Source of the DNA: Escherichia coli
Lineage (GTDB): Bacteria; Pseudomonadota; Gammaproteobacteria; Enterobacterales; Enterobacteriaceae
Assembly (NCBI RefSeq): GCF_001677475.2
Contig: NZ_CP015229.1
Length of the DNA: 64,000 bases
Strand: one strand, 5' to 3'
Under the pieces are notes generated by a model. It saw only the letters and a list, made by a program, of their open reading frames with translations. It did no database searches and was not told the DNA's origin. How positions within the stretch are numbered: the stretch's first letter is position 1; the number at the start of each line of letters is the position of its first letter. The position numbers were made by a program, and so were the translations under genes. This document shows positions 1 to 64,000 of the stretch, piece after piece.

Positions 1-595
<595 letters not shown>

Positions 596-612
<17 letters not shown>

Positions 613-1735
613 CCAGTTTAAGCACCTCTTTGGGAATGGAAATATGTCTGTTCAGGGCCGGGCGCGGCTGTGCGCCCTCGCGCCAGTGTTTCATTTGCAG
701 GACGTAGGTCAGAACGTGGGCGATAGCCCGGTAAAGCTGAAACGGAATTTGCTGGTTCACCTGGGTGGTGTAGTAAACCGAGCGCGCCAGTCGCGGGAAC
801 TCGACCACTTCCACCTGATTCTCAGTGGCGACCTGGCGAATATAGAGGGCGATTTCATCGGTGCCTTTCGCCACCACAAACGGCGCGGCGGCGCGCGACT
901 GGTCATACTGCAACGCCACGGCGTAGTGGGTCGGGTTGGTGATCACCACGTTGGCTTTCGGCACCACTTTGCGAATCTGCCCCATCGCCAGTTGCCGTTG
1001 CAGCCGCCGCACGCGTGCCTTCACTTCCGGCTTGCCTTCCTGATTTTTGTACTCTTCTTTCAGCTCTTGTTTGGTCATTTTTAGCCCTTTGGTGAACAGG
1101 GCTTTCGCCAGCGGCACGTCGATAAGTGCAAAGAAAATAAACAGGATTACAAAGTTGCGCATCACGCTGGCGTAGAGCGATAAACCATCGTTAATTGCCA
1201 GTTTGAACGGCAGCGCCTGCAGGCCGAGAAAGGCGGTAAAGTTATTGCGTAGGCTAATCCACAACATCACCAGCACCACCACCGACTTCACCGTCATCTT
1301 CCCCGTTTCCGCCAGATGTTCACTGGAGAACAGCCGCCCAATGCCTTTTAACGGGCTGATTTTGCTGAAATCCGGGAGGATTTTTTTCGGCAGAAACAGC
1401 CAGCCACCAGGCACCAGCGAAGAGAGCAGCGCGGCGGCGGGCATCGGCAGCAACGTAAGAATAAACTTGCCGAGAATTAACAGGTGATGGCGCAGAAACT
1501 GGCCGATAACGTCCGGGTTATTAATCTCCTGCGCGTACTGATGCACGCTGATAAAACTCTCGCGCACAAAATCGGCATACCATGGGAAGCTGCTGGAGAT
1601 CACCACAAACGCCGCAAACAGGCTCGCCGCCAGCCCCATATCCTTCGAGCGCGGCAGTTGCCCCTCTTCACGCGCTTTACGCAGCTTTTGCGCCGAGGGT
1701 TTCTCTGTTTTTTCTTCGCTGCTGCTATCCGCCAT
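596..1735 (-). CDS. lfhB: Lateral flagellar export apparatus protein FlhB homolog
   Basis: 379 aa; NPTHYAVAL autocleavage motif; N-terminal TM domain. Confidence 0.9.
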
Positions 1736-2507
1736 AGTGACCTTTCAGCGCGTCGAGCTGTTGCAGGACAAAATTCGCCAGATGCAGATAGTGATCCGGC
1801 AGGTTGTAGAGCAGGGTGGCAAAGCAGACCAGCCCCGCCAGCATGTTGATGGGAAAGCCGAGCGAAAAGAGGTTCAGCGGCGGTGCAATACGGTTAAGCA
1901 GGCCAAAGCAGCCCTGCACAATCAGCATGATAAAAGTGGTCGGCAGCGCCAGTAGCGATGCGGATGCCAGCACCCAGCTAAAGGCCAGCGCGATGGTGCG
2001 CAGGGTTTGCGGATGCAGCGCGTTGCCGATCGGCCAGTAGGTGAAACCCTTATACAGCACGCTCACCAGCAGCAGATGCCCGTCCATGGCAAAAAACAGC
2101 AGGATCGTGTAGACGTTGATTAACTCCGCCAGCACGGTGGTCGATGCGCCGCTGCTCGGGTCGTTCATCACCGCCATGCTCATCCCCATATTGAACGAGA
2201 GAATTTGCCCGGCCAGTTGCAGCGCCAGAAACAGAAACTGAAACATCAGCCCGAATAACATGCCCCATAAAATTTGCTCCACCGTCAGGATCAGGCTGTT
2301 GAGCGATAACAGGTCGTGGGGAATGGGATGGGGGATCAACGGCGTGATGATAATTGCCAGCGCCAGCGACAAAATAATCCGCACGCGCACGGTCAGGGCG
2401 CTGTTATCCAGCACTGGCACATAGCGCAGAAACGCCATAATGCGCACGAAGGGAAACCACAGCCCCAGCGCCAGATCCATCAGTTGCGTAACGTCGCTTG
2501 TGCGCAT
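1725..2507 (-). CDS. lfiR: Flagellar export apparatus FliR homolog
   Basis: Polytopic membrane protein; start set to ATG 2505-2507 immediately after lfiQ stop (ORF track extends to 2558). Confidence 0.8.
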   Translation of the reverse strand: MRTSDVTQLMDLALGLWFPFVRIMAFLRYVPVLDNSALTVRVRIILSLALAIIITPLIPHPIPHDLLSLNSLILTVEQILWGMLFGLMFQFLFLALQLAGQILSFNMGMSMAVMNDPSSGASTTVLAELINVYTILLFFAMDGHLLLVSVLYKGFTYWPIGNALHPQTLRTIALAFSWVLASASLLALPTTFIMLIVQGCFGLLNRIAPPLNLFSLGFPINMLAGLVCFATLLYNLPDHYLHLANFVLQQLDALKGHYGG

Positions 2508-2508
2508 C

Positions 2509-2781
2509 TTAATGAACCAGCAGGGCGGCCTGGGTAAACAGGTGAATGCACAGGTCATGCAACTGGATAATCATCCATTTGCCGCACACGCCCAGCACCA
2601 CCAGCGTGACAATCAGCCTCGGTAAAAAGCTCAGAGTCTGTTCGTTAATCTGCGTCACCGCCTGGAACACGCTCACCAGCAGGCCGACCAGTAAACTCGG
2701 TACCACCAGCACAGAAACCAGTAAAATCACCACTTTTATGCCGCTGGCGACAATGTCGGCGGCTACGTCTACGGTCAACAT
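2509..2781 (-). CDS. lfiQ: Flagellar export apparatus FliQ homolog
   Basis: 90 aa, two TM helices, position between fliP and fliR homologs. Confidence 0.85.
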   Translation of the reverse strand: MLTVDVAADIVASGIKVVILLVSVLVVPSLLVGLLVSVFQAVTQINEQTLSFLPRLIVTLVVLGVCGKWMIIQLHDLCIHLFTQAALLVH

Positions 2782-2783
2782 AA

Positions 2784-3536
2784 TCAGCCCAGCCCCAGCC
2801 CGCGAATGCTGGTGGTGAGCGTACCGATGGTCAGCGACCAGCCGTCGATCAGCACAAACAGCATCAACTTAAAGGGCAGCGAAACAATCAGCGGCGACAG
2901 CATCATCATCCCCATCGCCATCAGTACGCTGGCGACAATCAGGTCGATAACCAGAAACGGGATGTAAATCATAAAGCCAATCTGGAAAGCGGTTTTCAGC
3001 TCGCTCAACACATAGGCGGGCACCACGATCGAGAGATCCTGATCGGCAGCATTGCCCTTCGCGCCGCCGATGGTCATGATTTGCGCCATCGCTTTTTTGT
3101 CAGTCTGCGCCAGCATAAAGCGTTTCAGCGGCGTAGCGGCGGTGCTCAACGCATCGGTCAGGGTAATCCGATCGTTTTCGAACGGCACCACAGCGTGGTC
3201 GTAAATATTGAGCCAGATGGGGCGCATCACCAGCATGGTGAGGGAGAGCGCAATGCCAATCAGAATGCGGTTCGGCGGCGTTTGTTGCAGCCCCAGCGCC
3301 TGGCGCAGCAGCGACAGCACGATAATAAAGCGCGTAAAGCAGGTCATCATCAGCACCATCGTCGGCAACAAACCGACGAGAGTCATCAGAATCAACACCT
3401 GAATTTTGACGCTGTATTCCTGAGTGTTGCCGTGGGTCACCACGTTAAGCAGCGCAATATCTCCGCCCTGGGCGAATGCCAGCGGGGCGAGCGCCAGCAG
3501 CCCAAGGCCCAGCGTCAGTTGAGTGCGGCGTTTCAT
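2784..3536 (-). CDS. lfiP: Flagellar export apparatus FliP homolog
   Basis: 250 aa with signal peptide and FliP-like TM core. Confidence 0.85.
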   Translation of the reverse strand: MKRRTQLTLGLGLLALAPLAFAQGGDIALLNVVTHGNTQEYSVKIQVLILMTLVGLLPTMVLMMTCFTRFIIVLSLLRQALGLQQTPPNRILIGIALSLTMLVMRPIWLNIYDHAVVPFENDRITLTDALSTAATPLKRFMLAQTDKKAMAQIMTIGGAKGNAADQDLSIVVPAYVLSELKTAFQIGFMIYIPFLVIDLIVASVLMAMGMMMLSPLIVSLPFKLMLFVLIDGWSLTIGTLTTSIRGLGLG

Positions 3537-3904
3537 GGTGCCAGGTCGTTGATATCGCGGGTGTTAAATTCCAGCACGCGCAGGCCGTACTTCTCGTTGA
3601 CCACCACCACTTCCGCTTTGCCCAGCAGGATATTGTTCACTTTAATATCCAGCGGCTCTCCGGCAAGTTTATCCAGCTCAATCACCGTGTCGTCGTCGAT
3701 GTTAAGCAGGTCGGCTAACATGATTTCCACCGACGACACTTCCAGCGTTAAGGTCACCGGAATGCGTTTCAGCAGCGTCATCGAGTCGGAAAAGCGGTCT
3801 TCCAGGCGGGTGACCAGCGTTTCGGCGTCGGCGGATTTCGTGACAGGCGCAACTTCATCGGCGAGGCCAAAATCCCCGGCTAAAATATCGTCTTGTTTAC
3901 TCAT
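3533..3904 (-). CDS. lfiN: Flagellar motor switch protein FliN homolog
   Basis: C-terminal SpoA/FliN domain (DIKVNNILLGKAEVVVVNEKYGLRV); start set to ATG 3902-3904 just after lfiM stop. Confidence 0.8.
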   Translation of the reverse strand: MSKQDDILAGDFGLADEVAPVTKSADAETLVTRLEDRFSDSMTLLKRIPVTLTLEVSSVEIMLADLLNIDDDTVIELDKLAGEPLDIKVNNILLGKAEVVVVNEKYGLRVLEFNTRDINDLAP

Positions 3905-4748
3905 GGCTATTCTCATTTTTGCCCGCCAGCTCCGACAAAAACAGTTTGTCTTTGTCTTCCACAATCAGGGCGCTAAATAATTCAGATTGCCCAATCGCCA
4001 CCGGGAACGTGTCTCCCAGCGAAATGGGTAAAATATCCCCGGCTTTTATCTGCGCCAGATCGGCGACATTCATCGATAGCTCGGCGATTTTGACGTTCAG
4101 GGTCAACGGCAGGGAGCGGATGATTTCTTTAATCAGGGCCGGTTTATTAACCGATTTCGCCACCTGCTGCGGTTTACTGTGCTCGCTGTGGCGGATCAGA
4201 TTTAAAATAAAATCGGTGTGGGCGTCGTCGAGCAAAATACGAAAGCTGCTCTCTTCATCACCCGCGAGGGTAAAGGTTAATTGATACGCCCAGTGGGTAA
4301 TCACTGTGCTGCTGTCCAGCTTTAACTTCAGCGCAATACCGGAGGTTTGCAGATTAAATATCAGCGTGCAGATATCCAGCGCCAGTCGGTTCTTTAATCG
4401 TGTTTCGGTTTTGGTCGGCAGCCCGTTATGCGCTTTCGCCTCTTCAAGAGATGACTCCAGACCATAAAAATTGCCCAGCAGCATTAACAGCAAGGAGCGA
4501 TCAATATCAAACGCCAGATGCCCGACCTGGGAAACCATCAGTTCGGCGTTTTTATTAATAATATCCATTTCGCAGCCAATCTTTTTTAGGGTGATATTGC
4601 TGCGATGCTTTTTGAGAAAGTAGCTGCCAAGATGCGAATCAATCACGTCAAAATTCCCCGTAAACAGGGTCGGCAGGCGATGGTAGGGGCGTCCGAGCCG
4701 ATTACCTTCTAATTTAAAGATGCCTGGCGTTTTACTGTACTTCAGCAT
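3897..4748 (-). CDS. lfiM: Flagellar motor switch protein FliM homolog
   Basis: FliM-like sequence with C-terminal SpoA-like region; alternative upstream start at 4793. Confidence 0.75.
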   Translation of the reverse strand: MLKYSKTPGIFKLEGNRLGRPYHRLPTLFTGNFDVIDSHLGSYFLKKHRSNITLKKIGCEMDIINKNAELMVSQVGHLAFDIDRSLLLMLLGNFYGLESSLEEAKAHNGLPTKTETRLKNRLALDICTLIFNLQTSGIALKLKLDSSTVITHWAYQLTFTLAGDEESSFRILLDDAHTDFILNLIRHSEHSKPQQVAKSVNKPALIKEIIRSLPLTLNVKIAELSMNVADLAQIKAGDILPISLGDTFPVAIGQSELFSALIVEDKDKLFLSELAGKNENSHE

Positions 4749-4925
4749 GGCGTACTTTCTCTGCTGTAATGGTATGGGCGTTTTTGTGCACACAAATCCG
4801 GCAGTGACACAAGGTGAACTATTAAATAGAGGGGGCGTGAAAGGGGCAAATTATTAATAGGGTGAAAAAATAATTAAATTATTAAAGGGTGAGGTATCAG
4901 GCATCGTCATAAAACATTGCACGAA

Positions 4926-5013
<88 letters not shown>

Positions 5014-5134
5014 TCTAACTCATTGTTTAAACTAAAATAATATTTTTATTATCGTTTAATTCAAACTTATTAAGCCTGCCGGTGATACGCTTCAGAACAT
5101 CCTGATTATTGTCGCTACTTATATCGTTCACCCT

Positions 5135-6121
5135 ATGTCTGAACTTATTGCAACTGCCGCTTCCAGCATTAACGCTTTTACTCTGGCAAAGCGTGTCGCC
5201 GCATTTAACGTGCCGGTGCTCATTCAGGGCGAAACCGGCGCGGGCAAAGAATGCGTGGCGAAATATATTCACACCGTAGCCTTTGGTGAAAATGATAACG
5301 CGCCCTATATCGGCGTGAACTGCGCGGCGATCCCGGAAAACATGCTGGAAGCTACATTATTTGGCTACGACAAAGGCGCATTTACCGGCGCAATTGCCAG
5401 CGTGCCAGGCAAAATGGAACTGGCAAATAACGGCACCTTATTGCTCGATGAAATTGGCGATATGCCGCTGGCATTACAGGCCAAAATATTACGCGTATTG
5501 CAGGAACAGCAGGTTGAGCGATTAGGCAGCAACCGACAAATTAAACTCAATTTTCGCCTGATTGCCTGCACCAATAAAAACCTTGAACAGGAAGTCGCTG
5601 CCGGGCGTTTTCGTGAAGATCTCTATTATCGTCTGGCGGTTATTCCTATTACCATGCCGCCGCTGCGTGAACGTTTGAACGATATTATTCCGCTGGCAGA
5701 GTCATTTATAAAAAAATACTCCACGGTGCTGGTGAAAAATATCACCCTTTCGGAATCTACCCGCCGTGCGCTGCTGAATTACCGCTGGCCGGGTAATGTG
5801 CGCCAGCTGGAAAACGCCATTCAGCGGGGAATGATTTTAAATCGCGACGGCGTGATTTACCCGGACGCGTTAGGCCTGCCGGAAAATGACATTGCCGACC
5901 ACAGCGAACTGCAATGGCCCATTCAGCCCTCCGTATCTGTTGCGGAAACCAGCGATTTAGGCCAGGCCGGACGTAGCGCCCAGTATCAATATATCGCCGA
6001 CCTGATGCGTAAATATCAGGGCAACCGCAGCAAAATTGCCGACCTGTTAGGCATTACCCCGCGCGCACTGCGCTATCGACTGGCCTCCATGCGCAAGCAC
6101 GGTATTGAAGTTTTCTCCTGA
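5135..6121 (+). CDS. lafK: Sigma-54-dependent transcriptional activator LafK (AAA+ domain plus C-terminal HTH, no N-terminal receiver domain)
   Basis: Walker A GETGAGKE, GAFTGA motif (KGAFTGA), C-terminal Fis-type HTH. Confidence 0.85.
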   Translation: MSELIATAASSINAFTLAKRVAAFNVPVLIQGETGAGKECVAKYIHTVAFGENDNAPYIGVNCAAIPENMLEATLFGYDKGAFTGAIASVPGKMELANNGTLLLDEIGDMPLALQAKILRVLQEQQVERLGSNRQIKLNFRLIACTNKNLEQEVAAGRFREDLYYRLAVIPITMPPLRERLNDIIPLAESFIKKYSTVLVKNITLSESTRRALLNYRWPGNVRQLENAIQRGMILNRDGVIYPDALGLPENDIADHSELQWPIQPSVSVAETSDLGQAGRSAQYQYIADLMRKYQGNRSKIADLLGITPRALRYRLASMRKHGIEVFS

Positions 6122-6135
6122 CCCGGAAGTTAAAA

Positions 6136-6477
6136 ATGAGCATTACTACAATCAACAGCACCATGCAGGCGCAAATCATGCAGGACGTGCAGCGGATGCA
6201 GGCCAACGCCCAGGCGCCGGTGCTTCCCGCCATGACCTTCAGTTCCACCGACCCGGACGTTTCGTTTAACCGCATTATGAGCGGCGCGTTCAGTCACGTT
6301 GACCAGTTCCAGCAGGTGGCGGAGCAGCAGCAAACGGCTATCGACACGGGCAAAAGTGATGACCTCGCCGGGGCGATGATCGCCAGCCAGCAGGCGTCGC
6401 TCTCGTTCTCCGCGCTGGTGCAGGTGCGCAACAAAATCGCCACCGGATTTAACGATCTGATGAGTATGTCGATCTAA
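6136..6477 (+). CDS. lfiE: Flagellar hook-basal body protein FliE homolog
   Basis: 113 aa, FliE-like C-terminus, precedes fliF homolog. Confidence 0.75.
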   Translation: MSITTINSTMQAQIMQDVQRMQANAQAPVLPAMTFSSTDPDVSFNRIMSGAFSHVDQFQQVAEQQQTAIDTGKSDDLAGAMIASQQASLSFSALVQVRNKIATGFNDLMSMSI

Positions 6478-6481
6478 CCCT

Positions 6482-8128
6482 ATGAATGCACAAATAAAGA
6501 AGTTAACCCAGGCGTTTCCGGCGTTTCGACTGCGTCTCGCAGATAACAAACGCTGGGCGCTGATGGCGGTAGTGGGGCTTGCCGTGGCGGCAACGGCGAT
6601 TATCGTCAGCGTGCTGTGGACCGGTAATCGCGGCTACGTCTCGCTCTACGGACGCCAGGAAAATCTGCCCGTGTCGCAGATTGTCACCGTGCTGGATGGC
6701 GAAAAGCTCAGCTACCGCATCGACCCGCAAAGCGGGCAGATTCTGGTGCCGGAAGATGAACTGTCGAAAACGCGCATGACCCTTGCTGCCAAAGGCGTGC
6801 AGGCGATATTGCCCAGCGGCTACGAGCTGATGGACAAAGACGAAGTGCTCGGCAGCAGCCAGTTCGTGCAGAACGTGCGCTACAAACGCAGCCTCGAAGG
6901 GGAGCTGGCGCAGAGCATCATGTCGCTGGACGCGGTGGAGAGCGCGCGGGTGCATCTGGCGCTCAACGAAGAAAGCTCGTTTGTGGTCAGCGATGAGCCG
7001 CAAAACAGTGCCTCGGTGGTGGTGCGTCTGCACTACGGCGCGAAGCTGAATATGGACCAGGTGAACGCCATTGTGCATCTGGTTTCCGGCAGCATTCCGG
7101 GGCTGCACGCCAGCAAAGTTAGCGTCGTCGATCAGGCGGGAAATCTGCTAACCGACGGCATTGGCGCGGGCGAGGCGGTTTCTGCCGCTACCCGTAAACG
7201 CGATCAGATTCTCAAAGACATCCAGGACAAAACCCGCGCCAGCGTGGCAAACGTGCTGGATTCGCTGGTCGGCAGCGGGAATTACCGCGTCAGCGTGATG
7301 CCGGATCTCGACCTCAGCACCATCGACGAAACCCAGGAACACTACGGCGACGCGCCGAAAATCAACCGCGAAGAGAGCGTGCTGGACAGCGACACTAACC
7401 AGGTGGCGATGGGCGTGCCCGGTTCGCTCAGTAACCGTCCGCCGGTTGCGGCGAATCAGATGACCAACGGTACGGAAGAAAACCGCTCGCCGGAAGCGTT
7501 ATCCAAACACAGCGAAAGCAAGCGCGATTACTCTTACGACCGCAGCGTCCAGCATATTCAGCATCCCGGGTTTGCGGTGAAACGCCTCAACGTGGCGGTG
7601 GTGCTCAATCAAAACGCCCCGGCGCTGAAAAACTGGAAGCCGGAGCAGACTGCGCAACTGACCGCGTTGCTGAACAATGCCGCCGGGATCGACGTCCAGC
7701 GCGGTGACAATCTCACCTTATCGCTGCTTAACTTTGTGCCGCAGGCGGTGCCGGTCGAACCAATTATTCCGCTGTGGAAAGACGACAGCGTGCTGGCCTG
7801 GGTGCGGCTGATTGGCTGCGGCCTGCTGGCGCTGTTGTTGCTGTTCTTTGTGGTGCGCCCGGTAATGAAACGCCTGACGGCGGTACGTGCGCCGGTTATC
7901 CCGCCAGAACCGGAAGCCGTCAGCGAACCGTGGATCGCCATGCCGGAAGAGGAGCGCAAAAACGTCGATCTGCCGTCGCTACCCGGCGATGACAGCCTGC
8001 CGTCCCAGAGTTCCGGCCTCGAAGTAAAACTCGAGTTCCTGCAAAAACTGGCCATGAGCGACACCGATCGCGTAGCCGAAGTTCTCAGACAATGGATCAC
8101 CAGCAATGAGCGAATTGACAACAAATAA
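6482..8128 (+). CDS. lfiF: Flagellar MS-ring protein FliF homolog
   Basis: 548 aa, N-terminal TM, large periplasmic domain, C-terminal TM. Confidence 0.85.
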   Translation: MNAQIKKLTQAFPAFRLRLADNKRWALMAVVGLAVAATAIIVSVLWTGNRGYVSLYGRQENLPVSQIVTVLDGEKLSYRIDPQSGQILVPEDELSKTRMTLAAKGVQAILPSGYELMDKDEVLGSSQFVQNVRYKRSLEGELAQSIMSLDAVESARVHLALNEESSFVVSDEPQNSASVVVRLHYGAKLNMDQVNAIVHLVSGSIPGLHASKVSVVDQAGNLLTDGIGAGEAVSAATRKRDQILKDIQDKTRASVANVLDSLVGSGNYRVSVMPDLDLSTIDETQEHYGDAPKINREESVLDSDTNQVAMGVPGSLSNRPPVAANQMTNGTEENRSPEALSKHSESKRDYSYDRSVQHIQHPGFAVKRLNVAVVLNQNAPALKNWKPEQTAQLTALLNNAAGIDVQRGDNLTLSLLNFVPQAVPVEPIIPLWKDDSVLAWVRLIGCGLLALLLLFFVVRPVMKRLTAVRAPVIPPEPEAVSEPWIAMPEEERKNVDLPSLPGDDSLPSQSSGLEVKLEFLQKLAMSDTDRVAEVLRQWITSNERIDNK

Positions 8129-9116
8129 AAGCAACAGCTACCTGGAACAGGCGGCGATCCTGCTGCTGTGTCTGGGCGAAGAGGCGGCGGCGACGGTGAT
8201 GCAAAAACTCAGCCGCGAAGAAGTGGTGCGCCTGAGCGAAAACATGGCGCGGCTTTCCGGCGTCAAAACCAGCATGGCGCGCAAAGTGATCAATAACTTC
8301 TTTGATGAGTTCCGCGAACAGAGCGGCATCAACGGCGCATCGCGATCCATGTTGCAGGGCATTCTCAACAAAGCCCTCGGCACCGAGATCGCCAGCAGCG
8401 TGATCAACGGCATCTACGGCGATGAGATCCGCTCACGGATGGCGCGTCTGCAATGGGTGGAACCACGCCAGCTGGCGATGCTGATCTCCGAAGAGCATCT
8501 GCAATTGCAGGCAGTGTTCCTCGCGTTTCTGACACCGGAAATCTCGGCGGCGGTGCTTTCATATCTCAACGAATCGGTACAAAACGAAATTCTCTATCGG
8601 GTGGCGAAACTCAACGACGTCAACCGCGACGTGGTGGATGAACTGGACAGGCTGATCGAACGCGGTCTGTCAGTACTTTCGGAGCACGGCTCGAAGGTGA
8701 AAGGCATCAAACAGGCGGCGGATATCGTCAACCGCTTTCAGGGCAACCAGCAGGTGATCCTCGACCAGATGCGCGAGCGTGACGAAAACGTGCTGGAGCA
8801 GCTCCAGGATGAGATGTATGACTTCTTTATCCTCAGCCGCCAGAACGAAGAGGTGCGCCGACGTCTGCTCGACGAAGTGCCGATGGAAGACTGGGCGGTG
8901 GCGCTGAAAGGTACTGAAGCTCTGCTGCGCCGTTCCATTTACGCGGTAATGCCAAAACGTCAGGCTCAGCAACTGGAAGCGATCACCGCGCGCCTGGGGC
9001 CGGTGCCGGTCAGCCGTATCGAACAGATCCGCCGCGAAATCATGGGCATTGCCCGTGAGCTGGAAGAGGCGGGCGAAATTCAGCTACAGCTTTTTGCGGA
9101 ACAGACGGCGGAGTAA
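8106..9116 (+). CDS. lfiG: Flagellar motor switch protein FliG homolog
   Basis: 336 aa FliG-like; overlaps fliF homolog end. Confidence 0.85.
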   Translation: MSELTTNKSNSYLEQAAILLLCLGEEAAATVMQKLSREEVVRLSENMARLSGVKTSMARKVINNFFDEFREQSGINGASRSMLQGILNKALGTEIASSVINGIYGDEIRSRMARLQWVEPRQLAMLISEEHLQLQAVFLAFLTPEISAAVLSYLNESVQNEILYRVAKLNDVNRDVVDELDRLIERGLSVLSEHGSKVKGIKQAADIVNRFQGNQQVILDQMRERDENVLEQLQDEMYDFFILSRQNEEVRRRLLDEVPMEDWAVALKGTEALLRRSIYAVMPKRQAQQLEAITARLGPVPVSRIEQIRREIMGIARELEEAGEIQLQLFAEQTAE

Positions 9117-9119
9117 CCC

Positions 9120-9830
9120 ATGACCATTGAAACACTGCGCGGGCGTTATCGTCTGCACCGTTTTCCGCCGCGCCAGCGAGCTATGGCGAGTGAACCACTG
9201 ACCGCAGGGATCAGCGCCGCCGACTACCAGCGCCAGTTAAAAGACGGTTTTCAGGAAGGGCTGCAAAAAGGCTTTGAGCAGGGGATGACCGAAGGGATCG
9301 ACCAGGGATTTCTTGAAGGTCATCAAAAAGGGTTTGAAGATGGGCGACGCCAGGGCTACACCGAAGGCAGCCTCTCTGGGCAGCAGGAAGGGCGCAAGCA
9401 GTTTGTGGAGGCGGCGCAGCCGCTGGAAGCCATCAGCGGAAAAGTGAACGACTTCCTCGCCCATATCGAACGTAAACAGCGGGAAGATTTGCTGCAACTG
9501 GTGGAAAAAGTCACCCGCCAGGTGATCCGCTGCGAACTGGCGCTGCAACCGACGCAATTGCTGGCGCTGGTGGAAGAGGCGCTGGCGGCGTTCCCTTCCA
9601 TGCCGGAAACCCTGCAAGTGATGATGAGTGCGGAAGAATTTAACCGCATCCGTGACGCGGTGCCGGAAAAAGTCAACGAATGGGGGCTGATGCCGTCACT
9701 CGACTTAGCGCCGGGTGAATGCCGGGTGATTACCGATAAATCCGAACTGGATATCGGCTGCGAGCACCGCCTTGAACAGTGCATGACAGCACTAAAAGAG
9801 ACCCTAACGCCGGAGTCGCAAAGTGAGTGA
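9120..9830 (+). CDS. lfiH: Flagellar assembly protein FliH homolog
   Basis: Position between FliG and FliI homologs; repeated QxGFxxG motifs. Confidence 0.75.
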   Translation: MTIETLRGRYRLHRFPPRQRAMASEPLTAGISAADYQRQLKDGFQEGLQKGFEQGMTEGIDQGFLEGHQKGFEDGRRQGYTEGSLSGQQEGRKQFVEAAQPLEAISGKVNDFLAHIERKQREDLLQLVEKVTRQVIRCELALQPTQLLALVEEALAAFPSMPETLQVMMSAEEFNRIRDAVPEKVNEWGLMPSLDLAPGECRVITDKSELDIGCEHRLEQCMTALKETLTPESQSE

Positions 9831-11160
9831 TTTTTCCGCTTTCGATAACGCCCTGCGCTCGCTGGAGTCGATCCCATTAGCCCGCGTCGCCGGGCGACTG
9901 GTGCGCCTTAACGGCATCCTGCTGGAGAGCGTCGGTTGCCCGCTAATGACCGGACAACTGTGCCGCATCGAAAGCGCCAACCACACGCTGATCGACGCGC
10001 AGGCCGTGGGATTTAATCGCGACATCACCTACTTAATGCCGTTTAAACAGCCGGTCGGCTTGATGGCGGGCGCGCGCGTCTTCCCGGAGGAAAAAGCCCA
10101 CGACATCCTGATTGGCGAAAGCTGGCTAGGCCGCGTGGTGAATGGCCTCGGCGAGCCGCTGGATGGCAAAGGGCGCTTAAATGGCAGCGATCTTTTGCCG
10201 CCGCTGCCACCGTCGGTCAATCCCTTAACCCGGCGTTCAGTGGACGAACCGCTGGACGTGGGCGTGAAAGCGATCAACGGCCTGCTGACCATCGGCAAAG
10301 GCCAGCGCGTTGGGCTGATGGCGGGTAGCGGGGTGGGGAAAAGCGTACTGCTGGGGATGATCACCCGCCAGACCAAAGCCGACATCGTGGTGGTTGGGCT
10401 GATTGGCGAACGCGGGCGCGAAGTGAAAGAGTTTATCGACCATTCACTGGGCGAGGACGGGCTGGCGAAGTCCATCGTCGTTGTCGCGCCTGCCGATGAA
10501 TCGCCGCTGATGCGCCTGAAAGCCACCGAACTGTGCCACTCCATCGCCGCCTGGTTTCGCGACCGTGGGCATCACGTTTTACTGCTGGTGGATTCCCTGA
10601 CCCGCTACGCGATGGCGCAGCGTGAAATTGCCCTCTCGCTCGGCGAGCCGCCTGCCACCAAAGGCTATCCGCCATCGGCATTCGGTATGATCCCCAAACT
10701 GGTCGAAAGTGCAGGCAACAGCGAAAGCGCAGGATCGATGACCGCCATCTACACCGTGCTGGCGGAAGGCGACGACCAGCAAGATCCGATTGTAGACTGC
10801 GCCCGCGCGGTGCTGGACGGGCATATCGTATTAACCCGCAAACTGGCGGAAGCGGGGCATTATCCGGCCATTGATATCGGCCAGTCGATCAGCCGCTGTA
10901 TGAACCAGGTTACCAGCCTGGAACATCAGCAATCCGCCCGCGCGTTAAAGCAAAACTACGCCGCCTATATGGAGATCAAACCGCTGATCCCACTCGGCGG
11001 CTACGTGGCAGGCGCGGACGCCAGCGTCGATAAAGCGGTAAAAATGTACCCGACCATCGAGCGATTTTTGCGCCAGGAGATGCGCGAACCCGCCTCCCTC
11101 GAACTGGTGCAAAGCCGCCTGCAAATCCTCTTTCCTGGTGCCAAAAAGGCAGAACAGTAA
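9823..11160 (+). CDS. lfiI: Flagellum-specific ATPase FliI homolog
   Basis: Walker A GSGVGKSVLLGMI; F1/T3SS ATPase family. Confidence 0.9.
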   Translation: MSDFSAFDNALRSLESIPLARVAGRLVRLNGILLESVGCPLMTGQLCRIESANHTLIDAQAVGFNRDITYLMPFKQPVGLMAGARVFPEEKAHDILIGESWLGRVVNGLGEPLDGKGRLNGSDLLPPLPPSVNPLTRRSVDEPLDVGVKAINGLLTIGKGQRVGLMAGSGVGKSVLLGMITRQTKADIVVVGLIGERGREVKEFIDHSLGEDGLAKSIVVVAPADESPLMRLKATELCHSIAAWFRDRGHHVLLLVDSLTRYAMAQREIALSLGEPPATKGYPPSAFGMIPKLVESAGNSESAGSMTAIYTVLAEGDDQQDPIVDCARAVLDGHIVLTRKLAEAGHYPAIDIGQSISRCMNQVTSLEHQQSARALKQNYAAYMEIKPLIPLGGYVAGADASVDKAVKMYPTIERFLRQEMREPASLELVQSRLQILFPGAKKAEQ

Positions 11161-11162
11161 CT

Positions 11163-11597
11163 ATGCGACAAATCATCGACACCCTCGCGCAGTTACAGCG
11201 CCTGCGGGATAAATCGGTCAAGGACAAAACCGTCGAGCTGGCAAAACAGAAACAGATTTGCGCGGGCTATGACAACAATATCAAAGCATTAGGTTACCTG
11301 GTGGAGAAAACCTCTGCGGGCGCGGCGGCATCGGTGGAATCGCTGAAAAACGTCAGCGGCTACAAAGGCACCCTGCGCAAGGTGATCGCCTGGCAAGAGC
11401 AGGAAAAAACGCTGGCTAACATCAAAGCCACGCGAATGCAGAAAAACCTGACGGCGGCGGCCTGCGAAGAGAAAGTGGTGGCTTTGACGCTGGACGACAA
11501 ACGCCGCGAGCAACAAGAAAGCGCCACGGCGAAAGCGCAGAAAGCGGTGGACGATATCGCCGTGCAGTGCTGGTTGCGGCACAAATTAGCGGAGTAG
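11163..11597 (+). CDS. lfiJ: Flagellar export chaperone FliJ homolog
   Basis: 144 aa coiled-coil protein after fliI homolog. Confidence 0.7.
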   Translation: MRQIIDTLAQLQRLRDKSVKDKTVELAKQKQICAGYDNNIKALGYLVEKTSAGAAASVESLKNVSGYKGTLRKVIAWQEQEKTLANIKATRMQKNLTAAACEEKVVALTLDDKRREQQESATAKAQKAVDDIAVQCWLRHKLAE

Positions 11598-11599
11598 CC

Positions 11600-11995
11600 A
11601 TGAAAACGGTCATCACCTTCGGCACCTTCGATGTGTTTCATGTCGGTCATCTGCGCCTTTTACAACGCGCCCGCGCATTGGGCGAGCGGCTGCTGGTCGG
11701 CGTGTCGTCAGACGCCCTGAACATCGCCAAAAAGGGCAGAGCGCCGGTTTACCATCAGGATGAACGCATGGCGATTATCGCCGGGCTGGCGTGTGTGGAT
11801 GGCGTATTTCTTGAGGAATCGCTGGAGCAAAAAGCAGAGTATTTGCGGGGGTACAGTGCGGATATTTTGGTGATGGGTGATGACTGGGCAGGGAAGTTTG
11901 ACAGCTTTGCGTATATTTGTGAGGTGGTGTATTTCCCCCGCACGCCATCGGTGTCGACGACGGGGATTATTGATGTGATTAGGGCGCTTTTATAA
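11600..11995 (+). CDS. Cytidylyltransferase-like protein (glycerol-3-phosphate cytidylyltransferase TagD-like)
   Basis: GTFDVFHVGH (HxGH nucleotidyltransferase motif); ~131 aa; RBS ggag before ATG at 11600. Confidence 0.7.
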   Translation: MKTVITFGTFDVFHVGHLRLLQRARALGERLLVGVSSDALNIAKKGRAPVYHQDERMAIIAGLACVDGVFLEESLEQKAEYLRGYSADILVMGDDWAGKFDSFAYICEVVYFPRTPSVSTTGIIDVIRALL

Positions 11996-12022
11996 AGTGC
12001 TAACACCCAGATGTTTGTTTCT

Positions 12023-12103
12023 TGCCGGATGCGGCGTAAACGCCTTATCCAGCCTACAAGACGTGATCGATCCGTAGGCCTGATAAGCGAAGCGCATCAG
12101 GCA
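12023..12103. repeat. REP/BIME palindromic units
   Basis: gccggatgcggcgtaaacgccttatcc and inverted partner. Confidence 0.8.
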
Positions 12104-12113
12104 CTTCTGTGGT

Positions 12114-14558
12114 TTACCCCAACGCCTCCACAATCACCATTGCCGCCCGTTCCCCCGCCTTGCCATCCATAAACGCGTCGCAATAGTGATGGCGAATCTC
12201 CGCCAGCTTCGCCTGCAACGCCTTCCAGTCAAACGCCTCTGACAGCAGATAACGCAGTTCCGCCATATCGTGAGCGACGGGTAATATCGCGCGGATTCGC
12301 TGATCGGCGCTTTCAGGCGTGGAGTAGCTTTGCTCGCCATCGAGCAGTTCCGTCATGCCCGAAAAGTCGAGCAGGATCACCCGCTTATCAACGTGGATAG
12401 CATCGAAAATAAAGCCGCTGTTATCGGTGAGCACGTAATCGGCCTTTGCCAGTAGCGCCAGCGTGTGACGGGCGGAGTCGGTGCGCTGTTTTAAATGTCT
12501 GCGCGCCAGGGCCAGCGACGCCGCTTCTTCCGGGCGCGCGCAGGTGCCGTGGTGCAGTTTGCAAATCAGGTTCACATCACCGCTTAAGCGCCCCAATTTT
12601 TCTGCCCAGTGGGGCAGGGAGCTTAATGTGCCAAACGTGGGGGCGTAGAGCACCGTAGTTTTACGAAAATCGGGTTGGATATTTTCCGGCAACGAACGAT
12701 CGAAAGTGCCGTTATGCCAGGTGTCGAAGCGCGGGTTGCCAACCACTTTTGCATTGCCGAAATGTTCCAGCGCCTGCTGGCTGTAGTGGCTGTAACACAA
12801 AATGCGCTGATAAAAACGGTTCCAGTCGGCATGGTTCCACGTCTCTTTGGCTAAGCCGTACATGGCGCGGATGTTCACGGGGGAAAGGCCATTGAGCGCA
12901 GGCGTGTGGTAGGGGCTGACCAGGCATTTCACCCGCTGACCGTGTGCCTGCATTTCAGATAAGCGCATACCTTTAAGCTGCGGATCGACGATACTTTTTA
13001 GCGTCGCCAGCATTTCATCAAGAAACGGTTTAAACACGCGGTCGTTGATCACCAGCGTGCAACTCTGCCCCTGCGCCTGTAGGGATGTGATGATGGGGCG
13101 GTACAGCGCGTAGTGAAAGGAGGTTTCCATAAAAAAGCCGATGGTGTCGGCGATGGGTAACGCGGATGGCGTTGTGGCTACGGGCAATTTATTGAAAAAG
13201 TGACTAATATTATCAGTCACTTTTTGCTCGATATCACTAAAGCCCGGTCGCTGGTAACAAAGGCTCGGATAACAGGCCAGCCATTTGTCGGCGCGTAGCA
13301 GCGACTGCCAACACTCTTCAAGTGAGTGCTCATCGTTGCTCATCTGCTGCGCCAGTTGCGGGTAGTAGCGGCTGTTCACCAGATAAGCGCACACTTTGCG
13401 GCAGTCCCGCGCGTGCACCAGCCCCGGCAAACTTTTTAGCATCGTTCCCTGCGAAATTTCGCCGCCAAGGATCATCACCTGCCAGGGAATTTTCGCCAGG
13501 CTGGCCAGCAGAGTGTTCAGCACCTGAATATGTTTCTCCTGCTTGAGAATGACCGCGTCATCTTCCAGTAAAAGGTAGTTTTGCCAGCCCTGCCGTTGCG
13601 CCAGGCGCAGCGCCTGCAAGTGTGACTGCTGGCGGCCCCGTTGACCGTTTTCATCTTCGCAGGCGGCAAGGCGGGTGATCTTCTCAGGCGGAATATGCAG
13701 CAAAGCCAGTTCTTCACGGATCTGTTGTAAGCGATCCGGGCGTTTATCCAGATTCAGCAGAACGATCTGATCGATCACCTGATGGTTGATCGCCTGATGA
13801 TGAGTGGCGTTATGCAGACTCAGATAAGCATTGCGGAGCAGCGGATCGCGGACGATATCCGTAAGCGTCGCGTTTACTGGCGTGCTGGCCCCGAGAATAA
13901 AGTCTTTATCAAAGGTGTTGTGGCTGTGCGAGATACACAGAATCGTGCGCTCACCGGGCAGTTGTAGCGGGTTAACGCTGAAGTTATCGGTGAAACTTTT
14001 CTCTTCACCTAAATTGCAATCGTCATCGTAGCGGTGCTTTTTCAGGTAGTTACGGTGATAGCAAAAGGTGCCGTTGAGGATGTTATGCGAGCCAAAGCAG
14101 CGGCTTTTGAAAATGCGGTTGATATGGCTGTACCAGATGGGGATCTGGTCGGAACCGGAGATGAGCGCCCGGTGTTTTTGCATCATGGCGATGGTGTACG
14201 AGATTTTATCTGCCGGGTAGTAGTCGTCATCGTCCATGCAGAGGATGTATTCGCCGCGCGCCAGTTCGTTGAGCATATTACGTTTTTTGCCCAGCGGCAG
14301 TTTTTCCGGGTGATGGATGTAGCGGATATTGAAGGACTCCGGCTTGCCATTGGTCAGGCGGTCGATGATGTGTTGATGGCTTTGCGGGGAGTCGTCGAGG
14401 ATGACCAGTTCGCGGCGGTCTGCCGGGTAGTCCTGATAGCGGTACATATAGAGCAGGTACAGCAGGAATGCGCCGCGATTCCAGGTTGGCGTGACGACGC
14501 TGACAAATGGTTTTTCGCGGTGGGTGGCGAGTGTTTTGATGATGGTTGGTGTTGGCAT
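12114..14558 (-). CDS. Multidomain glycosyltransferase (GT2-like N-term, GT25-like middle, CDP-glycerol glycerophosphotransferase TagF-like C-term)
   Basis: DDDDYY (DxD) near N-term; LLEDDAV middle; VLYAPTFG (TagF-family LYAPTWR-like) C-term; start set to internal ATG 14556-14558 because upstream extension reads into a GC-rich repeat. Confidence 0.7.
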   Translation of the reverse strand: MPTPTIIKTLATHREKPFVSVVTPTWNRGAFLLYLLYMYRYQDYPADRRELVILDDSPQSHQHIIDRLTNGKPESFNIRYIHHPEKLPLGKKRNMLNELARGEYILCMDDDDYYPADKISYTIAMMQKHRALISGSDQIPIWYSHINRIFKSRCFGSHNILNGTFCYHRNYLKKHRYDDDCNLGEEKSFTDNFSVNPLQLPGERTILCISHSHNTFDKDFILGASTPVNATLTDIVRDPLLRNAYLSLHNATHHQAINHQVIDQIVLLNLDKRPDRLQQIREELALLHIPPEKITRLAACEDENGQRGRQQSHLQALRLAQRQGWQNYLLLEDDAVILKQEKHIQVLNTLLASLAKIPWQVMILGGEISQGTMLKSLPGLVHARDCRKVCAYLVNSRYYPQLAQQMSNDEHSLEECWQSLLRADKWLACYPSLCYQRPGFSDIEQKVTDNISHFFNKLPVATTPSALPIADTIGFFMETSFHYALYRPIITSLQAQGQSCTLVINDRVFKPFLDEMLATLKSIVDPQLKGMRLSEMQAHGQRVKCLVSPYHTPALNGLSPVNIRAMYGLAKETWNHADWNRFYQRILCYSHYSQQALEHFGNAKVVGNPRFDTWHNGTFDRSLPENIQPDFRKTTVLYAPTFGTLSSLPHWAEKLGRLSGDVNLICKLHHGTCARPEEAASLALARRHLKQRTDSARHTLALLAKADYVLTDNSGFIFDAIHVDKRVILLDFSGMTELLDGEQSYSTPESADQRIRAILPVAHDMAELRYLLSEAFDWKALQAKLAEIRHHYCDAFMDGKAGERAAMVIVEALG

Positions 14559-14596
14559 GGTGTTTGGGTGAGTTAAGGGGTGAATGTGATGAATGT

Positions 14597-14725
14597 GCGC
14601 GCTGATGCCCTCACCCCGACCCTCTCCCACAGGGAGAGGGAGAGAACCAGCGCCGATTTTAATACCGTGCTCGATCGGTTCCCTCGCCCCTTTGGGGAGA
14701 GGGTTAGGGTGAGGGGCAAAGCGCG
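14597..14725. repeat. GC-rich ~130-bp nested-palindrome intergenic repeat, copy 1 (boxC/RSA-type)
   Basis: ccctcaccc...ccctctcccacagggagaggg...cccctcgcccctttggggagagggttagggtgaggg; near-identical copies at ~21948 and ~24236. Confidence 0.8.
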
Positions 14726-14736
14726 CACAGAGCGAC

Positions 14737-15705
14737 TCACGTCAGCAGCGAAAACGCTGAAAGCAGCGGCTCTGCCGCACATAACGACTGAATTTGCTGG
14801 CGAATAAACAGCGCATTTTCACTGGTCCGCCAGCGTTCAAACATGGCGAAGAGGGCGAAAATATCCTCCTTCCGCAGCGGAGAACCATCCAGCGTCCATA
14901 AACTGATTAACGTGCGGATAAGATAAAAATCGCACACCAGCGGGAAATAATCCGCCCCGTCTGCCTGCCCGATCGCATCGTGGTAAACGCGGTAGATCAG
15001 GTAATTACGCAAAATCCAGGGTGAAGTGGTGAAATGCTGCTGCCAGGTAGTTTGCCACTGCGCCTGAAGCTGCTGATGTAACAGGGCTTCGCTGTTGGCG
15101 TCATGCAATGTCAGTAAAGAAACCTGCAACGGCAGCGAGGCTTTGCGCGGGCTTTCCGGCAGAATCGACCAGTCAAACGCAAAACTTCCGAGCAGCGTCA
15201 CCAGCTGGCGTGCCAGCTGTGGCACAGGTGGCAACTGGGCGAACTGTGCCTGTAGCGTACCTTTTCGCGCATGGTCGGCCAGCGCCTGCGGCAGCGTCGT
15301 CAAACGGGCCAGAGTATCGCCATTCTTGCCCGGCATTTTACTGGCGCGGGAGAGCAGGATACCGACGGCATACAGTGACAATTCCGGGGTTAAATCGGCG
15401 AGCGTAAGGGTGCTCAAAATGACCTGGTTTAATATCACATCGCGTGCGGAAAGCTCACTGGCACTCTCTTCCATAGACCGATAGGTGAGCTGTAATTCAA
15501 ACGCACTGGCGTCGTTGAGCACCGCTTCGCAGCTTTCTGGCTCTGTAAGCATCAGACTCAGGCGAATTTCATTTTTCCATACCTTGCGGACATACAAAGG
15601 CGAACCAGGATGTTGTGCAATAAATTTGCGCACAAATTCAGGTTCGTAACATTCAATAAAACTCATAGGAGGCTTCCAGTCTTTAATGCTGAACAGGAAT
15701 TGCAA
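14737..15705 (-). CDS. Hypothetical protein, Flag-2-associated
   Basis: 322-aa ORF co-oriented downstream of lfgN; no motif recognised by eye. Confidence 0.5.
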   Translation of the reverse strand: MQFLFSIKDWKPPMSFIECYEPEFVRKFIAQHPGSPLYVRKVWKNEIRLSLMLTEPESCEAVLNDASAFELQLTYRSMEESASELSARDVILNQVILSTLTLADLTPELSLYAVGILLSRASKMPGKNGDTLARLTTLPQALADHARKGTLQAQFAQLPPVPQLARQLVTLLGSFAFDWSILPESPRKASLPLQVSLLTLHDANSEALLHQQLQAQWQTTWQQHFTTSPWILRNYLIYRVYHDAIGQADGADYFPLVCDFYLIRTLISLWTLDGSPLRKEDIFALFAMFERWRTSENALFIRQQIQSLCAAEPLLSAFSLLT

Positions 15706-15793
15706 TTACCGTGCCGGAAAATTTTTTAATATAAAACAAAGAATTGTTTTTCAGGCGGAAAATCCATTTCCGCTATGGGGGAAGGAATGGTCA

Positions 15794-16222
15794 TTATTCC
15801 TGATAAATAAAATCCGCTTCGCTGCCTAAAAAAGACTGAATAAATTCATACTGACGAATCAACAATTCACCGTTTTTATCGTTATACGCCTTACAGCGTT
15901 CGGCTTTTTGTTCAAGTCGTTGCCACAAGCGTTGTGCCGCCTCTTTTTGTACGGCGGGTAACCAGTTAAAAATCTGCTCTAAACCTTCCCGATTGACACT
16001 GACGCCGAGAAATTTCAGCAGGCTGTGGCGTTGTTGGCTGTGGCTGTTTAACTGATCGTAGTGATGCATTATCTCATCATTCACCGCCAGTAATTCCTCA
16101 CTCGCGCGGCGAATCATGCAGATCCGCTGACGATGGAGAAGTTCGCGCAGGGAATCGTAAAGCGCGTCATCGTCACGAATTCCCTGCAACAACGCCTTCA
16201 CCTGTTGTAACCGGATACTCAC
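15794..16222 (-). CDS. lfgN: Flagellar chaperone FlgN-like protein
   Basis: 142 aa, position after flgM homolog. Confidence 0.65.
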   Translation of the reverse strand: MSIRLQQVKALLQGIRDDDALYDSLRELLHRQRICMIRRASEELLAVNDEIMHHYDQLNSHSQQRHSLLKFLGVSVNREGLEQIFNWLPAVQKEAAQRLWQRLEQKAERCKAYNDKNGELLIRQYEFIQSFLGSEADFIYQE

Positions 16223-16234
16223 TTCATCGGCCTC

Positions 16235-16513
16235 TTAGTTCTGGAAAAAACTCAGCATGTCGCTGGCTAACTGTTCGGTGTCCACTTGCAGGCTGCCGGA
16301 GGCCAGCATCGCCTGCATTTGCTCCACTTTGTCGCTGTCGATATCGCTCTCTTGCTGGTCGTTCAGCGTTTGCTGGGCAGACTGCAATCCCGCCTGGGTA
16401 ATGTCGTCGGCGCTTAGCGTCGTGGTGGTGGTCGCTGTGCTTTTACGCGGCTGGCTGGAGCCTGCCGTTGTGGCTGTCGGGCGATTGCCTGGCATAGTCG
16501 GGGTGATTTTCAT
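16235..16513 (-). CDS. lfgM: Anti-sigma-28 factor FlgM homolog
   Basis: 92 aa, Ser/Thr-rich N-term, FlgM-like C-terminal helices. Confidence 0.7.
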   Translation of the reverse strand: MKITPTMPGNRPTATTAGSSQPRKSTATTTTTLSADDITQAGLQSAQQTLNDQQESDIDSDKVEQMQAMLASGSLQVDTEQLASDMLSFFQN

Positions 16514-16593
16514 CGCAACCTCGTCTCGGTATTTAGGTGGGTTACTCCGGTAAAGCGGTTAACAGGCGGCAAAACTTTAATCGCCTGCGCAAA

Positions 16594-17331
16594 TTACTCC
16601 GCGCCTACCGTCGTCACCACGCCGCTTTCCGCCACCATCGCGCTGATGACCCGCTGGCTGCTGGCGTTACGTACTTTCACCATCTCGCCTTTGCGACCAT
16701 TTTTCAGCGCCACGCCGGGCATCGAGGCGGTGATCCCCGCGTTCTGGAAAACAATCATCACCGGCTGATCGCGCTCGACCAGCACCGGAGACACCAGTTC
16801 TTCTTTGGTAAGCGGCCTGCCTGGTTGCAGCGCGTGCTTACTGCTTAAACCAATCGCGTCATCGAGCTCCATCAACACATCGCGACGCTGGGCGCTGACG
16901 TTGTAGGGCTTCAGCTCCACATCATTCGCGGTGAGAGGCGTATCGCGGGCAATCAGTGACTTCGCCATCACCACCGGCACCAGAACATCCGGGCGCACCG
17001 CCACGTTCATCTGCCAGCTTTGCGGGCAACTGACGGTGAAGTTCATGCGGTTGAGGGCGATTTCCGCAGGCGATGTCAGCGTGACGCCGGGTGTTGTAAT
17101 ACAGGGCGCGGCGGTCGCAATCTGCGACGGAATATAGACCTTAAAGGTGTAGCGATAGTCATGCCATTGCCGCTGTTGCGCCAGCGATTCAATTTCCTGG
17201 CTCGCGGCATTCAGCACCTGGGCGTTGACTTGTTCCCGCGCGCTGTGTTGCACGGGGTGGACGGCGGCGTAGCCCGGTAAGGCCAGCACCAGGAGGAAGA
17301 ACAACTTCCGCCTGCAAAATTGAAAACTCAT
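16594..17331 (-). CDS. lfgA: Flagellar basal-body P-ring formation protein FlgA homolog
   Basis: 245 aa with signal peptide; divergent from flgB homolog. Confidence 0.75.
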   Translation of the reverse strand: MSFQFCRRKLFFLLVLALPGYAAVHPVQHSAREQVNAQVLNAASQEIESLAQQRQWHDYRYTFKVYIPSQIATAAPCITTPGVTLTSPAEIALNRMNFTVSCPQSWQMNVAVRPDVLVPVVMAKSLIARDTPLTANDVELKPYNVSAQRRDVLMELDDAIGLSSKHALQPGRPLTKEELVSPVLVERDQPVMIVFQNAGITASMPGVALKNGRKGEMVKVRNASSQRVISAMVAESGVVTTVGAE

Positions 17332-17360
17332 AAACCCTTTCTCATCAGTGACTTAAAAAA

Positions 17361-17377
17361 TGGCACGGCGATTGCTT
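17361..17377 (+). promoter_or_regulatory. Candidate sigma-54 promoter (TGGCAC-N5-TTGCT) for lfgBCDEFG
   Basis: tggcacggcgattgctt ~35 bp upstream of lfgB start; LafK is a sigma-54 activator. Confidence 0.6.
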
Positions 17378-17412
17378 AGCGTATGCGTATTGAAGCAGGA
17401 GTGACGCAGGAA

Positions 17413-17748
17413 ATGGGGATCAGTTTTCAACAGGCATTGGGAGTGCATCCGCAGGCAGTGAAGTTACGTCTTGAGAGGACCGAGCTACTGACTGCGAATC
17501 TGGCGAATGTCGATACGCCAAATTTCAAGGCTAAAGATATTGATTTTGCCAGGGAGATGCAACGGGCAAATAACGTGGCGGTGGATGTCCAGTACCGCGT
17601 GCCGATGCAGCCGTCGGAAGATGGCAACACCGTGGAACTGAACAGCGAACAGGCGCGGTTTTCACAAAATAGTATGGATTATCAAAGCAGTTTGACCTTT
17701 CTGAATCTGCAAATTAGCGGCATCAGAGAGGCCATTGAAGGGAAATAA
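17413..17748 (+). CDS. lfgB: Flagellar basal-body rod protein FlgB homolog
   Basis: ANLANVDTPNFKAKDIDF rod-protein N-terminal motif; start set to ATG 17413. Confidence 0.85.
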   Translation: MGISFQQALGVHPQAVKLRLERTELLTANLANVDTPNFKAKDIDFAREMQRANNVAVDVQYRVPMQPSEDGNTVELNSEQARFSQNSMDYQSSLTFLNLQISGIREAIEGK

Positions 17749-17750
17749 GC

Positions 17751-18182
17751 ATGTCATTTACTGATATCTATCAGATTTCCGGCTCGGCGATGACGGCGCA
17801 AACGCTACGTCTGAATACCGTCGCCAGTAACCTGGCGAATGCTAATGCGCCCGCCAGCAGCGAGGCGCAGGCGTATAAAGCGCGCAGCCCGGTGTTTGCG
17901 GCGGTGTATCACCACAGCTTGCTGGCGGGTACACATCGTCATGCCATTGACGGTGCCAGCGTGCAGGTGCAGGACGTGCTGCAAACCGGCGGGGCGGTGA
18001 AACGCTATGAACCGCATTCACCTCTGGCGGATGCTAACGGGGATGTCTGGTATCCCGACGTCAACGTGGTGGAACAGATGGCGGACATGATGTCGGCTTC
18101 GCGCGATTTTGAAACCAACGTCGATGTGCTCAACAACGTGAAAAGTATGCAGCAAAGTTTGCTGAAACTGGGAGAAGCCTGA
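17751..18182 (+). CDS. lfgC: Flagellar basal-body rod protein FlgC homolog
   Basis: 143 aa; SNLANANA motif. Confidence 0.85.
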   Translation: MSFTDIYQISGSAMTAQTLRLNTVASNLANANAPASSEAQAYKARSPVFAAVYHHSLLAGTHRHAIDGASVQVQDVLQTGGAVKRYEPHSPLADANGDVWYPDVNVVEQMADMMSASRDFETNVDVLNNVKSMQQSLLKLGEA

Positions 18183-18895
18183 TGAATACCCTGGCGCTGA
18201 ATGCGCAATCGCCGCAGCCGACCGCCACGGCGGAAAGCAATAATGTGGCGGCCAGCGACACGACAAGCAGCAGCGATAGCTCGCCCGTCGATACCTTCCT
18301 GACGCTGTTTGTCGCCGAGATCCAAAACCAGGACCCGACCGACCCAACCGACGCCACCGAATATATCGACCAGCTTTCGTCGATGGCGCAGGTGGCGATG
18401 ATGGAAGAGATGAGCGTGCAGGCCAACACCAACGCGGTGCTGATGAGCAACATTCAGGTGATGGCGCTCGGCAACCTGGTGGGCGACGACATTATGGTAC
18501 AGACCTCCGCCTTGCAGGTAAGCGACCAGACTATTAACGGTCGCGCCACGCTGGACGATGCCTGTACCACTGCCGATCTCCACTTTACCGATGCCGCAGG
18601 CGATGACTACACCGTTTCTCTGATCCCGCAGGGCAGTTCGTCTGTCGGGCCAGGCCAGGTCGATTTCTCGATTAATCCGGCGGATTACGGTATCCCGCCG
18701 GGCGATTACGACGTCTCGGTAGTCACCAACACCGGGGAAGAAGAGGTGCCGATTGAAGTCTCCGGCGAAGTGGAAGATGTGCGCATCCCGCTCGACGGCA
18801 GCTCTCCGGTGCTCAACGTTGCAGGCGTCGGCGAAGTGCCGTTCACCATGATTAGCCAGTTTGGCGTACCCGATGCCGACAGTGATGTGGCGTGA
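18182..18895 (+). CDS. lfgD: Flagellar hook assembly protein FlgD homolog
   Basis: FLTLFVAEIQNQDPTDP FlgD N-terminal motif. Confidence 0.8.
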   Translation: MNTLALNAQSPQPTATAESNNVAASDTTSSSDSSPVDTFLTLFVAEIQNQDPTDPTDATEYIDQLSSMAQVAMMEEMSVQANTNAVLMSNIQVMALGNLVGDDIMVQTSALQVSDQTINGRATLDDACTTADLHFTDAAGDDYTVSLIPQGSSSVGPGQVDFSINPADYGIPPGDYDVSVVTNTGEEEVPIEVSGEVEDVRIPLDGSSPVLNVAGVGEVPFTMISQFGVPDADSDVA

Positions 18896-18911
18896 TGTCC
18901 GGTGCCAAATT

Positions 18912-18993
18912 GCCTGATGCGCTTCGCTTATCAGGCCTACATGAATCTGCATGGTTTTGTAGGCCGGATAAGGTGTTCACGCCGCATCCGGCA
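18912..18993. repeat. REP/BIME palindromic units
   Basis: cctgatgcgcttcgcttatcaggcctac ... ggccggataaggtgttcacgccgcatccggc. Confidence 0.8.
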
Positions 18994-19038
18994 AAACAAC
19001 GGGCACGCTGTCAAAATTTGAATTAACAGGAAGACACA

Positions 19039-20241
19039 ATGAGTTATGAAATTGCCGCAACGGGGCTGAATGCCGTTAACGAACAGCTGGACGGGATCAG
19101 TAACAACATCGCCAACGCCGGAACGGTGGGCTATAAGTCGATGACCACCCAGTTTTCCGCCATGTATGCCGGAAGTCAGGCGATGGGCGTCAGCGTGGCG
19201 GGCACCGCGCAAAGCATTTCGCGCGGCGGTTCGCTGGTCTCCACCGGTAACGCGCTCGATTTAGCGATTAACAACGATGGCTTTTTTGTTACCTGCGACA
19301 GCGCGGGCAACATTTCCTACACCCGCGCCGGATCGTTTGAAACCGACAAAAACGGCTATATCGTCAACGCCTCAGGCGCTTATTTGCAGGGCTACCCGGT
19401 CGATGACAGCGGCACTTTGCAAACCGGTACAGTCACAGATATCCAGATCAAAACCGGTAATATTCCGGCGCAGGCCAGCAGCAGCCTGACTTTTACCGCT
19501 AACTTCAACGCCAGCGATGAAGCTATCGACCGCACCACCGTACCGTTCGACCCGACCAACAGCAGCTCGTACACCGACAGCTACACCACCACGGTGTATG
19601 ACTCATTAGGCAACGAACATTCGGTATGCCAGTACTTCACCAAAACCAGCGATAACACCTGGGAAGTACAGTACACCTTCGACGGTCAGCAGCAGACCGG
19701 CGTTCCGGCGACGACGTTAACCTTCGACCCGAACACCGGGAAGCTGACTTCGCCAACCACGCCGCAGACCATTGAGTTTCAGACCGACGCAGCCGCACCC
19801 ATCGACTTAACCGTCGATTACTCGACCTGTACGCAATACGGCTCGGACTTCTCGGTCACCACCAACTCTGCCAACGGCTACGCTTCCGCGACTCAAAACG
19901 GTGTGCAGGTCGATGACGATGGCAAAGTTTACGCTACCTACAGCAACGGCGAGCGCATGTTGCAGGGGCAGGTGGTGCTGGCGACCTTCCCGAATGAAAA
20001 CGGCCTGGAGGCAGTGAGCGGCACCGCGTGGGTACAAACGGGCGAATCCGGCACCCCGCTGATTGGCGTTCCCGGCTCCGGCACCTGCGGCACGCTGTCG
20101 TCGGGCGTGCTCGAAAGCTCTAACGTCGATATCACCAGCGAACTGGTCAACCTGATGACCGCCCAGCGTAACTATCAGGCCAACACCAAAGTTATCGCTA
20201 CCAGCACGCAGCTCGATGACGCGCTGTTCCAGGCAATGTAA
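19039..20241 (+). CDS. lfgE: Flagellar hook protein FlgE homolog
   Basis: 400 aa; conserved flg N- and C-terminal helices. Confidence 0.85.
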   Translation: MSYEIAATGLNAVNEQLDGISNNIANAGTVGYKSMTTQFSAMYAGSQAMGVSVAGTAQSISRGGSLVSTGNALDLAINNDGFFVTCDSAGNISYTRAGSFETDKNGYIVNASGAYLQGYPVDDSGTLQTGTVTDIQIKTGNIPAQASSSLTFTANFNASDEAIDRTTVPFDPTNSSSYTDSYTTTVYDSLGNEHSVCQYFTKTSDNTWEVQYTFDGQQQTGVPATTLTFDPNTGKLTSPTTPQTIEFQTDAAAPIDLTVDYSTCTQYGSDFSVTTNSANGYASATQNGVQVDDDGKVYATYSNGERMLQGQVVLATFPNENGLEAVSGTAWVQTGESGTPLIGVPGSGTCGTLSSGVLESSNVDITSELVNLMTAQRNYQANTKVIATSTQLDDALFQAM

Positions 20242-20978
20242 TGGATCGCTTGATTTATACCGCCCTGAGCGGTGCTTCTCAGACCCTGTACGAGCAGCAG
20301 ATTAGCGCAAACAACCTGGCGAACGTCAACACCAATGGTTTTCGCGCCGATATGGCAATGGCAACCAACGACAAGGTGAAAGGCGGCGGCTTCGACACGC
20401 GCTATATGGCGCAGGAAGGGGCCAGCGGCGTGAACGACAGCACGGGTGTAGCGGAGAAAACCGAACGCCCGCTGGACGTGGCGATTCAGGGCGCGGGTTA
20501 CATTGCGGTGCAGGATAAAAACGGCAACGAAGTTTATACCCGCAACGGCAACATTCAGCAGGACGACCAGGGTCAACTGACTATCGACGGCAATCTGGTG
20601 CTGGGGGATAACGGGCCGATCATTCTGCCGCCGAACGCCATTGCTTCGTTTGGCAGCGACGGCACGTTGTCGGTGACGCCCGATGACGGCGACGTGACCG
20701 CGACGATGGATATCGACCGCCTGAAGCTGGTGGATATTCCGGTCGCTAACCTGGCGAAAAACGGCGAAGGGATGCTGGTAACTGCCGACGGCGTACCGGC
20801 TCAGCGCGATGAAAACATCAAAGTTAGCGGTGGTTTTCTGGAGGGCAGTAACGTCTCGGCGGTGAGTGAGATGATGTCGTCCATCGCCATGAACCGCCAG
20901 TTCGAAGCGCAGATCAAGATGATGAAAACCGCCGAAGATATCAGCGACGCGGGCAACCGCTTATTGCGCGGCTCGTAA
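20241..20978 (+). CDS. lfgF: Flagellar basal-body rod protein FlgF homolog
   Basis: 245 aa rod protein. Confidence 0.8.
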   Translation: MDRLIYTALSGASQTLYEQQISANNLANVNTNGFRADMAMATNDKVKGGGFDTRYMAQEGASGVNDSTGVAEKTERPLDVAIQGAGYIAVQDKNGNEVYTRNGNIQQDDQGQLTIDGNLVLGDNGPIILPPNAIASFGSDGTLSVTPDDGDVTATMDIDRLKLVDIPVANLAKNGEGMLVTADGVPAQRDENIKVSGGFLEGSNVSAVSEMMSSIAMNRQFEAQIKMMKTAEDISDAGNRLLRGS

Positions 20979-20985
20979 CCGCACA

Positions 20986-21122
20986 TCGTAGGCCGGATAA
21001 GGCGTTCACGCCGCATCCGGCAGTTATGCGGTGGCGCCTGATGCGACGCTTTGCGTCTTATCAGGCCTACAAGCCTGTGCCCAAACCGTAGGCCGGATAA
21101 GGCGTTCACGCCGCATCCGGCA
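20986..21122. repeat. Cluster of REP/BIME palindromic units (at least three)
   Basis: Repeated ggccggataaggcgttcacgccgcatccggca and gcctgatgcgacgctttgcgtcttatcaggcctac. Confidence 0.85.
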
Positions 21123-21156
21123 ATCGGCGGCAAAAAACAACACGGAATTTACCACC

Positions 21157-21942
21157 ATGAACGCAGCACTATGGAGCAGCAAAACCGGCCTCTCAGCGCA
21201 GGATGCTGAAATGAGCGCGATTGCCAACAACATCGCCAACGTTAACACCACCGGCTTCAAGCGTGACCGGGTGATGTTTCAGGATCTGTTCTACCAGACC
21301 CAGGAAGCGCCGGGCGCGATGCTCGACCAGAACAACATCATGCCGACCGGGCTGCAATTCGGTAGCGGCGTGCGCATTGTCGGCACCCAAAAAACCTTCA
21401 CCGAAGGCAACGTCGAAACCACCGACAACGCGATGAATGTCGCCATTATGGGGCAGGGGTTTTTGCAGGTGCAAAAGGCTAATGGCGATATCGCCTATAC
21501 CCGCGACGGCAATTTGCAGGTGAACGCCGACGGCGTACTGACCAACTCGCAGGGCTTGCCGTTGCAGCCGGAAATCGATGTTCCGGCGGGGGCGACCAAT
21601 GTTGCGTTTGGCGAAGATGGTACGGTGACGGCGATTCTTCCTGGCGACAGCGACGTGACCGAGTTAGGGCAACTGACGCTGGTTAACTTCGCTAACCCGG
21701 CGGGGCTTTCCGCTGAGGGTGACAACCTCTATCTGGAAACCGCCGCCAGCGGTCAGCCGACCGAAGGTGTGCCGGGCGAAGATGGGCTTGGCACTTTGCA
21801 GGACAATGCACTGGAAGGCTCGAACGTGGATATCGTCAACGAAATGGTGGCGATGATTACGGTGCAACGCGCGTACGAGATGAACGCCAAAATGGTGTCG
21901 GCAGCGGACGATATGTTGCAGTACATCAGCCAGACGCTGTAA
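21157..21942 (+). CDS. lfgG: Flagellar basal-body rod protein FlgG homolog
   Basis: Start set to internal ATG (MNAALWSSKTGLSAQ...); upstream extension in ORF track reads through REP cluster. Confidence 0.85.
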   Translation: MNAALWSSKTGLSAQDAEMSAIANNIANVNTTGFKRDRVMFQDLFYQTQEAPGAMLDQNNIMPTGLQFGSGVRIVGTQKTFTEGNVETTDNAMNVAIMGQGFLQVQKANGDIAYTRDGNLQVNADGVLTNSQGLPLQPEIDVPAGATNVAFGEDGTVTAILPGDSDVTELGQLTLVNFANPAGLSAEGDNLYLETAASGQPTEGVPGEDGLGTLQDNALEGSNVDIVNEMVAMITVQRAYEMNAKMVSAADDMLQYISQTL

Positions 21943-21947
21943 GGGCG

Positions 21948-22082
21948 TGGGGGCAATGTGTGGCCTGATGCCCTCACCCCGGCCCTCTCCCACAGGGAGA
22001 GGGAGAAAAGCGGCGCACGATGTAACAACGCGCACAGGTCAGTCCCCTCGCCCCTTCGGGGAGAGGGTTAGGGTGAGGGGGA
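21948..22082. repeat. GC-rich ~130-bp nested-palindrome intergenic repeat, copy 2
   Basis: Near-identical to copies at 14597 and 24236. Confidence 0.8.
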
Positions 22083-22148
22083 ACAAACAGCTCCGCACCC
22101 ACCAAACAACCGGCCACCCCGTGGCCTGCAACACTAAACAGGCAGAAC

Positions 22149-22814
22149 GTGAAAAATTATCTCTGGCTGGTGGCACTGCTTCCCCTGCTTAGCGGGTGTG
22201 AATCGCAGGCTATTCTGGTCAAAAAAGACGACGCATACTTTGCGCCACCGAAAACCGAAGCGCCGCCTCCGGCAGACGGGCGTGCCGGAGGCGTGTTTGA
22301 AACTGGCTACAACTGGTCGCTCACCGCCGACCGACGAGCTTACCGTGTGGGCGATATCCTGACGGTGATTCTCGAAGAATCGACCCAGTCGAGCAAACAG
22401 GCGAAAACCAACTTTGGCAAAAGCAACAGTGTCGATATCACCGCGCCAACGGTATTCGGTCACACCAAAAATAAGCTTTCCGGTTCCATCGACGCCAACC
22501 GCGACTTTGACGGCAGCGCCACCTCCCAGCAGCAGAATAGCCTGCGCGGGGAGATCACCGTTTCCGTCCATGCGGTGCAGCCCAACGGCATCCTGGAAAT
22601 TCGCGGCGAGAAATGGCTCACCCTCAACCAGGGTGATGAGTACATCCGCTTGAGCGGCCTGGTACGCGCCGATGATATCCAGAACGACAACTCGGTTTCC
22701 TCCCAGCGGATCGCCGATGCCCGCATCTCCTATGCCGGACGCGGCGCGTTAAGCGACGCCAACGCCGCAGGTTGGCTGACGCGGCTGTTTAACCATCCTC
22801 TGTTCCCGATTTAA
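22149..22814 (+). CDS. lfgH: Flagellar L-ring lipoprotein FlgH homolog
   Basis: Lipobox LLSGC after signal peptide; GTG start. Confidence 0.85.
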
Positions 22815-23929
22815 TGCCGGAGAGTGCAATGCAAAACTGGATAAAGACGGTGATGATCGCCGTAAGCCTGGTGCTGCCCGGCGTGGCGCTGGCGCAATCG
22901 CTGGAGTCGCTGGTCAACGTACAGGGCGTGCGTGAAAACCAACTGGTCGGCTATAGCCTGGTGGTCGGCCTTGACGGCACTGGCGATAAAAACCAGGTCA
23001 AATTCACTAACCAGACCATCACCAATATGCTGCGCCAGTTTGGCGTGCAACTGCCGAATAAAATCGACCCGAAGGTGAAAAACGTCGCCGCGGTGGCGGT
23101 GAGCGCCACGCTGCCGCCGATGTACTCGCGCGGGCAAACCATTGACGTCACCGTCTCGTCGATTGGCGATGCCAAAAGTATTCGCGGCGGCACTTTGCTG
23201 CTGACCCAACTGCACGGCGCAGATGGCGAAGTTTATGCCCTGGCGCAGGGTAGCGTGGTGGTCGGCGGGATGAATGCCACCGGGGCCAGCGGCTCAAGCG
23301 TAACGGTTAATACGCCAACCGCCGGGTTAATTCCCAACGGCGCGACGGTGGAGCGCGAGATCCCCAGCGATTTTCAGATGGGCGATACCATCACCCTCAA
23401 CCTGAAACGTCCGTCGTTTAAAGATGCCAACCACATTGCAGCAGCGATCAACGCCTCGTTTGGCGGCATCGCCACCGCGCAGAGTTCCACCAACGTTACC
23501 GTGCGTGCCCCCACCAGCCCCGGCGCGCGGGTGGCGTTTATGTCGCAACTGGATGATGTGCAGGTGCAGGCGGAGAAAATCCGCGCCCGCGTGGTGTTTA
23601 ACTCACGCACCGGCACGGTGGTAATGGGTGACGGTATCGCGTTGCATGCGGCGGCGGTGTCGCACGGCAGTCTTACTGTCTCGATTAACGAAACCAGCAA
23701 CGTCAGCCAGCCGAATGCCTTTGCCGGTGGGCGCACGGCGGTGACGCCGCAGAGCAATATCGCGGTGAATCATGCGCGCCCTGGCGTGGTGAGCTTGCCG
23801 GAGTCGAGCAGCCTGAAAACGCTGGTGAATGCCCTGAACAGTTTAGGCGCAACGCCGGACGACATTATGTCGATTTTGCAGGCGCTGCATGAAGCGGGCG
23901 CGCTGGATGCCGACCTGGAGGTGATCTGA
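22814..23929 (+). CDS. lfgI: Flagellar P-ring protein FlgI homolog
   Basis: 371 aa with signal peptide. Confidence 0.85.
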
Positions 23930-24228
23930 TGAAAGTGAACGCCAGCGGTGGGATTGACGGCAGCGACGCGTTAATGGGGCCGAAGGTTCAGGCCAATGAT
24001 ATCAAGCAGGCCGCGGAACAGTTCGAGGCGATTTTTTTACGCAACATGTTGAAAGAGATGCGTAAAACCAACGAGTTGTTTGATTCGAAAGATAACCCAT
24101 TTAACAGCGATTCGGTGCGCATGATGCAGGGGTTTTATGACGATGAGTTGTGTAACACCCTGGCGCAGCAGCACGGGATTGGGATTGCGGCGATGATTGT
24201 AAAGCAGTTGTCGCCGAAGGGGAAATGA
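23929..24228 (+). CDS. lfgJ: Short FlgJ-like rod-binding protein (no muramidase domain)
   Basis: 99 aa, position between flgI and flgK homologs. Confidence 0.65.
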   Translation: MKVNASGGIDGSDALMGPKVQANDIKQAAEQFEAIFLRNMLKEMRKTNELFDSKDNPFNSDSVRMMQGFYDDELCNTLAQQHGIGIAAMIVKQLSPKGK

Positions 24229-24235
24229 GGGGAGG

Positions 24236-24366
24236 TGCACGCTGATGCCCTCACCCCGGCCCTCTCACTAGGAGAGGGAGCAGACTGGTGCCGTATTTAA
24301 CAATGTGCTCGATCGGTCCCCTCTCCCTTGAGGGAGAGGGTTAGGGTGAGGGGGCAATGCGCCCAC
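24236..24366. repeat. GC-rich ~130-bp nested-palindrome intergenic repeat, copy 3
   Basis: Near-identical to copies at 14597 and 21948. Confidence 0.8.
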
Positions 24367-24436
24367 CATTACCCACTTAAGAATCCACAACCTAACGCCG
24401 CTTTTAACCGGCACGATTTACCGGTAAGGATCCAAC

Positions 24437-25804
24437 ATGGACATGATTAACATCGGCTACAGCGGCGCATCAACGGCGCAGGTGGAGCTGAACGTCACGG
24501 CGCAAAACACCGCTAACGCCATGACCACGGGCTATACCCGCCAGGTGGCGGAGATCAGCACCATCGGTGCCAGCGGCGGTTCGCCGAACAGCGCCGGTAA
24601 CGGCGTACAGGTGGACAGCATTCGCCGCGTCTCCAACCAGTATCAGGTGTGGTATGCCGCCAGCGATTACGGCTATTACAGCACCCAGCAGGGGTATCTC
24701 AGCCAACTGGAAGCGGTACTAAGCGACGATAACAGCAGCCTGAGCGGCGGCTTCGATAACTTCTTCGCCGCCCTTAACGAAGCGACCACCAGCCCCGATG
24801 ATTCCGCCCTGCGCGAGCAGGTGATCAGCGAAGCCGGGGCGCTGTCGTTGCGTATCGATAACACGCTCGATTACGTCGACTCGCAAAGCACGGAAATCAT
24901 CAGCCAGCAGCAGGCGATGGTGTCGCAAATCAATACGCTCACCAGCGGCATCGCCAGCTATAACCAGCAAATCGCTCAGGCCGAAGCCAACGGCGATAAC
25001 GCCTCCGCGCTGTACGACGCCCGCGACCAGATGGTGGAAGAACTCAGCGGGATGATGGATGTGCAGGTCAATATCGACGACCAGGGCAACTACAACGTCA
25101 CCCTGCAAAACGGTCAGCCGCTGGTGAGCGGGCAGCAAAGCTCGACCATCGCGCTGGAAACCAACGCCGATGGCACGCCGACCATGTCGCTGACGTTCGC
25201 TGGCACCACCTCGACGATGACCACCGACACCGGCGGTTCATTAGGCGCACTGTTTGATTATCAAAACGATGTGCTGTCGCCGCTAACCGACACCATCAAC
25301 AGCATGGCGTCGCAGTTCGCCGATGCGGTCAACAACCAGCTGGCGCAGGGCTACGATCTCAACGGTAACCCCGGCGAGCCGCTGTTTATTTACGATGCCA
25401 GTAATGCCGATGGCCCGCTGACCGTCAACCCGGATATCACCGCCGACGAACTGGCGTTCTCCAGTTCGCCGGACGAAAGCGGCAACAGCGACAACCTGCA
25501 GGCGCTGATCAACATCTCCACCGAACCGCTGGAGATAGCCAACCTTGGCAGCGTGACGGTTGGGCAGGCGTGCTCGTCAATCATCAGCAATATCGGCATT
25601 TACAGTCAGCAAAATCAGACGGAAGTCGATGCCGCGTCCAATGTCTATTCCGCAGCGCAAAACCAGCAGAGCAGCGTCAGCGGCGTCAGCATGGACGAAG
25701 AGGCGGTGAACCTGATCACTTATCAACAAATTTATGAAGCCAATCTGAAAGTCATTTCCGCCGGGGCCGAGATTTTCGATTCGGTGCTGGAAATGTGCAG
25801 CTAA
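24437..25804 (+). CDS. lfgK: Flagellar hook-associated protein 1 FlgK homolog
   Basis: 455 aa; flg N-terminal helix motif. Confidence 0.8.
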   Translation: MDMINIGYSGASTAQVELNVTAQNTANAMTTGYTRQVAEISTIGASGGSPNSAGNGVQVDSIRRVSNQYQVWYAASDYGYYSTQQGYLSQLEAVLSDDNSSLSGGFDNFFAALNEATTSPDDSALREQVISEAGALSLRIDNTLDYVDSQSTEIISQQQAMVSQINTLTSGIASYNQQIAQAEANGDNASALYDARDQMVEELSGMMDVQVNIDDQGNYNVTLQNGQPLVSGQQSSTIALETNADGTPTMSLTFAGTTSTMTTDTGGSLGALFDYQNDVLSPLTDTINSMASQFADAVNNQLAQGYDLNGNPGEPLFIYDASNADGPLTVNPDITADELAFSSSPDESGNSDNLQALINISTEPLEIANLGSVTVGQACSSIISNIGIYSQQNQTEVDAASNVYSAAQNQQSSVSGVSMDEEAVNLITYQQIYEANLKVISAGAEIFDSVLEMCS

Positions 25805-26748
25805 GCGGGAGCGCGAAAATGCGAGTAACCACCCAACAAACCTACGTCTCGATGACGCAAAGTTTTAATAATCTCTCCGGCGATCTGGCGCATGTGGTCG
25901 AGCAGATGGCAACCGGTAAGGAAATTTTGCAGCCGTCCGATGACCCGATCGCCGCCACGCGCATCACCCAGTTAAACCGCCAGCAGTCAGCGATTGAGCA
26001 GTATCAGAGCAATATCGACTCCGCGTCGGCGGGGTTAAGTCAGCAGGAGTCGATTCTTGATGGCGTCAACAACAGCCTGCTGGCGGTGCGCGATGACCTG
26101 CTGGAAGCGGCGAACGGCACCAATACTGCCGACTCGCTCGCAAGCTTCGGGCAGGATATTGAGTCGCTCACCGAATCAATGGTCGCGGCGCTGAACTATC
26201 AGGACGAAGACGGGCATTACGTGTTTGGCGGCACCATCAACGATCAGCCGCCGATTGTTGCGGTGGACGATGACGGCGATGGTGTCACCGACAGCTACAG
26301 CTATCAGGGCAACAGCGACCACCGCCAGACCACCGTGTCGAACGGCGTGGAAGTGGACACCAACGTGGCGGCGAGCGATTTCTTTGGCAGCAATTTAGAT
26401 GTGCTCAATACGCTGAATTCCCTGTCGCAGGAGCTGCAAAACCCGGACGTTGACCCCGCCGATCCGCAGGTGCAGAGCGATATTCAGAACGCCGTTGATG
26501 TGGTGGACACCGCCTCAGACAACCTCAATGCTTCGATTGCTTCGCTTGGCGAGACGCAGAATACCATGTCGATGTTGAGCGATGCGCAGACGGATATCTC
26601 TACTTCGAATGATGAGTTGATTGGCTCTTTACAGGATCTCGATTACGGCCCGGCGTCGATCACCTTTACCGGACTGGAAGTGGCAATGGAAGCTACCCTC
26701 AAGACTTACTCGAAAGTGAGTGAGTTGAATTTGTTCAGCGTTCTCTAA
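25795..26748 (+). CDS. lfgL: Flagellar hook-associated protein 3 FlgL homolog
   Basis: 317 aa flagellin-like terminal helices; alternative start ATG 25819. Confidence 0.75.
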   Translation: MQLSGSAKMRVTTQQTYVSMTQSFNNLSGDLAHVVEQMATGKEILQPSDDPIAATRITQLNRQQSAIEQYQSNIDSASAGLSQQESILDGVNNSLLAVRDDLLEAANGTNTADSLASFGQDIESLTESMVAALNYQDEDGHYVFGGTINDQPPIVAVDDDGDGVTDSYSYQGNSDHRQTTVSNGVEVDTNVAASDFFGSNLDVLNTLNSLSQELQNPDVDPADPQVQSDIQNAVDVVDTASDNLNASIASLGETQNTMSMLSDAQTDISTSNDELIGSLQDLDYGPASITFTGLEVAMEATLKTYSKVSELNLFSVL

Positions 26749-26764
26749 CTCTTTCAGGAACAGT

Positions 26765-27742
26765 ATGCAGGTCGGACTTACATCTTCATCACTCGCCACC
26801 GGCGGGGCGCATAGCGCTGCGGTATCGTCGTCAACCGTTGCGCCCACTCAGGCGGTGCGGCAAAAGCTCCCGGCGACGGCGAGTGAATATCCGGCCTCGC
26901 CGCTGATTACCACTCGCCCGCAGCGTTACAGCGTGCAGCTTAACGATCAGCTCACCACGTTGCAGCAGGCGGATCACTATCTCGGGCAACTGGAGCAGCA
27001 GTTGCTCGATTACCGTCACAGCCAGCGTAAGGGCGGGCAGGCGCAGAGTACGGCGCTGATGCAGATGCTGGACAAACGCACCGCGCTTTCCGGCGGTGCG
27101 GTGGACCGTCAGTTGCAGCCGGTGTTGCAGGGGGAAGCGCGGGTGACCTTTCACTCGCCGGATCTGGCGAGTCTGGTGCACAACCCCACGCCGGGAACGC
27201 GGATGTTCAGTGTCTCTGACGGGCGGCAGACCCAGCTTTCGGCGGTGATGCTGTCTGAGGATGACAGCGCTGGGCAGTACCAGACGCGGCTGACCAACGC
27301 CCTGCGCCGCGTGGGCGTGCAACTGCATCAGCAAGCGGACGGCATCAGCTTCTCCACCACTGAAAAACAGTGGCCCCATATCGAGCGCACCTTAAGCGTG
27401 CGCACCGATGGTGATAAGTCGGCGTTTATGCCGCTAAAAACCTTTGCCGAACCATCACAGGCGGACCGCTTTGCGCAAAGCCTGCAACAGGGTGGGGCGG
27501 GGATTTCCCAGACGTTAGAAGGCATTAATCAGCAGCGCGCGCAGATGGCGGTGCAGCAGGAAAAAGCCCGCCAGTTGATCGACGGCATGTCACGCTTCCC
27601 GCAAACGGAAAACGCGGTGCAGGCATCGGAGAACCTTGGCGGCGTGCTGGATAGCGCCAATCATAACTATCATGTTTTATTGCAGGCGGTGAACGGTCAG
27701 GCGCGAATTTCCAGCCAGACGGTGAGGAATTTATTGGGGTAA
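26765..27742 (+). CDS. lafW: Lateral flagellar protein LafW-like, function unknown
   Basis: 325 aa, Gln-rich; position after flgL homolog. Confidence 0.5.
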   Translation: MQVGLTSSSLATGGAHSAAVSSSTVAPTQAVRQKLPATASEYPASPLITTRPQRYSVQLNDQLTTLQQADHYLGQLEQQLLDYRHSQRKGGQAQSTALMQMLDKRTALSGGAVDRQLQPVLQGEARVTFHSPDLASLVHNPTPGTRMFSVSDGRQTQLSAVMLSEDDSAGQYQTRLTNALRRVGVQLHQQADGISFSTTEKQWPHIERTLSVRTDGDKSAFMPLKTFAEPSQADRFAQSLQQGGAGISQTLEGINQQRAQMAVQQEKARQLIDGMSRFPQTENAVQASENLGGVLDSANHNYHVLLQAVNGQARISSQTVRNLLG

Positions 27743-27747
27743 TTATC

Positions 27748-27788
27748 GGTTGGCCGGATAAGACGCCTTTAGCGTCGCATCCGGCATA
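27748..27788. repeat. REP palindromic unit
   Basis: ggccggataagacgcctttagcgtcgcatccggca. Confidence 0.75.
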
Positions 27789-27800
27789 TATTGGCACTTG

Positions 27801-28643
27801 TCAGCATTTCTGCACAGTATTTAACAACTTCTCTAAATTCTGATACATCGCGCTATTAATATCGCTGTTCTGCCACTCATCCACATTAAAGGTTAATTGC
27901 CAGCTGCCGTTGCACTGGTTACGCAGAACAATATCGCTTTCCAGTCGGTTACGAACATATTTATAATAGGTTGTCATTGTCATATTATGCGCTGACAATA
28001 AATTATCGAGTTTGTCTTTTCCTGGTGCAAGGGTTTGTGAAAGTAACGGTGCGGAGTTATTTTCTTTTCCAGAACTAAGATGAAATATTTTTATTCTTGG
28101 ACTGTTAATTGACTCTTTTACCAGTTGCGGGGCGTCAGGTGTATTTTTCAAGTGTGAATATCCCACGGTCGAGCCAATAAATATAACAGCTGCGGCTAAC
28201 GCTACCCCCATTATTCCTTTATGTTTTTTTCTAACAGGCACAGGCGGTGTTGTCGAAGATATCTCTTCTGGCACAGTTCCCTGTATCTGGTCGGTAATAA
28301 TCATCGCTTCTGCAGGCGATGACTCCGGCAAAGACACATACTCTTTATTGCACAAGTAACCTTTCTTCGGAATTGTTTTAATAATGTTCTGTTGTTTGCC
28401 ATCATCGTCGATAGCAACCCGCAACGCATGGATCGCCGTCGGCAGGCTGTTTCCGCCGACAATGCGGTTCTTCCATACTTCGGCACATAAATAAGATCGC
28501 GATAAAACCACATCGGCATTTTTTGCTAATGTTTCCAGCAAAATAAAATGGTATTCGCCGAGACGACGTGTTTCACCCGTTTCGCAATGTATTAAGGCAT
28601 TAAGCGACGGGTCCATCCGCCAGTTGTTGATAATAATACTCAT
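27801..28643 (-). CDS. lafZ: ToxR/CadC-like membrane-anchored transcriptional regulator (winged-helix DNA-binding domain + single TM)
   Basis: OmpR/PhoB-type wHTH-like N-term, TM segment GVALAAAVIFIGSTVGY; start set to internal ATG (MSIIINNW...). Confidence 0.6.
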   Translation of the reverse strand: MSIIINNWRMDPSLNALIHCETGETRRLGEYHFILLETLAKNADVVLSRSYLCAEVWKNRIVGGNSLPTAIHALRVAIDDDGKQQNIIKTIPKKGYLCNKEYVSLPESSPAEAMIITDQIQGTVPEEISSTTPPVPVRKKHKGIMGVALAAAVIFIGSTVGYSHLKNTPDAPQLVKESINSPRIKIFHLSSGKENNSAPLLSQTLAPGKDKLDNLLSAHNMTMTTYYKYVRNRLESDIVLRNQCNGSWQLTFNVDEWQNSDINSAMYQNLEKLLNTVQKC

Positions 28644-29128
28644 AGTTGAGTTTACCTTAGCAAGGGATAAATGTTTCCTGATAGTGCTTTGCATAAAGCA
28701 CAGTCTTATACGTCCCTGAGAAGATGATTTTTCTGCGTGATAATTAATATTTTATGGTAATAGGATTATTCTTAATCACTATATGGCGTGGAAATGTAAC
28801 GAAATGACAGGATAGGTACAATAGCCAAATGTGTACTATTTGCAACGCAATGTAAATTTTGGCATCAGTACATTGAGAAGAAAACGCGTTAATTGATGGT
28901 AATCTTAACTATATCAAGCGTTTGATAAAGACATATTTTGATACCTGGCCATGTGGCAGATATTGCTAATAATCTTTTTATCTGAATTTAAACTCTGCTT
29001 TCTTTTAGCTAAAAGTGGCATCGGATAATACGTAGCGAATTTTTTTCATAGCGGTTTTAAGTTTGCTCCCGAGGTGTCGTTTTTACAGGGTATCGAAACG
29101 AAAACGATTAATCCCAAGGAGCAGTATC

Positions 29129-30043
29129 ATGTTATCTATTAACACCAATAACGCCTCAATGGCCGCCGTTAATGCAATCAGCAAAAGCAGCTCTTCTCTG
29201 TCTACATCTATGGAACGCCTGGCAACGGGTAACCGGATTAACTCTTCAGCAGATGATGCGGCGGGCAAACAGATTGCTAACCGTTTAACTGCACAGTCCA
29301 GCGGTATGGGCGTGGCGCTGAGCAACATTAACGATGCCACCGCGATGCTGCAAACCGCTGACAGCATGTTCGACGAAATGTCTGACGTGCTGGGGCGTAT
29401 GAAAGACCTGTCAACTCAGGCAGCGAACGGCACCTACAGCGACGACGACCTGCAGGCGATGCAGGACGAATACGACGAACTGGGTCAGCAGATGTCTGAC
29501 ATGCTGCAAAACACCACCTACGGCGGCACCAACCTGTTCGGTGTTTCCGGCACCAGCAACACCGGTACTGACGGCTTGTTCCAGAGCGCGGTAACTTTCC
29601 AGGTGGGCGCGGAATCTTCTGACACCATGACCGTGAATATTTCAAGCCAACTGAATACGCTGGTGACTGACCTTTCTGCGATCAGCAACTCCTTTAGCGC
29701 GGATCAGGCAGACACCACGGGTACTGCGGGCGTTTCTGGCGGTACTGAACTGACCGCGTCTGGCTCGGCTAACCAGATGATCACCAGCATTTCTACCGCG
29801 ATGGATGATGTTTCTCAGATCCAGTCCAAGCTGGGTGCGTCTATCAACCGTCTGAACGATACCGCCAACAACCTGACCAGTATGCAGGACAACACCGAAG
29901 TCGCTATCGGTAACATTATGGATACCGACTACGCGACGGAAGCGTCCAACATGACCAAACAGCAGGTGCTGATGCAGACCGGCATCACCATGCTGAAACA
30001 GTCCAACAGCATGTCCAGCATGGTTTCCAGCCTGCTGCAGTAA
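29129..30043 (+). CDS. lafA: Lateral flagellin LafA
   Basis: Flagellin N-term (NTNNASMAAVNAISKSSSSL) and C-term (LMQTGITMLKQSNSMSSMVSSLLQ); RBS aagga before ATG 29129. Confidence 0.9.
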   Translation: MLSINTNNASMAAVNAISKSSSSLSTSMERLATGNRINSSADDAAGKQIANRLTAQSSGMGVALSNINDATAMLQTADSMFDEMSDVLGRMKDLSTQAANGTYSDDDLQAMQDEYDELGQQMSDMLQNTTYGGTNLFGVSGTSNTGTDGLFQSAVTFQVGAESSDTMTVNISSQLNTLVTDLSAISNSFSADQADTTGTAGVSGGTELTASGSANQMITSISTAMDDVSQIQSKLGASINRLNDTANNLTSMQDNTEVAIGNIMDTDYATEASNMTKQQVLMQTGITMLKQSNSMSSMVSSLLQ

Positions 30044-30048
30044 TGGCG

Positions 30049-30088
30049 GACTTGCCGGATGCGGCGTGAACGCCTTATCCGGCCTACA
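30049..30088. repeat. REP palindromic unit
   Basis: gccggatgcggcgtgaacgccttatccggcctac. Confidence 0.8.
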
Positions 30089-30092
30089 AACA

Positions 30093-30121
30093 ACACCGCC
30101 TGTGGGCGGTGTTGTGCTTTT
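30093..30121 (+). terminator. Candidate rho-independent terminator after lafA
   Basis: Hairpin acaccgcc-tgtg-ggcggtgt followed by T-rich tract. Confidence 0.6.
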
Positions 30122-30203
30122 GGCGGCAGGCTTTTTTCCGTCGAACCGGAAACACGCTTTCCGCCTCATTTTTCAATCTCTTGATTATTCACATAAAAAT
30201 TAT

Positions 30204-30218
30204 TGGCACGCCTTTTGC
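30204..30218 (+). promoter_or_regulatory. Candidate sigma-54 promoter (TGGCAC-N5-TTGC) upstream of lafB
   Basis: tggcacgccttttgcc ~30 bp upstream of lafB start. Confidence 0.55.
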
Positions 30219-30250
30219 CAATAACCTGACATCGTTATCCGGAGTCATCA

Positions 30251-31567
30251 ATGATCAACCCAAGAACCATTGCCCAAGAAATTGCGTATGCCGATGTTGC
30301 CACTCAGGCGGCAAATTTGCAGGAGAAGCAGACCGAGCTGGATGCCGAAAGCAGCGGCCTGGACTCGCTCAGCTCGGCGTTGAGCGATTTCCAAAGTGCT
30401 GTCGATGCGCTGAACAGCGATACCGACGGCCCGGTGACCTTCGCCGCCACCAGCAATAATGACTCGGCGACCGTTTCCGCTAACTCGCAGGCGCAAGCGG
30501 GAAGCTACTCATTTTTCGTTGAGCAACTGGCGCAGGGGCAGCAGACCACATTCAGTATGGGCGACGACGCCTTTTCCGCCACCGGCACTTTTGAACTGAC
30601 GATGGGCGACAGCACCATGGATATTGATCTGTCGGCGGCGGATCAGAACGGTGACGGCGACGGTTTTATCGACGCCAGTGAACTGGTGAATGCGATTAAC
30701 GACTCCGATGACAATCCGGGGGTGTCGGCGGCGCTGGTCAAAACCGACGGCACCACCACGATTATGCTCACCTCCGATAGCACCGGGGCGCAGAGCGCGT
30801 TTTCGGTGAGCGTAACGGGGCATGATGCCAGCAACGATAGCGCCAGCGCGCCCGTTCCCACGGATGTTTCCTCCGCCCAGGACGCGATTATTCATCTTGG
30901 CAGCGCCACGGGGCCTGAGATCACCAACAGCAGCAATACATTTGATGATGTGATCCCCGGTGTCACCATGACTTTCACCGAAGTCAGCGATTCTGACAGC
31001 GATCTCACCACCTTTAACATCAGCGAAGATTCCAGCGCCAGCCAGGAGAAAGTACAGACCTTTGTCGATGCCTATAACACCTTGATTGATACGGTTGATT
31101 CGCTGACCACCCACGGTGATGACAGTACCAGCGCCGGGGTATTTGCAGGCGACGCAGGACTCAGTTCACTGGCGAACCAGCTCGATGACATCGCCCATGC
31201 CAGTTACAACGGCGTGTCGATTGTTGACTACGGCATCACTCTCGATTCTCACGGCCACTTACAGATCGACGCCGACCAGTTCAGCGACGAAATGGCGAAA
31301 AATCCTGATGGTCTGACCTCTATTTTCGTTGGTGACAACAGCATGGTGGCGCAGATGGACGACCTGATTAACACCTACACGGACTCCAGCAACGGCATCA
31401 TCACCCTGCGCCAGCAGAACATTGACGATCAGATGAGCAAAATTCAGGACGAAGGCGATCAGCTTACCGATACCTATAACGCCAACTACGACCGTTATCT
31501 GGAGGAGTACACCAACACGCTGGTTGAGGTGTACACCATGAAAGCCAGCATGGCGGCATTCGCGTAA
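30251..31567 (+). CDS. lafB: Flagellar filament cap protein FliD homolog
   Basis: 438 aa, FliD-like terminal regions. Confidence 0.75.
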   Translation: MINPRTIAQEIAYADVATQAANLQEKQTELDAESSGLDSLSSALSDFQSAVDALNSDTDGPVTFAATSNNDSATVSANSQAQAGSYSFFVEQLAQGQQTTFSMGDDAFSATGTFELTMGDSTMDIDLSAADQNGDGDGFIDASELVNAINDSDDNPGVSAALVKTDGTTTIMLTSDSTGAQSAFSVSVTGHDASNDSASAPVPTDVSSAQDAIIHLGSATGPEITNSSNTFDDVIPGVTMTFTEVSDSDSDLTTFNISEDSSASQEKVQTFVDAYNTLIDTVDSLTTHGDDSTSAGVFAGDAGLSSLANQLDDIAHASYNGVSIVDYGITLDSHGHLQIDADQFSDEMAKNPDGLTSIFVGDNSMVAQMDDLINTYTDSSNGIITLRQQNIDDQMSKIQDEGDQLTDTYNANYDRYLEEYTNTLVEVYTMKASMAAFA

Positions 31568-31589
31568 TTCATAAGGAATATCCCTAAAG

Positions 31590-31982
31590 ATGTATGAAGT
31601 ACAGGATGGTTATTCGCAATACAAAGAGGTCGATCTCGCGGCACGTACCGCGGCGGCCTCTCCGCTTGAACTGGTGCTGGTGCTGTTCGCCGGGCTTCTC
31701 GACGAACTGGAGCGCGCCAAAAGCCACATTGAAGGGCGACGTTTCGAGAAGAAAGCTCAGAGCATCAATAAATGTATCGACATTCTCAATGCGCTCACCA
31801 GTTCACTGGAGTTTGAAACCGGCGGCGAGCTGGTGGTTAACCTTTCGCGCCTCTATGACCACTGCGTGTATCGCTTGTATGAGGCCAGCGGCGAGCTGTC
31901 GGCGGAGAAAATCGATGAAGTGATGCTGATTTTAAGCAACCTGCGCGAAGGCTGGGAAGGGCTTTCGGGCAAGCTGGGTTAA
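31590..31982 (+). CDS. lafC: Flagellin chaperone FliS homolog
   Basis: 130 aa, FliS-like four-helix sequence. Confidence 0.8.
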   Translation: MYEVQDGYSQYKEVDLAARTAAASPLELVLVLFAGLLDELERAKSHIEGRRFEKKAQSINKCIDILNALTSSLEFETGGELVVNLSRLYDHCVYRLYEASGELSAEKIDEVMLILSNLREGWEGLSGKLG

Positions 31983-31986
31983 TGCC

Positions 31987-32298
31987 ATGAATCAACAACA
32001 TAAACCGCTTTTCGCGCTGATAGATGCGATGAACGAAGCTCTCGACAAGCAACGCTGGCGACGTCTTCCGGCGCTGCATCAGCAGTTGATGCGTCAGTTT
32101 CACGATTACGCGGCGGCTGAAACTGACGCGCAACAGCTTGGTGCGGTGAAATCGCAACTTCATGCCGCGTTTAGCGCATTAATTGCCCGCCGCGAGCAGC
32201 GTGCCGACGTGCTGAAAGCGCGCATGGAGCTGCATCAGCAGCGCCAGGAAGGCGTGCTGGCCTACTCAATTGTTCATTTACTTTCGGAGAAGCCATGA
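31987..32298 (+). CDS. lafD: Small lateral flagellar protein (FliT-like?)
   Basis: 103 aa helical protein after fliS homolog. Confidence 0.5.
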   Translation: MNQQHKPLFALIDAMNEALDKQRWRRLPALHQQLMRQFHDYAAAETDAQQLGAVKSQLHAAFSALIARREQRADVLKARMELHQQRQEGVLAYSIVHLLSEKP

Positions 32299-33356
32299 AT
32301 CCGGCATTGCTTGCCACGCTCGGAACGCTTGCGGAAACCGCGTCTCTGAAAACGGATATTTTACCGCCGGTGAGCGGTGAAAATGCGCCCGCGTTTACGC
32401 TGCCGAAAATGGCAGTCGCGGCGGTGGCGGAGCGCGTTCATAGCGCGAAAACCAGTCAGCAACAAGCCACGCACCCGCAGGAGAACGATCCGGCAACGAT
32501 GCAGGCCTTAATGGCGCTGTTACTGCCGCAACCTGCCGCGCCGCATCAGGACACGCCGCCGCCGCGAAACGTGGCGACATCGCCGGTTATCCAGCAACTG
32601 ACGAAAGCGGTGGTGCAAAACGCGCCGCAACGCCCGACGCAACAGCAGGAACTCACGCCGTTGCCGCCGCAGTTGCAGGCGCTGGTGAGCCAGTTGCCGC
32701 AGGTAAAACCGGATCAGCATGCCAGACTGGCGACTTACGCCAGTGAAGATTTACATGCCATTGCGCCGACGCAGCCGCGCGTCTCAACACAGCCAGCTCG
32801 CCCGAAACCTGAACTAACCCGTGTGACCTCGCGCCCGCAGGTTGAGCGTAAAACGGAAAAAGTGCCGGACAGCGAACCGGTTATTGCGCGTGCGGTGTTG
32901 CAGGATAAGACGCCGGAACTGGTCAGCGATCATCAGGAGATTGTCGCCAAACCAGCCACGCTTTCGATGGACGAACTGGGTGAAAAACTGACGACGCTTT
33001 TCAAAGATCAGATCCACTTTCAGCTCAACAAACAACAGCAGATCTCCACCATCCGTCTCGATCCACCGTCGCTTGGCAAGCTCGAGATCGCCGTACAACT
33101 CGACAACGGCAAACTGATGGTGCACATCGGCGCGAACCAAAGTGAAGTTTGCCGCGCGTTACAGCAGTTTAGCGACGATCTCCGCCAGCATCTGACGGCG
33201 CAAAATTTTATGGAGGTGAACGTACAGGTTTCCTCCGAAGGGCAGTCGCAGCAACAACAACAGTCGGGCCATCAGCAGGAAGAGGTGAGTGCCGCCTTAC
33301 AGCTTGATGATGCGCCTCAATTTCAACAGAACGAATCCGTTTTGATCAAAGTGTAA
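32295..33356 (+). CDS. lafE: Hook-length control protein FliK-like
   Basis: Pro/Gln-rich N-term; FliK-like C-terminal domain (IRLDPPSLGKLEIAVQLDNGKLMVHI). Confidence 0.7.
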   Translation: MNPALLATLGTLAETASLKTDILPPVSGENAPAFTLPKMAVAAVAERVHSAKTSQQQATHPQENDPATMQALMALLLPQPAAPHQDTPPPRNVATSPVIQQLTKAVVQNAPQRPTQQQELTPLPPQLQALVSQLPQVKPDQHARLATYASEDLHAIAPTQPRVSTQPARPKPELTRVTSRPQVERKTEKVPDSEPVIARAVLQDKTPELVSDHQEIVAKPATLSMDELGEKLTTLFKDQIHFQLNKQQQISTIRLDPPSLGKLEIAVQLDNGKLMVHIGANQSEVCRALQQFSDDLRQHLTAQNFMEVNVQVSSEGQSQQQQQSGHQQEEVSAALQLDDAPQFQQNESVLIKV

Positions 33357-33363
33357 AGGCAAT

Positions 33364-33831
33364 ATGAAGAAAATCGTGGTGGCGGGCGTGGTCAGCGCCG
33401 TTCTGGCGTTGGTGGTGGGGGCCGGAGCTGGATGGAGTGTCTGGCATCATTATGCTGGAAAAGGAAAACCGACTGCCGCCGCGCAGACGGAAACGGTGGA
33501 AACCCTGGATGAAAGTAAAAGCGTGTTTGTGACGTTGCCGGAAACCATTGTCACGCTGCATGACAACAACGGCGCGGACCATTATTTGTCGGCGGAATTA
33601 GTGATGGTAGTCGCCAGTGACAAAGAAGCGGAAAAAATAAAACATCAGGAGCCGCTGTATCAAAGTATTGCAGTTGAATGCCTGACGGAAATGAAATTTG
33701 AAGATTTGCGTGGCATGAAAATATCTGCCATCCGCAAACTGATTTCTGACGCGTTAAAGAAAGATCTTCAGCGTCGCAAAATGAGCGCACCGTATAAGGA
33801 TTTGCTGGTGAAAAAAGTGGTCTTCCAGTAA
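33364..33831 (+). CDS. lafF: Flagellar basal body-associated protein FliL homolog
   Basis: 155 aa, single N-terminal TM, FliL-like. Confidence 0.7.
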   Translation: MKKIVVAGVVSAVLALVVGAGAGWSVWHHYAGKGKPTAAAQTETVETLDESKSVFVTLPETIVTLHDNNGADHYLSAELVMVVASDKEAEKIKHQEPLYQSIAVECLTEMKFEDLRGMKISAIRKLISDALKKDLQRRKMSAPYKDLLVKKVVFQ

Positions 33832-33850
33832 TCACCAGGCGGATATAAAT

Positions 33851-34567
33851 ATGCTACAGGATGTATTCGAGTCAGAAGAATTTGCTGCCACACCGGTATT
33901 AACCCCGCAGCAGGAGAGCCACTACTTGCAGGCCTATTTACCGTTGGTGCGTAAAGTGGTGCGGCAACTTGCCCCGCAGTGTAATTGCATTATTGACCGT
34001 CAGGATATGGAACAAACGGCGTTAATGGGGCTGCTTAACGCCATTCGTCGCTATGGGCAGCCGGATGAAGGTTTTGCGGGCTATGCCGTGCACCGTATTC
34101 GCGGCGCGATCCTGGATGAGCTGCGCGCTCTCGACTGGCGACCGCGCCAGCTGCGACAGAAATATCATCAGATGAAAGACCTGATTCGCGAAACGCGTAA
34201 AAAACTGGGTCACGAACCGGAGTGGTCAGAACTGGCCGTGGAAGGGATCTCGCATGAAGATTATCTCGAATATCAGCAACTGGAAGGGGCGGAAACACTC
34301 GCCAGTCTGGACGAACTGCTGAACGGTGAAGGGGCAGGCATTCCGCTTGTTGGCAGGGAACTGGAAGATCAGTTTGTCACCCAGCAAATGTTGCAACAGG
34401 CGCTTTCACAATTAAGCGAAAAAGAGCAACTGATCCTCTCCATGTATTACCAGCATGAGATGAATCTCAAAGATATTGCGCTGGTATTAGGGCTAACCGA
34501 GGCCCGAATTTGTCAACTGAATAAACAGATCGCGCAGAAAATTCGTGATTTTGTCTATCCGAATTAA
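33851..34567 (+). CDS. lafS: Lateral flagellar sigma factor (sigma-28/FliA family)
   Basis: 238 aa; sigma-70 region 2 and region 4 HTH (LKDIALVLGLTEARICQL). Confidence 0.8.
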   Translation: MLQDVFESEEFAATPVLTPQQESHYLQAYLPLVRKVVRQLAPQCNCIIDRQDMEQTALMGLLNAIRRYGQPDEGFAGYAVHRIRGAILDELRALDWRPRQLRQKYHQMKDLIRETRKKLGHEPEWSELAVEGISHEDYLEYQQLEGAETLASLDELLNGEGAGIPLVGRELEDQFVTQQMLQQALSQLSEKEQLILSMYYQHEMNLKDIALVLGLTEARICQLNKQIAQKIRDFVYPN

Positions 34568-34579
34568 AGTGAAGAAATT

Positions 34580-35443
34580 ATGCAAAAAATATTAGGTTTA
34601 CTGGTGGTGCTCGGCTGCGTATTTGGCGGTTATTTTGAAGCGGGCGGGCAATTAGTGGCTATCTGGCAACCGGCGGAGATGATCATTATTTTGGGTGCCG
34701 GTTTCGGGGCGATGATTATTGGTAACCCGAAACATGTGCTGAAAGAGATTGCCCATCAAATTAAAGGCGTGATCAGTAAAAAACAGCTTGGGCCGGAATT
34801 TCAGCGCCAGCTATTAATGTGCCTGTATGAGTTGCTCGAAATGGTGCAAAACGGCGGCCTGCGCATGCTGGATCAGCATATCGAGCAGCCGGAGGAGAGC
34901 ACTATTTTCCAGAAATACCCGCTGGTGTTAACCCAGAAACGGCTGGTGACCTTTATTGCCGATAACTTTCGCCTGATGGCGATGGGTAAGATTGACGCTC
35001 ATGAACTGGAAGGCATTCTCGATCAGGAACTGGACACCGCTGAAGAGTCGCTGTTAACGCCGTCGCGCTCGCTGCAACGTACCGCCGAAGCGATGCCGGG
35101 ATTTGGTATTTGTGCAGCAGTGTTGGGGATCATCATCACCATGCAGTCGATTGATGGATCTATCGCCCTGATTGGCCTGAAAGTGGCGGCAGCGCTGGTA
35201 GGGACGTTTTTAGGCGTCTTTATCTGCTACTGCCTGATGGACCCGCTCGCCAACGCCATGGAACAACAGGCGCGGGCGGAGCATTCATTGTTGGAGTGCG
35301 TGCGTACCGTGCTGGTGGCGCAGGCGGGCGGTAAACCGACGCTGCTGGCGGTGGACGCCGGGCGTAAGCTGCTGCATCTGGCGTCCAAACCGACCTTCGC
35401 CAACCTCGACGCGTGGGTGAATGCGATGCTGGAGCAAGAATAA
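34580..35443 (+). CDS. lafT: Lateral flagellar motor stator protein MotA homolog
   Basis: 287 aa MotA/TolQ/ExbB-type 4-TM protein. Confidence 0.85.
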   Translation: MQKILGLLVVLGCVFGGYFEAGGQLVAIWQPAEMIIILGAGFGAMIIGNPKHVLKEIAHQIKGVISKKQLGPEFQRQLLMCLYELLEMVQNGGLRMLDQHIEQPEESTIFQKYPLVLTQKRLVTFIADNFRLMAMGKIDAHELEGILDQELDTAEESLLTPSRSLQRTAEAMPGFGICAAVLGIIITMQSIDGSIALIGLKVAAALVGTFLGVFICYCLMDPLANAMEQQARAEHSLLECVRTVLVAQAGGKPTLLAVDAGRKLLHLASKPTFANLDAWVNAMLEQE

Positions 35444-35445
35444 GC

Positions 35446-36369
35446 ATGAGAAAGACGGGCAACCGCCGCGAGCGTGGGGCAAAAACCACCATCGTCCGGC
35501 GGCAGATCAAAAAGAATCATGCCGGGCATCACGGCGGGGCGTGGAAGGTGGCGTTTGCCGACTTTACTTTGGCAATGATGGCGCTGTTTATGACCCTGTG
35601 GATTGTCAACAGCGTCAGTAAATCCGAGCGTGAAAGTATTATCGCCGCGCTGCACGGGCAGTCGATTTTTAACGGTGGCGGGCTGTCGCCGTTAAATAAA
35701 ATCAGCCCGCCTCATCCGCCGAAACCTGCCACCGTGGCGGTGCCGGAAGAGACGGAGAAGAAAGCGCGCGACGTCAACGAGAAAACGGCGCTACTGAAGA
35801 AGAAATCTGCCACCGAGCTTGGAGAGCTGGCAACCAGTATCAACACCATTGCCCGTGATGCGCATATGGAAGCGAATCTGGAGATGGAGATTGTCCCGCA
35901 GGGATTACGCGTGCTGATTAAAGACGACCAGAACCGCAATATGTTTGAACGCGGCAGCGCGAAGATTATGCCGTTCTTTAAAACGCTGCTGGTGGAGTTA
36001 GCGCCAGTGTTCGACTCGCTCGATAACAAAATTATTATTACCGGGCATACTGATGCGATGGCCTACAAAAGCAATATCTACAACAACTGGAACCTTTCGG
36101 GCGATCGCGTGCTTTCGGCCCGTCGGGTGCTGGAAGAGGCCGGAATGCCGGAAGATAAAGTGATGCAGGTGAGCGCGATGGCGGACCAGATGTTGCTGGA
36201 TGCCAAAAATCCGCAAAGCGCGGGCAACCGGCGCATTGAGATTATGGTGCTGACTAAAAGCGCGTCCGATACGCTGTATCAATACTTTGGTCAGCATGGG
36301 GATAAAGTGGTGCAGCCGCTGGTGCAAAAGCTGGATAAGCAGCAGGCGCTTTCGCAGCGAACGCGTTAA
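35446..36369 (+). CDS. lafU: Lateral flagellar motor stator protein MotB homolog (OmpA-like C-term)
   Basis: N-terminal TM, OmpA-like peptidoglycan-binding motif NRRIEI; start set to ATG 35446 after lafT stop. Confidence 0.85.
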   Translation: MRKTGNRRERGAKTTIVRRQIKKNHAGHHGGAWKVAFADFTLAMMALFMTLWIVNSVSKSERESIIAALHGQSIFNGGGLSPLNKISPPHPPKPATVAVPEETEKKARDVNEKTALLKKKSATELGELATSINTIARDAHMEANLEMEIVPQGLRVLIKDDQNRNMFERGSAKIMPFFKTLLVELAPVFDSLDNKIIITGHTDAMAYKSNIYNNWNLSGDRVLSARRVLEEAGMPEDKVMQVSAMADQMLLDAKNPQSAGNRRIEIMVLTKSASDTLYQYFGQHGDKVVQPLVQKLDKQQALSQRTR

Positions 36370-36407
36370 ATGCTGAATCTTTACGCATTTCTCAAACCCT
36401 GAAATCA

Positions 36408-36423
36408 CTGTATACTTTACCAG
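36408..36423 (+). promoter_or_regulatory. LexA (SOS) box upstream of dinB
   Basis: ctgtatactttaccag matches CTGT-N8-ACAG LexA operator. Confidence 0.8.
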
Positions 36424-36439
36424 TGTTGAGAGGTGAGCA

Positions 36440-37495
36440 ATGCGTAAAATCATTCATGTGGATATGGACTGCTTTTTCGCCGCGGTGGAGATGCGCGACA
36501 ATCCCGCCCTGCGCGATATCCCTATTGCTATTGGCGGCAGCCGCGAACGTCGGGGGGTGATCAGCACCGCCAATTATCCTGCGCGTAAATTTGGCGTACG
36601 TAGCGCTATGCCGACAGGGATGGCGCTCAAATTATGCCCACATCTCACCTTGCTTCCGGGGCGCTTTGACGCCTACAAAGAAGCCTCAAATCATATCCGT
36701 GAAATCTTCTCGCGCTACACCTCGCGCATTGAACCGTTGTCACTGGATGAAGCCTATCTCGATGTCACCGATAGCGTCCATTGCCACGGTTCTGCGACCC
36801 TCATCGCCCAGGAAATCCGCCAGACGATCTTCAACGAGCTGCAACTGACGGCGTCTGCGGGCGTGGCACCAGTAAAGTTTCTCGCCAAAATCGCCTCCGA
36901 CATGAATAAACCCAACGGCCAGTTTGTGATTACGCCGGCAGAAGTTCCGGCATTTTTACAAACCTTGCCGCTGGCAAAAATTCCCGGCGTCGGCAAAGTC
37001 TCGGCGGCAAAACTGGAAGCGATGGGGCTACGGACCTGCGGTGATGTGCAAAAGTGTGATCTGGTGATTCTGCTTAAACGCTTTGGCAAATTTGGCCGCA
37101 TTTTGTGGGAGCGTAGTCAGGGGATTGACGAGCGCGACGTTAACAGTGAACGGTTGCGAAAATCCGTCGGCGTGGAACGCACGATGGCGGAAGATATTCA
37201 TCACTGGTCTGAATGTGAAGCGATTATCGAGCGGCTGTATCCTGAACTTGAACGCCGTCTGGCAAAGGTAAAACCTGATTTACTGATTGCCCGCCAGGGG
37301 GTGAAATTAAAGTTCGATGATTTTCAGCAAACCACTCAGGAGCATGTCTGGCCGCGGCTGAATAAAGCTGACTTAATCGCCACCGCGCGTAAAACCTGGG
37401 ATGAACGCCGTGGCGGGCGCGGTGTGCGTCTGGTGGGGCTGCATGTGACGTTGCTTGACCCGCATATGGAAAGACAACTGGTGCTGGGATTATGA
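36440..37495 (+). CDS. dinB: DNA polymerase IV
   Basis: [23 protein letters not shown]-family polymerase N-terminus. Confidence 0.95.
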
Positions 37496-37546
37496 TGTAT
37501 ACTATTATGTCTATTCTGGTGTGCATTATTATGAGGGGATCACTGT

Positions 37547-37840
37547 ATGCATCGAATTCTCGCTGAAAAATCGGTCAATATCACTGAGTTACGTAAAAAC
37601 CCAGCTAAATACTTTATTGATCAACCGGTTGCGGTTCTTTCTAATAATCGCCCCGCAGGATATCTCTTAAGTGCCAGCGCATTTGAAGCGTTAATGGACA
37701 TGCTTGCTGAACAAGAGGAGAAAAAACTGGTGAAGGCGCGCTTCCGTCCGAGTGCCGCAAGATTAGAGGAAATTACACGCCGCGCTGAACAATATCTTAA
37801 TGATATGACGGATGATGATTTCAATGACTTTAAGGAATAA
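37547..37840 (+). CDS. yafN: Antitoxin YafN (Phd/YefM family)
   Basis: 97 aa, operon with yafO downstream of dinB. Confidence 0.85.
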   Translation: MHRILAEKSVNITELRKNPAKYFIDQPVAVLSNNRPAGYLLSASAFEALMDMLAEQEEKKLVKARFRPSAARLEEITRRAEQYLNDMTDDDFNDFKE

Positions 37841-37842
37841 GG

Positions 37843-38241
37843 ATGCGGGTATTCAAAACAAAACTTATTCGCCTGCAACTTACAGCAGAGGAACTTGATG
37901 CGTTAACGGCGGATTTTATTTCCTATAAGCGTGACGGTGTTTTGCCAGATATATTTGGTCGCGATGCACTCTACGACGACTCGTTTACCTGGCCATTAAT
38001 CAAATTTGAGCGAGTTGCTCATATTCATCTGGCAAATGTGAATAATCCATTTCCGTCACAGTTGCGCCAATTCAGCAGAACGAATGACGAAGCGCATTTG
38101 GTATATTGTCAGGGTGCGTTTGATGAGCAAGCATGGTTGCTCATTGCCATTCTGAAACCTGAACCTCATAAACTGGCTCGAGATAACAACCAAATGCATA
38201 AAATTGGGAAAATGGCAGAAGCGTTTCGCATGCGTTTTTGA
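37843..38241 (+). CDS. yafO: Toxin YafO (ribosome-dependent mRNA interferase)
   Basis: 132 aa immediately after yafN. Confidence 0.85.
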   Translation: MRVFKTKLIRLQLTAEELDALTADFISYKRDGVLPDIFGRDALYDDSFTWPLIKFERVAHIHLANVNNPFPSQLRQFSRTNDEAHLVYCQGAFDEQAWLLIAILKPEPHKLARDNNQMHKIGKMAEAFRMRF

Positions 38242-38250
38242 ATTTATATT

Positions 38251-38703
38251 ATGAATAACATACAAATAAGAAACTATCAGCCTGGCGATTTTCAGCAACT
38301 ATGCGCTATTTTCCTTAGAGCGGTTACGATGACCGCCAGTCAGCATTATTCACCACAACAAATTGCCGCCTGGGCGCAGATTGACGAATCTCGCTGGAAG
38401 GATAAACTCGCGAAATCACAAGTGCGGGTTGCCATCATTAATGCACAACCGGTTGGTTTTATTTCCCGCATTGAACATTATATCGATATGTTATTTGTTG
38501 ACCCTGAATACACCCGCCGTGGGGTTGCCAGCGCTTTGTTAAAACCTTTGATTAAGTCTGAATCCGAACTTACAGTGGACGCCAGCATAACCGCAAAACC
38601 ATTTTTTGAACGTTATGGTTTTCAGACAGTTAAGCAGCAGCGCGTTGAATGCCGGGGAGCGAGGTTTACTAATTTTTATATGCGTTATAAACAGCAACAT
38701 TAA
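38251..38703 (+). CDS. yafP: GNAT family N-acetyltransferase YafP
   Basis: 150 aa, acetyl-CoA binding motif (RRGVASALL). Confidence 0.85.
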   Translation: MNNIQIRNYQPGDFQQLCAIFLRAVTMTASQHYSPQQIAAWAQIDESRWKDKLAKSQVRVAIINAQPVGFISRIEHYIDMLFVDPEYTRRGVASALLKPLIKSESELTVDASITAKPFFERYGFQTVKQQRVECRGARFTNFYMRYKQQH

Positions 38704-38881
38704 ATCCAGCTTGCAATGAAAATAACGCCCGCCTAATATGTGCGCGTTTTGTTATTCCACAAACTGCAAGGAGGTAAATCATGACAAATCCTTTATCAAT
38801 GACTCTTTGCAGACCTTTCCAGGATTAATTCTTTTTTTTCTTGCCCTGGATCCGTCTGCCATTTCCTGATTTTTATATTTA

Positions 38882-39007
38882 TATACTCTAAATAATTCGA
38901 GTTGTAGGAAGGCGACAAGCGAGTGAATCCCTAGGAGCTTACGAAAGTAAGTGACTGGGGTGAACGAACGCAGTCGTAGTACATGCAACTTGAAGTATGA
39001 CGAGTAT
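38882..39007. repeat. ERIC (IRU) element
   Basis: Contains gtgaatccctaggagcttac and aagtaagtgactggggtgaacg (ERIC1R/ERIC2 primer sites); terminal inverted repeats atatactc/gagtata. Confidence 0.85.
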
Positions 39008-39009
39008 AA

Positions 39010-40161
39010 ATGGAATGGTACATGGGCAAATATATTCGTCCCTTATCCGATGCGGTATTTACCATCGCATCTGATGACCTGTGGATCGAGAGTTTAGCGA
39101 TCCAACAATTACACACCACGGCAAATTTACCCAACATGCATCGCGTAGTGGGGATGCCAGATTTACACCCCGGACGTGGCTACCCGATTGGCGCAGCGTT
39201 CTTCTCCGTAGGTCGTTTTTACCCGGCGCTGGTCGGCAATGATATCGGCTGCGGCATGGCGCTATGGCAAACAGATATTCTCGTGCGCAAGTACAACGCC
39301 GATAAGTTTGAAAAGCGATTATCAGCTTTGGATGACGTTGCTGAAGAAAGCTGGCTGGAGGAAAACCTGCCGTCAGCGTTTGCACTACATCCGTGGCGCA
39401 GCTCGCTTGGCTCCATCGGCGGTGGCAATCACTTCGCTGAACTGCAACAGATTGATCAAATTATCGACGCGGAACTGTTTGCACTGGCAGGTCTGGATGC
39501 GCAGCATCTGCAACTGCTGGTTCATAGCGGATCGCGTGGTCTGGGGCAGTCTGTTTTACAAAAACATATTTCCACATTCTCGCATCATGGTTTGCCGGAA
39601 GGCAGTGATGACGCGATGCGCTATATCGTGGAACATGACGATGCGCTGGCGTTTGCTCGCATTAATCGCCAGATGATCGCCCTGCGCATAATGCAACAGG
39701 TGAAGGCTACGGGAAGTCCGGTTCTGGATGTGGCGCATAACTTCATTACCGCGAGTAAAATTGGCGATCAACAAGGCTGGTTACACCGTAAAGGGGCTGC
39801 GCCAGATGACAGTGGCCTGGTGGTTATCCCCGGTTCACGCGGTGATTACTCATGGCTTGTACAGCCTGTCAGTAGCGAAGAAATATTGCATTCGCTGGCG
39901 CATGGGGCAGGACGTAAATGGGGGCGCACCGAGTGCAAAGGACGGCTGGCAGCGAAATACACGGCGACGCAACTTACGCGTACTGAACTTGGCAGCAGGG
40001 TAATTTGTCGCGATAAACAGCTCATCTTTGAAGAGGCGCCGCAGGCCTATAAATCGGCAGAAAGCGTGGTGCAATGTCTGGTGCAGGCCGGTTTAATTAT
40101 TCCTGTCGCGCGGCTGCGCCCGGTGCTGACACTCAAAAACAGTGGAGGGAAAAAAGGATGA
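39010..40161 (+). CDS. rtcB2: RtcB-family RNA ligase paralog coupled to prfH (RtcB2)
   Basis: 383 aa; RtcB-like metal-binding His/Cys residues ([28 protein letters not shown]); ATGA overlap with prfH. Confidence 0.8.
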
Positions 40162-40772
40162 TCTTGCTACAACTCTCCTCAGCCCAGGGACCGGAAGAAT
40201 GCTGCCTCGCAGTCAAAAAGGCGTTGGACAGGCTGATTAAAGAAGCATCCCAACAGCGTGTTGCGGTAACGGTGCTGGAGACAGAAACGGGCCGCTACTC
40301 TGATTCGCTGCGTTCAGCGCTGGTTTCTCTGGATGGCGACAACGCATGGGCATTAAGCGAAAGCTGGTGCGGCACTATTCAGTGGATTTGTCCGAGTCCG
40401 TATCGGCCTCATCATGGGCGCAAAAACTGGTTTCTGGGCATTGGGCGTTTTACCGCTGATGAGCAGGAACAATCGGATGCAATCCGTTATGAGACGCTGC
40501 GTTCGTCGGGGCCGGGCGGTCAACATGTCAATAAAACCGACTCGGCGGTACGCGCCACGCATCTGGCTACCGGAATTAGTGTGAAGGTTCAGTCAGAGCG
40601 CAGCCAGCATGCTAACAAACGGCTGGCGCGATTGCTGATCGCCTGGAAGCTGGAACAACAGCAACAGGAAAATAGCGCGGTGCTGAAATCGCAGCGGCGA
40701 ATGTTCCATCACCAGATTGAACGTGGCAACCCGCGACGGACATTTACAGGGATGGCTTTTATCGAAGGATAA
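40158..40772 (+). CDS. prfH: Peptide chain release factor homolog PrfH
   Basis: GGQ motif ([16 protein letters not shown]); ~204 aa from ATG 40158. Confidence 0.85.
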
Positions 40773-40784
40773 TGAAGGATGAAA

Positions 40785-40814
40785 CTGCCGGAAGGCGATT
40801 AAACGCCATCCGGC
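40785..40814. terminator. Candidate bidirectional terminator hairpin between prfH and pepD
   Basis: tgccgga...tccggca inverted repeat. Confidence 0.45.
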
Positions 40815-40828
40815 AGCAAATCAAATAA

Positions 40829-42286
40829 TTACTTCGCCGGAATTTCTTTCAGCAGTTCAGTCAGCAGTGTCCAGTAATGACCTACGCTTTCGATGTGAAC
40901 TTGCTCATCCGGAGAGTGTGGACCGGTGATAGTTGGCCCGATAGACACCATGTCCATTTCCGGATACGGTTTTTTGAACAGACCACATTCCAGGCCCGCG
41001 TGGATAATCTGGATGTTCGGCGTCTTGTTGAACAGGCGCTGATAGGTTTCACGTACCAGATGCATCACCGGAGAATTAGCGTCCGGCTGCCAGCCAGGAT
41101 ATGCGCCTTTCGCTTCGGTTTTCGCGCCAGCCAATTTACCCAGCGAATCCAGCATGCTCACCACGTAGTCTTTACCGCTGTCGATCAGAGAACGGATCAG
41201 ACAGTGAATTTCTACGTTATTGTCAGTCATGGTCACCACACCGACGTTCAGGGAGGTTTCGACCACACCTTTTGCCACGTCGGAGTTGCGGATCACACCG
41301 TTCGGGGTGGCGTTCAGTAGACGAATAAAGGTATCGCGAGATTTCGCAATCAGGGCAGCTTTATCGTTCGCTACAGAGTCCAGCAACAAGGCCAGATTTT
41401 TCTCTTTCTCTGCCAGCTCGTTTTTCAGGATATCCTGATAGGTATTCACCAGAGATTTCAGGGCGTCGACTTTATCAGCTGCGACAGCAATGGTCGCAAA
41501 GGCTTCACGCGGGATGGCGTTACGCAGTGTGCCGCCGTTGAAATCAATAAGACGCAGGTCCAGTTCTTCTGCATGACCCGCCAGGAAGCGCACCAGCAGT
41601 TTGTTGGCATTACCCAGGCCAACGTGGATTTCACCGCCGGAGTGACCGCCTTTCAGACCTTTTAAGGTTAACTTGAAGGTTTCAAAACCAGCTGGAACCG
41701 CTTCACGATCTAAATGCAGGTTGGAGGTGAAGTCGATACCCCCCGCACAACCCATGTAGATTTCACCTTCTTCTTCGGAGTCGGTGTTAATCAAAATATC
41801 AGCCTGCAACCAGTTGCTCTGTAAGCCGAACGCACCGTCCATACCTGCTTCTTCGGTCATGGTCAGCAGCACTTCCAGCGGGCCGTGAACCACGTTTTCG
41901 TCAGCCAGAACCGCCAGTGCAGAGGCCATACCAATGCCGTTATCCGCACCCAGCGTGGTACCGCGCGCTTTAACCCATTCGCCATCAATATAAGGCTGGA
42001 TAGGATCTTTAGTGAAGTCATGCACGGTGTCGTTATTTTTCTGCGGCACCATATCGAGGTGGGCCTGCAAGACGACCGGTTTACGATTTTCCATACCTGC
42101 GGTAGCAGGTTTACGAATCAGGATATTACCTACCTGATCGCGTTCGACATGGAAACCTTTCTCTTTTGCCCAACCAACAATGTATTCAGCGAGTTGCTCT
42201 TCATGATAGGACGGGTGAGGAATAGAACAGATTTTGGCAAAAATATCCCACAGCGGCTGTGGAGATAATTGAGACAGTTCAGACAC
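40829..42286 (-). CDS. pepD: Cytosol non-specific dipeptidase (aminoacyl-histidine dipeptidase)
   Basis: 485 aa M20 family peptidase. Confidence 0.9.
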   Translation of the reverse strand: MSELSQLSPQPLWDIFAKICSIPHPSYHEEQLAEYIVGWAKEKGFHVERDQVGNILIRKPATAGMENRKPVVLQAHLDMVPQKNNDTVHDFTKDPIQPYIDGEWVKARGTTLGADNGIGMASALAVLADENVVHGPLEVLLTMTEEAGMDGAFGLQSNWLQADILINTDSEEEGEIYMGCAGGIDFTSNLHLDREAVPAGFETFKLTLKGLKGGHSGGEIHVGLGNANKLLVRFLAGHAEELDLRLIDFNGGTLRNAIPREAFATIAVAADKVDALKSLVNTYQDILKNELAEKEKNLALLLDSVANDKAALIAKSRDTFIRLLNATPNGVIRNSDVAKGVVETSLNVGVVTMTDNNVEIHCLIRSLIDSGKDYVVSMLDSLGKLAGAKTEAKGAYPGWQPDANSPVMHLVRETYQRLFNKTPNIQIIHAGLECGLFKKPYPEMDMVSIGPTITGPHSPDEQVHIESVGHYWTLLTELLKEIPAK

Positions 42287-42546
42287 GTTAAGTCTCCTTG
42301 TCGATCACCCGCAAAACAGTATTGCAGGTCACAGGGTTAGCAGAAAATGTTGTCAACACAAGACAGGCTTGCGAGATATGTTTGAGAATACCACTTTATC
42401 CCGCGTCAGGGAGAGGCAGTGCGTAAAAAGACGCGGACTCATGTGAAATACTGGTTTTTAGTGCGCCAGATCTCTATAATCTCGCGCAACCTATTTTCCC
42501 CTCGAACACTTTTTAAGCCGTAGATAAACAGGCTGGGACACTTCAC

Positions 42547-43005
42547 ATGAGCGAAAAATACATCGTCACCTGGGACATGTTGCAGATCCATGCACGTAAA
42601 CTCGCAAGCCGACTGATGCCTTCTGAACAATGGAAAGGCATTATTGCCGTAAGCCGTGGCGGTCTGGTACCGGGTGCGTTACTGGCGCGTGAACTGGGTA
42701 TTCGTCATGTCGATACCGTTTGTATTTCCAGCTACGATCACGACAACCAGCGCGAGCTTAAAGTGCTGAAACGCGCAGAAGGCGATGGCGAAGGCTTCAT
42801 CGTTATTGATGACTTGGTGGATACCGGTGGTACTGCGGTTGCTATTCGAGAAATGTATCCAAAAGCGCACTTTGTCACCATCTTCGCAAAACCGGCCGGT
42901 CGCCCGCTGGTTGATGATTATGTTGTTGATATCCCGCAAGATACCTGGATCGAACAGCCGTGGGATATGGGCGTCGTATTCGTCCCGCCAATCTCTGGTC
43001 GCTAA
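42547..43005 (+). CDS. gpt: Xanthine-guanine phosphoribosyltransferase
   Basis: 152 aa; PRPP-binding motif [11 protein letters not shown]. Confidence 0.95.
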
Positions 43006-43096
43006 TCTTTTCAACGCCTGGCACTGCCGGGCGTTGTTCTTTTTAACTTCAGGCAGGTTACAATAGTTTCCAGTAAGTATTCTGGAGGCTGCATCC

Positions 43097-44341
43097 ATGA
43101 CACAGGCAAACCTGAGCGAAACCCTGTTCAAACCCCGCTTTAAACATCCTGAAACCTCGACGCTAGTTCGCCGCTTTAATCACGGCGCACAACCGCCTGT
43201 GCAGTCGGCCCTTGATGGTAAAACCATCCCTCACTGGTATCGCATGATTAACCGTTTGATGTGGATCTGGCGCGGCATTGACCCACGTGAAATCCTCGAC
43301 GTCCAGGCGCGTATTGTGATGAGCGATGCCGAACGTACCGACGATGATTTATACGATACGGTGATTGGCTACCGCGGCGGCAACTGGATTTATGAGTGGG
43401 CTACCCAGGCGATGGTGTGGCAACAAAAAGCCTGTGCGGAAGAAGATCCGCAACTCAGTGGTCGACACTGGCTGCATGCGGCTACGTTGTACAACATTGC
43501 TGCCTATCCTCATCTAAAAGGAGATGACCTGGCCGAGCAAGCGCAGGCTTTGTCAAACCGCGCCTATGAAGAGGCCGCTCAGCGTCTGCCGGGCACGATG
43601 CGGCAGATGGAGTTTACCGTACCCGGCGGTGCGCCCATCACCGGCTTTTTGCATATGCCGAAAGGCGATGGCCCGTTCCCGACAGTATTAATGTGTGGTG
43701 GTCTGGATGCGATGCAGACGGACTATTACAGCCTGTATGAACGTTATTTTGCGCCGCGCGGCATTGCGATGCTGACTATTGATATGCCGTCGGTGGGCTT
43801 TTCTTCAAAATGGAAGCTCACCCAGGACTCCAGCCTGTTGCATCAGCACGTCTTAAAGGCGCTGCCTAACGTACCGTGGGTAGATCACACTCGCGTCGCG
43901 GCCTTTGGTTTCCGTTTCGGCGCTAACGTTGCCGTACGTCTGGCATACCTTGAATCGCCGCGTCTGAAAGCGGTTGCCTGTCTTGGTCCGGTAGTTCATA
44001 CCCTGTTGAGTGATTTTAAGTGCCAGCAACAGGTGCCGGAAATGTATCTTGACGTTCTGGCGAGTCGTTTGGGGATGCATGATGCTTCCGACGAAGCGTT
44101 ACGCGTGGAGCTGAATCGCTATTCATTAAAAGTGCAAGGATTGCTGGGACGTCGTTGCCCAACGCCAATGTTATCAGGCTACTGGAAGAACGATCCGTTC
44201 AGCCCGGAAGAGGACTCACGCTTAATCACCTCATCATCTGCTGACGGTAAATTATTAGAGATCCCATTTAACCCGGTGTATCGGAATTTTGACAAAGGCC
44301 TTCAGGAAATCACAGACTGGATCGAAAAACGATTGTGTTAA
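43097..44341 (+). CDS. frsA: Esterase FrsA (fermentation/respiration switch protein)
   Basis: 414 aa alpha/beta hydrolase. Confidence 0.9.
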
Positions 44342-44800
<459 letters not shown>

Positions 44801-44809
44801 GTGAAATGT

Positions 44810-44830
44810 GCCGGATGCATCACATCCGGC
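44810..44830. terminator. Bidirectional terminator hairpin between crl and phoE
   Basis: gccggatg-catcac-atccggc perfect stem. Confidence 0.6.
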
Positions 44831-44838
44831 AATAATCA

Positions 44839-45894
44839 TTAAAACTGATACGTCATCCCAACCGCGACAATATCATCATTATTAATATTCAATTTGTTAT
44901 CGCTATCCAGTTGGTTGATTTTATAATCAACAAACGCTGACATATTTTTGTTGAAATAATATGTAGCACCGACGTCGATATAATTGACCAGATCTTCATC
45001 ACCGATACCTTCAATATCTTTCCCTTTCGATAAGACATAACCCAGCGATGGACGCAGACCAAAGTCAAACTGATATTGAGCGACCGCTTCAAAGTTCTGT
45101 GTCTTATTGGCAAAGCCGCCAGTTATTGGCGTCATTTTGCGTGTTTCAGAATAGAAAGTTGCCAGATAAATATTATTGGCATCGTATTTCAGACCTGTTG
45201 CCCATGCTTCTGCACGCTTGCCTGTGCCACGGCTTTGCAGATTCTGCTCGTTGGTGCGATCTGAGTTGGTATAGGCCCCACTAATGGCGAAATCGCTGCC
45301 GCCAAAGTCATATGTCAATGACGTGCCGAAGCCATCGCCGTTTTGCTTTTTAACGTCGCGGTTTTCGTTTTTCCCTTGATATTGCAGGGTTAAGTTCAGG
45401 CCATCGATAACGCCGAAGAAGTCGGTGTTCCGATACGTCGCCAGACCGCTGGCGCGTTTGGTCATGAAGTTGTCGGTCTGCGCCGAGGAGTCGCCACCAA
45501 ATTCCGGGAACATATCGGTCCAGGCCTCAACGTCATACAACGCGCCCAGGTTACGACCATAATCGAAAGAACCCAAATCTTTATATTTCAACCCGGCAAA
45601 AGCGAGACGCGTTTTTTGCTGTGCAGTATCACTCTCCGCTTTATTACCGGCAAACTCCGCTTCCCACCGACCATAACCCGTCAGTTGATCGTTAATTTGT
45701 GTTTCGCCTTTAAAACCAAAACGGATATAACTCTGGTCGCCATCTTTACTGTCGTTATCACTCATATAATGCATGGCTTTAACTTTGCCATAGACATCCA
45801 GTTTATTACCGTCTTTGTTATATATTTCTGCGGCCTGTACGGATGCAGATGCCACAATGCCCATCACCACTAATGCCAGAGTGCTCTTTTTCAT
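44839..45894 (-). CDS. phoE: Outer membrane phosphoporin PhoE
   Basis: Signal peptide [21 protein letters not shown]; porin C-terminus ...GMTYQF. Confidence 0.95.
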
Positions 45895-45966
45895 TTTCAT
45901 TCCTGATTTTAATTAACGCGCGAATATTCAGCGGGAGAGTCCCGTTGAAAACAGGAAAGTTTTTAA

Positions 45967-45993
45967 CCTGAGATTGTTAAAGATATATTACAG
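45967..45993 (-). promoter_or_regulatory. Candidate Pho box (PhoB binding site) upstream of phoE
   Basis: Minus-strand ctgtaatatatctttaacaatctcagg resembles CTGTCAT-type Pho box repeats. Confidence 0.55.
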
Positions 45994-46181
45994 ATTAATA
46001 ATATTCTTAAAATGTGGTAATTTATTAAATCTGTAATAAAAGCGTAAACAACTGCCGCTAGGCTTGCTGATCCCGCGCAACAAAACGCCATGCTTTGCTC
46101 GCAGATGGTTGGCAACCGACGACAGTCCTGCTAAAACGTTCGTTTGATATCATTTTTCCTAAAATTGAATGGCAGAGAATC

Positions 46182-47285
46182 ATGAGTGACAGCCAGACGC
46201 TGGTGGTAAAACTCGGCACCAGTGTGCTAACAGGCGGATCGCGCCGCCTGAACCGTGCCCATATCGTTGAACTTGTTCGCCAGTGCGCGCAGTTACATGC
46301 CGCCGGGCATCGGATTGTTATTGTGACGTCGGGCGCGATCGCCGCCGGACGTGAGCACCTGGGTTACCCGGAACTGCCAGCGACTATCGCCTCGAAACAA
46401 CTGCTGGCGGCGGTAGGGCAGAGTCGACTGATTCAACTGTGGGAACAGCTGTTTTCGATTTATGGCATTCATGTCGGGCAAATGCTGCTGACCCGTGCTG
46501 ATATGGAAGACCGTGAACGCTTCCTGAACGCCCGCGACACCCTGCGTGCGTTGCTCGATAACAATATCGTTCCGGTAATCAATGAGAACGATGCTGTCGC
46601 TACTGCGGAGATTAAGGTCGGCGATAACGATAACCTTTCTGCGCTGGCGGCGATTCTGGCGGGTGCCGATAAACTGTTGCTGCTGACCGATCAAAAAGGT
46701 TTGTATACCGCTGACCCGCGCAGCAATCCGCAGGCAGAACTGATTAAAGATGTTTACGGCATTGATGACGCACTGCGCGCGATTGCCGGTGACAGCGTTT
46801 CAGGCCTCGGAACTGGCGGCATGAGTACCAAATTGCAGGCCGCAGACGTGGCTTGCCGTGCGGGTATCGACACCATTATTGCCGCGGGCAGCAAACCGGG
46901 CGTTATTGGTGATGTGATGGAAGGCATTTCCGTCGGTACGCTGTTCCATGCCCAGGCCACTCCGCTTGAAAACCGTAAACGCTGGATTTTCGGTGCGCCG
47001 CCTGCGGGTGAAATCACGGTAGATGAAGGGGCAACCGCCGCCATTCTTGAACGCGGCAGCTCCCTGTTGCCGAAAGGCATTAAAAGCGTGACTGGCAATT
47101 TCTCGCGTGGTGAAGTCATCCGCATTTGCAACCTCGAAGGCCGCGATATCGCCCACGGTGTCAGTCGTTACAACAGCGATGCATTACGCCGTATTGCCGG
47201 ACACCACTCGCAAGAAATTGATGCAATACTGGGATATGAATACGGCCCGGTTGCCGTTCACCGTGATGACATGATTACCCGTTAA
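46182..47285 (+). CDS. proB: Glutamate 5-kinase
   Basis: Start set to internal ATG ([19 protein letters not shown]...), 367 aa. Confidence 0.95.
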
Positions 47286-47296
47286 GGAGCAGGCCG

Positions 47297-48550
47297 ATGC
47301 TGGAACAAATGGGCATTGCCGCGAAGCAAGCCTCGTATAAATTAGCGCAACTCTCCAGCCGCGAAAAAAATCGCGTGCTGGAAAAAATCGCCGATGAACT
47401 GGAAGCACAAAGCGAAATCATCCTCAACGCTAACGCCCAGGATGTTGCAGACGCGCGTGCCAATGGCCTTAGCGAAGCGATGCTTGACCGTCTGGCACTG
47501 ACGCCCGCACGGTTGAAAGGCATTGCCGACGATGTGCGCCAGGTGTGCAACCTCGCCGATCCGGTGGGGCAGGTGATTGATGGTGGTGTGCTGGACAGCG
47601 GTCTGCGTCTGGAGCGTCGTCGCGTACCGCTGGGGGTGATTGGCGTGATTTATGAAGCTCGCCCGAACGTGACAGTTGATGTCGCTTCGCTGTGCCTGAA
47701 AACCGGTAACGCAGTGATCCTGCGCGGTGGCAAAGAAACCTGTCGCACTAACGCTGCAACGGTGGCGGTGATTCAGGACGCCCTGAAATCCTGCGATTTA
47801 CCGGCGGGTGCCGTGCAGGCGATTGATAATCCTGACCGTGCGCTGGTCAGTGAAATGCTGCGTATGGATAAATACATCGACATGTTGATCCCGCGCGGCG
47901 GGGCTGGTTTGCATAAACTGTGCCGCGAACAGTCGACGATCCCGGTGATCACTGGTGGTATAGGCGTATGCCATATTTACGTTGATGAAAGTGCAGAGAT
48001 CGCTGAAGCCCTGAAAGTCATCGTCAACGCGAAAACCCAGCGTCCGAGCACATGTAATACGGTTGAAACGTTGCTGGTAAATAAAAACATAGCAGATAGC
48101 TTCCTGCCCGCATTAAGCAAACAAATGGCGGAAAGCGGCGTGACATTACACGCAGATGCAGCTGCGCTGGCGCAGTTGCAGACAGGCCCCGCGAAGGTGG
48201 TGGCGGTTAAAGCCGAAGAGTATGACGATGAGTTTCTGTCATTAGATTTGAACGTCAAAATCGTCAGCGATCTTGACGATGCCATCGCCCATATTCGTGA
48301 ACACGGCACGCAACACTCCGATGCGATCCTGACCCGCGATATGCGCAACGCCCAGCGTTTTGTTAACGAAGTGGATTCGTCCGCTGTTTACGTTAACGCC
48401 TCTACGCGTTTTACCGACGGCGGCCAGTTTGGACTGGGTGCGGAAGTGGCGGTAAGCACACAAAAACTCCACGCGCGTGGCCCAATGGGGCTGGAAGCGC
48501 TGACCACTTACAAGTGGATCGGCATTGGTGATTACACCATTCGTGCGTAA
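47297..48550 (+). CDS. proA: Gamma-glutamyl phosphate reductase
   Basis: 417 aa aldehyde dehydrogenase-type. Confidence 0.95.
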
Positions 48551-48664
48551 ATAAAACCGGGTGATGCAAAACTAGCCATTTGATTCACAAGGCCATTGAC
48601 GCATCGCCCGGTTAGTTTTAACCTTGTCCACCGTGATTCACGTTCGTGAACATGTCCTTTCAGG

Positions 48665-48740
48665 GCCGATATAGCTCAGTTGGTAGAGCAGCGCATTCGT
48701 AATGCGAAGGTCGTAGGTTCGACTCCTATTATCGGCACCA
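48665..48740 (+). tRNA. thrW: tRNA-Thr (anticodon CGU)
   Basis: gccgatatagctcagttggtagagcagcgcattcgtaatgcgaaggtcgtaggttcgactcctattatcggcacca; cloverleaf with CGT anticodon and CCA end. Confidence 0.95.
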
Positions 48741-48754
48741 TTTAAATCAATAAG

Positions 48755-48960
48755 TTACACATCATTAGTACCTTCCTTATTTCTTGACTGGGACAAATTT
48801 GGGACCGATGGGTTCAGAATCGAGTCTATTTGCCGTGCGTGTTCGGTAAGGTGATTAGGTGCGAGGTGAGCATATCGACGAACCATTTCAAGAGTTTCCC
48901 ATCCTCCCATTTCTGTAAGTGCAAGAAGAGAAACACTGGACTGAACCAGCCTGCTTGCCT
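48755..48960 (-). pseudogene. Tyrosine recombinase/integrase remnant (C-terminal fragment only)
   Basis: ORF encodes ...[36 protein letters not shown] (integrase C-terminus with catalytic Tyr) but lacks upstream catalytic domain; abuts thrW 3' end. Confidence 0.7.
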
Positions 48961-49103
48961 TTGCTATCAAAGTACCTTGAGGACCAGATGATTTCTGGCG
49001 ATATTTACAGCGCGTCCGCAATGAGTTTTTCTCCGTGCCGCCAGTGACGTTCCCCGCTTTTTCAGTGCGGCGATAATATCAGCGGGATGCCAGTCCTGTT
49101 GTG

Positions 49104-49574
49104 TCATACAACCACCTCGCTGATAAATTTTACGCCGTCGGCGGTGCGCAGCCAGCGCGGGGCTTTGAGTCCTTCCATGAAATACCAGACCAGTTCACAC
49201 AACAGCCCGGTCAGGGTTTGTTCCGTTTTTGGTTCCGCCGGGCGTTCCAGCAGAAGCTGGAGTAGTGCGAGGCAGTATTCGCACAAGGAATCTGGTTCGG
49301 AAATAAAGTGCTCTGGTGTGGCGGGAAGGGTATCAACGGTCAGGCTTTCAATCAGATGCGGCGGGATGGGGTCGTGCAGCGTGGGGTGCAATAGCGCAAG
49401 AGCCGCGTGAAGCCGTCCGCAGAGCGCTAGCCGTAGCGCGGGATCGTCGGTTTCGATCAGGGTTTCGGCGAAGCGGGCGCAGTAATCGGCAAGGACAGTA
49501 AAATCCGTGGTGGCATTGAAGGGGGCGGACAGCAGATCGAGTAAATCGCAGTCAGGGGTGAGGGTTGTAGCCAT
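49104..49574 (-). CDS. Hypothetical protein (island-encoded, unknown function)
   Basis: 156 aa from ATG 49572-49574 with upstream aggag RBS; no recognisable motif. Confidence 0.5.
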   Translation of the reverse strand: MATTLTPDCDLLDLLSAPFNATTDFTVLADYCARFAETLIETDDPALRLALCGRLHAALALLHPTLHDPIPPHLIESLTVDTLPATPEHFISEPDSLCEYCLALLQLLLERPAEPKTEQTLTGLLCELVWYFMEGLKAPRWLRTADGVKFISEVVV

Positions 49575-49917
49575 AGGGCGTCTCCTGTAACGGTTTATTA
49601 TGTCCGCCACTAGAGAGGCTAATCTCATGGGGGGCGGAACCGGACGGGGTTAGCCTTACCGGCGTTACAGGAAACCGGCGCGTCTTGCGACGCCCCCGCC
49701 CGGCCCGCCATTGAGGTGTAGCCGAACGCACGACACAAAAAAGACGCTGGTGCGTCAAGTGTCGCCTGTAACGGTTTTCAGGAGGCTAATCCCGACGCCT
49801 GATTTTGCAGGCGCGGGAGAAAGATACTGCGATTGGTCATGAGTGGCAAGGGCTACATCCTGTTTACCGACATCTCACGCAAAAATACCCTGATTATTAA
49901 TAGCGAAAATCAGTTTC

Positions 49918-52900
49918 TTATTTTGGCGGTAGCTTTTTGCGGTTCTTTGCCAATTGGAATCCTTCAGGTAACGGTTTGAATTTATCGCCGCCTTTAGGCC
50001 AGCGTTTTGCCCTGCTCTGAAATGCCCTTAACGAGTCGATATCCAGTGTTGCAGCGATCACAAAGTCATTATCGCCGCCCTTCACACGAGCAATATCACG
50101 CATAAAGGGTTCTTTTGCCGGGGAACGTACGCGACTATCGCCGTATTTTCGGTTATTCACTAAAATGGTATAGGCATGAATATCCAGCGCTGCTGATTCA
50201 ATCAACGATGCAAACGTATCCAGATCTTTATTCCAGCTCAATACCATTAATGCATCGAGCGCGCCCTGAAAACGGATCCTCGCTTTACTATTCTGGAGTT
50301 CAGAGCAAATCATAACGCCAAAATTGACGCCGTGATGAATATATACCGGCTTACGTTGTTTAACATTAAGTGTCGAGTCCCAAGACTTACCATAAGTTGA
50401 AAATAATGCCTCATCTTCACCTACGGCGGGTTCCAGCTTGGGTTGCCATATTTTGACACTCGCTGGATAGCCGAGTCTGTTATCTGAAAGGACAAGTACG
50501 GCCTCACTCTTCAGTTGATTATCGCCTAAGTGGCGGTATTCTGTTCCCGCAATTAGACTGATACCCGCCGAACTCAAACGATCAGCAATACTGTTAACCC
50601 AGCGTAACGGGATTGAAAGCTCGGGGAATAAAACATAATCAGGTTTAGGAGATAGTTTCAATGTTGCATTAACCAGTTCAGAAATCCGCTGGTACCTTGA
50701 ACGGGACAAGTTAGATTTATTGCAGGCCATTTTAGCCCAGTCGTCTTCCTCTGTTTTAATGCTGGTTAGCGCAACGACAATTTTATGTTTCCTGTCAGTG
50801 CCAATATGAATGAATTTCTTAGGCCGAGCTTTTTTTGTCGCTTCATCTGAGTCCTGCTCCGATGCTAGTAACGTCGGTTTGATCCATACACCGCGTAATG
50901 CTTGAGTATATTTTGCCCAAACGGTGGACGGTCTCTCATCTGGTTTTTTGTCGGATGTAGAGGGTAATCCAACACATTCGGGGGCCAGTTCTGATATTTC
51001 AGCGGGAGTTAAAGGACGTGTAGGGAAAATGTAAGGTAGGTAACTTTCGTTCTTACGATTTCCTTTAGCCACTTTTTCCAGTCGGGTATTCTTGGTTGAT
51101 TTCAAAAATAGCTTAATAACGTCAATATCAATAAGCGATGAGTCCCTCATTAATTTCAGTATTTTAACTTCTTTTTTACGATCACGCTGATTAACAAGTT
51201 TTTCTGCCGACTGACTCTTTACGATCTGTTTATAAGGTTCCTTTGCTAAATCAGCTCGAGCTACCAATGGCGCTTTTAAATAAAAATCTGCTGAATCAAA
51301 GCGAAGATCCAGTAAATCCTTTAGATTTGTCAGACTTTGTGAAATATGATTAAAAAATGTATCCGCAAGGCACTCTTCTTTCTTTGAACGTTTATCAAGA
51401 AATAATCTGTCAGGACTGTAATATCGTGTCGCTGCATCAACAAATAGCCAGCTTAATGTGCCTTTTATACAGCGCCAAAGATCATTTACTGCTCGAGTTT
51501 TGCAACCATTTATAGTCACTTCCTTACCTGAAGTAATCACCGATGCCAACAGGTTGATGGACTCGTAAGCTTTAAGTACAATTTTTTCCGCGTGCTGCCA
51601 TTCATTCATACTGATAGCAAAGCCAAGCAGCCTTGGCAGATAACTAAAATGTGCAAATAGATTATCAGCCCTAAGAATATGGTTGTAGGCAAACTGATAA
51701 AACTCTTCCCGCTGTTCTTTCCATTCACTTGGAGACAGATCTCGTGCCAGTGTTTCAACGTAGCGTAATTGCAGTGACCAGCCCAAACGACGAATGGTTA
51801 ATCCATCCGCACGGCGCAGAGTATCGGCATTTTCACCTACACTACCGGCAGCGGAAAGGACTTTAGCTGCGGTGGAGTGTTCCAGTTGATCCGGTGAAGG
51901 CATCAAGCGGTGTTCACTAGAAAGCTCGTAGATCTCCTTTTCGATACTGTCGAGCAGATCTATTCCTGCCCTCCCTTGAAGCACGAAAAGTTTTTGCTTA
52001 TCGGATTGTAACTGGATGGTGGTCTTACCCTGGAAATGCTCGCCCTGCTGTATTTGCCATATTTGTTTTTTCTCGTTTTTCAGATAAACGCAATCATTGC
52101 CAAGCCTATCTTGCAGCAATAACATAAATTCGTGATTATTAGTAATTTTACCTGTATCGCGTATTACAAGGAACATATCATCGACATAACGACCGTAGTG
52201 AATTGGCGACAGTTTTTCAATGACTAATTTATCCCAATGGTGTAGCAATATATTGGAAATGATCCGACTGGCTGTTAATCCAATGACCAGACCACCATTA
52301 ATAACAGGTGTTTTGTACGCTATTTTTTTTCCAAATGCCGCTGCGCCGTCAGACCAGTGCTTTAAGAATACAGCTAACTGTGCAGTAAACGCTTTTTCAT
52401 GCTCAGTCAGTTTTATGTTTAGTGTGTTATAGAGATCATCAGAGGTTATAGCCAGTGGATCAATAAAATGATAGTAACTTTTTAAATCCAGTGAGGCGGC
52501 GATAATGTCACGATCTTTTTCCAACTCGTCACGTATAGCTTTTAAGCCATCACCACGCCATTTTTGGTAGGGCTGGAAATAGGGGCTAAAAGAACCCACG
52601 GCACTGATATGGAATGGATTATCCTGCTCATTGCTAAATAATTCATCATTACGAATACGTTTTAGCCGCGCGCCATAACAACAGTTGTCTAAGCTGGCAT
52701 CAAATTTATGCCCGACCATATTAATCCATAGTGCAGAGATAATGTGACTATCAACCGGGAAGTCACCAATAATACGAAACTCTGGTATCAGATCAAAATT
52801 ATTAAATAAATGGTCGGCTGCTCGTTTAGGATTAGAAAAGTGGACGTGTCCATTTTGGAATTCATGTTTTTTCTTTGTGGTTAATTTTTTCGGTAACAAA

Positions 52901-53127
52901 CGAAATTTGCCAATCAACTTCTTATTGCTACTGAATCCATCTTCGCTCTGCAAAATATCTAAGAGTTCTTGCAGGTTTTCAATTAATTCCTGCTCATACT
53001 CGGCAAATTTGATAGCAACAGGAAATGTATTCTCAAAGAAGCTATCGGCTTTGGCTTTCCGGTAAGCGACCAGAAGGTCTTCAATCGTCAGATCATCCCA
53101 GCCAGTGAAAGTTGCCTGATATGTCAT
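49918..53127 (-). CDS. Reverse transcriptase-nitrilase fusion protein (UG/Abi-type defence-associated RT architecture)
   Basis: 1069 aa; RT motifs LDLKSYYHFIDP, GGLVIGLTASRIISNILL, YGRYVDDMF; C-terminal CN-hydrolase signatures FPELSIP and GVMICSELQN; low-GC gene. Confidence 0.75.
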   Translation of the reverse strand: MTYQATFTGWDDLTIEDLLVAYRKAKADSFFENTFPVAIKFAEYEQELIENLQELLDILQSEDGFSSNKKLIGKFRLLPKKLTTKKKHEFQNGHVHFSNPKRAADHLFNNFDLIPEFRIIGDFPVDSHIISALWINMVGHKFDASLDNCCYGARLKRIRNDELFSNEQDNPFHISAVGSFSPYFQPYQKWRGDGLKAIRDELEKDRDIIAASLDLKSYYHFIDPLAITSDDLYNTLNIKLTEHEKAFTAQLAVFLKHWSDGAAAFGKKIAYKTPVINGGLVIGLTASRIISNILLHHWDKLVIEKLSPIHYGRYVDDMFLVIRDTGKITNNHEFMLLLQDRLGNDCVYLKNEKKQIWQIQQGEHFQGKTTIQLQSDKQKLFVLQGRAGIDLLDSIEKEIYELSSEHRLMPSPDQLEHSTAAKVLSAAGSVGENADTLRRADGLTIRRLGWSLQLRYVETLARDLSPSEWKEQREEFYQFAYNHILRADNLFAHFSYLPRLLGFAISMNEWQHAEKIVLKAYESINLLASVITSGKEVTINGCKTRAVNDLWRCIKGTLSWLFVDAATRYYSPDRLFLDKRSKKEECLADTFFNHISQSLTNLKDLLDLRFDSADFYLKAPLVARADLAKEPYKQIVKSQSAEKLVNQRDRKKEVKILKLMRDSSLIDIDVIKLFLKSTKNTRLEKVAKGNRKNESYLPYIFPTRPLTPAEISELAPECVGLPSTSDKKPDERPSTVWAKYTQALRGVWIKPTLLASEQDSDEATKKARPKKFIHIGTDRKHKIVVALTSIKTEEDDWAKMACNKSNLSRSRYQRISELVNATLKLSPKPDYVLFPELSIPLRWVNSIADRLSSAGISLIAGTEYRHLGDNQLKSEAVLVLSDNRLGYPASVKIWQPKLEPAVGEDEALFSTYGKSWDSTLNVKQRKPVYIHHGVNFGVMICSELQNSKARIRFQGALDALMVLSWNKDLDTFASLIESAALDIHAYTILVNNRKYGDSRVRSPAKEPFMRDIARVKGGDNDFVIAATLDIDSLRAFQSRAKRWPKGGDKFKPLPEGFQLAKNRKKLPPK

Positions 53128-53330
53128 GCGTTATCGTCCTTAGATTAAAGTCTGTACAGAATTAGCCAGCCGTTTCATGCCCGAAGGAGGTGCTCTTGAC
53201 ACCAGTAATCCATCAGTGAGGCTGGCAATAATTTTGATTTGTATCCATGTTACACGCTCCCCGCAACCAGTCCGAGCATATATTTGTCACATTTTTCCCG
53301 AAAGTGATTAAGTTTGAATTTTTTGTTTAA

Positions 53331-53349
53331 TGTCGATTTTTAGTCGACA
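53331..53349. promoter_or_regulatory. Inverted repeat tgtcga-N7-tcgaca in divergent promoter region (candidate operator)
   Basis: Palindrome ~75 bp upstream of AbiEi-like gene; AbiEi antitoxins autoregulate via promoter inverted repeats. Confidence 0.35.
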
Positions 53350-53422
53350 AAATGAGGAATAAGTAAATTATTTCTTGCTGTGGCGTATCCCTGAACCTAC
53401 ACTGGTTTAAATATTTGTACTA

Positions 53423-54226
53423 ATGTCTATTCAGGGGCGACATTTGCCAAATTATCTAAACTGGCTGATGCAGAATACGCTACCCGGTCAGGTGCTGCTC
53501 CAGTCATGGCTTACCCGCAACGGCGTAGATCGTAAGCTCTCTTACCTCTATGTCCAGAATGGCTGGCTCAGGCGGATCGCTCACGGCGTATACTGCCGGA
53601 CGGGTCGTGAACCGGACTGGGTGGACGCGGTTTACTGCCTGCAAACACAGTGGGAAAAGCCAGTACGGGTGGCGGGGCTAACCAGCCTTGCGCTTCAGGG
53701 CCATGCGCACTATACCGAACCGGGTAAGCCGCAAATCTGGCTCGCGCTTCCGGCTTACGTCAAACTGCCGGGATGGTTTGCTGCCTTCGAACAATCTGCA
53801 ACATTTATCACGCTGTATACATCGGGCCTTACCGTTGATGTCACGTCATTTACTACGGAACTGAAAATTGGCGACCGGCAGTTAGCAGGCAGTGCCCCGG
53901 AACTGGCCGCGTATGAGATCGCCTGCGGCGTTCCTTCGTTGATATCGTTCGAACATGCCGATGCTCTGTTTCAGGGGATGAATCTTCTCAGCCCGCGTAA
54001 ATTGCAGGCGTTACTCTGCGCCAGTCATTCGGTTAAAACCAACCGGGTGATGCTTTACCTTGCCCGGCGTAATGGACACCCTTATTTTCAGTATATTGAT
54101 CAAAGCGGTATAGAAACAGGTACGGGAAAGCGGCAAATCATACCCGGCGGCTGGCTGGAGCCGGATTATCAAATTACTGTTCCACGCGAATTTAAACCGG
54201 AAGGAGTCGAAGATGGATCTGCGTGA
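53423..54226 (+). CDS. AbiEi-like antitoxin / transcriptional regulator (type IV TA)
   Basis: 267 aa; N-terminal AbiEi-type wHTH-like region (LTRNGVDRKLSYLYVQNGWLRRIAHGVYCRTG); overlaps downstream NTase gene by 14 bp. Confidence 0.6.
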   Translation: MSIQGRHLPNYLNWLMQNTLPGQVLLQSWLTRNGVDRKLSYLYVQNGWLRRIAHGVYCRTGREPDWVDAVYCLQTQWEKPVRVAGLTSLALQGHAHYTEPGKPQIWLALPAYVKLPGWFAAFEQSATFITLYTSGLTVDVTSFTTELKIGDRQLAGSAPELAAYEIACGVPSLISFEHADALFQGMNLLSPRKLQALLCASHSVKTNRVMLYLARRNGHPYFQYIDQSGIETGTGKRQIIPGGWLEPDYQITVPREFKPEGVEDGSA

Positions 54227-55133
54227 TAGCTATACCCGGCAGGTCAAACTGTTGATGGCCGCTCTGCCGCATGTGGCGAAGGAGTCCTGTTTCGCGTTGA
54301 AAGGCGGCACGGCAATCAATTTGTTTGTGCAGGATTTTCCCCGTCTGTCGGTGGATATCGATCTGGCGTATAAGACTTTTGCGGATCGCGATACCGATTT
54401 GACGGCGATCAACGACGCTTTGAAGAGAATTACTGCATCGCTGAACAGTAAACCGGGGATTACCGCGATTCGGCAGGAAAATAAAACGGATGAAAAGCGC
54501 ATCATTGTGAATACGGCTGATGCCCAGATTAAGATCGAGGTTAGTCCGGTCTGGCGTGGGCTGTTGTTGCCTCCGGCAGAAATGTCGGTGTGCGAACGTG
54601 TGGAAATGGAGTATGGCTTCACCACTATGAGTGTCGTTTCGCTGGCGGATCTTTATGGCGGTAAAATCTGCGCAGCGCTTGATCGTCAGCACCCGCGCGA
54701 TCTGTTTGATGTGCTGAATATGCTGGAGAAACCGGGACTGATGCGGGAGATCTTTGACGGTTTTCTTTGTTATCTGGCAGGCCATCCCCGCCCCATTGCC
54801 GAGTTGCTGGCCCCAAACTGGGATACAGAGCGGATCACGACGCTGTATGCCCAGGAATTTTCGGGGATGACTCAGCAGGAAACGTCGCTGGAATCGCTGC
54901 TGTCAGTAACGACTTTGCTGCCGCAGGCGTTGAAGTCACATCTTACGGATCTGGATCGCGAGTTCTTGCTCAGTTTTAAGCAAAACAGCCCTGACTGGTC
55001 GCGGTATCGCTATCCTGAAATTCAGCATCTTCCGGCTATTCGCTGGAAGCAACGCAATCTGGCGGTGCTTAAAGATAAAAATCCGGCGAAGTATGTGGCG
55101 GCGGTGAATAAGCTAGAGAGGGTGCTGGAGTAA
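54213..55133 (+). CDS. AbiEii-like nucleotidyltransferase toxin (DUF1814-type)
   Basis: 306 aa; NTase motif LKGGTAINLF ... RLSVDIDLAY (hGG...DhD). Confidence 0.65.
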   Translation: MDLRDSYTRQVKLLMAALPHVAKESCFALKGGTAINLFVQDFPRLSVDIDLAYKTFADRDTDLTAINDALKRITASLNSKPGITAIRQENKTDEKRIIVNTADAQIKIEVSPVWRGLLLPPAEMSVCERVEMEYGFTTMSVVSLADLYGGKICAALDRQHPRDLFDVLNMLEKPGLMREIFDGFLCYLAGHPRPIAELLAPNWDTERITTLYAQEFSGMTQQETSLESLLSVTTLLPQALKSHLTDLDREFLLSFKQNSPDWSRYRYPEIQHLPAIRWKQRNLAVLKDKNPAKYVAAVNKLERVLE

Positions 55134-55538
55134 TATTCTTAGCGCTGTTCAGGGACTCTGAATTGGGCCATGATGCTTTGGTTATATGAATAACTTCGTG
55201 GCCATAACTCAAACATATTCATTTAATTCAATACATAGCACCATCGAGTAAGAGATCGCTGAGTCATTAGACGATCTCTGCTCGTGGAAATACGAAACTA
55301 TCTCTTTCCAAAGCTGATCTGAATAACATTATCTGGAGCATCATTATTAGACCTGATGATCTCATGCTCAATAAAATCCCCCCATTTCAAAAAAAGATCC
55401 CGTAATTTTTCCGCCTGCTGCCCGACCTGATAAGTTCTGATTAATCTGTCTTTCGGAACATGATTCAACAGAAGTTCTATAAGCCGTTCTGGCGCATCCA
55501 GATACTCAGCACAGCCTGTAGAGTGCAGGTGCAGACAT

Positions 55539-56438
55539 TTAAGCCAATTGCTGCCGCCATTCCTTGACGTGGTCAATCAGGGCGCGGAGCTTTGGTGCAA
55601 TATTGCGACGCTGTGGGAAATACAGATAGAAGCCCGGAAATTGTGGAAGAAAGTCATCAAGCAGCGATACAAGCTTACCGCTTTCAATATATGGCCTGAA
55701 CGTTTCCTGAGTGGCAATTGTTATTCCTCCGCCGGCAAGAGCCAGCCTCAACATCAGACGCAGATCATTCGTCGTAATCTGCGGTTCAATCGCAAGGTCG
55801 AAAGCTCTACCGTTTTCTTCAAATGGCCAGCGATAAGGAGCAACCTCCGGGGACTGACGCCAGCCGATACACTTATGATTCACAAGTTCACGCGGGTGAA
55901 CAGGTGTGCTGTTGGCTGCGAGATAGGAGGGAGAGGCAACGACCATTTCACGCTGCCTGGCGGTAAGGGGAACAGCAATCATGTCTTTTTCAATGACCTC
56001 TCCGAGCCTTACGCCAGCATCGTAACCTGCGGCAACGATATCGAATTCCTCATCCGTGACAACAATATCAAGCGTAACGGCTGGATTGGCAGCTGCAAAC
56101 GAAGCGATTAGCGGACCTGAAAGAAATTCTTCTGCTATCGACGTCACCGCGATTCTGAGATGTCCACGTGGTACATGGTCAGAAACCATCTCTTCGAACG
56201 CTGCCTCAATACCGGATAAAGGTAATGACAACGATTTATGCAGCCGTTCTCCCGCTTCCGTCAAATTAACTGAGCGCGTGGTCCGCATTACAAGCATTGT
56301 CCCGAATGCATCTTCAAGGCGTCTTATTCCCTGACTGACCGCTGAACGGGTAACGCCCAGTCGTGCGGCGGCTTTACTGAAATTACTCTCTTCTGCTACC
56401 GCGATAAAAATGGGTAAAAGATTAAGATCGATTTTCAT
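55539..56438 (-). CDS. LysR-family transcriptional regulator
   Basis: 299 aa; N-terminal HTH (FSKAAARLGVTRSAVSQGIRRLE) and LysR substrate-binding domain. Confidence 0.9.
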   Translation of the reverse strand: MKIDLNLLPIFIAVAEESNFSKAAARLGVTRSAVSQGIRRLEDAFGTMLVMRTTRSVNLTEAGERLHKSLSLPLSGIEAAFEEMVSDHVPRGHLRIAVTSIAEEFLSGPLIASFAAANPAVTLDIVVTDEEFDIVAAGYDAGVRLGEVIEKDMIAVPLTARQREMVVASPSYLAANSTPVHPRELVNHKCIGWRQSPEVAPYRWPFEENGRAFDLAIEPQITTNDLRLMLRLALAGGGITIATQETFRPYIESGKLVSLLDDFLPQFPGFYLYFPQRRNIAPKLRALIDHVKEWRQQLA

Positions 56439-56536
56439 TGTTTAATGCCGCTAACCACTGAGTACATTGAAAGCAGGATACTGGAACCAATCATAAAGTT
56501 CTATTATCTCTCCGAACACATTTGAAGGAGAACGTA

Positions 56537-57259
56537 ATGGATAAGGTCATATTAATCACCGGCGCATCAAGTGGTATTGGGGAAGGTATTGCCAGAGAAC
56601 TGGGAACGACAGGTGCGAAGGTTTTACTGGGCGCACGCAGAGTTGAGCGTATCGAAGCCATTGCAACCGAAATCTGCCTCGCAGGAGGAATTGCTAAAGC
56701 GCGGGAGTTGGATGTCACAGACCGACAGTCCATGGCCGATTTCGTGCAAGCAGCGCTGGATAACTGGGGGCGAGTTGATGTTCTTATCAATAATGCGGGC
56801 GTTATGCCGCTTTCACCGCTTGCAGCAGGAAAACAGGATGAATGGGAGCTCACTATTGACGTGAATATCAAAGGTGTACTGTGGGGAATTGGCGCTGTAC
56901 TTCCGGTGATGGAAGCACAGGGTTCCGGTCAGATAATCAATCTTGGTTCTATTGGTGCCCTTTCTGTTGTGCCCACAGGCGCAGTCTATTGTGCATCAAA
57001 ATTTGCAGTACGGGCTATTTCTGATGGCTTACGGCAGGAAAGCTCGAAAATCCGTGTGACCTGCGTAAATCCTGGCGTTGTCGAAAGTGAACTGGCTTCA
57101 ACCATTACCCATGTGGAAACCATGAAGGCAATGGACGCCTACCGTTCTGTTGCACTTCAACCCGCGGATATTGCCCGTGCTGTAAGGCATATTATTGAAT
57201 CTCCCGAAAGCGTTGATACAACCGAAATTACCATCAGACCCACTGCATCTGCAAACTGA
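56537..57259 (+). CDS. Short-chain dehydrogenase/reductase (SDR)
   Basis: TGASSGIG Rossmann motif; catalytic YxxxK (YCASK); divergent from LysR gene. Confidence 0.9.
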   Translation: MDKVILITGASSGIGEGIARELGTTGAKVLLGARRVERIEAIATEICLAGGIAKARELDVTDRQSMADFVQAALDNWGRVDVLINNAGVMPLSPLAAGKQDEWELTIDVNIKGVLWGIGAVLPVMEAQGSGQIINLGSIGALSVVPTGAVYCASKFAVRAISDGLRQESSKIRVTCVNPGVVESELASTITHVETMKAMDAYRSVALQPADIARAVRHIIESPESVDTTEITIRPTASAN

Positions 57260-57470
57260 AGAATAACTTTTACATTCACGTTTTATTAAATATGTCAGAA
57301 GGAAAATTTATATCCACCTGTTTTGCATAGCAAGATGCATTATGTATTGCTCACCCCGAAGGAGATGAAGTTTTAATTACAGAAGGAGTATTTTCTCTTG
57401 GAGTAAATATGGCTCATGTTTAATGCCTATGTATATAAAACTCATCCTCTCAATTGTCAGGAGAATTAAC

Positions 57471-57701
57471 ATGAATACTATCTGTTCTTTAATTGTTGTG
57501 GTTACACTGTCTTTATTATCATTCAGTAGCGTCGCCAAAACGATTACTGCCGTCGGTTCAACCATCGACAGCACTGAAAAAGAAATTTCTTTACAGGCAG
57601 AAAAACAAGGAAAATCATATAAAATTCTGGGCGCATTTTTCAAGAACAGAGTTTATATTATAGCAAAGTTAACACCAGTCAGTAAAAATGATGCTTCATA
57701 A
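57471..57701 (+). CDS. Small secreted protein, DUF1471 (YdgH/BhsA)-like
   Basis: 76 aa with signal peptide; RBS caggag before ATG 57471. Confidence 0.55.
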   Translation: MNTICSLIVVVTLSLLSFSSVAKTITAVGSTIDSTEKEISLQAEKQGKSYKILGAFFKNRVYIIAKLTPVSKNDAS

Positions 57702-57752
57702 GGCTCATGATATAATTTTTAAGACATGATCAAGAAGCACGTTTATTTATTC

Positions 57753-57880
57753 ATATACTCTAAATAATTCAAGTTGCAGGAAGGCGACAAGTGAGTGAAT
57801 CCCCAGGAGCTTACAAAAGTAAGTGACTGGGGTGAATGAACGCAGTCGCAGCACATGCAACTTGAAGTATGACGAGTATA
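57753..57880. repeat. ERIC (IRU) element, second copy
   Basis: gtgaatccccaggagcttac and aagtaagtgactggggtgaatg; ~90% identical to copy at 38882. Confidence 0.85.
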
Positions 57881-58527
57881 ATTATCATTATTATGGCCAT
57901 GGAATACCTGACAAATGACGCTACCCCAACCTTCTGTACCAGTCGTTCTGCTAATTCTACCGATGCTTCGGTCTGGAGTGGTAGAGTAATATTAGACACA
58001 GTTTTATTTTCTCTCTTTTTCGAGGGCTGTATATGAACAGGAAGAATACATCCCTAAGCGGTTAATGCTGGCGTAATCAATAGACCAGCATTAATCACAG
58101 ATGATTATCAATCAGACAGAAATGGTTAAATCGTCGAATTCATAATTAATACTTTTTGTAACGCCGCTGAATAGCTTGAAAAGGATGTATATTTTAAATA
58201 TCAGTGAAGTGAACAGTTTATTGCCGTTATTAATAGAAATGGAGGAATAAATACGCGTATTCTACTATTGCAACAAAAACAACGATATTGATCATTTTTC
58301 ATAATGAAGTAACCTGACAGATATAAAAATGTTGATTGAGGCTAAATGCCCGGATGAAGGTTGTCGAGGGAGCCAGGTTGTTTTTTCTTTTGGATGATCT
58401 CCATTGCTGGATAGTCCCCTTGTACAGATAAGTCTGCTCTTTCTCGCTCAAAGCAGACCCTGGAATTGAACGCAGAGTGACTACCTGACACAATATTGCA
58501 CCGTGAAGAGTCGGTCGTTGTTAACGT

Positions 58528-59412
58528 TCAGATTTTCAATGTATCAATGACCATCCGCAGAGCGGGGGAGACGTTGCGATGAGGGTAATAGAGAAACAAT
58601 CCCTCCATTCGCAGGCTGTAACGCTGCAACACTCTGATAAGCTTACCGTGTTCTAAATCATCCGCGACCAGTTCAACAGGAACATAGGCCAATCCGAGGC
58701 CCAGCCGGGCTGCTTCTGCTTCCATATAGCTGTCGGATAAGGCCCATTGCCCTTCAGGGCGATGAGTGATTTTTTTATCATCCTGATTGAGTTCCCACTG
58801 GTATACGCTGCCGTCGGCAAACTGATAGGCGATACAGGGATGCGCCTTTAAATCCGCCGGGGTTTGCGGAAAACCATAGCGACGAAAATGTTCCGGAGTC
58901 CCCACAATTGCCATCTCCATATCGGGCGTGATGCGTACCGCGACCATGCCCTGACCGACTTCAGGCCCCAGGCGGACACCTGCATCGAATCTTTCCTCGA
59001 TGATATCGACGAACCGGCTCTCATTTATCAGTTCAAGCCGGATATCAGGATATCGCTGTTTAAATACCGCCAGCTTTGGCAGCAGGCATTTATCAATCGC
59101 GTGCTGGCTGGCATTGATACGCACCGTGCCGGAGGGCGTCTCTCGATAGTGCGCCAGCGTGGCAAGCCCAAGATCTAACATTTCAAATCCAGATGCCGTC
59201 TTCTGGTAGAGCTGCTCGCCTGCTTGTGTCAGCGACAGTTTACGCGTGGTGCGCACTAGCAGCTGGACGCCCAGCCTTTCTTCAAGCTCGCGAACAGAAC
59301 GGCTGACTCCTGACTGAGCAAGACCCAGCCGCTGAGCTGCTGCGGTAAAGCTGCCTTCCCGCACCACCTGCATAAACAGGTACAGCTCGTTGTAGTTCTC
59401 CCTTTTCGCCAT
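58528..59412 (-). CDS. LysR-family transcriptional regulator
   Basis: 294 aa; HTH FTAAAQRLGLAQSGVSRSVRELE. Confidence 0.9.
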   Translation of the reverse strand: MAKRENYNELYLFMQVVREGSFTAAAQRLGLAQSGVSRSVRELEERLGVQLLVRTTRKLSLTQAGEQLYQKTASGFEMLDLGLATLAHYRETPSGTVRINASQHAIDKCLLPKLAVFKQRYPDIRLELINESRFVDIIEERFDAGVRLGPEVGQGMVAVRITPDMEMAIVGTPEHFRRYGFPQTPADLKAHPCIAYQFADGSVYQWELNQDDKKITHRPEGQWALSDSYMEAEAARLGLGLAYVPVELVADDLEHGKLIRVLQRYSLRMEGLFLYYPHRNVSPALRMVIDTLKI

Positions 59413-59598
59413 TGAAACATCCCCCCTTCATGCCGGCAATCTCCGCATTAATTTATAACAATATGGTATTAATCTTAGCATTAATCGCCCCCTAATCAGC
59501 ACTAATTCTGCTCATTATAATGACCCCATCAAAGCAAAGCACCGCAGCGTTGTCCGTCGGAAACCTGTATCTCTCTGTTGTTTTTTATGGGGATTTTT

Positions 59599-60735
59599 AT
59601 GAAAGCCTTCACCCGAACGCTAAAAACCGCGATGCCGACCATGTTGCTTTTCGCATCATTAAGTGGAGTCACGACAATGAGTTATGCTGATTCAACCAAT
59701 CCTAATGCCCCTGTGTCCATGACAGATAAATGGGATAAAACGTTCGCCGAGAGCCAGAAAGTCGATCACCGTAAAGTCTCGTTCCCGAACCGATATGGCA
59801 TCACCTTAGTGGGCGATCTTTACCTGCCTAAAGACCGTGGCGATCGCAAACTGGCGGCGATTGCGGTCAGTGGGCCATTTGGCGCGGTGAAAGAGCAATC
59901 CAGCGGCTTGTATGCGCAGACGCTGGCGGAACGAGGGTTTGTTACCCTGGCGTTCGATCCTTCTTACACCGGGGAAAGCGGCGGCTATCCGCGAAACGTC
60001 GCCTCACCGGATATCAACACTGAAGATTTCAGCGCGGCGGTGGATTTCTTAGGGCTGCAAAAAGAGGTAGATCGCAACCGTATCGGGCTGCTCGGTATTT
60101 GTGGCTGGGGCGGCATGGCGCTGAACGACGCGGCGATGGATACCCGCGTTAAAGCGGTAGCTACCAGCGTGATGTATGACATGAGCCGGGCGATGGGTCA
60201 TGGTGTGGGGGATGGCAAAGACCGTTATTCTATCGCCGACCGTCGTGCTGTTCTGCAATATCTGAATGAACAGCGCCGGAAGGATGCGCAGAGCGGAACG
60301 TTCGCTCACGGTGGTCATGATATTAATGTCGATAGCAACGGCAAGGTCAGTGCTGGCGAGCGCATTCTGCCAGAAACGCTGCCGGCAAATCCTCATCCGG
60401 TACTGAAAGAGTTCTTTGACTACTATCGCATGCCGCGCGGCTTCCACGAACGTTCCGTTAACTCTACCGGGGCGTGGACGGCAACGATGCCGCTGTCATT
60501 TATGAATATGCCGCTGTTGAGCTACGCCAGTGAAATCACCATTCCGACGCTGATTGTGACCGGTGAGAAAGCACATTCACGTTATTTTGCTGAAGATGCT
60601 TACAAGGCGGTTGGCAGTAAAGACAAAGAGCTGGTGGTGGTACCAGGGGCAAATCACGTGGACCTGTACGATAACGTGGCCGGAAAAATACCTTTCGCGA
60701 AGTTCGAACAATTTTTCCAGACCAAACTGAAATAA
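59599..60735 (+). CDS. Secreted alpha/beta hydrolase (dienelactone hydrolase-like, Cys nucleophile)
   Basis: Signal peptide; nucleophile elbow GICGWGG; divergent from LysR gene. Confidence 0.7.
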   Translation: MKAFTRTLKTAMPTMLLFASLSGVTTMSYADSTNPNAPVSMTDKWDKTFAESQKVDHRKVSFPNRYGITLVGDLYLPKDRGDRKLAAIAVSGPFGAVKEQSSGLYAQTLAERGFVTLAFDPSYTGESGGYPRNVASPDINTEDFSAAVDFLGLQKEVDRNRIGLLGICGWGGMALNDAAMDTRVKAVATSVMYDMSRAMGHGVGDGKDRYSIADRRAVLQYLNEQRRKDAQSGTFAHGGHDINVDSNGKVSAGERILPETLPANPHPVLKEFFDYYRMPRGFHERSVNSTGAWTATMPLSFMNMPLLSYASEITIPTLIVTGEKAHSRYFAEDAYKAVGSKDKELVVVPGANHVDLYDNVAGKIPFAKFEQFFQTKLK

Positions 60736-60810
60736 AACCTCTCCTGAATTGATGCAAAGCCACCGGTCTATGGCAGGTGGCTTTTATCCTGATCTTTGTG
60801 AAATTTCACT

Positions 60811-62004
60811 ATGTCGACACTAAGCCAAACACTATCACCTCATCATCAGCGCGCATACTGGGGCGGTATTTTTGCCATGACCCTGTGCGTGTTTGTGCTG
60901 ATTGCTTCTGAATTTATGCCCGTCAGCCTGCTCACGCCGATTACCCGCGATTTAGGCGTGACGGAGGGGCTTGCAGGGCAGGGGATTGCTATCTCCGGCG
61001 CGCTGGCGGTTCTGACCAGCCTGACGCTTTCAACGCTAGCTGGAAAGATGAATCGTAAGTTCCTGCTGCTGGGGATGACGGTTCTGATGGCCGTATCGGG
61101 GCTTATTATTGCGCTGGCTTCCAGTTATCTGATGTATATGGTCGGTCGTGCGATGATTGGGGTGGCCATTGGCGGTTTTTGGTCGATGTCAGCGGCAACG
61201 GCGATTCGTCTGGTGCCGCAGCATCAGGTTACGCGTGCGCTGGCGATTTTCAACGCCGGTAATGCGCTGGCGACGGTCGTGGCCGCGCCGCTGGGAAGCT
61301 ATCTGGGGGCCACGGTCGGATGGCGAGGCGCTTTCTTGTGCCTGGTGCCTATCGCGGTTGTCGCCTTTATCTGGCAGTACATCAGCCTGCCCAGTATGGA
61401 TGCGAATAAAAGCCACACGTCAGCTGGCGATGTATTCCGCATACTTAGCCGCCGCGTGATTGCGGTTGGCATGCTGGCCTGCGGCCTGTTTTTCATGGGG
61501 CAGTTTGCACTATTCACCTATGTGCGCCCGTTTCTGGAGTCGGTGACACGGGTTAATTCCTTAGGCTTGTCGTTGATTTTGCTGATTATCGGCGTGGCCG
61601 GTTTTATTGGCACGCTGGTTGTTTCGGCATTTCTCAACAGAAAATTCTACCCCACGCTGATGGCCATACCCGGACTGATGGCCGTCATTGCTATCGGTCT
61701 GATGCTTACCGGGCATCACGTCTGGACGGTCTCGCTGCTGTTAGGACTCTGGGGCATGCTGGCCACCGCCGCGCCAACCGGATGGTGGACATGGATTGCG
61801 CGTACGTTGCCTGACAACGCCGAAGCCGGAGGCGGCCTCATGGTCGCGGTGATTCAGCTCGCCATCGCCCTTGGATCAACGGCAGGAGGCATCGTGTTTG
61901 ACCGCCTTGGCTGGCAGAGTACGTTTGCCATGAGTAGCGTGCTGCTCCTTTGCGCGGGCGTACTGACCTTTGTTACCGCACGCCAGAAGGCCGGTGCGTT
62001 TTAG
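60811..62004 (+). CDS. MFS transporter
   Basis: 397 aa, 12 predicted TM segments. Confidence 0.85.
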   Translation: MSTLSQTLSPHHQRAYWGGIFAMTLCVFVLIASEFMPVSLLTPITRDLGVTEGLAGQGIAISGALAVLTSLTLSTLAGKMNRKFLLLGMTVLMAVSGLIIALASSYLMYMVGRAMIGVAIGGFWSMSAATAIRLVPQHQVTRALAIFNAGNALATVVAAPLGSYLGATVGWRGAFLCLVPIAVVAFIWQYISLPSMDANKSHTSAGDVFRILSRRVIAVGMLACGLFFMGQFALFTYVRPFLESVTRVNSLGLSLILLIIGVAGFIGTLVVSAFLNRKFYPTLMAIPGLMAVIAIGLMLTGHHVWTVSLLLGLWGMLATAAPTGWWTWIARTLPDNAEAGGGLMVAVIQLAIALGSTAGGIVFDRLGWQSTFAMSSVLLLCAGVLTFVTARQKAGAF

Positions 62005-62183
62005 TCCGGCGAGGGGGCGCGTTGCTGAATAAGTTACACACGGCGATGAGCGCCCACTATGGGTTGGGCGCTCTTTTAAACGATTTAGGTGATTTTCTAA
62101 AACGGCTACTGCAAATTTTTCTCTTAATTTATGGGTATTTCCCCCGGAGGCGAGAAAGCGCTCTCCACGCCCGGCCGCAAGGA

Positions 62184-63140
62184 TCAGGACGACGGGGGCA
62201 GGCATGAATCCTCCTCCAGATGGAGACGTACAGAGGCAACTTCTGCCAGCACAGAGAGGGCCAGTGTATGCGCATCCCGGGCTTTGGGGAATATCCCGAT
62301 GGGTGCCCGGATTTGCGCTGTCTCCTCCCTGGACCATCCCAGCTCGTGGAGCTTTTGCAGACGTAAAGTGTGGGTTCGATAGCTGCCCAATGCGCCGAGA
62401 TAAAAGGGTTTTGCCTCTCGCGCGGCCTGCAACACTGGCAGCTCCCGGTTGAGATCATGGCACAGCAAAATGACCGCCGTATCGGTATCGATCTGAGCGC
62501 TGGCTGAGGCCGGAAAAAGATCGAAGATATGGTTGTCATAGCCTGTGGCTGCTGCAAGACTCGCGGTTGCCTGCGCCTCAAGAGAACCTCCGTAAATCAA
62601 CAGCCTGACGCATGGCCTGAACCCTACCTCAAAGCCATTGAGATTCCAGCCCGTTCGGGTTTGCGTGGGCAGGCACACCAGCGATTGTGCTTGCGGATCA
62701 TAGCGCAGCCCCGCCGGTTTTCTCTGTTCCAGGCGGTTCAGCACGGCGAGCAGAGGCTGTGCCGTGCGTAGTTTATGGAGCGTCAGCGTGATCCCACCGC
62801 CGCAGGGCAGAACGATGTCAAACCACGGCGAACCTTCGCCATAGCGAATTTCGCGATCGCAGCCTGAGCCCATCATCTCCAGCGCTTCAAAAGCGGCAGC
62901 GGCCTCCACGCAGCCGCCAGAGACAAAACCGCAGTAACGACCATCTTCGCGCACCACCATCTGCGCCCCGAGCGGGCGCGCCGCGCCGCCGCGTATCTCC
63001 ACCAGCGTCACCAGCACCGCTCCTTTACCGGACATTAGCGCCTCTACGGCGAAGCGCAGAATGGTCCGGTGGTCATCGGTGAGAAACGCCTGCTCTGGCT
63101 TATGCCAGTGTTCGTCTTTGTCAAAAAGCGGGTATGACAT
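62184..63140 (-). CDS. paoD: XdhC/CoxI-family molybdenum cofactor insertion chaperone (PaoD-like)
   Basis: 318 aa; XdhC N-terminal and Rossmann-like domains (LLIYGGS). Confidence 0.75.
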   Translation of the reverse strand: MSYPLFDKDEHWHKPEQAFLTDDHRTILRFAVEALMSGKGAVLVTLVEIRGGAARPLGAQMVVREDGRYCGFVSGGCVEAAAAFEALEMMGSGCDREIRYGEGSPWFDIVLPCGGGITLTLHKLRTAQPLLAVLNRLEQRKPAGLRYDPQAQSLVCLPTQTRTGWNLNGFEVGFRPCVRLLIYGGSLEAQATASLAAATGYDNHIFDLFPASASAQIDTDTAVILLCHDLNRELPVLQAAREAKPFYLGALGSYRTHTLRLQKLHELGWSREETAQIRAPIGIFPKARDAHTLALSVLAEVASVRLHLEEDSCLPPSS

Positions 63141-63149
63141 TGTTCCTCC

Positions 63150-64000
63150 TTAAACCACATCCGGCAGCTTATCGAGCAGCTTATCCAGAGTGATGGGATA
63201 ATCCCGTACCCGAATACCGGTGGCGTTATACACCGCGTTGGCGATAGCCGCGCTCACGCCGCACAGGCCCAGCTCACCGACACCTTTGGCCTTCATCGGG
63301 GAGGATATGGGGTCGGTATCATCCAGGAAAATCACCTCCTGTTTTGGGATATCCGCATGGACCGGCACCTCATACCCCGCCATATCGTGATTAACGAAGT
63401 AGCCCAAACGGTCATCCACCGCCAGCTCCTCCATCAGTGCCGCGCCCATGCCCATAGTCATTGCGCCAATGACCTGGCTGCGTGCAGTTTTCGGATTCAG
63501 GATGCGTCCTGCAGCACACACAGCGAGCATACGCCGGACCCGAACTTCTCCCGTCGCGCTATGCACGCCGACCTCCACAAAATGCCCGGCAAAGGTCGAC
63601 TGCTGGTACTCCTTGCTCAGTGTTCCGAATTCAATGCTCTCTTCCGCTGTCAGTCTGCCGCCTGCGGTGGCCTCACGTAGCGTGGCGCTACGGGTACCGT
63701 TGGTAATCTTGCCGTCGGCAAACTGCGACTGCTCAGGATCAAACCCGACAGCCGAGGCAATCATTTCGCGAAGTTTCACGCAGGCGGCGTAAACGCCAGA
63801 GGTGGAGGTATTCGCGCCCCATTGTCCGCCAGAACCCGCAGAAACCGGGAAACTGGAATCGCCGAGGTGAACCGCAACCTGCTCCAGCGGTACGCCAAGC
63901 ATTTCCGCTGCCGTCTGGGCCAGAATGGTGTAGCTGCCGGTGCCAATGTCGGTCATGTCCGTTTCTACGGTAACGGTGCCGTTTTGTTCGAGGTGAACCC
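63150..64000 (-). CDS. paoC: Aldehyde oxidoreductase molybdopterin-binding subunit (PaoC-like), C-terminal part; 5' end beyond window
   Basis: Reading frame stays open to window end; C-terminal domain of xanthine dehydrogenase family. Confidence 0.7.
   Translation of the reverse strand, partial: VHLEQNGTVTVETDMTDIGTGSYTILAQTAAEMLGVPLEQVAVHLGDSSFPVSAGSGGQWGANTSTSGVYAACVKLREMIASAVGFDPEQSQFADGKITNGTRSATLREATAGGRLTAEESIEFGTLSKEYQQSTFAGHFVEVGVHSATGEVRVRRMLAVCAAGRILNPKTARSQVIGAMTMGMGAALMEELAVDDRLGYFVNHDMAGYEVPVHADIPKQEVIFLDDTDPISSPMKAKGVGELGLCGVSAAIANAVYNATGIRVRDYPITLDKLLDKLPDVV

Follow-up and report, generated by a model that had tools for sequence, protein, structure and literature searches.

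The threonine tRNA gene thrW is followed, in the 64,000-nt stretch of Escherichia coli DNA that was analysed (contig NZ_CP015229.1; below, the window), by a 6.8-kb block of genes, and the question is whether this block is an inserted element and, if so, of which kind and whether it can still move. The original prediction saw in it an immobilised integrative element at the thrW hotspot. The genes named there were all found: tRNA-Thr(CGT), an integrase C-terminal fragment directly 3′ of it that includes the tyrosine region, an intact 156-aa ORF, an RT-nitrilase gene and an AbiE-like pair (Table 1). The prediction included neither the P4-type integrase stub, nor the Ner-like HTH pseudogene, nor the IsrK and C4 RNAs (49627–49827). 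The region 48741–55521 is probably all that remains of a small element, integrated at a tRNA gene and no longer mobile, that belonged to the "integrase-only" kind of defence island, which agrees in outline with what was first supposed: the site is empty in another strain, the integrase and attR have been lost, and the cargo genes have dN/dS ratios of 0.05–0.15.

Table 1. Features of the thrW island in window coordinates.
Feature	Position	Strand	Evidence
thrW, tRNA-Thr(CGT), attL side	48665–48740	+	ARAGORN; Rfam tRNA 71.8 bits
Stub 1, lambdoid-phage integrase relic, last ~68 codons, catalytic-Tyr motif RRYAHL	48755–48958 (right end approximate)	-	Protein identity, PHROG
Ner/Nlp-like HTH (HTH_35) pseudogene	48959–49107 (approximate)	-	Three minus-strand frames compared with intact homologues
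ORF156, intact conserved protein, gene under putative C4 control	49104–49574	-	Homologue clusters, dN/dS, AlphaFold2
Putative downstream C4 targets b2 (GUUACAGG, 49584–49591) and a2 (UUAGCC, 49617–49622)	49582–49622	-	Direct repeat D5, loop pairing
C4-type antisense RNA (P1 c4/P4 CI family)	49627–49715	-	Rfam RF01695
IsrK-like leader RNA	49737–49827	-	Rfam isrK 68 bits (gathering 50)
Promoter-like site (TTGCCA, 17 nt, TATCTT) for the IsrK-C4-ORF156 transcript	49821–49849	-	Consensus scan
Swappable AT-rich cassette, 41.9% GC	49851–53219		Collinearity breaks, GC, dS
UG5-large RT-nitrilase (class 3 UG/Abi defence RT), 1069 aa	49918–53127	-	PADLOC
AbiEi antitoxin/regulator (type IV toxin-antitoxin)	53423–54226	+	PADLOC 262.5 bits, near full length
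AbiEii nucleotidyltransferase toxin	54213–55133	+	PADLOC 387.9 bits, full length
Stub 2, the island's own P4-type tyrosine integrase, last 75 codons	55298–55521	-	Protein identity, DNA collinearity

Limits of the island and its integrase relics

Ordinary host DNA would be expected at this site in all related genomes and with host-like composition throughout, and neither was observed. In E. coli A30 the site is empty, with thrW followed by 105 nt and the LysR gene and no genes in between, and the block was detected in only 258 of the 5,426 complete E. coli genomes (carriage being scored at ≥80% of its length). The presence or absence of the block at one site identifies a true insertion next to a tRNA gene. 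Host flank resumes at 55522 in K-12, in A30 and in the matches listed from 3,303 genomes with any match (the listed matches begin at query positions 1–3), which moves the right limit from the 55200 first proposed to 55521.

The genes of the block had been described as all markedly more AT-rich than their surroundings. This is true of the RT cassette (41.9% GC, GC3 38%) and of integrase stubs 1 (46%) and 2 (41.5%), but not of ORF156 (57.7%) or the C4/IsrK region (58.7%), and AbiEi (53.6%) and AbiEii (52.2%) are host-like; for reference, proBA has 55% GC, the window 52.8% on average, and 1-kb windows outside the island 53.6 ± 5.0%. The island is thus a mosaic: a regulatory head rich in GC, a swappable cassette rich in AT, and an AbiE pair of host-like composition.

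Both ends of the island carry a C-terminal integrase fragment. The thrW-proximal one, stub 1, had been taken for the decayed integrase of a single integrative element at thrW. Indeed, stub 1 abuts thrW in the orientation expected of a lambda/P22-type attL, and no attR, to be recognised as a second thrW 3′ end, was found within the window with up to 3 mismatches allowed. We nevertheless consider it very improbable that stub 1 is the element's own integrase. Stub 1 matches PHROG integrase families and has 85% protein identity to residues 306–373 of the integrase encoded by a lambdoid prophage that lies intact at thrW in E. coli B1S11 (DNA identity over 48600–48913 is 97.8%), whereas the rest of the island is without lambdoid genes. 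The first ~170 nt of stub 1 occur as two alleles across strains, and a single junction at ~48959 is present in all four island strains. In the A30 empty site and in the K-12 flank after attR, some 66 nt remain that can be aligned with the stub 1 allele of TUM13936/AR_0104, so this sequence is older than the island; stub 1 and the island are, moreover, found apart (A30, K-12, B1S11). These comparisons argue that stub 1 is a leftover of lambdoid prophages that came and went at thrW and not the island's own integrase. Alternatively, it could belong to the attP arm of the element, as both thrW copies of AR_0104 carry a lambdoid-type stub directly after them.

An integrase of the P4 type lies at the far end of the island, as in AR_0104 and as intF does in CP4-6 of K-12. 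Over residues 366–440 of the AR_0104 thrW-island integrase, which stands beside attR, the protein identity of stub 2 is 92%. Stub 2 gave no significant blastp match to K-12 IntF, and IntF is only 22% identical to the AR_0104 integrase. The last 45 nt of thrW, which constitute the recombination core, are repeated as attR in complete relatives, with the 45-nt partial thrW copy located beside the integrase gene in AR_0104 (L003 22645–22689) and K-12 (297206–297264). DNA collinearity with AR_0104 stops at 55521. The deleted part comprises the N-terminal ~365 codons of the integrase together with attR and 105 nt of host flank, so the island cannot move. With attR gone and the integrase down to 75 codons, the window copy is a remnant and not a mobile member; attR and an integrase gene that is intact except for one internal stop are both present in the AR_0104 relative. 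No demonstrably mobile copy of the thrW element was seen among the relatives examined.

The integrase gene is situated at the attR end and points away from the core on the tRNA 5′ side, an arrangement that is unusual for P4-type integrases.

An antisense-RNA module in the head of the island

The original prediction had the element retaining only defence cargo. In addition to the defence genes, the island keeps an antisense-RNA switch and a conserved ORF placed under its putative control. The C4-type RNA scores 73.7 bits with the full RF01695 model (gathering score 45). It displays the loops b′ CCUGUAAC (49664–49671) and a′ GGCUAA (49650–49655), which match perfectly, over 8 and 6 nt, the two target sets of the window. 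The upstream targets, a1 (49784–49789) and b1 (49765–49772), are carried by the IsrK-like leader, where the Rfam c4-a1b1 model reaches 43.8 bits, slightly under its gathering score of 46.7; downstream, b2 overlaps the GGAG Shine-Dalgarno sequence of ORF156. A terminator-like site (49743–49756 followed by a T-run), putatively an intrinsic terminator, is present in the leader, and the CTTGCC and GTATCTT of the promoter-like site are conserved in island alignments.

Covariation between loops and targets was counted on 9 islands. For a2/b2, 99.2% of cells were paired with the C4 loops and 8 of 14 pairs showed compensatory changes; for a1/b1 against a′/b′, the values were 100% and 9 of 14. None of 500 shuffles scored as high, and slid controls gave 21–45%. 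The C4 loops thus covary with both target sets across related islands, and the module would control ORF156. The covariation defines distinct specificities, as between P1 and P7. Two phages with IsrK and C4 modules that were checked have specificities different from that of the window.

The order of a1/b1 leader, C4 and a2/b2 over the ribosome-binding site is the same as in P1 and P7 (c4, icd, ant), P4 (CI RNA, seqA/seqC) and the IsrK region of Salmonella Gifsy-1 (PMC4825925). In contrast to P1, P7 and P4, the genes under putative control are not icd/ant or a replication operon but ORF156 and the Ner-like HTH gene, with Integrase_1 further on in intact islands, and the IsrK-C4 module resides in a non-phage island. 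By likeness to these phages, a single transcript would contain a1/b1, C4 and a2/b2, and processed C4 would pair with a2/b2 over the ribosome-binding site, keeping ORF156 off.

No match to ORF156 was obtained in Pfam, PHROG, NCBIfam or PADLOC. Its homologues form 616 clusters, with Enterobacterales the sole named sources among the best 120 of the 616, and its dN/dS is 0.12–0.22. AlphaFold2 predicts a helical bundle with a β-hairpin (pLDDT 77.5), which structurally matches generic four-helix bundles only. The ORF156 stop overlaps the start ATG of the Ner-like gene (ATGA). The latter is damaged by an internal deletion, a frameshift and a stop, and it runs at its 3′ end into the integrase relic; a frameshifted HTH pseudogene is annotated by RefSeq at the same position in TUM13936 and 042. 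Intact homologues of 72–85 aa are present in pheV and asn islands, and neighbours in related loci match PF13693.

The defence cargo

Blastn collinearity with AR_0104 breaks at 49850 and 53220, and in AR_0104 the slot between these points houses a 6.1-kb hsdRMS type I restriction-modification system instead of the RT cassette. The left edge of the cassette (49850/49851) abuts the -35 hexamer of the promoter-like site. The dS of the RT cassette against E. coli strains is 0.046–0.049, compared with 0.11–0.26 for the flanking island genes, and the cassette is therefore younger than the scaffold. The window combines the C4 specificity of AR_0104 with the cargo of TUM13936 and 042. Counted over genomes, 553 have an AR_0104-type integrase accompanied by attR, while the RT-type island occurs in ~258 and the left module in 801.

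The protein encoded by the cassette matches the PADLOC profile RT_UG5-nitrilase (PDLC03780) with 1031.7 bits, residues 1–1068 aligning with positions 9–901 of 907, and its fused RT and C-N hydrolase domains and its length place it in the ~1,000–1,100-aa UG5-large class. Pfam recognises neither the RT nor the nitrilase domain. The RT motif YVDD is found at residues 314–317 and the nitrilase cysteine is Cys941; Glu836 was also read from the sequence. Similarity to DRT1 (PDB 9yfd, PMC13275509) is distant (30 bits) and limited to motif regions, but the catalytic YVDD and Cys are conserved: C941 aligns with C1116 and YVDD with D324/D325. The dN/dS of the gene is 0.14.

The anti-phage activity of UG5-large has been validated together with a transmembrane partner in the RT-nitrilase + 1TM system of E. 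coli E101 (Rousset 2022, PMC9122126), and this system required the partner according to Mestre 2022 (PMC9226505). No such ORF was found up- or downstream of the RT gene, and from its stop codon up to the IsrK promoter no ORF on its strand encodes a hydrophobic segment. Since the E101 system needed the partner, the RT gene could be inactive alone. The partner is, however, frequent but not universal among UG5-large members (31/299), its closest homologues, from Salmonella and Yersinia, likewise stand alone (their neighbours are Kiwa and type I R-M), and a UG5-large system without it has been validated as DRT11 (bioRxiv 10.64898/2025.12.16.694600); DRT11 of S. meliloti and DRT1 are single genes, like the window RT-nitrilase. 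The latter is probably an abortive-infection system made up of one gene. Protein-primed, template-free DNA is made by class 3 DRTs, two UG5-type enzymes (DRT5S and DRT5L) among them (PMC13275509), and if the RT-nitrilase behaves as DRT1 and other class 3 DRTs, such DNA adducts would keep the nitrilase effector dormant until phage infection.

To the right of the slot, AbiEi (a wHTH protein) and AbiEii are adjacent with a 14-nt overlap, cover their profiles almost completely and evolve under purifying selection (dN/dS 0.05–0.08 and 0.10–0.12), with no notable difference from known AbiE systems; the AbiEi start used in RefSeq relatives is equivalent to position 53444. By these features, they would form a type IV toxin-antitoxin abortive-infection pair. 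AbiE is the constant right-hand flank of the variable slot, and the same arrangement occurs in a Klebsiella pheV island.

Relatives and proposed history of the element

The head module followed by variable defence or T6SS cargo recurs in E. coli and Klebsiella, at tRNA-Phe and tRNA-Asn, and also in Dickeya, where the island adjoins a P4-type integrase. A P4-type integrase together with a C4-family RNA, the kind that P4 uses as its CI immunity factor, would also be expected of a degraded P4-like phage satellite of which only the psu-int defence hotspot survives. The first validated UG5-large RT-nitrilase came from a P4-like hotspot (PMC9122126), O157:H7 has a P4-like satellite at the thrW site, and hotspot #33 is among the P4-like satellite sites listed by Hochhauser (PMC10121019). 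This origin is nonetheless as improbable as that of stub 1 as the element's integrase. We found no psu, delta, sid, alpha primase or epsilon in the window or in fuller relatives at thrW, pheV and asn; the P4 satellite core set (psu, delta, sid, alpA, epsilon, alpha; SatelliteFinder; cos) had no match among the island ORFs searched and none in annotated relatives. ORF156, the Ner-like HTH, a 294-aa Integrase_1 and the EFASI RNA are not P4 genes, and the cassette lies between the C4 promoter and AbiE rather than between psu and int. A lambdoid prophage remnant, with an integrase stub, an antirepressor-control region and defence genes as moron cargo, is the least probable origin: stub 1 is lambdoid and ~72% similar IsrK and C4 modules precede antirepressor genes in Stx and other lambdoid phages, but a search of 50,697 phage records matched ORF156 only once, to an unannotated fragment of 1.5 kb, the module is always beside P4-type integrases at tRNA genes in islands without phage structural or replication genes, and the junction between stub and Ner-like gene is a deletion scar and not a native phage gene order.

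A small tRNA-integrating element thus remains the preferred origin, and it has a known address. Hotspot #33 (yagP-proA, tRNA-Thr-CGT) of Hochhauser 2023 occupies the same chromosomal site with the same flanking genes, and its elements have an integrase and defence systems, AbiEii among them, with no other recognised mobility genes (PMC10121019). The IsrK/C4-ORF156-Ner head module is not mentioned in the passages searched, and mobilisation is left unexplained in that paper. The window copy differs from these "integrase-only" elements in having lost the integrase and attR.

In E. coli ST131 (EC958), the island GI-thrW encodes M.EcoMIII, a methyltransferase of a type I R-M system (PMC4659465). 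We assumed that the AR_0104-type island is GI-thrW, both having type I R-M at thrW; if so, GI-thrW and the window have the same scaffold of lambdoid stub, Ner′, ORF156, C4/IsrK, AbiEi/AbiEii and P4-type integrase, with 92–93% DNA identity in the flanks and the same C4 specificity. They differ in the slot (6.1 kb of hsdRMS versus 3.4 kb of RT-nitrilase) and in that GI-thrW would keep a near-full integrase and attR, both lost in the window.

On this basis, a complete element of the AR_0104 or ST131 GI-thrW type would consist of the thrW attL, a head module (Ner-like HTH, ORF156, C4 RNA, IsrK leader, promoter, in this order), one variable defence cassette, AbiEi/AbiEii, the P4-type integrase and the 45-nt attR. 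We infer three events, ordered by parsimony. A deletion common to all thrW versions would have removed the original left end of the element and fused the Ner-like gene, at the 3′ end of that gene, with the lambdoid integrase relic. The variable slot would then have gained the AT-rich RT-nitrilase cassette, most likely by homologous recombination in the conserved flanks. A last deletion would have cut away the greater part of the integrase gene together with attR and 105 nt of adjoining host DNA, after which the island could spread only by descent or flank recombination.

The stranded element remnant thus carries what appear to be two intact anti-phage systems and a phage-type antisense-RNA switch; defence, RNA processing and repression are functions predicted from sequence. 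As an insertion hotspot at this site has already been described in E. coli, the island is largely ordinary. The only possibly new element is the RNA-switch head module that it has in common with related islands.

Limits, composition and mobility of the thrW island

The genes that the original prediction listed beside thrW are all there: each was recovered as an ORF, and PADLOC identified the RT_UG5-nitrilase, AbiEi and AbiEii by name. In E. coli A30, whose site is empty, proA, thrW, 105 nt and the LysR gene follow one another, and in K-12 and the other matches listed (3,303 genomes had any match) host similarity resumes at window positions 55522-55524. The island is therefore delimited to 48741-55521 (6.78 kb). 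At least 80% of this block is held by only 258 of 5,426 complete E. coli genomes; thrW content thus differs among relatives, and the island status stands.

Features of the thrW island and composition of its surroundings
Feature	Position	Strand	GC (%)	dS vs. E. coli counterparts	Evidence or remark
thrW, tRNA-Thr(CGT)	48665-48740				ARAGORN and Rfam
Integrase C-terminal ORF (stub 1)	48755-49021	-	46
ORF156 (156 aa)	49104-49574	-	57.7	0.23-0.24
RNA region upstream of ORF156			58.7
C4 antisense RNA	49627-49715	-			Rfam, 73.7 bits (gathering 45)
IsrK	49737-49814	-			Rfam, 68 bits (gathering 50)
Predicted IsrK terminator	49756-49743
c4-a1b1 target motif	49775-49827	-			Rfam, 43.8 bits, just under gathering 46.7
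Promoter-like site	49849-49821				TTGCCA, 17 nt, TATCTT; abuts cassette edge
RT cassette	49851-53219		41.9 (GC3 38)	0.046-0.049
RT-nitrilase ORF (1069 aa)	49918-53127	-			PADLOC RT_UG5-nitrilase, 1031.7 bits, full length
AbiEi	53423-54226	+	53.6	0.18-0.26	PADLOC, 262.5 bits
AbiEii	54213-55133	+	52.2	0.11-0.19	PADLOC, 387.9 bits; overlaps AbiEi ORF
P4-type integrase stub 2	55298-55521	-	41.5		92% identical to residues 366-440 of AR_0104 integrase
LysR gene	55539-56438				host side of island
proBA			55
proA (core)				0.14
1-kb windows outside island			53.6 +/- 5.0

The claim that thrW is an integration hotspot in E. coli agrees with published work. In Hochhauser et al. 2023 (PMC10121019), yagP-proA, tRNA_Thr_CGT, is hotspot #33 and illustrates "integrase-only mobile elements"; AbiEii is reported there too, and the mobilisation of "integrase-only" islands is left unexplained. 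Papers on ST131 name the locus GI-thrW; M.EcoMIII, a type I R-M methyltransferase, is assigned to it (PMC4659465). The island studied here is a decayed integrase-only island of hotspot #33 and represents a haplotype sister to GI-thrW of ST131. O157:H7 has a remnant of a P4-like satellite, with an Icd-like protein and a primase-helicase, at this thrW/LysR site (L024, 549-5340); different element types therefore compete for the hotspot.

The expected AT-richness relative to the flanks was seen for the RT cassette and both integrase stubs and not for ORF156, the RNA region, AbiEi or AbiEii. Most RT-type strains, E. coli 042 among them, have a further deletion (55135-58065). A low-GC stretch (36%) lies past the SDR gene at 57260-58065; it contains a small hypothetical ORF, with a ykgR remnant just beyond. 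A 126-bp imperfect palindrome with an ERIC/IRU core (GTGAATCCCCAGGAGCTTACA...AAGTAAGTGACTGGGGTGA) occupies 57754-57879; it is missing at the equivalent spot in TUM13936, occurs in about five copies per E. coli genome by megablast, and gave only a sub-threshold V_AS5 match in Rfam. Matches to the REP-derived naRNA4 above the gathering score (4931-5007 and 20991-21067) are ordinary repetitive extragenic elements. The phoE-proB-proA segment (44839-48550) is at most 98.3% identical to any of the 5,426 complete E. coli genomes, and the window comes from an Escherichia lineage without a close relative among them.

The stub next to thrW, originally taken for the element's own integrase, is lambdoid. 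An intact lambdoid prophage occupies the same thrW site in B1S11, and the stub's protein shares 85% identity with the C-terminal 68 residues of that prophage's integrase; DNA identity over 48600-48913 is 97.8%. About 66 nt aligning with the stub-1 allele of the island-bearing strains TUM13936 and AR_0104 follow thrW in the A30 empty site and the thrW' repeat in K-12. This relic therefore stems from lambdoid phage traffic at the site, not from the defence island. By alignment, the first ~170 nt of stub 1 exist as two alleles, one in the window, 042 and B1S11 and the other in TUM13936, AR_0104 and K-12. A junction at ~48959, common to all four island-bearing strains, joins the relic and a Ner/Nlp-like HTH gene at the latter's 3' end. 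In the window this HTH gene is a pseudogene that has suffered an internal deletion and contains a frameshift and a stop.

The relevant integrase is stub 2, which the original prediction did not see. Its AR_0104 counterpart spans 440 codons, almost the full length, with one stop, and lies 170 nt from a 45-nt partial thrW copy; K-12 CP4-6 follows the same logic, its intF adjoining a thrW' copy (297206-297264). A blastp comparison of stub 2 with K-12 IntF gave nothing significant; IntF itself shares just 22% identity with the AR_0104 P4-type integrase. No copy of the thrW 3' end that could represent attR was found in the 64-kb window with up to 3 mismatches allowed. Since approximately 365 integrase codons, attR and the 105 nt of host flank are gone, the island is immobilised, as had been proposed.

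The RT-nitrilase cassette

The window and AR_0104 are collinear over 44000-49850 and 53220-55521, and between these arms lie hsdS-hsdM-hsdR (6.1 kb) in AR_0104 and the RT gene (3.4 kb) in the window. The left module is found in 801 complete E. coli genomes and an AR_0104-type integrase with attR in 553; the RT gene occurs in about 258-260, always as a single locus with 98.3-98.6% identity to the window. As can be seen from the table, synonymous divergence from E. coli copies is 3-5 times lower in the RT cassette than in flanking island genes or proA, which suggests that the cassette recently moved into an older scaffold. The window's C4 specificity, moreover, is that of AR_0104, and its cargo that of TUM13936 and 042. 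We infer that cassettes and modules are exchanged through homologous recombination in conserved flanks; no short direct or inverted repeats were found at the cassette edges.

UG5-large enzymes belong to class 3 of the UG/Abi RTs (PMC9226505), and class 3 DRTs, among them two UG5-type enzymes, DRT5S and DRT5L, synthesise protein-primed DNA without a template (PMC13275509). In an E. coli P4-like hotspot, UG5-large together with a one-helix membrane partner provides anti-phage protection (PMC9122126), and the partner is required in that system according to Mestre 2022 (PMC9226505). DRT11, a UG5-large enzyme of S. meliloti, works without a partner (10.64898/2025.12.16.694600). In DRT1, DNA adducts keep nitrilase-bearing filaments dormant (PMC13275509).

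No transmembrane partner of the RT was found on the same strand. A 48-aa ORF with a hydrophobic tail, antisense to the RT 3' end, was dismissed as a partner mainly because it is antisense, starts with TTG and overlaps the IsrK promoter; translating TUM13936 and 042 at the nominally equivalent offset, taken without a check for indels, gave stops. Likewise rejected was a KwaA-like membrane protein encoded upstream of the homologous RT genes in Salmonella and Yersinia, which is part of a Kiwa system instead. Full-length homologues (~70-76% identical) are found in Salmonella, Yersinia, Citrobacter, Vibrio and many marine Gammaproteobacteria; those of Salmonella and Yersinia have hsdRMS and Kiwa as neighbours and an EFASI/Integrase_1 head close by. 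In the window RT, YVDD (314-317) aligns with D324/D325 of DRT1 and C941 with C1116 of DRT1, and dN/dS is 0.14. Partner-free DRT11, the aligned catalytic residues, the dN/dS value and the existence of stand-alone homologues together favour the view that the RT-nitrilase would act as a stand-alone abortive-infection system. A search of Pfam-A with the 1069-aa protein returned no RVT or CN_hydrolase domain even at E <= 10, and none of the 120 homologues listed has a precomputed Pfam domain; this blank is a sensitivity gap and no argument against the UG5-nitrilase assignment.

The predicted C4/IsrK switch and ORF156

The idea that the remnant kept only defence cargo overlooked ORF156 and a C4/IsrK antisense-RNA switch. 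C4, IsrK and the c4-a1b1 motif all lie upstream of ORF156. The C4 loops b' (CCUGUAAC) and a' (GGCUAA) are perfectly complementary to two target pairs, a1/b1 within IsrK and a2/b2 downstream, where b2 overlaps the ORF156 ribosome-binding site GGAG. The same architecture is known from P1/P7 c4 and P4 CI immunity. It is also that of IsrK of Gifsy-1 (PMC4825925).

The covariation analysis covered nine different modules, taken from the thrW, pheV and asn islands of E. coli and from Klebsiella and Dickeya. Loop-target cells were paired in 99-100% of cases, 8-9 of 14 pairs contained compensatory double changes, and none of 500 column shuffles reached the observed values; when partners were slid by 1-3 columns, pairing fell to 21-45%. 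At least six b' specificities were present. This comparative evidence argues strongly that the switch has been kept by selection, in this remnant too. Cross-talk between island and phage C4 was unsupported in the two phages compared, PA28 and 2H10, whose a'/b' loops differ from those of the island.

CDSs annotated in RefSeq as "ash family protein" (Pfam PF10554) overlie the C4 RNA in four loci (L001, L002, L003 from AR_0104, and L007 from the pheV/asn islands). In the window, two stops interrupt the "ash" frame (49619-49783, minus strand), while the RNA and the target sites remain perfectly intact; what is listed as the ash protein family may be an RNA gene in translation.

ORF156 had no match in Pfam, PHROG, NCBIfam or PADLOC. 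Its homologues form 616 clusters, and the named sources among the best 120 listed are all Enterobacterales. Its dN/dS is 0.12-0.22, and AlphaFold2 predicts, with moderate confidence (pLDDT 77.5), a helical bundle with a hairpin. It occupies the position that icd/ant has in P1 or antirepressor genes have in lambdoid phages. Within the cargo of asnT/mtfA islands (L008-L013, ~6406-6486), part of its C-terminal coding region occurs a second time, a scar which suggests that two head modules accreted in tandem.

A proposed head-module family in Enterobacterales

Related islands share the order P4-type integrase, 294-aa Integrase_1, EFASI RNA, HTH_35 Ner-like gene, ORF153-156 and C4 with IsrK. In E. 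coli this head module leads islands at tRNA-Phe and tRNA-Asn, as it does in Klebsiella at the equivalent yqgA/speC site; a Dickeya island has a head with the P4-type integrase and without the Integrase_1 gene. Variable cargo directly follows the head in every island compared: an AAA ATPase with an AbiE-like pair; DUF4747 and a 185-aa gene with AbiEi_3/AbiEii and TacAT; HsdMSR with embedded DarTG; AAA_23/MComp1/Trypsin-CTD4; or DUF2169/PAAR/RHS type VI secretion (T6SS) effectors. The compared head-module islands contain neither P4 satellite core genes nor phage structural genes, and readings of the thrW island as a P4 satellite or as a lambdoid prophage were rejected partly on these grounds.

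EFASI (RF02957, 96-112 bits), the second conserved RNA of the island head, was seen in the pheV and asn islands (L006, 10280-10406; L007, 9271-9399) and in a Salmonella RT-nitrilase island (L025, 10836-10966). The 294-aa Integrase_1 gene comes directly downstream of this motif, which in L006 and L007 is flanked on the opposite side by the Ner-like HTH gene. The window lacks EFASI because that part has been deleted.

Our literature search found no paper linking C4/IsrK, EFASI or the whole module to these islands. We put forward, as a tentative proposal that is rather less likely to hold than to fail, that the "integrase-only" islands of Enterobacterales form one family defined by this phage-like head module; that its switch, with at least six heteroimmune specificities, may be a satellite-style immunity or induction circuit coupling excision, or expression of the adjacent slot, to phage infection; and that the slot by the C4 promoter could be a dedicated exchange point for defence cassettes.

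The original observation was largely right and its interpretation right in outline, with the integrase, the composition and the "only defence cargo" in need of correction. Earlier work already describes the thrW site, this type of island, AbiE and the RT family; the conserved, covarying C4/IsrK head module may be the sole new feature. The island is a textbook case of defence genes outlasting their decayed vehicle, and its stand-alone UG5-large RT-nitrilase, with about 70% identity across distant Gammaproteobacteria, lends itself to testing in a natural setting whether a membrane partner is necessary for this class of RT. If functional, the head module would give a first concrete handle on the regulation or mobilisation of the abundant "integrase-only" defence islands, and a predictable slot in which to find new defence systems.

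Follow-up and report, generated by a model that had tools for sequence, protein, structure and literature searches.

A conserved gene behind a P4-type RNA immunity cassette, a likely backbone gene of integrase-only islands in Enterobacterales

Introduction

In phage P4, kil is reportedly the first gene translated after P_LE, nested in the larger gene eta. Its translation, as Forti et al. are said to have described in J Bacteriol in 1999, is controlled by immunity and is needed against Rho-dependent termination at t_imm; the same work is said to have found that overexpression of P4 kil kills cells. The RNA elements behind this control go by two sets of names: isrK is the seqA of P4, and C4 is its CI RNA, which pairs with both seqA and seqC (PMC3632133; PMC4825925).

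Two other kinds of locus come close to the one described here. Hochhauser et al. (2023, PMC10121019) describe integrase-only islands of E. coli, which are associated with tRNA genes, carry defence systems along with at least one integrase, and lack recognisable genes for mobilisation; hotspots bearing AbiEii are among these islands. The defence system UG5-large is reported to consist of a single reverse transcriptase (RT)-nitrilase gene, with no ncRNA (2025 preprint, doi 10.64898/2025.12.16.694600).

Here we describe ORF156, an open reading frame in a 64,000-nucleotide stretch of an Escherichia coli genome (assembly GCF_001677475.2, contig NZ_CP015229.1). We call this whole stretch the window; it covers the proBA-thrW region. 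A reading made from the sequence alone had placed here a 156-aa island protein, without recognisable motif and rich in Leu, Ala and Asp, between an integrase remnant and a co-oriented RT-nitrilase gene from which a structured noncoding region separates it. It had offered two interpretations, in which the gene either serves the RT-nitrilase system as an accessory factor or is left over from a phage, and had suggested structure prediction and a co-occurrence analysis with RT-nitrilase genes as checks. We think it probable, at roughly 0.6, that ORF156 is instead a backbone gene of tRNA-inserted 'integrase-only' islands of Enterobacterales equipped with P4-type RNA immunity.

Results

A conserved gene in the proBA-thrW region

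ORF156 and its neighbours are arranged in the window as follows.

48665..48740, plus strand: tRNA-Thr(CGT), thrW, the integration site
48755..49021, minus strand: C-terminal remnant of an integrase (PF00589, phrog_1), abutting tRNA-Thr
48967..49107, minus strand: truncated Ner-like (HTH_35) gene, its ATG overlapping the ORF156 stop (ATGA)
49104..49574, minus strand: ORF156, 156 codons
49918..53127, minus strand: RT-UG5-nitrilase gene, full length (PADLOC PDLC03780, E=0)
53423..55133, plus strand: AbiEi/AbiEii pair, on the distal side of the cargo slot

The sequence-only reading was right about the frame and its good ribosome-binding site (start context TAATAAACCGTTACAGGAGACGCCCT-ATG, with AGGAG ending 7 nt 5' of the ATG on the minus strand), about its place between the integrase remnant, identified by PF00589 and phrog_1, and the RT gene, identified by PADLOC, and about the minus-strand orientation that it shares with the latter. 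The richness in Leu, Ala and Asp is also there on measurement (Leu 19.9%, Ala 10.3%, Thr 10.3%, Pro 8.3%, Glu 7.7%, Asp 7.1%).

ORF156 is a real, conserved protein-coding gene, far beyond a chance ORF. It has 616 homologs at E<=1e-3, nearly all of 150-157 aa and all annotated 'hypothetical', which reduce to 181 representatives at 50% identity and come from Enterobacterales genera that include Escherichia, Salmonella, Klebsiella, Enterobacter, Citrobacter, Dickeya, Pectobacterium, Brenneria, Hafnia and Serratia. Values of dN/dS are 0.09-0.13 for close pairs and 0.2-0.35 for distant ones. The family is present in 1329 of the 5426 complete E. coli genomes searched and intact in more than 1100; some strains have only a shortened, unannotated copy of 65% of the length. 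A scan with one genome per species yielded 53 loci carrying the ORF, on which the counts per locus below are based. A tblastn search of 50,697 phage records with ORF156 matched one unannotated 1.5-kb contig and nothing else, so sequenced phages essentially lack the family.

A P4 immunity cassette upstream of ORF156

The structured noncoding region that had been noticed between ORF156 and the RT exists, as a spacer of 343 nt, and what can be added is that it is made of known RNA families (C4, isrK and c4-a1b1). Its features are listed in the direction of transcription.

49821..49849, minus strand: P_LE-like sigma-70 promoter, TTGCCA-17-TATCTT, conserved in relatives (40 loci)
49737..49827, minus strand: isrK / c4-a1b1 element by Rfam (seqA in P4), the upstream C4 target
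49789..49784 and 49773..49765, minus strand: seqA boxes, TTAGCC and CGTTACAGG
49756..49743, minus strand: seqA terminator hairpin and T-run, 3' of the seqA boxes
49627..49715, minus strand: C4 antisense RNA, RF01695 (CI RNA with seqB in P4)
49671..49663 and 49655..49650, minus strand: C4 loop boxes, CCTGTAACG and GGCTAA
49617..49622, minus strand: seqC box 1, TTAGCC, complementary to the C4 box GGCTAA
49592..49584, minus strand: seqC box 2, CGTTACAGG, complementary to the C4 box CCTGTAACG; with the Shine-Dalgarno sequence the feature spans 49582..49592

In the promoter, the TTG of the -35 element is invariant across the 40 loci and the -10 element nearly so. The Rfam match to isrK (RF01394, 49814..49737) scores 68 bits and that to C4 (RF01695), on the same strand as ORF156 and upstream of it, 73.7 bits (E 1.6e-13, gathering score 45); the match to c4-a1b1 (RF03163, 49827..49775), at 43.8 bits, is slightly below the gathering score of 46.7 bits. 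Phage P4 gives the same three matches in the same order. At its downstream end, seqC box 2 runs into the ORF156 Shine-Dalgarno sequence AGGAG (49586..49582), the final two G's of the box being the first two G's of GGAG. The spacer is thus a P4 immunity cassette, consisting of P_LE-like promoter, isrK/seqA, C4/CI RNA and seqC, and not an RT template.

Pairing was examined in 40 loci (alignment A4), with controls in which the 3' partners were slid by 1-3 columns and with 500 shuffles. Across these loci, each of the two C4 loop boxes has a complementary box in seqA and another in seqC. Between C4 and seqC, 94.3% of cells are paired and 11 of the 15 pairs have changed on both sides, giving 106 cells changed on both sides against a shuffled mean of 25; between C4 and seqA the corresponding values are 98.5%, 13 of 15, and 117 cells against 28. 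No shuffle out of 500 reaches the observed value in either comparison, and in the slid controls only 27-50% (C4-seqC) and 20-42% (C4-seqA) of cells are paired. Box 1 occurs as TTAGCC, TTGGAA, TTGGTC, TTGACC, TTAGCA and TTGGCA, and these variants combine freely with those of box 2, which is the expectation for many heteroimmune specificities. Several copies can reside together in one species, as in Leminorella grimontii, which has four. This three-way covariation of the boxes supports the view that the ribosome-binding site of ORF156 is a target of antisense pairing, and by analogy with P4 and P1 we infer that pairing of C4 would block ORF156 translation and trigger termination. Control by C4 is not universal, since at 5 of the 53 loci C4 has been deleted by recombination between seqA box 1 and seqC box 1, leaving the promoter and an intact ORF.

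The position of P4 kil

When the window, P4 and six relatives are aligned, all carry ACAGGAG...ATGGCTACAACCCT(C/T)ACCCC after the CI/C4 RNA. In P4 the ATG at that site opens a 65-codon ORF (MATTLTPSHPEF...), nested in a 214-codon ORF (8812..8168); we take the shorter frame to be kil and the longer to be eta. ORF156 occupies the kil position, being the first translated ORF after a P_LE-like promoter and a CI RNA, with its Shine-Dalgarno sequence inside seqC. Some ORF156 homologs carry a longer, fused in-frame 'Ash' extension that resembles the nesting of kil in eta, and PF10554 (Phage_ASH) matches a frame across isrK and C4, upstream of ORF156. This raises an annotation problem: the PF10554 'Ash' profile serves as an epsilon marker for P4-like satellites, yet what it matches is the frame over the immunity RNA and not epsilon.

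A fixed backbone with variable cargo

In islands that carry homologs in E. coli, Klebsiella and Dickeya, the order is fixed: isrK and C4, ORF153, a Ner-like HTH_35 gene, sometimes an HTH_3 gene, and then an EFASI RNA, Integrase_1 (PF12835), a P4-type integrase and the tRNA gene. Intact examples include E. coli islands at asn-tRNA genes. ORF156 and the Ner-like gene, which is 68-92 aa at full length in intact islands, overlap by the 4 nt ATGA in 29 of 31 pairs. The cassette lies directly upstream of the ORF at 43 of the 53 species-level loci, and an Rfam scan of four ORF-carrying loci found C4 and isrK at all four. At the other 10 species-level loci a DNA profile detects no cassette, two of them having an sRNA-Xcc1 match instead; for the distant homologs at a core locus, of which there are about seven, no RNA was detected. 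Among the 53 loci the Ner-like gene is found at 27, Integrase_1 at 17, a P4-type integrase at 20 and the RT at one.

What lies upstream of the promoter varies: RT and AbiE in the window and in E. coli strain 405, type I restriction-modification (R-M) and AbiE in E. coli S9, whose island occupies the same thrW site, and in other islands Rhs/DUF2169, DUF4747 with AbiE and TacAT, or type I R-M with DarTG. The AbiEi/AbiEii pair recurs in the islands of E. coli S9, Klebsiella, Serratia and Trabulsiella.

SatelliteFinder defines a P4-like satellite by psu, delta, sid, alpA and alpha together with an integrase. P4 alpha, sid, delta and psu (sought within 10 kb), epsilon, ORF151 and kil are found at none of the 53 loci, and there is a single Vis/AlpA match among them; of the required genes and the integrase, the islands have the P4-type integrase alone (20 of 53). 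By this definition they are not P4-like satellites.

Constraint in a degraded island

The island in the window is degraded. Its Ner-like gene is cut after about 24 matching residues, and EFASI, Integrase_1 and the P4-type integrase are absent. The 3' end of the integrase remnant faces the tRNA gene, a lambdoid geometry which implies that the remnant and the P4-type integrase found in intact islands derive from different elements. The window and strains 405 and S9 are colinear across the remnant junction in one aligned piece. Between the window and the two strains, the pseudogene remnants differ by 6-10% and the ORF by 7-8%, with flanking core genes and the RT 97-99% identical; changes in the ORF are mostly synonymous (dN 0.03, dS 0.25, dN/dS 0.12). 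At face value, selection has kept ORF156 in an immobile remnant, although recombination with intact islands could yield the same signal.

A purely mobility-related role fits poorly with an ORF that is still constrained where the genes downstream of it are truncated or deleted, as they are in the window.

The ORF156 protein

The structure prediction suggested earlier gives a confident result: an AF2 model built on a 41-sequence alignment (pLDDT 91.3, pTM 0.84) has ORF156 predicted as an up-down four-helix bundle with a small C-terminal beta-hairpin. The protein is acidic (pI 4.46) and soluble, without a transmembrane segment (maximum KD19 1.09). Scans against Pfam, PHROG, NCBIfam and PADLOC matched no family, in keeping with the sequence-only reading, which had seen no motif. 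A profile search of PDB sequences gave noise only (best E=0.09), and Foldseek of the model against viral structures nothing at E<=0.001. Overall, sequence and fold searches with ORF156 return generic helical bundles and no informative relative, so it is the position of the gene that points to a function. The roles of the slot and of the genes coupled to it elsewhere (P4 Kil followed by epsilon, P1 Icd by Ant, Gifsy-1 orf45 by AnrP) lead us to favour, by analogy, a protein-binding effector of the derepressed state; ORF156 is probably not an enzyme. A linker-fusion AF2 prediction of ORF153 with the Ner-like protein on a paired alignment, a weak test, reached pTM 0.50 and pLDDT 72.9 and gave no support for a complex between the two.

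Several candidate identities were tried and rejected. Against P4 Kil, hhalign gives a probability of 0.7% and aligns only the residues ATT, and the lengths are 156 and 65 aa. Against P4 epsilon (Derepression protein, PF25738), BLASTP gives E=0.3 and ORF156 has no match to PF25738, a profile that P4 epsilon itself matches at 9e-51. For the P4 ORF151 family the hhalign probability is 0.1% and the BLASTP E value 10, and the Ash family profile (PF10554 Phage_ASH) does not match. A type I toxin is a small hydrophobic or membrane protein, usually of <60 aa, under a cis-encoded antisense RNA; control by antisense RNA is present here, though the protein is soluble and 156 aa long.

Discussion

The mechanism that we propose builds on what was observed: how the locus is arranged and conserved, how the boxes covary in all three places, the coupling of ORF156 to the Ner-like gene by ATGA, and the occurrence of the backbone independently of the RT. 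A constitutive P_LE-like promoter would drive a transcript through seqA (isrK), the C4/CI RNA, seqC, ORF156 and the Ner-like regulator, extending in intact islands to the EFASI RNA and the Integrase_1 gene. Processed C4 RNA would pair through its two loop boxes with seqA and with seqC, and because seqC box 2 overlaps the ORF156 Shine-Dalgarno sequence, translation of ORF156 would be blocked in an established island. By analogy with P4 kil, the untranslated transcript would be terminated, and the translationally coupled Ner-like gene would fall silent along with the genes that follow it. Synthesis of ORF156 would be confined to conditions in which C4 is missing or has been titrated away, such as when the island enters a naive cell or when immunity is lost. 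As a tentative extension, and one that we would not bet on, the set of P_LE, seqA, C4, seqC, ORF153 and the Ner-like gene may form the switch that controls a large family of integrase-only defence islands, so far unrecognised, in which ORF153 would start an active state (excision, transfer, helper hijacking) when RNA immunity lapses. If so, it would supply the missing life cycle of these islands and would place P4-type RNA immunity, whose two recombining boxes yield many heteroimmune specificities, well beyond the P4 satellites.

The two interpretations offered from the sequence alone can be weighed on the distribution of the genes. If ORF156 were an accessory of the RT-UG5-nitrilase, with the RNA between them as template or guide of the RT, the two should travel together, and in E. 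coli they appear to: ORF156 adjoins the RT in the same orientation, and all 260 of the 5426 complete genomes that have the RT share the junction between it and the module. These 260 cases are one island lineage, however (RT at least 98% identical), and the same backbone adjoins hsdS of a type I R-M system in 539 of the same 5426 genomes. Serratia marcescens L034, which repeats the order AbiE, RT, C4, ORF, is the only one of the 53 species-level loci with the RT. By tblastn, no ORF homolog accompanies the RT homologs, 70-76% identical, of Yersinia, Salmonella, Citrobacter, Vibrio and Marinobacter, and the three of these loci that were scanned, in Yersinia, Salmonella and Vibrio, have no C4 or isrK. 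The co-occurrence analysis suggested earlier thus turns up no conserved association. A full-length UG5-nitrilase RT next to ORF156 is what the window shares with UG5-large modules, of which the canonical downstream partner is a transmembrane protein, unlike ORF156, and which are reported as single-gene systems without ncRNA (doi 10.64898/2025.12.16.694600). With the intervening RNA accounted for as a P4 immunity cassette, and a GC content of 57.7% in ORF156 against 41.8% in the RT, an accessory role is highly implausible: the RT-nitrilase belongs to the variable defence cargo and is no functional partner of ORF156. This removes a false lead, in that the RNA and ORF beside the RT-nitrilase are neither its template nor its accessory, and tests of defence should clone the RT alone. 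Seeing ORF156 as a leftover phage gene comes nearer the mark, in that it belongs to the backbone of a P4-related mobile element. The further idea that it is a functionless remnant of a degraded element, open by chance, could draw on the loss of Integrase_1 and the P4-type integrase and the truncation of the Ner-like gene in the window, and on the 65% copies, unannotated, of some E. coli strains. It is very improbable all the same, because dN/dS is 0.12 among alleles with the same degraded junction, a bias that the pseudogene remnants do not have, and because the gene is intact in more than 1100 E. coli genomes and conserved in length and fold across the order. Rather than decaying, ORF156 is intact and under purifying selection, and it has kept its promoter and antisense-RNA control.

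What the protein does within the backbone leaves more room for disagreement. ORF156 may be a Kil-like toxin with C4 as its antisense antitoxin, forming an addiction module that stabilises the island and its cargo; we regard this as unlikely and yet as a serious rival to the effector that we favour. It would explain why the ORF156/C4 pair survives in decayed islands, of which the immobile thrW remnant, with ORF, C4 and promoter kept together, is an example, and the slot is that of P4 kil, which in the 1999 work of Forti is said to be lethal on overexpression. A homology to Kil is not seen, though, and a soluble, acidic bundle of 156 aa is no small membrane peptide. Strong purifying selection would be unusual for a pure addiction toxin in a fixed remnant, and the 5 of 53 loci that lack C4 and keep promoter and intact ORF weaken the toxin reading and argue, weakly, against strong toxicity. 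In favour of addiction, TraDIS in S. Typhi scores the IsrK-like elements that P4-like prophages carry as required (PMC3632133). Equally possible, and so just as unlikely, is an immediate-early establishment protein, for anti-restriction or anti-defence or for the take-over of host or helper, made transiently in a C4-free cell. P4-type immunity would confine expression to the time before C4 builds up. In its small size, acidity (pI 4.5) and helical fold the protein resembles many anti-defence proteins, and the islands themselves traffic defence systems. It does not match known anti-defence families or viral structures, however, and constraint in an immobile remnant would be unexpected for such a role unless recombination refreshes the alleles.

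The backbone reading bears on integrase-only islands at large. Many of them have a P4-type antisense-RNA switch in front of a strongly conserved protein and a Ner-like regulator. This offers a regulatory handle on islands whose mobilisation is unexplained (PMC10121019), and their induction can be approached experimentally.

Among described systems P4 is the nearest. It has the same order of promoter, isrK/seqA, C4/CI and seqC, and the ribosome-binding site of the first gene lies inside the antisense target; P4 kil and ORF156 have the Shine-Dalgarno sequence, the ATG and the first seven codons (MATTLTP) in common. Past codon 7 the two genes, of 65 and 156 aa, are unrelated, and the genes that follow are epsilon, ORF151, cnr and alpha in P4 and the Ner-like gene and Integrase_1 in the ORF156 islands. 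In the c4-icd-ant operon of P1/P7 and the isrK-orf45-anrP operon of Gifsy-1, too, a C4-clan RNA or isrK element controls translation of the first cistron (PMC4825925; Rfam clan CL00128), to which is coupled, at the level of translation, a regulator that is produced only after derepression (PMC4825925). There a short leader-like ORF (45-73 aa) comes first and an antirepressor gene is coupled to it, whereas here the first cistron encodes a folded protein of 153-156 aa and the coupled one a Ner/Nlp-type HTH protein. The searched passages of PMC10121019 do not mention a regulatory cassette in integrase-only islands; in the family described here, and so in at least one integrase-only family, ORF153 and a Ner-like gene are conserved together with an RNA immunity switch of the P4 type. 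In its regulatory logic this switch follows P4 and P1 immunity, which was known already. What is new is that a different, folded and conserved protein fills the kil slot, coupled to a Ner-type regulator instead of replication genes, and that this cassette and set of ORFs belong to non-satellite, integrase-only defence islands, a class that PMC10121019 leaves without a mechanistic explanation.

Possible exchange of cargo between backbones

The gene order of the window recurs in an island of Serratia marcescens (L034 562-6715), which carries AbiEii, AbiEi, the RT-UG5-nitrilase gene (RT), C4 RNA, a member of the ORF153 family (the island homologs of ORF156) and the Ner-like gene. Amino acid identity to the window is 91% for AbiEi, 88% for AbiEii and 81% for RT, the cargo, as against 62% for the backbone ORF. 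Because the cargo is far closer to that of the window than the ORF is, this comparison suggests that the cargo block was transferred between islands with different backbones. Divergence within window positions 48741-49860 is mosaic in comparison with E. coli strains 405 and S9 (L001 and L002): the backbone (integrase remnant, Ner remnant, ORF, C4, and isrK) is 86-94% identical to that of strain 405, whereas the flanking core genome and RT are 98-99% identical, and the seqC-C4 segment shares 99% identity with strain S9 but only 86% with strain 405. Judged by these identities, recombination appears to affect the immunity region separately from the cargo.

The integrase remnant (window 48755-49021) lies beside tRNA-Thr with its 3' end facing the tRNA, and many E. 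coli genomes have a full-length integrase at its position (matches spanning query 1-319). The element that left this remnant is different from the islands with P4-type integrases, and the thrW locus has therefore been assembled from two insertions or more.

Outside E. coli, RT is usually preceded by a type I R-M operon, a KwaA-like 184-aa gene, and an unknown 277-aa gene, all in one orientation with RT (Yersinia, Salmonella, Citrobacter), and this neighborhood could be a composite defence locus. In Marinobacter, RT lies downstream of a Fic gene within a Tn7-like element.

RT-UG5-nitrilase loci outside E. coli
L015
L016-L018, 1-11220
L020

In intact islands, among them a Salmonella island that has an RT homolog and lacks C4 and ORF153, an EFASI RNA stands directly upstream of the Integrase_1 (PF12835) gene.

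EFASI RNA (RF02957)
L005, 11733-11861
L009, 11300-11429
L016, 11836-11966
L027, 12197-12326

Variants of the immunity region

Several loci have a short leader that joins the promoter and seqA box 1 to the seqC tail and so lacks the C4 RNA; ORF153 and the Ner-like gene are intact. The loss of C4 looks like the product of recombination between the repeated copies of box 1.

Short-leader variants without C4
L030, 9858-9975
L048
L056
L061
L064

Regulation of the short-leader variants in trans is possible, since several of these genomes (Leminorella grimontii, Enterobacter sp. ENT03) hold three to four copies of the module. At two other loci, sRNA-Xcc1 (RF02221) is matched upstream of ORF153 where C4 normally lies (L027 9841-9925; L052 9830-9913), and it may be an alternative type of antisense RNA in that slot. 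Distant homologs of ORF156 (149 aa, about 40% identity) occur in a core-genome setting in Pluralibacter, Citrobacter, and further Enterobacteriaceae (L067-L073, around 10001; for example, L071 9956-10405), in the order GNAT acetyltransferase, ORF, apbC/mrp, and metG; neither C4 nor isrK was detected at these loci, and the homolog there may have been domesticated or orphaned.

Comparison with phage P4

P4 kil, which occupies the slot of ORF156, and the ORF153 family share approximately their first eight codons at the DNA level (ATGGCTACnAyCCCyACyCA; window 49551-49574; columns 340-363 of the 40-locus immunity-region alignment), and outside this stretch the proteins are unrelated. The stretch is rich in C and poor in G, and it is possible that it acts as RNA, for example, as a candidate rut or t_imm-like site.

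P4 epsilon belongs to PF25738 and is not matched by the Pfam family PF10554 ('Phage_ASH'), whose match in P4 is to residues 37-161 of the eta ORF (L003 8168-8812), the old 'cI protein'. The PF10554 region is a translated frame across the seqA/isrK and CI/C4 RNAs, and the PGAP 'ash family protein' annotations adjoining ORF156 homologs are the same frame.

PF10554 frame over the immunity RNAs
L003 (phage P4), 8168-8812
Window, 49620-49785
L005, 9865-10023

De Sousa et al. (PMC8628076) used PF10554 to mark epsilon in P4-like satellites; since the family covers the immunity-RNA frame and not epsilon, its presence really indicates the immunity-RNA locus.

Follow-up and report, generated by a model that had tools for sequence, protein, structure and literature searches.

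A C4/IsrK-type antisense-RNA cassette beside a defence reverse transcriptase gene very probably controls ORF156 in the thrW island of Escherichia coli

We analyzed a stretch of 64,000 nucleotides of Escherichia coli DNA (contig NZ_CP015229.1; referred to as the window), in which a UG5-large reverse transcriptase (RT)-nitrilase gene is followed on the same strand by the GC-rich noncoding stretch 49575-49917, a small gene termed here ORF156 and the remnants of an island whose integration site is the tRNA gene thrW. The C-terminal nitrilase domain of UG5-large is marked by a match of the RTasNitrilase profile to residues 783-1058. Including the RNA elements discussed below, the locus is organized as follows:

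49918..53127, minus strand: UG5-large RT-nitrilase gene (PADLOC RT_UG5-nitrilase PDLC03780, E = 0, residues 1-1068)
49852..49917, minus strand: 3' untranslated tail of the RT cassette, 66 nt adjoining the RT stop, AT-rich like the RT gene (GC 0.379), outside the RNA module
49821..49849, minus strand: candidate promoter from a consensus scan, -35 TTGCCA at 49849..49844, 17-nt spacer, -10 TATCTT at 49826..49821
49737..49814, minus strand: IsrK-like leader RNA, opening with a 5' hairpin, carrying boxes b1 and a1 and closing with an intrinsic terminator
49783..49794, minus strand: box b1, CGGGAUUAGCCU, complementary to C4 b' (inverted repeat I2)
49765..49773, minus strand: box a1, CGUUACAGG, complementary to the C4 a' loop (inverted repeat I5, 9 nt, 100%)
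49737..49756, minus strand: intrinsic terminator of the leader from a terminator scan, GACGC-ACCA-GCGUC at 49756..49743 and U6 at 49742..49737
49627..49715, minus strand: C4-type antisense RNA (Rfam RF01695 match; minimum free energy (MFE) fold)
49663..49671, minus strand: a', CCUGUAACG, within the loop of C4 hairpin 2
49645..49656, minus strand: b', AGGCUAACCCCG, 3' single-stranded C4 segment running into the closing stem
49616..49626, minus strand: box b2, GAGAUUAGCCU, downstream target of b' (direct repeat D2)
49582..49592, minus strand: box a2, CGUUACAGG at 49592..49584, downstream target of a' (inverted repeat I1), together with the overlapping Shine-Dalgarno sequence
49104..49574, minus strand: ORF156, ATG at 49574, downstream of the module
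48967..49107, minus strand: truncated Ner/SfsB-like helix-turn-helix (HTH) gene (partial NCBIfam SfsB; PHROG 769), overlapping the ORF156 stop
48755..49021, minus strand: C-terminal integrase fragment (PHROG integrase matches), a remnant of the island recombination genes
48665..48740, plus strand: tRNA-Thr(CGU), thrW (ARAGORN, Rfam), in the proA-tRNA-Thr context of E. coli 042 and EC958

A sequence-only reading of the noncoding stretch had drawn attention to its direct repeats, a G-run/C-run pair, a palindrome, the lack of a convincing ORF and a GC content higher than that of the RT gene. All of these features are present, with coordinates correct to about 1 nt, and they lie far above chance. 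The direct repeats form two pairs, the first consisting of GTCTCCTGTAACGGTTT (49580-49596) and GTCGCCTGTAACGGTTT (49761-49777; 17 nt, 94%), the second of identical copies of GAGGCTAATC at 49615-49624 and 49782-49791 (10 nt, 100%). In the 64-kb window the 13-mer CCTGTAACGGTTT occurs exactly twice against 0.03 copies expected from shuffles, and GAGGCTAATC twice against 0.08 expected. The G-run and C-run turn out to be the two strands of one long helix (49629-49649 with 49693-49709), and the palindrome gcgtcttgcgacgc lies at 49680-49693. GC content amounts to 0.588 over 49575-49851 as compared to 0.418 in the RT gene. The sole in-frame ORF over the structured core measures 28 codons (49711..49625); two close relatives have 52 and 57 codons at this place, so the frame is not conserved. 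The 89-nt core folds with an MFE of -50.3 kcal/mol (z = -3.8), a value that none of 200 shuffles attains, and the 250-nt leader with -110.5 kcal/mol (z = -4.3).

A covariance-model search, which the same reading had proposed as a check, places the stretch in two known RNA families. The C4 model (RF01695) matches at 49715..49627 with 73.7 bits against a gathering score of 45 (E 2.1e-13, model positions 1-87 of 87), and the isrK model (RF01394) matches at 49814..49737 with 68 bits against a gathering score of 50 (E 2.6e-13, model positions 1-77 of 77). Overlapping the isrK match, the c4-a1b1 model (RF03163) scores 43.8 bits at 49827..49775, below its gathering score of 46.7, which it clears in STEC306 and Dickeya with 47.9-50 bits. 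The MFE fold of the C4 RNA, a long closing stem around two hairpins, the first of them with a GCAA loop, reproduces the architecture of the Rfam model. The features that had been noticed separately can thus be named: the repeats are the two C4 target sites, the G- and C-runs are the C4 closing stem, and the palindrome is C4 hairpin 1. The general proposal of a structured noncoding RNA or regulatory element is correct. A P4 or P2 cos site, suggested by the G-rich run, was considered as well and dropped, as the Rfam matches explain every feature.

On the minus strand the module reads as a single ordered unit. The predicted promoter TTGCCA-17-TATCTT, a consensus match, ends 7 nt ahead of the start of the isrK model and would place the transcript start near 49814; its -10 pattern TAnnnT shows little or no variation among 13 related modules. 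The terminator from the scan falls on the hairpin and U-tail at the 3' end of the isrK model. The a' and b' segments of the C4 RNA have their complements in both copies of the repeats (inverted repeats I1, I2 and I5; direct repeats D1 and D2). Box a1 falls within the copy at 49761-49777, and the second set of boxes, b2/a2, spans 49626..49584. Here box a2 overlaps the ribosome-binding site of ORF156, the Shine-Dalgarno sequence AGGAG (49586..49582) 7 nt before the ATG at 49574, the GGAG of which is invariant in the 13 modules. The fallback suggestion of the sequence-only reading, that the stretch could be the leader of ORF 49104-49574, is supported by this arrangement.

The complementarity was compared across 13 modules, drawn from islands of E. 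coli, from lambdoid phages and from Serratia, Klebsiella, Dickeya and Hafnia. At least 8 different sequences are found for the a1, a' and a2 boxes, with complementarity kept throughout. The a1-a' helix is 96.5% paired, with both sides changed in 7 of its 9 pairs, and the a'-a2 helix 92.9% paired, with both sides changed in 6 of 9; the b1-b' and b'-b2 helices are 91.6% and 72.5% paired, respectively, with 4 pairs changed on both sides in each. Taken together, the upstream helices (a1-a' and b1-b') have 93.7% of cells paired and a covariation score of 0.495 as compared to 0.198 when shuffled, a score that no shuffle out of 500 reaches, while partners slid against each other yield at most 0.114. 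For the downstream helices (a'-a2 and b'-b2) the corresponding values are 81.6% paired and a score of 0.456 against 0.173 (0 of 500 shuffles), with slid partners at 0.093 or below. The three sites covary.

We conclude that the region is very probably a C4/IsrK-type antisense-RNA control cassette of the thrW island backbone, governing ORF156 and originally also the downstream genes for the Ner-like HTH and integrase-family proteins. Elements of this kind are known and ordinary, being represented by P1/P7 immI, P4 CI and Gifsy-1 isrK, and by analogy with these systems RNA processing, net repression and a role for the leader can be proposed. Transcription would start near 49814 from the putative sigma-70 promoter at 49849..49821 on the minus strand, and the first 78 nt would constitute the IsrK-like leader with b1 and a1, ending at the intrinsic terminator. 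Read-through transcripts would contain the 89-nt C4 RNA, probably excised as a stable small RNA, followed by b2 and a2 over the ORF156 Shine-Dalgarno sequence. Pairing of the C4 a' loop and b' tail with b2/a2 would then block translation of ORF156 and would probably also provoke premature termination, while b1/a1, in cis or as the terminated leader in trans, would compete for the same C4 segments and thereby tune the switch.

One close likeness is to the c4 RNA of P1/P7 immI (RF01695, with targets a1/b1, RF03163). Both share the fold, the layout a1b1, c4, a2b2 on one common transcript, the position of a' in a hairpin loop and of b' in a single-stranded tail, and the coverage of the ribosome-binding site of the first downstream gene by a2/b2. 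As among the relatives of the module, the specificity boxes of heteroimmune P1 and P7 differ yet stay complementary. The host element of P1/P7 is, however, a plasmid prophage, whereas the module resides in a small tRNA-integrated island remnant. In P1/P7 the RNA is followed by icd/ant, in the module by a 156-aa protein predicted to be helical and then the Ner-like HTH gene; genes of the icd/ant type are not found here, which concerns the cargo of the operon and not the definition of the RNA family. Unlike P1/P7, the module also carries an IsrK-type leader terminator between a1b1 and C4. With the P4 CI immunity RNA (seqA-cI-seqC) the module shares complementary sites on both sides and the probable excision of a small RNA from the leader of its own target operon, but alpha, epsilon, sid, delta and psu of P4 are absent. 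The main action of P4 CI is to terminate transcription of the replication operon prematurely. The third relative is isrK-orf45-anrP of Gifsy-1 (RF01394; PMC4825925), whose RNA model the module matches over its full length. Common to both are a leader with its own promoter (here a predicted one), a Rho-independent terminator that allows partial read-through, and a middle part of the leader that pairs with a structured segment downstream. Gifsy-1 differs in that the downstream protein of the module is unrelated to AnrP, the "orf45" frame is not conserved, and no AntQ-like gene lies upstream, the upstream neighbor being swappable defence cargo instead.

The Gifsy-1 system also offers the alternative that has to be taken most seriously. 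In its published model the short leader RNA activates, rather than a processed C4 RNA repressing: IsrK binds Hfq and activates the read-through mRNA in trans, its middle pairing with some 30 nt in the "orf45" region (PMC4825925). Transferred to the window, the terminated leader would act in trans to open an inactive fold of the read-through transcript and turn ORF156 on. The full-length isrK match with its terminator, the pairing of the Gifsy-1 IsrK middle with a region that corresponds to the position of C4 here (PMC4825925), and the complementarity and covariation of a1/b1 with a'/b' are all in line with such an activator. It would, however, leave unexplained why a2/b2 covary equally strongly with a'/b' and why a2 lies over the Shine-Dalgarno sequence, and the "orf45" equivalent carries a frame of variable length. 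We regard activation by the leader as unlikely, though well worth keeping in view; it is compatible with C4-mediated repression rather than exclusive of it, and both may operate together.

The gene under the proposed control, ORF156, has 616 homologues, all of them unnamed or mis-extended as "ash family", and no match in Pfam, PHROG, PADLOC or NCBIfam. Its AF2 model (pLDDT 91.6) portrays it as a helical-bundle protein, for which Foldseek searches returned generic four-helix bundles only from the PDB (best E 0.028) and uncharacterised relatives only from AFDB50. The absence of Pfam, PHROG, NCBIfam and PADLOC matches led us to reject homology to icd/ant/antirepressor proteins or P4 orf151. BLASTP detects no similarity to the downstream gene of phage 2H10 (E 0.8), and tblastn against 50,697 phage records found one 1.5-kb fragment only and no P4 match. 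A role as a transmembrane partner of UG5-large was likewise rejected, as ORF156 has no hydrophobic segment (Kyte-Doolittle) and occurs with non-RT cargo. At two UG5 loci (L020 and L026) an ORF of about 150 aa with one transmembrane segment follows the RT; in the window the RT tail runs for just 66 nt before the module promoter, and no transmembrane partner ORF lies downstream. In Serratia, Klebsiella, Dickeya, Hafnia and STEC306 the module is found directly upstream of ORF156 homologues, which accompany it in every relative examined; across islands of Enterobacterales the pairing of ORF156 with the module is conserved.

Farther downstream, the island has decayed in the window, with truncated HTH and integrase genes, no EFASI RNA and loss of the P4-type integrase. 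Intact HTH_35 genes of 68-75 aa follow ORF153 at four related loci (L011, L040, L043 and L045), and RefSeq annotates the integrase fragment as an integrase pseudogene in 042 and EC958. Because of the truncated genes and the missing EFASI RNA, the switch may be a relic without a present role. A term search of the E. coli defence-island paper (PMC10121019) for a named thrW hotspot yielded only the remark that AbiEii is present at three numbered hotspots.

Taken further, this decay raises the alternative that the module is a non-functional fossil of a deleted prophage or island, neither transcribed nor regulating anything, and the IS3 element adjoining the module in strain F2_81 would fit such a history. 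Against it, promoter, terminator, C4 structure, both target sites and the ORF156 frame are all intact, and module and ORF156 have been kept together at thrW in several hundred E. coli genomes (541 records with at least 99% identity, plus the 042 type). We consider a complete loss of function rather improbable.

The sequence-only reading had favored yet another role, that of a noncoding RNA or template belonging to the RT-nitrilase defence system, and here the borders of the RT cassette are informative. Alignments with E. coli EC958 delimit the swappable cassette to about 49852..53219. The junction at 49851/49852 lies just upstream of the -35 box of the module, homology to the hsd-carrying island sets in just 5' of that box, and the 66-nt RT tail is not shared with that island. 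A step in GC content from 0.38 to 0.59 coincides with the junction, leaving the module outside the cassette with a backbone-like GC content. In EC958 a 99.6% identical module stands beside the type I restriction system hsdRMS, which takes the place of the RT. The window is itself recombinant, combining an 042-type RT with an EC958-type module whose a specificity differs (the a' of the 042-type C4 is CCGAUAAGG, the window-type a2 is CGUUACAGG). Beyond these strains, the isrK and C4 pair precedes ORF156 homologues with varied cargo (hsdRMS, RHS, DUF4747, DarTG/hsdMS and a 1620-aa AAA protein), the module lying beside cargo other than the RT of the window in Klebsiella, Dickeya, Hafnia and STEC306, and the pair occurs in the lambdoid phages SfV and 2H10 and in an Stx2a phage, which are without any RT. 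Among 5426 complete E. coli genomes 2195 contain the module in up to 6 copies each, while the RT is present in only 260. The module is thus independent of the RT.

The converse comparison, starting from the RT, leads to the same result. About 21 loci of UG5 homologues from other species, counted where at least 300 nt of 3' flank was available, were inspected, and C4 and isrK are absent from about 20 of them, the sole carrier being a Serratia locus (L011). All-versus-all blastn of UG5 loci revealed no conserved 3' or 5' noncoding element, similarity being confined to close relatives. One homologous locus (L012; RT 80% identical) keeps the RT tail and promoter and diverges from the start of isrK. 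In S. meliloti, RNA-seq of a UG5-large locus revealed no flanking noncoding RNA, deletion of an upstream region left defence unimpaired, and for class 3 UG/Abi RTs no template noncoding RNA is known (bioRxiv 10.64898/2025.12.16.694600; PMC9226505). These data argue against a structured RNA serving as template, primer or scaffold of UG5 RT-nitrilase, as such RNAs do in DRT2, DRT3, DRT9 and the retrons (msr-msd). The likeness to these systems is one of position only, a structured noncoding stretch beside a defence RT; the module is not inherited together with the RT, lies outside its cassette and belongs to another, well-defined RNA family. Two observations speak for an RT-associated RNA: the region directly adjoins the 3' end of the RT gene on the same strand, no strong terminator separating the two, and the order RT-isrK-C4 recurs in Serratia marcescens with an RT of 81% identity. 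Since this adjacency recurs, a functional link to the RT retains a small weight, but we hold it to be very improbable. Of the earlier interpretation, the regulatory RNA and ORF156 leader stand, and the RT-associated noncoding RNA does not.

That the core encodes a small "Ash family" protein, with the repeats being incidental, is scarcely credible: in hundreds of genomes PGAP annotates the C4 core as an "ash family protein", a label that comes from P4 genetics, and Pfam PF10554 is reported for gene calls with an N-terminal extension, but ORF length and frame vary among close relatives, the translations are without an NCBIfam match, the RNA covariance model accounts for the sequence, and the substitutions preserve pairing among three separate sites and not a protein sequence.

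The main value of the finding is a corrective one. A repeat-rich RNA beside a defence RT suggests a template noncoding RNA, yet the RNA beside this RT is a phage-type antisense switch. Recognizing it avoids a mis-assignment, in that cloning of the UG5 RT cassette can be limited to 49852..53219, leaving the module out, and flags the widespread "ash family protein" annotation as sitting on an RNA gene. The cassettes seen in the slot next to the switch comprise the UG5 RT, type I restriction-modification, DarTG, DUF4747, a large AAA protein and RHS. As a tentative extension, the isrK/C4 switch together with ORF153/156, HTH_35, the EFASI RNA and Integrase_1 could possibly form the conserved backbone, for both regulation and mobility, of a widespread group of small tRNA-integrated defence islands in Enterobacterales. 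If so, the slot that immediately precedes the switch promoter would serve as a hotspot for the exchange of defence cassettes, and the covarying a/b specificities would represent "immunity types" that separate related islands or helper phages, as in P4-type satellite immunity. In a weaker variant, read-through from the cargo genes may feed the switch and couple transcription of the defence genes to induction of the island. At thrW and in related islands the switch promoter marks one border of the slot in which defence genes are exchanged, and this border could help to delimit cargo in surveys of defence islands.

The window is an Escherichia coli-like chromosome segment around thrW, which follows proA, an arrangement also seen in E. 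coli 042 and EC958. To the right of this tRNA gene, everything from the reverse transcriptase (RT) gene through an integrase fragment lies on the minus strand, reading right to left.

Genes around the stretch under study
48665-48740, plus strand: tRNA-Thr(CGU), thrW
49021..48755, minus strand: integrase C-terminal fragment
49107..48967, minus strand: Ner/SfsB-like HTH gene, N-terminal fragment of 46 codons
49574..49104, minus strand: ORF156, 156 codons
49917..49575, minus strand: stretch under study, 343 nt, between the RT gene and ORF156
53127..49918, minus strand: UG5-large RT-nitrilase, 1069 aa (PADLOC full-length match, E = 0)
53423-55133, plus strand: AbiEi/AbiEii pair, on the far side of the RT and divergent from it

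A sequence-only reading had suggested that the 343 nt could be either a structured, possibly template, RNA of the RT system or the leader of the small ORF 49104-49574, and every feature that it listed is present. Its direct repeat comprises a 17-nt unit (49580-49596 and 49761-49777, one mismatch) and a 10-nt unit (49615-49624 and 49782-49791, identical), the cores of which occur exactly twice each in the 64 kb versus 0.03 and 0.08 occurrences expected from shuffles. The G-rich run, the C-rich run and the palindrome lie where it had placed them, and the region is locally GC-rich (0.588 in 49575-49851 versus 0.418 in the RT gene). The covariance-model search that it had proposed, an Rfam scan of 47000-55000, returned three minus-strand matches that adjoin or overlap one another, those to C4 and isrK above their gathering scores.

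Features of the RNA module
49849..49821, minus strand: predicted promoter-like site, TTGCCA-17 nt-TATCTT
49827..49775, minus strand: c4-a1b1 (RF03163), 43.8 bits, slightly below gathering (46.7)
49814..49737, minus strand: isrK (RF01394), 68 bits, gathering 50, full model
49794..49783, minus strand: box b1
49773..49765, minus strand: box a1
49756..49743, minus strand: hairpin of the leader intrinsic terminator, followed by U6
49715..49627, minus strand: C4 antisense RNA (RF01695), 73.7 bits, gathering 45, full model
within C4, minus strand: hairpin 1, GCGUC-GCAA-GACGC, from the fold
49671..49663, minus strand: a', CCUGUAAC, loop of C4 hairpin 2
49656..49645, minus strand: b', AGGCUAACCCCG, single-stranded
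49626..49616, minus strand: box b2
49592..49584, minus strand: box a2, overlapping the Shine-Dalgarno sequence AGGAG (49586..49582)

A single known device explains all the features noted from the sequence. The two target sites, b1/a1 and b2/a2, make up the direct repeat; the closing stem of C4 corresponds to the G-run/C-run pair, and its hairpin 1 to the palindrome. Folded independently, C4 adopts the structure of its family, with a long closing stem, two hairpins and a single-stranded b'. The leader, with a predicted start near 49814, is ordered as 5' hairpin, b1, a1 and intrinsic terminator. AGGAG lies 7 nt ahead of the ORF156 ATG at 49574; with box a2 overlapping this site and the module linked with ORF156, the proposal of a leader for the small ORF holds. 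The element can be named precisely: it is an antisense RNA switch of the C4/IsrK type and, being typical of curated RNA families, is of low novelty.

P1/P7 c4 and P4 CI are homologous systems, and the mechanism that we propose is modelled on them. Transcripts from the promoter would mostly stop at the leader terminator, yielding a short IsrK-like RNA, while read-through transcripts would contain C4, which is probably excised. Pairing of a' and b' with b2/a2 would hide the ORF156 ribosome-binding site, shutting off ORF156 and, by polarity, the genes that follow. The b1/a1 copy may compete for C4 in cis, or in trans when present as the short leader. Such competition would be what the study of Gifsy-1 IsrK, the further homologue on which the mechanism is based, calls activation (IsrK is described there as activating; PMC4825925).

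In order to follow the boxes across relatives, we aligned 13 modules: those of the window, E. coli 042, STEC306 and A36, two tandem copies of A19, those of phages SfV, 2H10 and an Stx2a phage, and those of Serratia, Klebsiella, Dickeya and Hafnia. At least 8 different sequences are seen among the a boxes, and a1, a' and a2 stay complementary in each of the 13 modules.

Sequences of a1 / a' / a2 in four modules
Window: CGTTACAGG / CCTGTAACG / CGTTACAGG
E. coli 042: TCTTATCGG / CCGATAAGG / ACTTATCGG
SfV: TGATCAAGG / CCTTGATCA / CGATCAAGG
Serratia: ACATACTGG / CCAGTATGG / ACATACTGG

For a1-a' and b1-b', 93.7% of cells are paired and 11 pairs changed on both sides (covariation score 0.495 versus 0.198 in shuffles, reached by 0/500, and 0.114 in the best slid control); for a'-a2 and b'-b2, 81.6% are paired and 10 pairs changed on both sides (0.456 versus 0.173, 0/500, and 0.093), figures that are not probabilities, since these modules are related to one another and one of them supplied the structure. 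An antisense interaction with switchable specificity would predict such concerted change at three sites in many sequences, and the covarying boxes match the known pattern of the heteroimmune P1 and P7 c4. The tandem isrK+C4 modules of A19 (L010 4507-4711 and 4985-5186) differ in their a and b boxes and lie upstream of genes annotated Icd-like, in an element at a tRNA-Pro gene.

The other proposal, an RNA belonging to the RT, is rejected with high confidence, because six lines of evidence place the module outside the RT system. RT DNA is found in 260 of 5426 complete E. coli genomes and the module in 2195, with up to 6 copies per genome; copies at least 99% identical to that of the window are present in 541 records. 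The thrW island of EC958 carries the integrase fragment, ORF156 and a module 99.6% identical to the window's, with a type I restriction-modification operon (hsdS, hsdM, hsdR) in place of the RT, followed by the same AbiEi. In this alignment, shared sequence ends at 49851/49852, directly 5' of the -35 box, and the other cassette border lies at ~53219. The 66 nt beside the RT stop are RT-like in GC (0.379), while module and ORF156 are alike (0.588 versus 0.577). From borders and GC, the RT cassette therefore spans ~49852..53219 and excludes the module. The private flanks of the RT are short, 66 nt (49852-49917) and ~92 nt (53128-53219).

The window RT is of the 042 type (98.5% identity) and its module of the EC958 type, 042-type modules being ~87-90% identical and of different a specificity. 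By this comparison the window is a recombinant of an 042-type RT and an EC958-type module, a combination found in one other genome only, F2_81, among the 5426. In F2_81, an IS3 element adjoins the module. Phages SfV, 2H10 and an Stx2a phage also have the isrK+C4 pair, in their early operons, and no RT is present there.

Conversely, we collected UG5 RT homologues from 29 loci of other species, ~21 of which have at least 300 nt of 3' flank. Among the latter, C4/isrK occurs in Serratia marcescens only, where the whole island is in common (AbiE, RT, module, ORF153, HTH; ORF153 is the ORF156 homologue); the remaining 3' flanks are unrelated. In a close relative, L012 (80% identical), the RT tail and promoter are retained, and the sequence diverges at the first bases of isrK. 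Some flanks open with a 1-TM ORF of ~150 aa, a known optional partner of UG5-large (PMC9226505); in Shewanella (L020) and Pseudoalteromonas (L026) it has 146-157 aa and starts 11-35 nt past the RT stop. The window RT has no such downstream transmembrane partner ORF. For UG5-large of Sinorhizobium meliloti, RNA-seq revealed no flanking ncRNA and upstream deletion had no effect, and no class 3 UG/Abi RT has a known template ncRNA (bioRxiv 10.64898/2025.12.16.694600).

The module instead travels with ORF156: isrK and C4 stand at the same distance before its homologues while the upstream cargo varies, and in every relative examined the gene follows the C4 module and precedes a Ner-like HTH gene. 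The family is found in Enterobacterales only (616 close hits, 181 clusters at 50% identity) and matches no profile in any library searched. AlphaFold models ORF156 with confidence (pLDDT 91.6) as a helical bundle that has a small hairpin at the C terminus, for which fold searches returned generic four-helix bundles or uncharacterised relatives only. In hundreds of genomes, RefSeq annotates an 'ash family protein' on the C4 core, with ORFs of 28 codons in the window (49625-49711, minus strand), 52 in EC958 (L006 6978-7136) and 57 in E. coli 042 (L002 7016-7189), none of whose three translations has an NCBIfam match. Pfam Phage_ASH (PF10554) matches ORF156 homologues only where the predicted gene has been lengthened upstream to cover the RNA; 'ash family' is probably a protein name given to an RNA gene.

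In intact relatives, ORF153 is followed by an HTH_35 gene, EFASI RNA (RF02957), an Integrase_1-family gene, a P4-type integrase and the tRNA. EFASI RNA scores 103-119 bits (L009 6506-6634, L040 7300-7429, L045 8124-8254); the window lacks it, the HTH and integrase fragments having been fused there by a deletion. The switch, ORF153/156, HTH_35 and EFASI may be the shared backbone of a family of small defence islands, with a cargo slot that opens directly upstream of the promoter of the switch; the slot has a sharp border at 49851/49852 (window 49852-53219 against loci L006, L009, L040, L043 and L045). Cargo differs by strain and genus: the UG5 RT, hsdRMS, RHS in STEC306 (island at a tRNA-Asn gene), AbiE, DUF4747 and a 185-aa gene in Klebsiella, DarT/macrodomain plus hsdMS in Dickeya, and a 1620-aa AAA-type (AAA_16) protein in Hafnia. 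AbiEi/AbiEii, a toxin-antitoxin/abortive-infection pair, is kept beside the slot in E. coli 042, EC958, Serratia and Klebsiella. Judged from these sequences, the slot, bounded by AbiEi (or the island edge) on one side and the module promoter on the other, looks like a hotspot of cassette exchange. The modestly interesting residue of this analysis is the possible shared switch backbone and adjoining cargo slot of small defence islands.

Follow-up and report, generated by a model that had tools for sequence, protein, structure and literature searches.

The window analysed here is a 64,000-nucleotide stretch of Escherichia coli DNA. An open reading frame at 49918-53127 on its minus strand starts with ATG, ends with TAA and encodes 1069 aa, exactly as described in a first-pass annotation made from the sequence alone. 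The 1069-aa gene is a genuine fusion of a reverse transcriptase (RT) and a nitrilase. An AAGGA Shine-Dalgarno sequence lies about 8 nt 5' of the ATG. The GC content is 41.8% in the gene versus 52.8% in the window, in line with the low-GC DNA reported earlier. The gene is located at thrW, with tRNA-Thr(CGT) at 48665-48740, and adjoins an AbiE pair, consisting of the antitoxin AbiEi (53423-54226; PADLOC E 7.6e-79) and the nucleotidyltransferase toxin AbiEii (54213-55133; E 7.8e-117), which overlap by 14 nt and are not part of the RT system. The tRNA-Thr and the AbiE-like pair of the first-pass annotation, and with them its defence-island-like context, are hence confirmed. The integrase remnant that it had placed nearby agrees with the annotation of E. 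coli 042 and F2_81, in which integrase pseudogene remnants occupy the corresponding site. Integrase and HTH pseudogenes mark the element around the RT-nitrilase gene as decayed, and a search found no att repeat for it. The features of the locus are:

49918..53127, minus strand: complete CDS of the UG5-large RT-nitrilase (ORF list; PADLOC RT_UG5-nitrilase; DRT11 collinearity)
51898..53127, minus strand: N-terminal extension and RT domain with fingers, palm and thumb-like region, aa 1-410 (invariant columns; profile and Foldseek matches)
52486-52488, minus strand: RT motif A, D214 (invariant column)
inside 51898..53127, minus strand: RT motif B, G279..N292 (invariant columns)
52177-52188, minus strand: RT motif C, YVDD 314-317 (invariant columns)
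51916..51918, minus strand: Ser404, in the motif [S/A/T]-S-E-x-R-x-x-P just past the thumb-like helix (invariant, 42/42)
50818..51804, minus strand: central alpha-helical domain joining RT to nitrilase, aa 442-770 (AF2 secondary structure and pLDDT)
50008..50817, minus strand: nitrilase-superfamily (C-N hydrolase) domain, aa 771-1040 (invariant tetrad; Foldseek; PADLOC RTasNitrilase)
50620-50622, 50437-50439, 50416-50418 and 50305-50307, minus strand: nitrilase catalytic tetrad E836, K897, E904 and C941 (four invariant columns)
49921..50007, minus strand: C-terminal tail, aa 1041-1069 (conserved motif; DRT1 alignment)
49957-49977, minus strand: tail motif K1051-x-x-P1054-x-G1056-F1057 (K1051 and P1054 invariant; G1056 at least 90% conserved)
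53128..53422, no strand: divergent 295-bp intergenic region between the RT-nitrilase gene and abiEi, which must hold the RT promoter
53133..53189, minus strand: kwaB-like remnant (3' end of the gene, with the spacer), just upstream of the RT start codon (79-82% identity)

The RT motifs quoted in the first-pass annotation, LDLKSYYHFIDP (aa 213-224), GGLVIGLTASRIISNILL (aa 278-295) and YGRYVDDMF (aa 311-319), and the nitrilase motifs FPELSIP (aa 834-840) and GVMICSELQN (aa 937-946) are all at the expected places. We aligned 42 family sequences, 27-81% identical to the query, and built a profile from them. Residues D214, G279, N292, Y311, R313, Y314, D316, D317, E836, K897, E904 and C941 are invariant in this alignment, and the quoted motifs therefore exceed chance. 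The least conserved region is the central helical domain (mean column consensus 0.34), which is preceded by a loop of low AF2 confidence at aa 428-440; a helical extension is common to class 3 UG/Abi RTs (PMC9226505).

The whole protein matches the PADLOC model RT_UG5-nitrilase PDLC03780 (E=0, 1031.7 bits; residues 1-1068 on model positions 9-901 of 907), and the RTasNitrilase model matches with E 7.8e-43. The profile check proposed earlier was thus borne out for the UG/Abi-type models and failed for Pfam, as neither RVT_1 nor CN_hydrolase (PF00795) matched the query in a Pfam-A search. RVT_1 was matched in 26 of the 42 homologues and not in the query; CN_hydrolase matched none of the 42 at E<=0.001 and two at E<=0.1. 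The 42-member profile searched against PDB sequences found DRT1 (9yfd) with E 5e-25, and also Drt3a, retron, DRT2, UG15 and group II RTs. The proposed structure prediction gave a confident AlphaFold (AF2) model (pLDDT 87.6, pTM 0.90), since the clade is very well populated, with hundreds of sequences at about 70% identity or more. In Foldseek searches, its N-terminal half resembles AbiA, the DGR RT, DRT9 and UG15 RTs, and its C-terminal domain amidases and nitrilases (probability 1.00, E 2.5e-8, target TM 0.62-0.68). The domain identities proposed here rest on the family-specific HMMs, the family profile against PDB sequences and the predicted fold. With PF00795 unmatched, membership in the nitrilase superfamily is predicted at the fold level only; the fusion of an RT to such a domain, as first described, is what PADLOC, the invariant residues and Foldseek agree on. 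The canonical amidases of P. horikoshii (6YPA), Nesterenkonia (4IZT) and G. pallidus (2PLQ) have the same alpha-beta-beta-alpha fold (probability 1.0, TM 0.62-0.68) and the same spacing of the Glu-Lys-Glu-Cys tetrad as the query. They are 10-15% identical to it, whereas the query is fused to an RT and is unmatched by Pfam CN_hydrolase.

By its sequence, the RT-nitrilase belongs to UG5-large, a class 3 group (Mestre 2022, PMC9226505) that is the sister of UG1. The UG5 HMM covers the entire protein, the YVDD and the motif A Asp are intact, the fused nitrilase has an intact tetrad, and the size and architecture are those of the group (a length of at least about 1000 aa and a helical extension that separates the RT from the hydrolase; here 1069 aa, helical at aa 442-770). 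The assignment to defence-associated UG/Abi RTs is upheld by the 1031.7-bit match and by collinearity with DRT11. The narrower likeness to DRT type 1 did not survive, as Drt1a PDLC03745 scored 91.3 bits over residues 151-430 and PDLC02171 33.7 bits versus 1031.7 bits full-length for UG5. UG1 proteins are defined by the Drt1a model and a length of 1200-1300 aa, compared with 1069 aa for the query. A retron was rejected as well (NCBIfam retron_St85_RT 33.1 bits versus a cut-off of 235; no retron RNA family in the Rfam scan).

One of the closest known systems is DRT11, the UG5-large RT-nitrilase of Sinorhizobium meliloti RMO17 (WP_040120558.1). The two proteins are collinear over residues 13-1067 (30% identity, E 1e-144) and score similarly with the same PADLOC model (1031.7 bits for the query, 1015.7 for DRT11). 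They share the YVDD, the nitrilase Lys and Cys (K897/C941 align with K833/C876), the C-terminal FKPxPxGF tail and the lack of a TM partner, and both are standalone genes in variable defence regions. The query is 64 aa longer, mostly in the helical middle, and lies on a gammaproteobacterial chromosome while DRT11 lies on a rhizobial megaplasmid; unlike DRT11, close relatives of the query travel with type I R-M arrays. DRT11 requires both the RT-DD and nitrilase-Cys catalytic sites, defends without a TM protein or ncRNA, and behaves in an MOI-dependent, abortive-infection-like manner; RNA-seq revealed no ncRNA, and deletion of the upstream region had no effect (bioRxiv 10.64898/2025.12.16.694600).

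The defence function of UG5-large was validated in E. coli E101 as well (Rousset 2022, PMC9122126), whose RT-nitrilase + 1TM system is the DRT5L of Neville 2026 (PMC13275509). E101/DRT5L and the query are both UG5-large fusions in E. coli mobile-element hotspots, 24-30% identical by BLASTP with both halves homologous (E 2e-20 and 1e-16), and have in common a Ser-Ser motif after the RT domain and the P-x-GF tail. The E101 protein is best described by PDLC02995 (2038.7 bits, full-length), whereas the query scores 185.3 bits there over residues 18-411 only. E101 lies in the P4 psu-int hotspot and has a downstream TM gene, reportedly required, which the query does not have. The query was not accepted as an E101-type Rst RT-nitrilase + TM system, given the poor PDLC02995 match and the lack of a TM gene. 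The requirement for the TM gene was also reported in PMC9226505, where TM genes were found beside just 31 of 299 UG5-large genes. E101 is reportedly active only at room temperature; with this and its need for a TM partner, activity of a lone RT-nitrilase is not guaranteed.

DRT1/UG1 (PDB 9YFD; Neville 2026) has the same class 3 layout of RT, helical domain (in DRT1 called 'alpha-helical repeat domain') and nitrilase, in 1229 aa versus 1069 aa in the query. The two are homologous at the profile level (E 5e-25), with sequence similarity seen only in the palm and the final ~230 residues; phmmer aligned the query with 9yfd over the last ~120 residues only (E 9.6e-7). C941 aligns with the catalytic C1116 of DRT1, and K1051-x-x-P-x-G-F with K1219-T-Q-P-A-G-F1225, a stretch with a residue that is indispensable to defence by DRT1. 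A filament and lid mechanism was described for DRT1, the protection by which depends on both RT and nitrilase active sites and is reduced or abolished by K1219A, A1223F and C-terminal deletions (PMC13275509). DRT1 is the likely mechanistic template for the query, and the C-terminal tail is predicted to be an inter-protomer 'lid' above the nitrilase site. DRT1, DRT5S and DRT5L make protein-primed, template-free DNA adducts, which in DRT1 control the nitrilase; DNA obtained with purified DRT5L is covalent and template-free, and DRT1 primes on S402 (PMC13275509). The candidate priming serine of the query is Ser404. The residue aligned with it in DRT5L, a protein that makes covalent protein-DNA adducts, is the second Ser of 'NRSSAFRLP'. 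No direct alignment to DRT1 S402 was obtained; S402 follows the YVDD by 77 residues and Ser404 by 87, and according to Neville et al. the other class 3 DRTs do not conserve S402 (PMC13275509). The position of Ser404 at a helix end in the AF2 model, not in a disordered loop, counts against a priming role.

No TM-encoding ORF of at least 20 aa occurs in the 160-nt downstream or 295-nt upstream gaps, no TM gene adjoins the RT-nitrilase in the RefSeq annotations of 042 and F2_81, and no other partner ORF was seen next to it. The Rfam scan found nearby only C4 and isrK, just downstream on the same strand. Both are immunity RNAs of the P4/P1 type that belong to the decayed element around the gene, and homologous loci lack them. 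We compared eleven contexts in other genera, nine of them from close relatives. In these contexts the gene has either no upstream neighbour or one without homology to the others; the neighbours present lie 5-56 nt from the RT gene or overlap it by 4 nt, too close for a conserved upstream ncRNA to fit in between. The sequences downstream show no relation between genera, and neither side of the homologous loci yielded a conserved flanking RNA or sequence.

In eight of the nine close-relative loci outside E. coli, the RT-nitrilase gene is the last in a co-directional array of hsdR-hsdM-hsdS, a variable module and the RT. The swappable middle modules (Kiwa, PDC-S06 ATPase, a 588-aa ATPase, Fic) are mutually non-homologous, and the order holds even with non-orthologous R-M genes (HsdM 26-29% versus RT 86-92% identical). 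The 4-nt overlaps or 5-56 nt gaps within the arrays suggest co-transcription. None of the close-clade loci examined has a TM ORF, and more distant relatives stand alone. The 57-nt remnant upstream of the E. coli gene matches, at 79-82% identity, the 3' end of a KwaB-like gene together with the 12-nt spacer from loci of Salmonella, Yersinia and Citrobacter, where the KwaA/KwaB identity was taken from PADLOC. By this sequence match, the E. coli copy is an excision product of an operon-like array, cut 57 nt upstream of the ATG with loss of the ancestral upstream operon. A sigma-70 consensus scan of 53128..53422 gave no minus-strand match of at least 9/12 and a single plus-strand match at 53344-53371; the region also contains a GTCGAC-N5-GTCGAC-like inverted repeat at about 53331-53350. 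With the copy excised from its array and no good minus-strand consensus upstream, expression of the E. coli gene is putative.

The gene is present in 260 of 5426 complete E. coli genomes (about 5%), including the enteroaggregative reference strain 042, and 259 of these carriers have an intact 3.2-kb ORF. Its pN/pS is 0.13-0.15, lineages ~2.6% diverged in core genes included, and it is under purifying selection.

We think that the UG5-large RT-nitrilase is probably a self-contained single-gene abortive-infection system, in which protein-primed, template-free DNA synthesis would gate a toxic nitrilase; the single-gene antiphage system first proposed is likewise the reading best supported, through family membership. 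Computed here were the family membership, the intact catalytic and lid residues, the fold, purifying selection and the finding that neither a partner gene nor a conserved RNA accompanies the gene. The RT domain (D214, YVDD 314-317) would synthesise short semi-random single-stranded DNA without an RNA template or primer. Synthesis could be primed on a side chain of the RT-nitrilase itself, with Ser404 as the candidate, and the DNA would stay covalently attached. The adducts may drive the nitrilase domains into tetramers and filaments, where the tail of the neighbouring protomer (K1051-x-x-P-x-G-F) would close over the E836-K897-E904-C941 site and keep it dormant. A factor of the phage replication stage could upset this state; for DRT1 the trigger factor is an ssDNA helicase (PMC13275509). 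The released nitrilase would then hydrolyse an essential C-N metabolite, and the infected cell would no longer support phage growth. For the defence phenotype, priming on protein, control by filaments and the abortive outcome we argue from relatives: the filament and lid model was demonstrated for DRT1 only, and the UG5-large proteins that have been tested share only 24-30% identity with the query.

Alternatively, the gene could be one component of a system that needs a membrane effector (as in E101 or DRT1b), the AbiE pair or the type I R-M/Kiwa genes, with the orphan E. coli copy inactive or reliant on genes encoded elsewhere. We consider this unlikely, even though the E101 system is reported to require its TM gene, in eight of nine non-E. 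coli loci the gene closes an apparently co-transcribed R-M array, and a kwaB remnant persists beside it in E. coli. TM ORFs are lacking here and in the close-clade loci examined, and accompany only 31 of 299 UG5-large genes; the middle modules of the arrays share no homology, distant relatives are standalone, DRT11 works alone, and the orphan gene stays intact under purifying selection. A related idea, to which we give little credence, is that the RT-nitrilase of the gammaproteobacterial clade is functionally tied to type I restriction-modification as a second-line abortive layer firing upon restriction bypass, e.g. anti-restriction or DNA-mimic activity, and that the thrW copy is an escaped, autonomous orphan.

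The decay of the surrounding element with no att repeat found, the loss of the ancestral operon and the lack of a strong promoter consensus would all fit a silent relic: a cargo gene of a degraded integrative element at thrW that looks intact but is not expressed and has no function in its present host. Such a fate seems quite improbable for an ORF that is intact in 259 of 260 carriers at pN/pS 0.13-0.15 across lineages including those ~2.6% core-diverged, and that retains every catalytic and lid residue and a good Shine-Dalgarno sequence. A retron- or DRT2-like RT copying a locus-encoded non-coding RNA into a defined, functional cDNA is very improbable. Weak similarity of the RT to those of retrons and DRT2/DRT3, and the structured C4 and isrK RNAs, point that way, but the retron St85 RT score is 33 bits against a cut-off of 235, C4 and isrK are part of the decayed element and do not occur at homologous loci, the flanks are unconserved across genera with upstream genes abutting or overlapping the RT start, and DRT11 has no ncRNA by RNA-seq and tolerates the upstream deletion.

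The database comparison called for earlier places the lineage, at the family level, among those already described: the RT-nitrilase belongs to an experimentally validated anti-phage family (UG5-large, "DRT11"-type) and is not a new system. The first-pass view of its mechanism as essentially unknown is superseded by the published work on E101, DRT11 and DRT1/DRT5L. The architecture, the family, the defence role and much of the biochemistry are known, and PADLOC models recognise the gene; it therefore has little weight as a discovery. The type I R-M array synteny and the kwaB scar showing excision of the E. coli copy are small new observations on module mobility. As a native E. coli representative of the DRT11-like type without a TM gene, the gene offers a convenient system for studying the nitrilase substrate, the phage trigger and the UG5 priming residue, for which Ser404 is the specific prediction.

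The RT-nitrilase reading frame at 49918-53127 on the minus strand was confirmed exactly, with 1069 codons and an AAGGA ribosome-binding site before its ATG, and all motifs quoted for it in the first-pass annotation were found in place. The claims made for its setting also hold. The gene has a GC content of 41.8%, compared with 52.8% window-wide. It is adjoined in divergent orientation by an AbiEi/AbiEii pair (PADLOC E 7.6e-79 and 7.8e-117, respectively), and remnants of integrase and HTH pseudogenes are annotated in RefSeq between it and the tRNA gene in E. coli 042 and F2_81. The surrounding chromosome is that of Escherichia, with frsA-crl-phoE-proBA followed by tRNA-Thr(CGT) at 48665-48740. 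The features of the locus are as follows.

48755-49021, minus strand, integrase fragment on one side of the RT/AbiE block
49627-49715, minus strand, C4 antisense RNA downstream of the RT stop codon (Rfam, 73.7 bits)
49737-49814, minus strand, Hfq-binding sRNA isrK (Rfam, 68 bits)
49775-49827, minus strand, c4-a1b1 RNA (Rfam, 43.8 bits, slightly under the gathering threshold of 46.7)
49918-53127, minus strand, RT-nitrilase coding sequence, ATG start, TAA stop, 1069 aa
55298-55576, minus strand, integrase fragment on the other side of the RT/AbiE block

A search of 10 kb for att-type direct repeats matching the 3' end of tRNA-Thr found none, hence the att boundaries of the island are eroded. A 174-aa ORF (49104-49628, minus strand), known in strain 042 as the conserved hypothetical protein WP_000201185.1, has the ash/C4 region on one side and the HTH/integrase remnants on the other; neither this ORF nor a 68-aa ORF, both downstream of the RT-nitrilase, has PADLOC or NCBIfam matches. 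No convincing sigma-70 consensus was seen on the RT strand upstream of the gene. The divergent intergenic region contains an inverted repeat, TTGTCGAC-TAAAAA-TCGACA (53331-53350), that overlaps a plus-strand promoter-like site (53344-53371) and could be an autoregulatory operator of AbiEi.

The profile search proposed in the first-pass annotation gave no RVT_1 or CN_hydrolase match in a Pfam-A scan of the protein, which returned only noise matches to NMT and FBA_2; all NCBIfam RT matches were sub-threshold. Our family alignment (A1) comprises 42 homologues that are 27-81% identical to the window protein; at E<=0.001 RVT_1 matches 26 of them and CN_hydrolase matches none, so the Pfam miss is a sensitivity problem of generic profiles and not evidence against the two domains. 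Pipelines based on Pfam only will call the protein hypothetical, as in strain 042; RefSeq names for the gene are "RNA-directed DNA polymerase" or "hypothetical protein". Among PDB sequences, the A1 profile matches the UG1 system DRT1 (9YFD, E 5e-25) at the RT palm as well as at the nitrilase, with further matches to Drt3a, retron RTs, a DGR RT, DRT2, UG15/DRT4 and group II intron RTs. The AlphaFold2 model built on A1 has a mean pLDDT of 87.6 and a pTM of 0.90, and only two segments, 160-167 and 428-440, are of low confidence. In a Foldseek search against PDB, its C-terminal domain retrieved members of the nitrilase superfamily at probability 1.00, with E values as low as 2.5e-8 and target TM-scores of 0.62-0.68; these were amidases, nitrilases, formamidases and carbamoylases. 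Its N-terminal half retrieved AbiA, a DGR RT, DRT9 and UG15. The DRT1 structure 9YFD was not among the Foldseek returns from the PDB library (to April 2026).

The first-pass annotation was right about the kind of protein, a defence-associated RT fused to a nitrilase, and wrong in placing it in a DRT type 1-like group. The search with UG/Abi RT profiles gave a match of the PADLOC model RT_UG5-nitrilase (PDLC03780) to residues 1-1068 (E=0, 1031.7 bits). The runner-up, a second UG5-nitrilase model, scored 185.3 bits on the N-terminal part only, followed by RTasNitrilase (145 bits, residues 783-1058) and RT_UG5_small (132.6 bits). Identity with DRT type 1 (UG1) is rejected, as Drt1a scored 91.3 bits against the 1031.7 bits of RT_UG5-nitrilase. 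The protein sequence of DRT11, the UG5-large RT-nitrilase of Sinorhizobium meliloti (WP_040120558.1), was taken from pSymA; it scores 1015.7 bits on the same PDLC03780 model and aligns to window protein residues 13-1067 with 30% identity (E 1e-144). The second tested UG5-large protein, the RT-nitrilase of E. coli E101 (Rousset 2022, PMC9122126), is the same protein as DRT5L (Neville 2026, PMC13275509), with an identical N-terminus. Its RT and nitrilase portions each share 24-30% identity with those of the window protein but, unlike the window protein, it is best matched by the other UG5-nitrilase model. We rejected both the E101 "RT-nitrilase + TM" system and a retron as identities of the window gene. 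Given the RT_UG5-nitrilase match and the collinearity with DRT11, sequence comparison assigns the RT-nitrilase as a bona fide member of UG5-large (class 3 of Mestre 2022, PMC9226505), of the DRT11-like kind lacking a TM protein. The TM-less form is the majority architecture of UG5-large, TM genes accompanying only 31 of 299 members (PMC9226505).

The protein can be divided into five parts.

aa 1-410, N-terminal extension and RT, with motif A D214, motif B G279...N292 and motif C Y314-V-D316-D317
aa 411-441, linker that includes the low-confidence loop 428-440
aa 442-770, largely helical domain with the lowest conservation in the protein
aa 771-1040, nitrilase fold, with E836, K897, E904 and C941
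aa 1041-1069, basic tail

Both catalytic sites are intact, and all RT and nitrilase catalytic residues named here are invariant in A1 (n=42). C941 aligns with the catalytic C1116 of DRT1, and the DRT11 counterparts of K897 and C941 are K833 and C876. The spacing from K897 to E904 agrees with the amidase tetrad Glu-Lys-Glu-Cys. The tail carries a conserved lid motif, K1051-x-x-P1054-x-G1056-F1057, that is invariant or nearly so in A1 and aligns with K1219-T-Q-P-A-G-F1225 of DRT1. In DRT1 this segment is a domain-swapped lid covering the nitrilase site of the neighbour; defence is lowered, by as much as four orders of magnitude, when the lid is altered by K1219A, A1223F or deletion of the tail (Neville 2026, PMC13275509). 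Ser404, immediately past a thumb-like helix, is invariant in A1 within the motif [S/A/T]-S-E-x-R-x-x-P and aligns with the second serine of "NRSSAFRLP" in DRT5L. No alignment of it with the priming Ser402 of DRT1 was obtained: the HMM alignment to DRT1 stops at residue 371, and residues 382-478 of 9YFD are not resolved in the structure. The DRT1 priming serine is stated to be non-conserved in other class 3 DRTs (Neville et al., PMC13275509).

No partner and no RNA of its own were found for the window gene. Neither the 160-nt downstream gap nor the 295-nt upstream gap contains a TM protein or any other partner ORF. The C4, isrK and c4-a1b1 RNAs were considered as the ncRNA of the RT and rejected, as they belong to a decayed P4-like element. 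Their cassette (49627-49827) overlaps an annotated "ash family" ORF, with which it constitutes the P4/P1-type immunity region of this decayed integrative element, and none of the three RNAs is present in homologous loci of other genera. In the loci of close homologues (68-76% identity to the window protein) from Salmonella, Yersinia, Citrobacter, Pleionea, Alloalcanivorax, Gilvimarinus, Marinobacter and Vibrio, the upstream gene is separated from the RT start codon by 5-56 nt or has a 4-nt overlap with it, and the downstream flanks are unrelated except in the Yersinia/Citrobacter pair. A search for a conserved ncRNA found the RT flanks not conserved between genera. These short gaps and unrelated flanks leave no room for a conserved ncRNA and point to no conserved partner. 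Likewise, no ncRNA is reported for DRT11 (bioRxiv 10.64898/2025.12.16.694600), and template-free synthesis by DRT1, DRT5S and DRT5L (PMC13275509) agrees with its absence. Two candidate associations were dropped: a conserved upstream ATPase (4-nt overlaps in loci L007, L010 and L014), because the three proteins are mutually non-homologous, and an AbiE adjacency shared with DRT11, because no AbiE was found among the four larger ORFs scanned beside DRT11.

The close clade outside E. coli was studied in nine loci (L004-L006, L008-L011, L015, L016; RT at 6001 or 8001 onward). In eight of them the RT-nitrilase is the last gene of a tightly packed co-directional array that begins with hsdR-hsdM-hsdS and continues with a variable module. 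Kiwa KwaA/KwaB occupies this place in five enterobacterial loci (three from Salmonella, one each from Yersinia and Citrobacter) and in Pleionea. Alloalcanivorax has a PDC-S06 AAA_13 ATPase there, Gilvimarinus a 588-aa ATPase, and Marinobacter a 337-aa protein with Fic. Among six array loci HsdM is 79-94% identical and HsdS only 32-53%. Pleionea (L009) has a non-orthologous type I R-M system in the same position (HsdM 26-29% identical); its RT is 86-92% identical to other marine RTs. In Marinobacter sp. BSs20148 a complete Tn7-like tnsA-B-C-D-E module (L016, 11861-19222) lies directly beside the hsdRMS-Fic-RT-nitrilase array, which suggests that the array is transposon cargo.

Just before the E. 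coli RT start, a stretch of 57 nt (53133-53189, minus strand) shares 79-82% identity with the end of the KwaB-like gene (its 3' portion) and the following spacer in the Salmonella, Yersinia and Citrobacter arrays. Judged by this remnant, the E. coli RT-nitrilase was excised from a Kiwa-RT array, with the break lying just 5' of its ribosome-binding site. We found no mention of R-M or Kiwa linkage of UG5-large in Mestre 2022 (PMC9226505). The linkage to type I R-M arrays may reflect hitch-hiking in islands or a functional tie. We favour an autonomous module, since the middle modules are non-homologous, distant relatives are standalone, and the E. coli orphan survives. The array synteny is a minor added observation.

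Of 5426 complete E. coli genomes, 260 (4.8%) carry the gene, 259 of them as a full-length copy and one with an IS5-family element interrupting it. All 261 blastn matches in E. coli fall in the 95-99% identity band (98.3-98.6% among the matches listed), and no diverged E. coli paralogues were found by blastn. The best matches span both flanks, so the thrW/AbiE context is shared. Window positions 40826-60000 are ~97.0-97.5% identical to 042 and F2_81 in core/housekeeping genes and island alike; with this equal divergence, the island looks vertically inherited since the split from these lineages. The same identity level places the window in a fairly divergent Escherichia lineage. A segment with an integrase remnant, a LysR regulator and an SDR oxidoreductase (55135-58065) is found in the window and F2_81 and is absent from 042. 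Compared with the 042 and F2_81 alleles, the RT gene has 31 synonymous and 14-16 non-synonymous differences (pN/pS 0.13-0.15) and is under purifying selection. The family as a whole comprises 853 cluster representatives at E<=1e-30, and within it proteins of 1064-1080 aa from marine and enteric Gammaproteobacteria form a dense clade at 69-81% identity.

By analogy, the window RT-nitrilase probably works like DRT1 and DRT11, and transfer of their mechanism is the best-supported reading. The RT would make short semi-random ssDNA without a template, using the protein itself as primer. The DNA adducts would favour oligomerisation through the nitrilase, and in the resulting dormant assembly the active site would be shut by the swapped C-terminal lid. 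A phage replication factor would release the nitrilase, which would then destroy an essential C-N compound, and the outcome would be abortive infection. For the window protein, only 24-30% identical to the experimentally tested proteins, we infer the phenotype and its trigger, priming on the protein with Ser404 as the primer, and control by filaments. The relative in E101 reportedly depends on its TM protein (PMC9226505) and was active only at room temperature (PMC9122126).

The premise of novelty and of an essentially unknown mechanism is outdated. UG5-large was catalogued in 2022 (PMC9226505), validated in 2022 (PMC9122126) and 2025 (bioRxiv 10.64898/2025.12.16.694600), and biochemically characterised in 2026 (PMC13275509); we found no paper testing the clade of the window protein. 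The window RT-nitrilase is a new member of this known family, recognised by PADLOC models, and provides a tractable native E. coli model for the nitrilase substrate, the priming site and the trigger.
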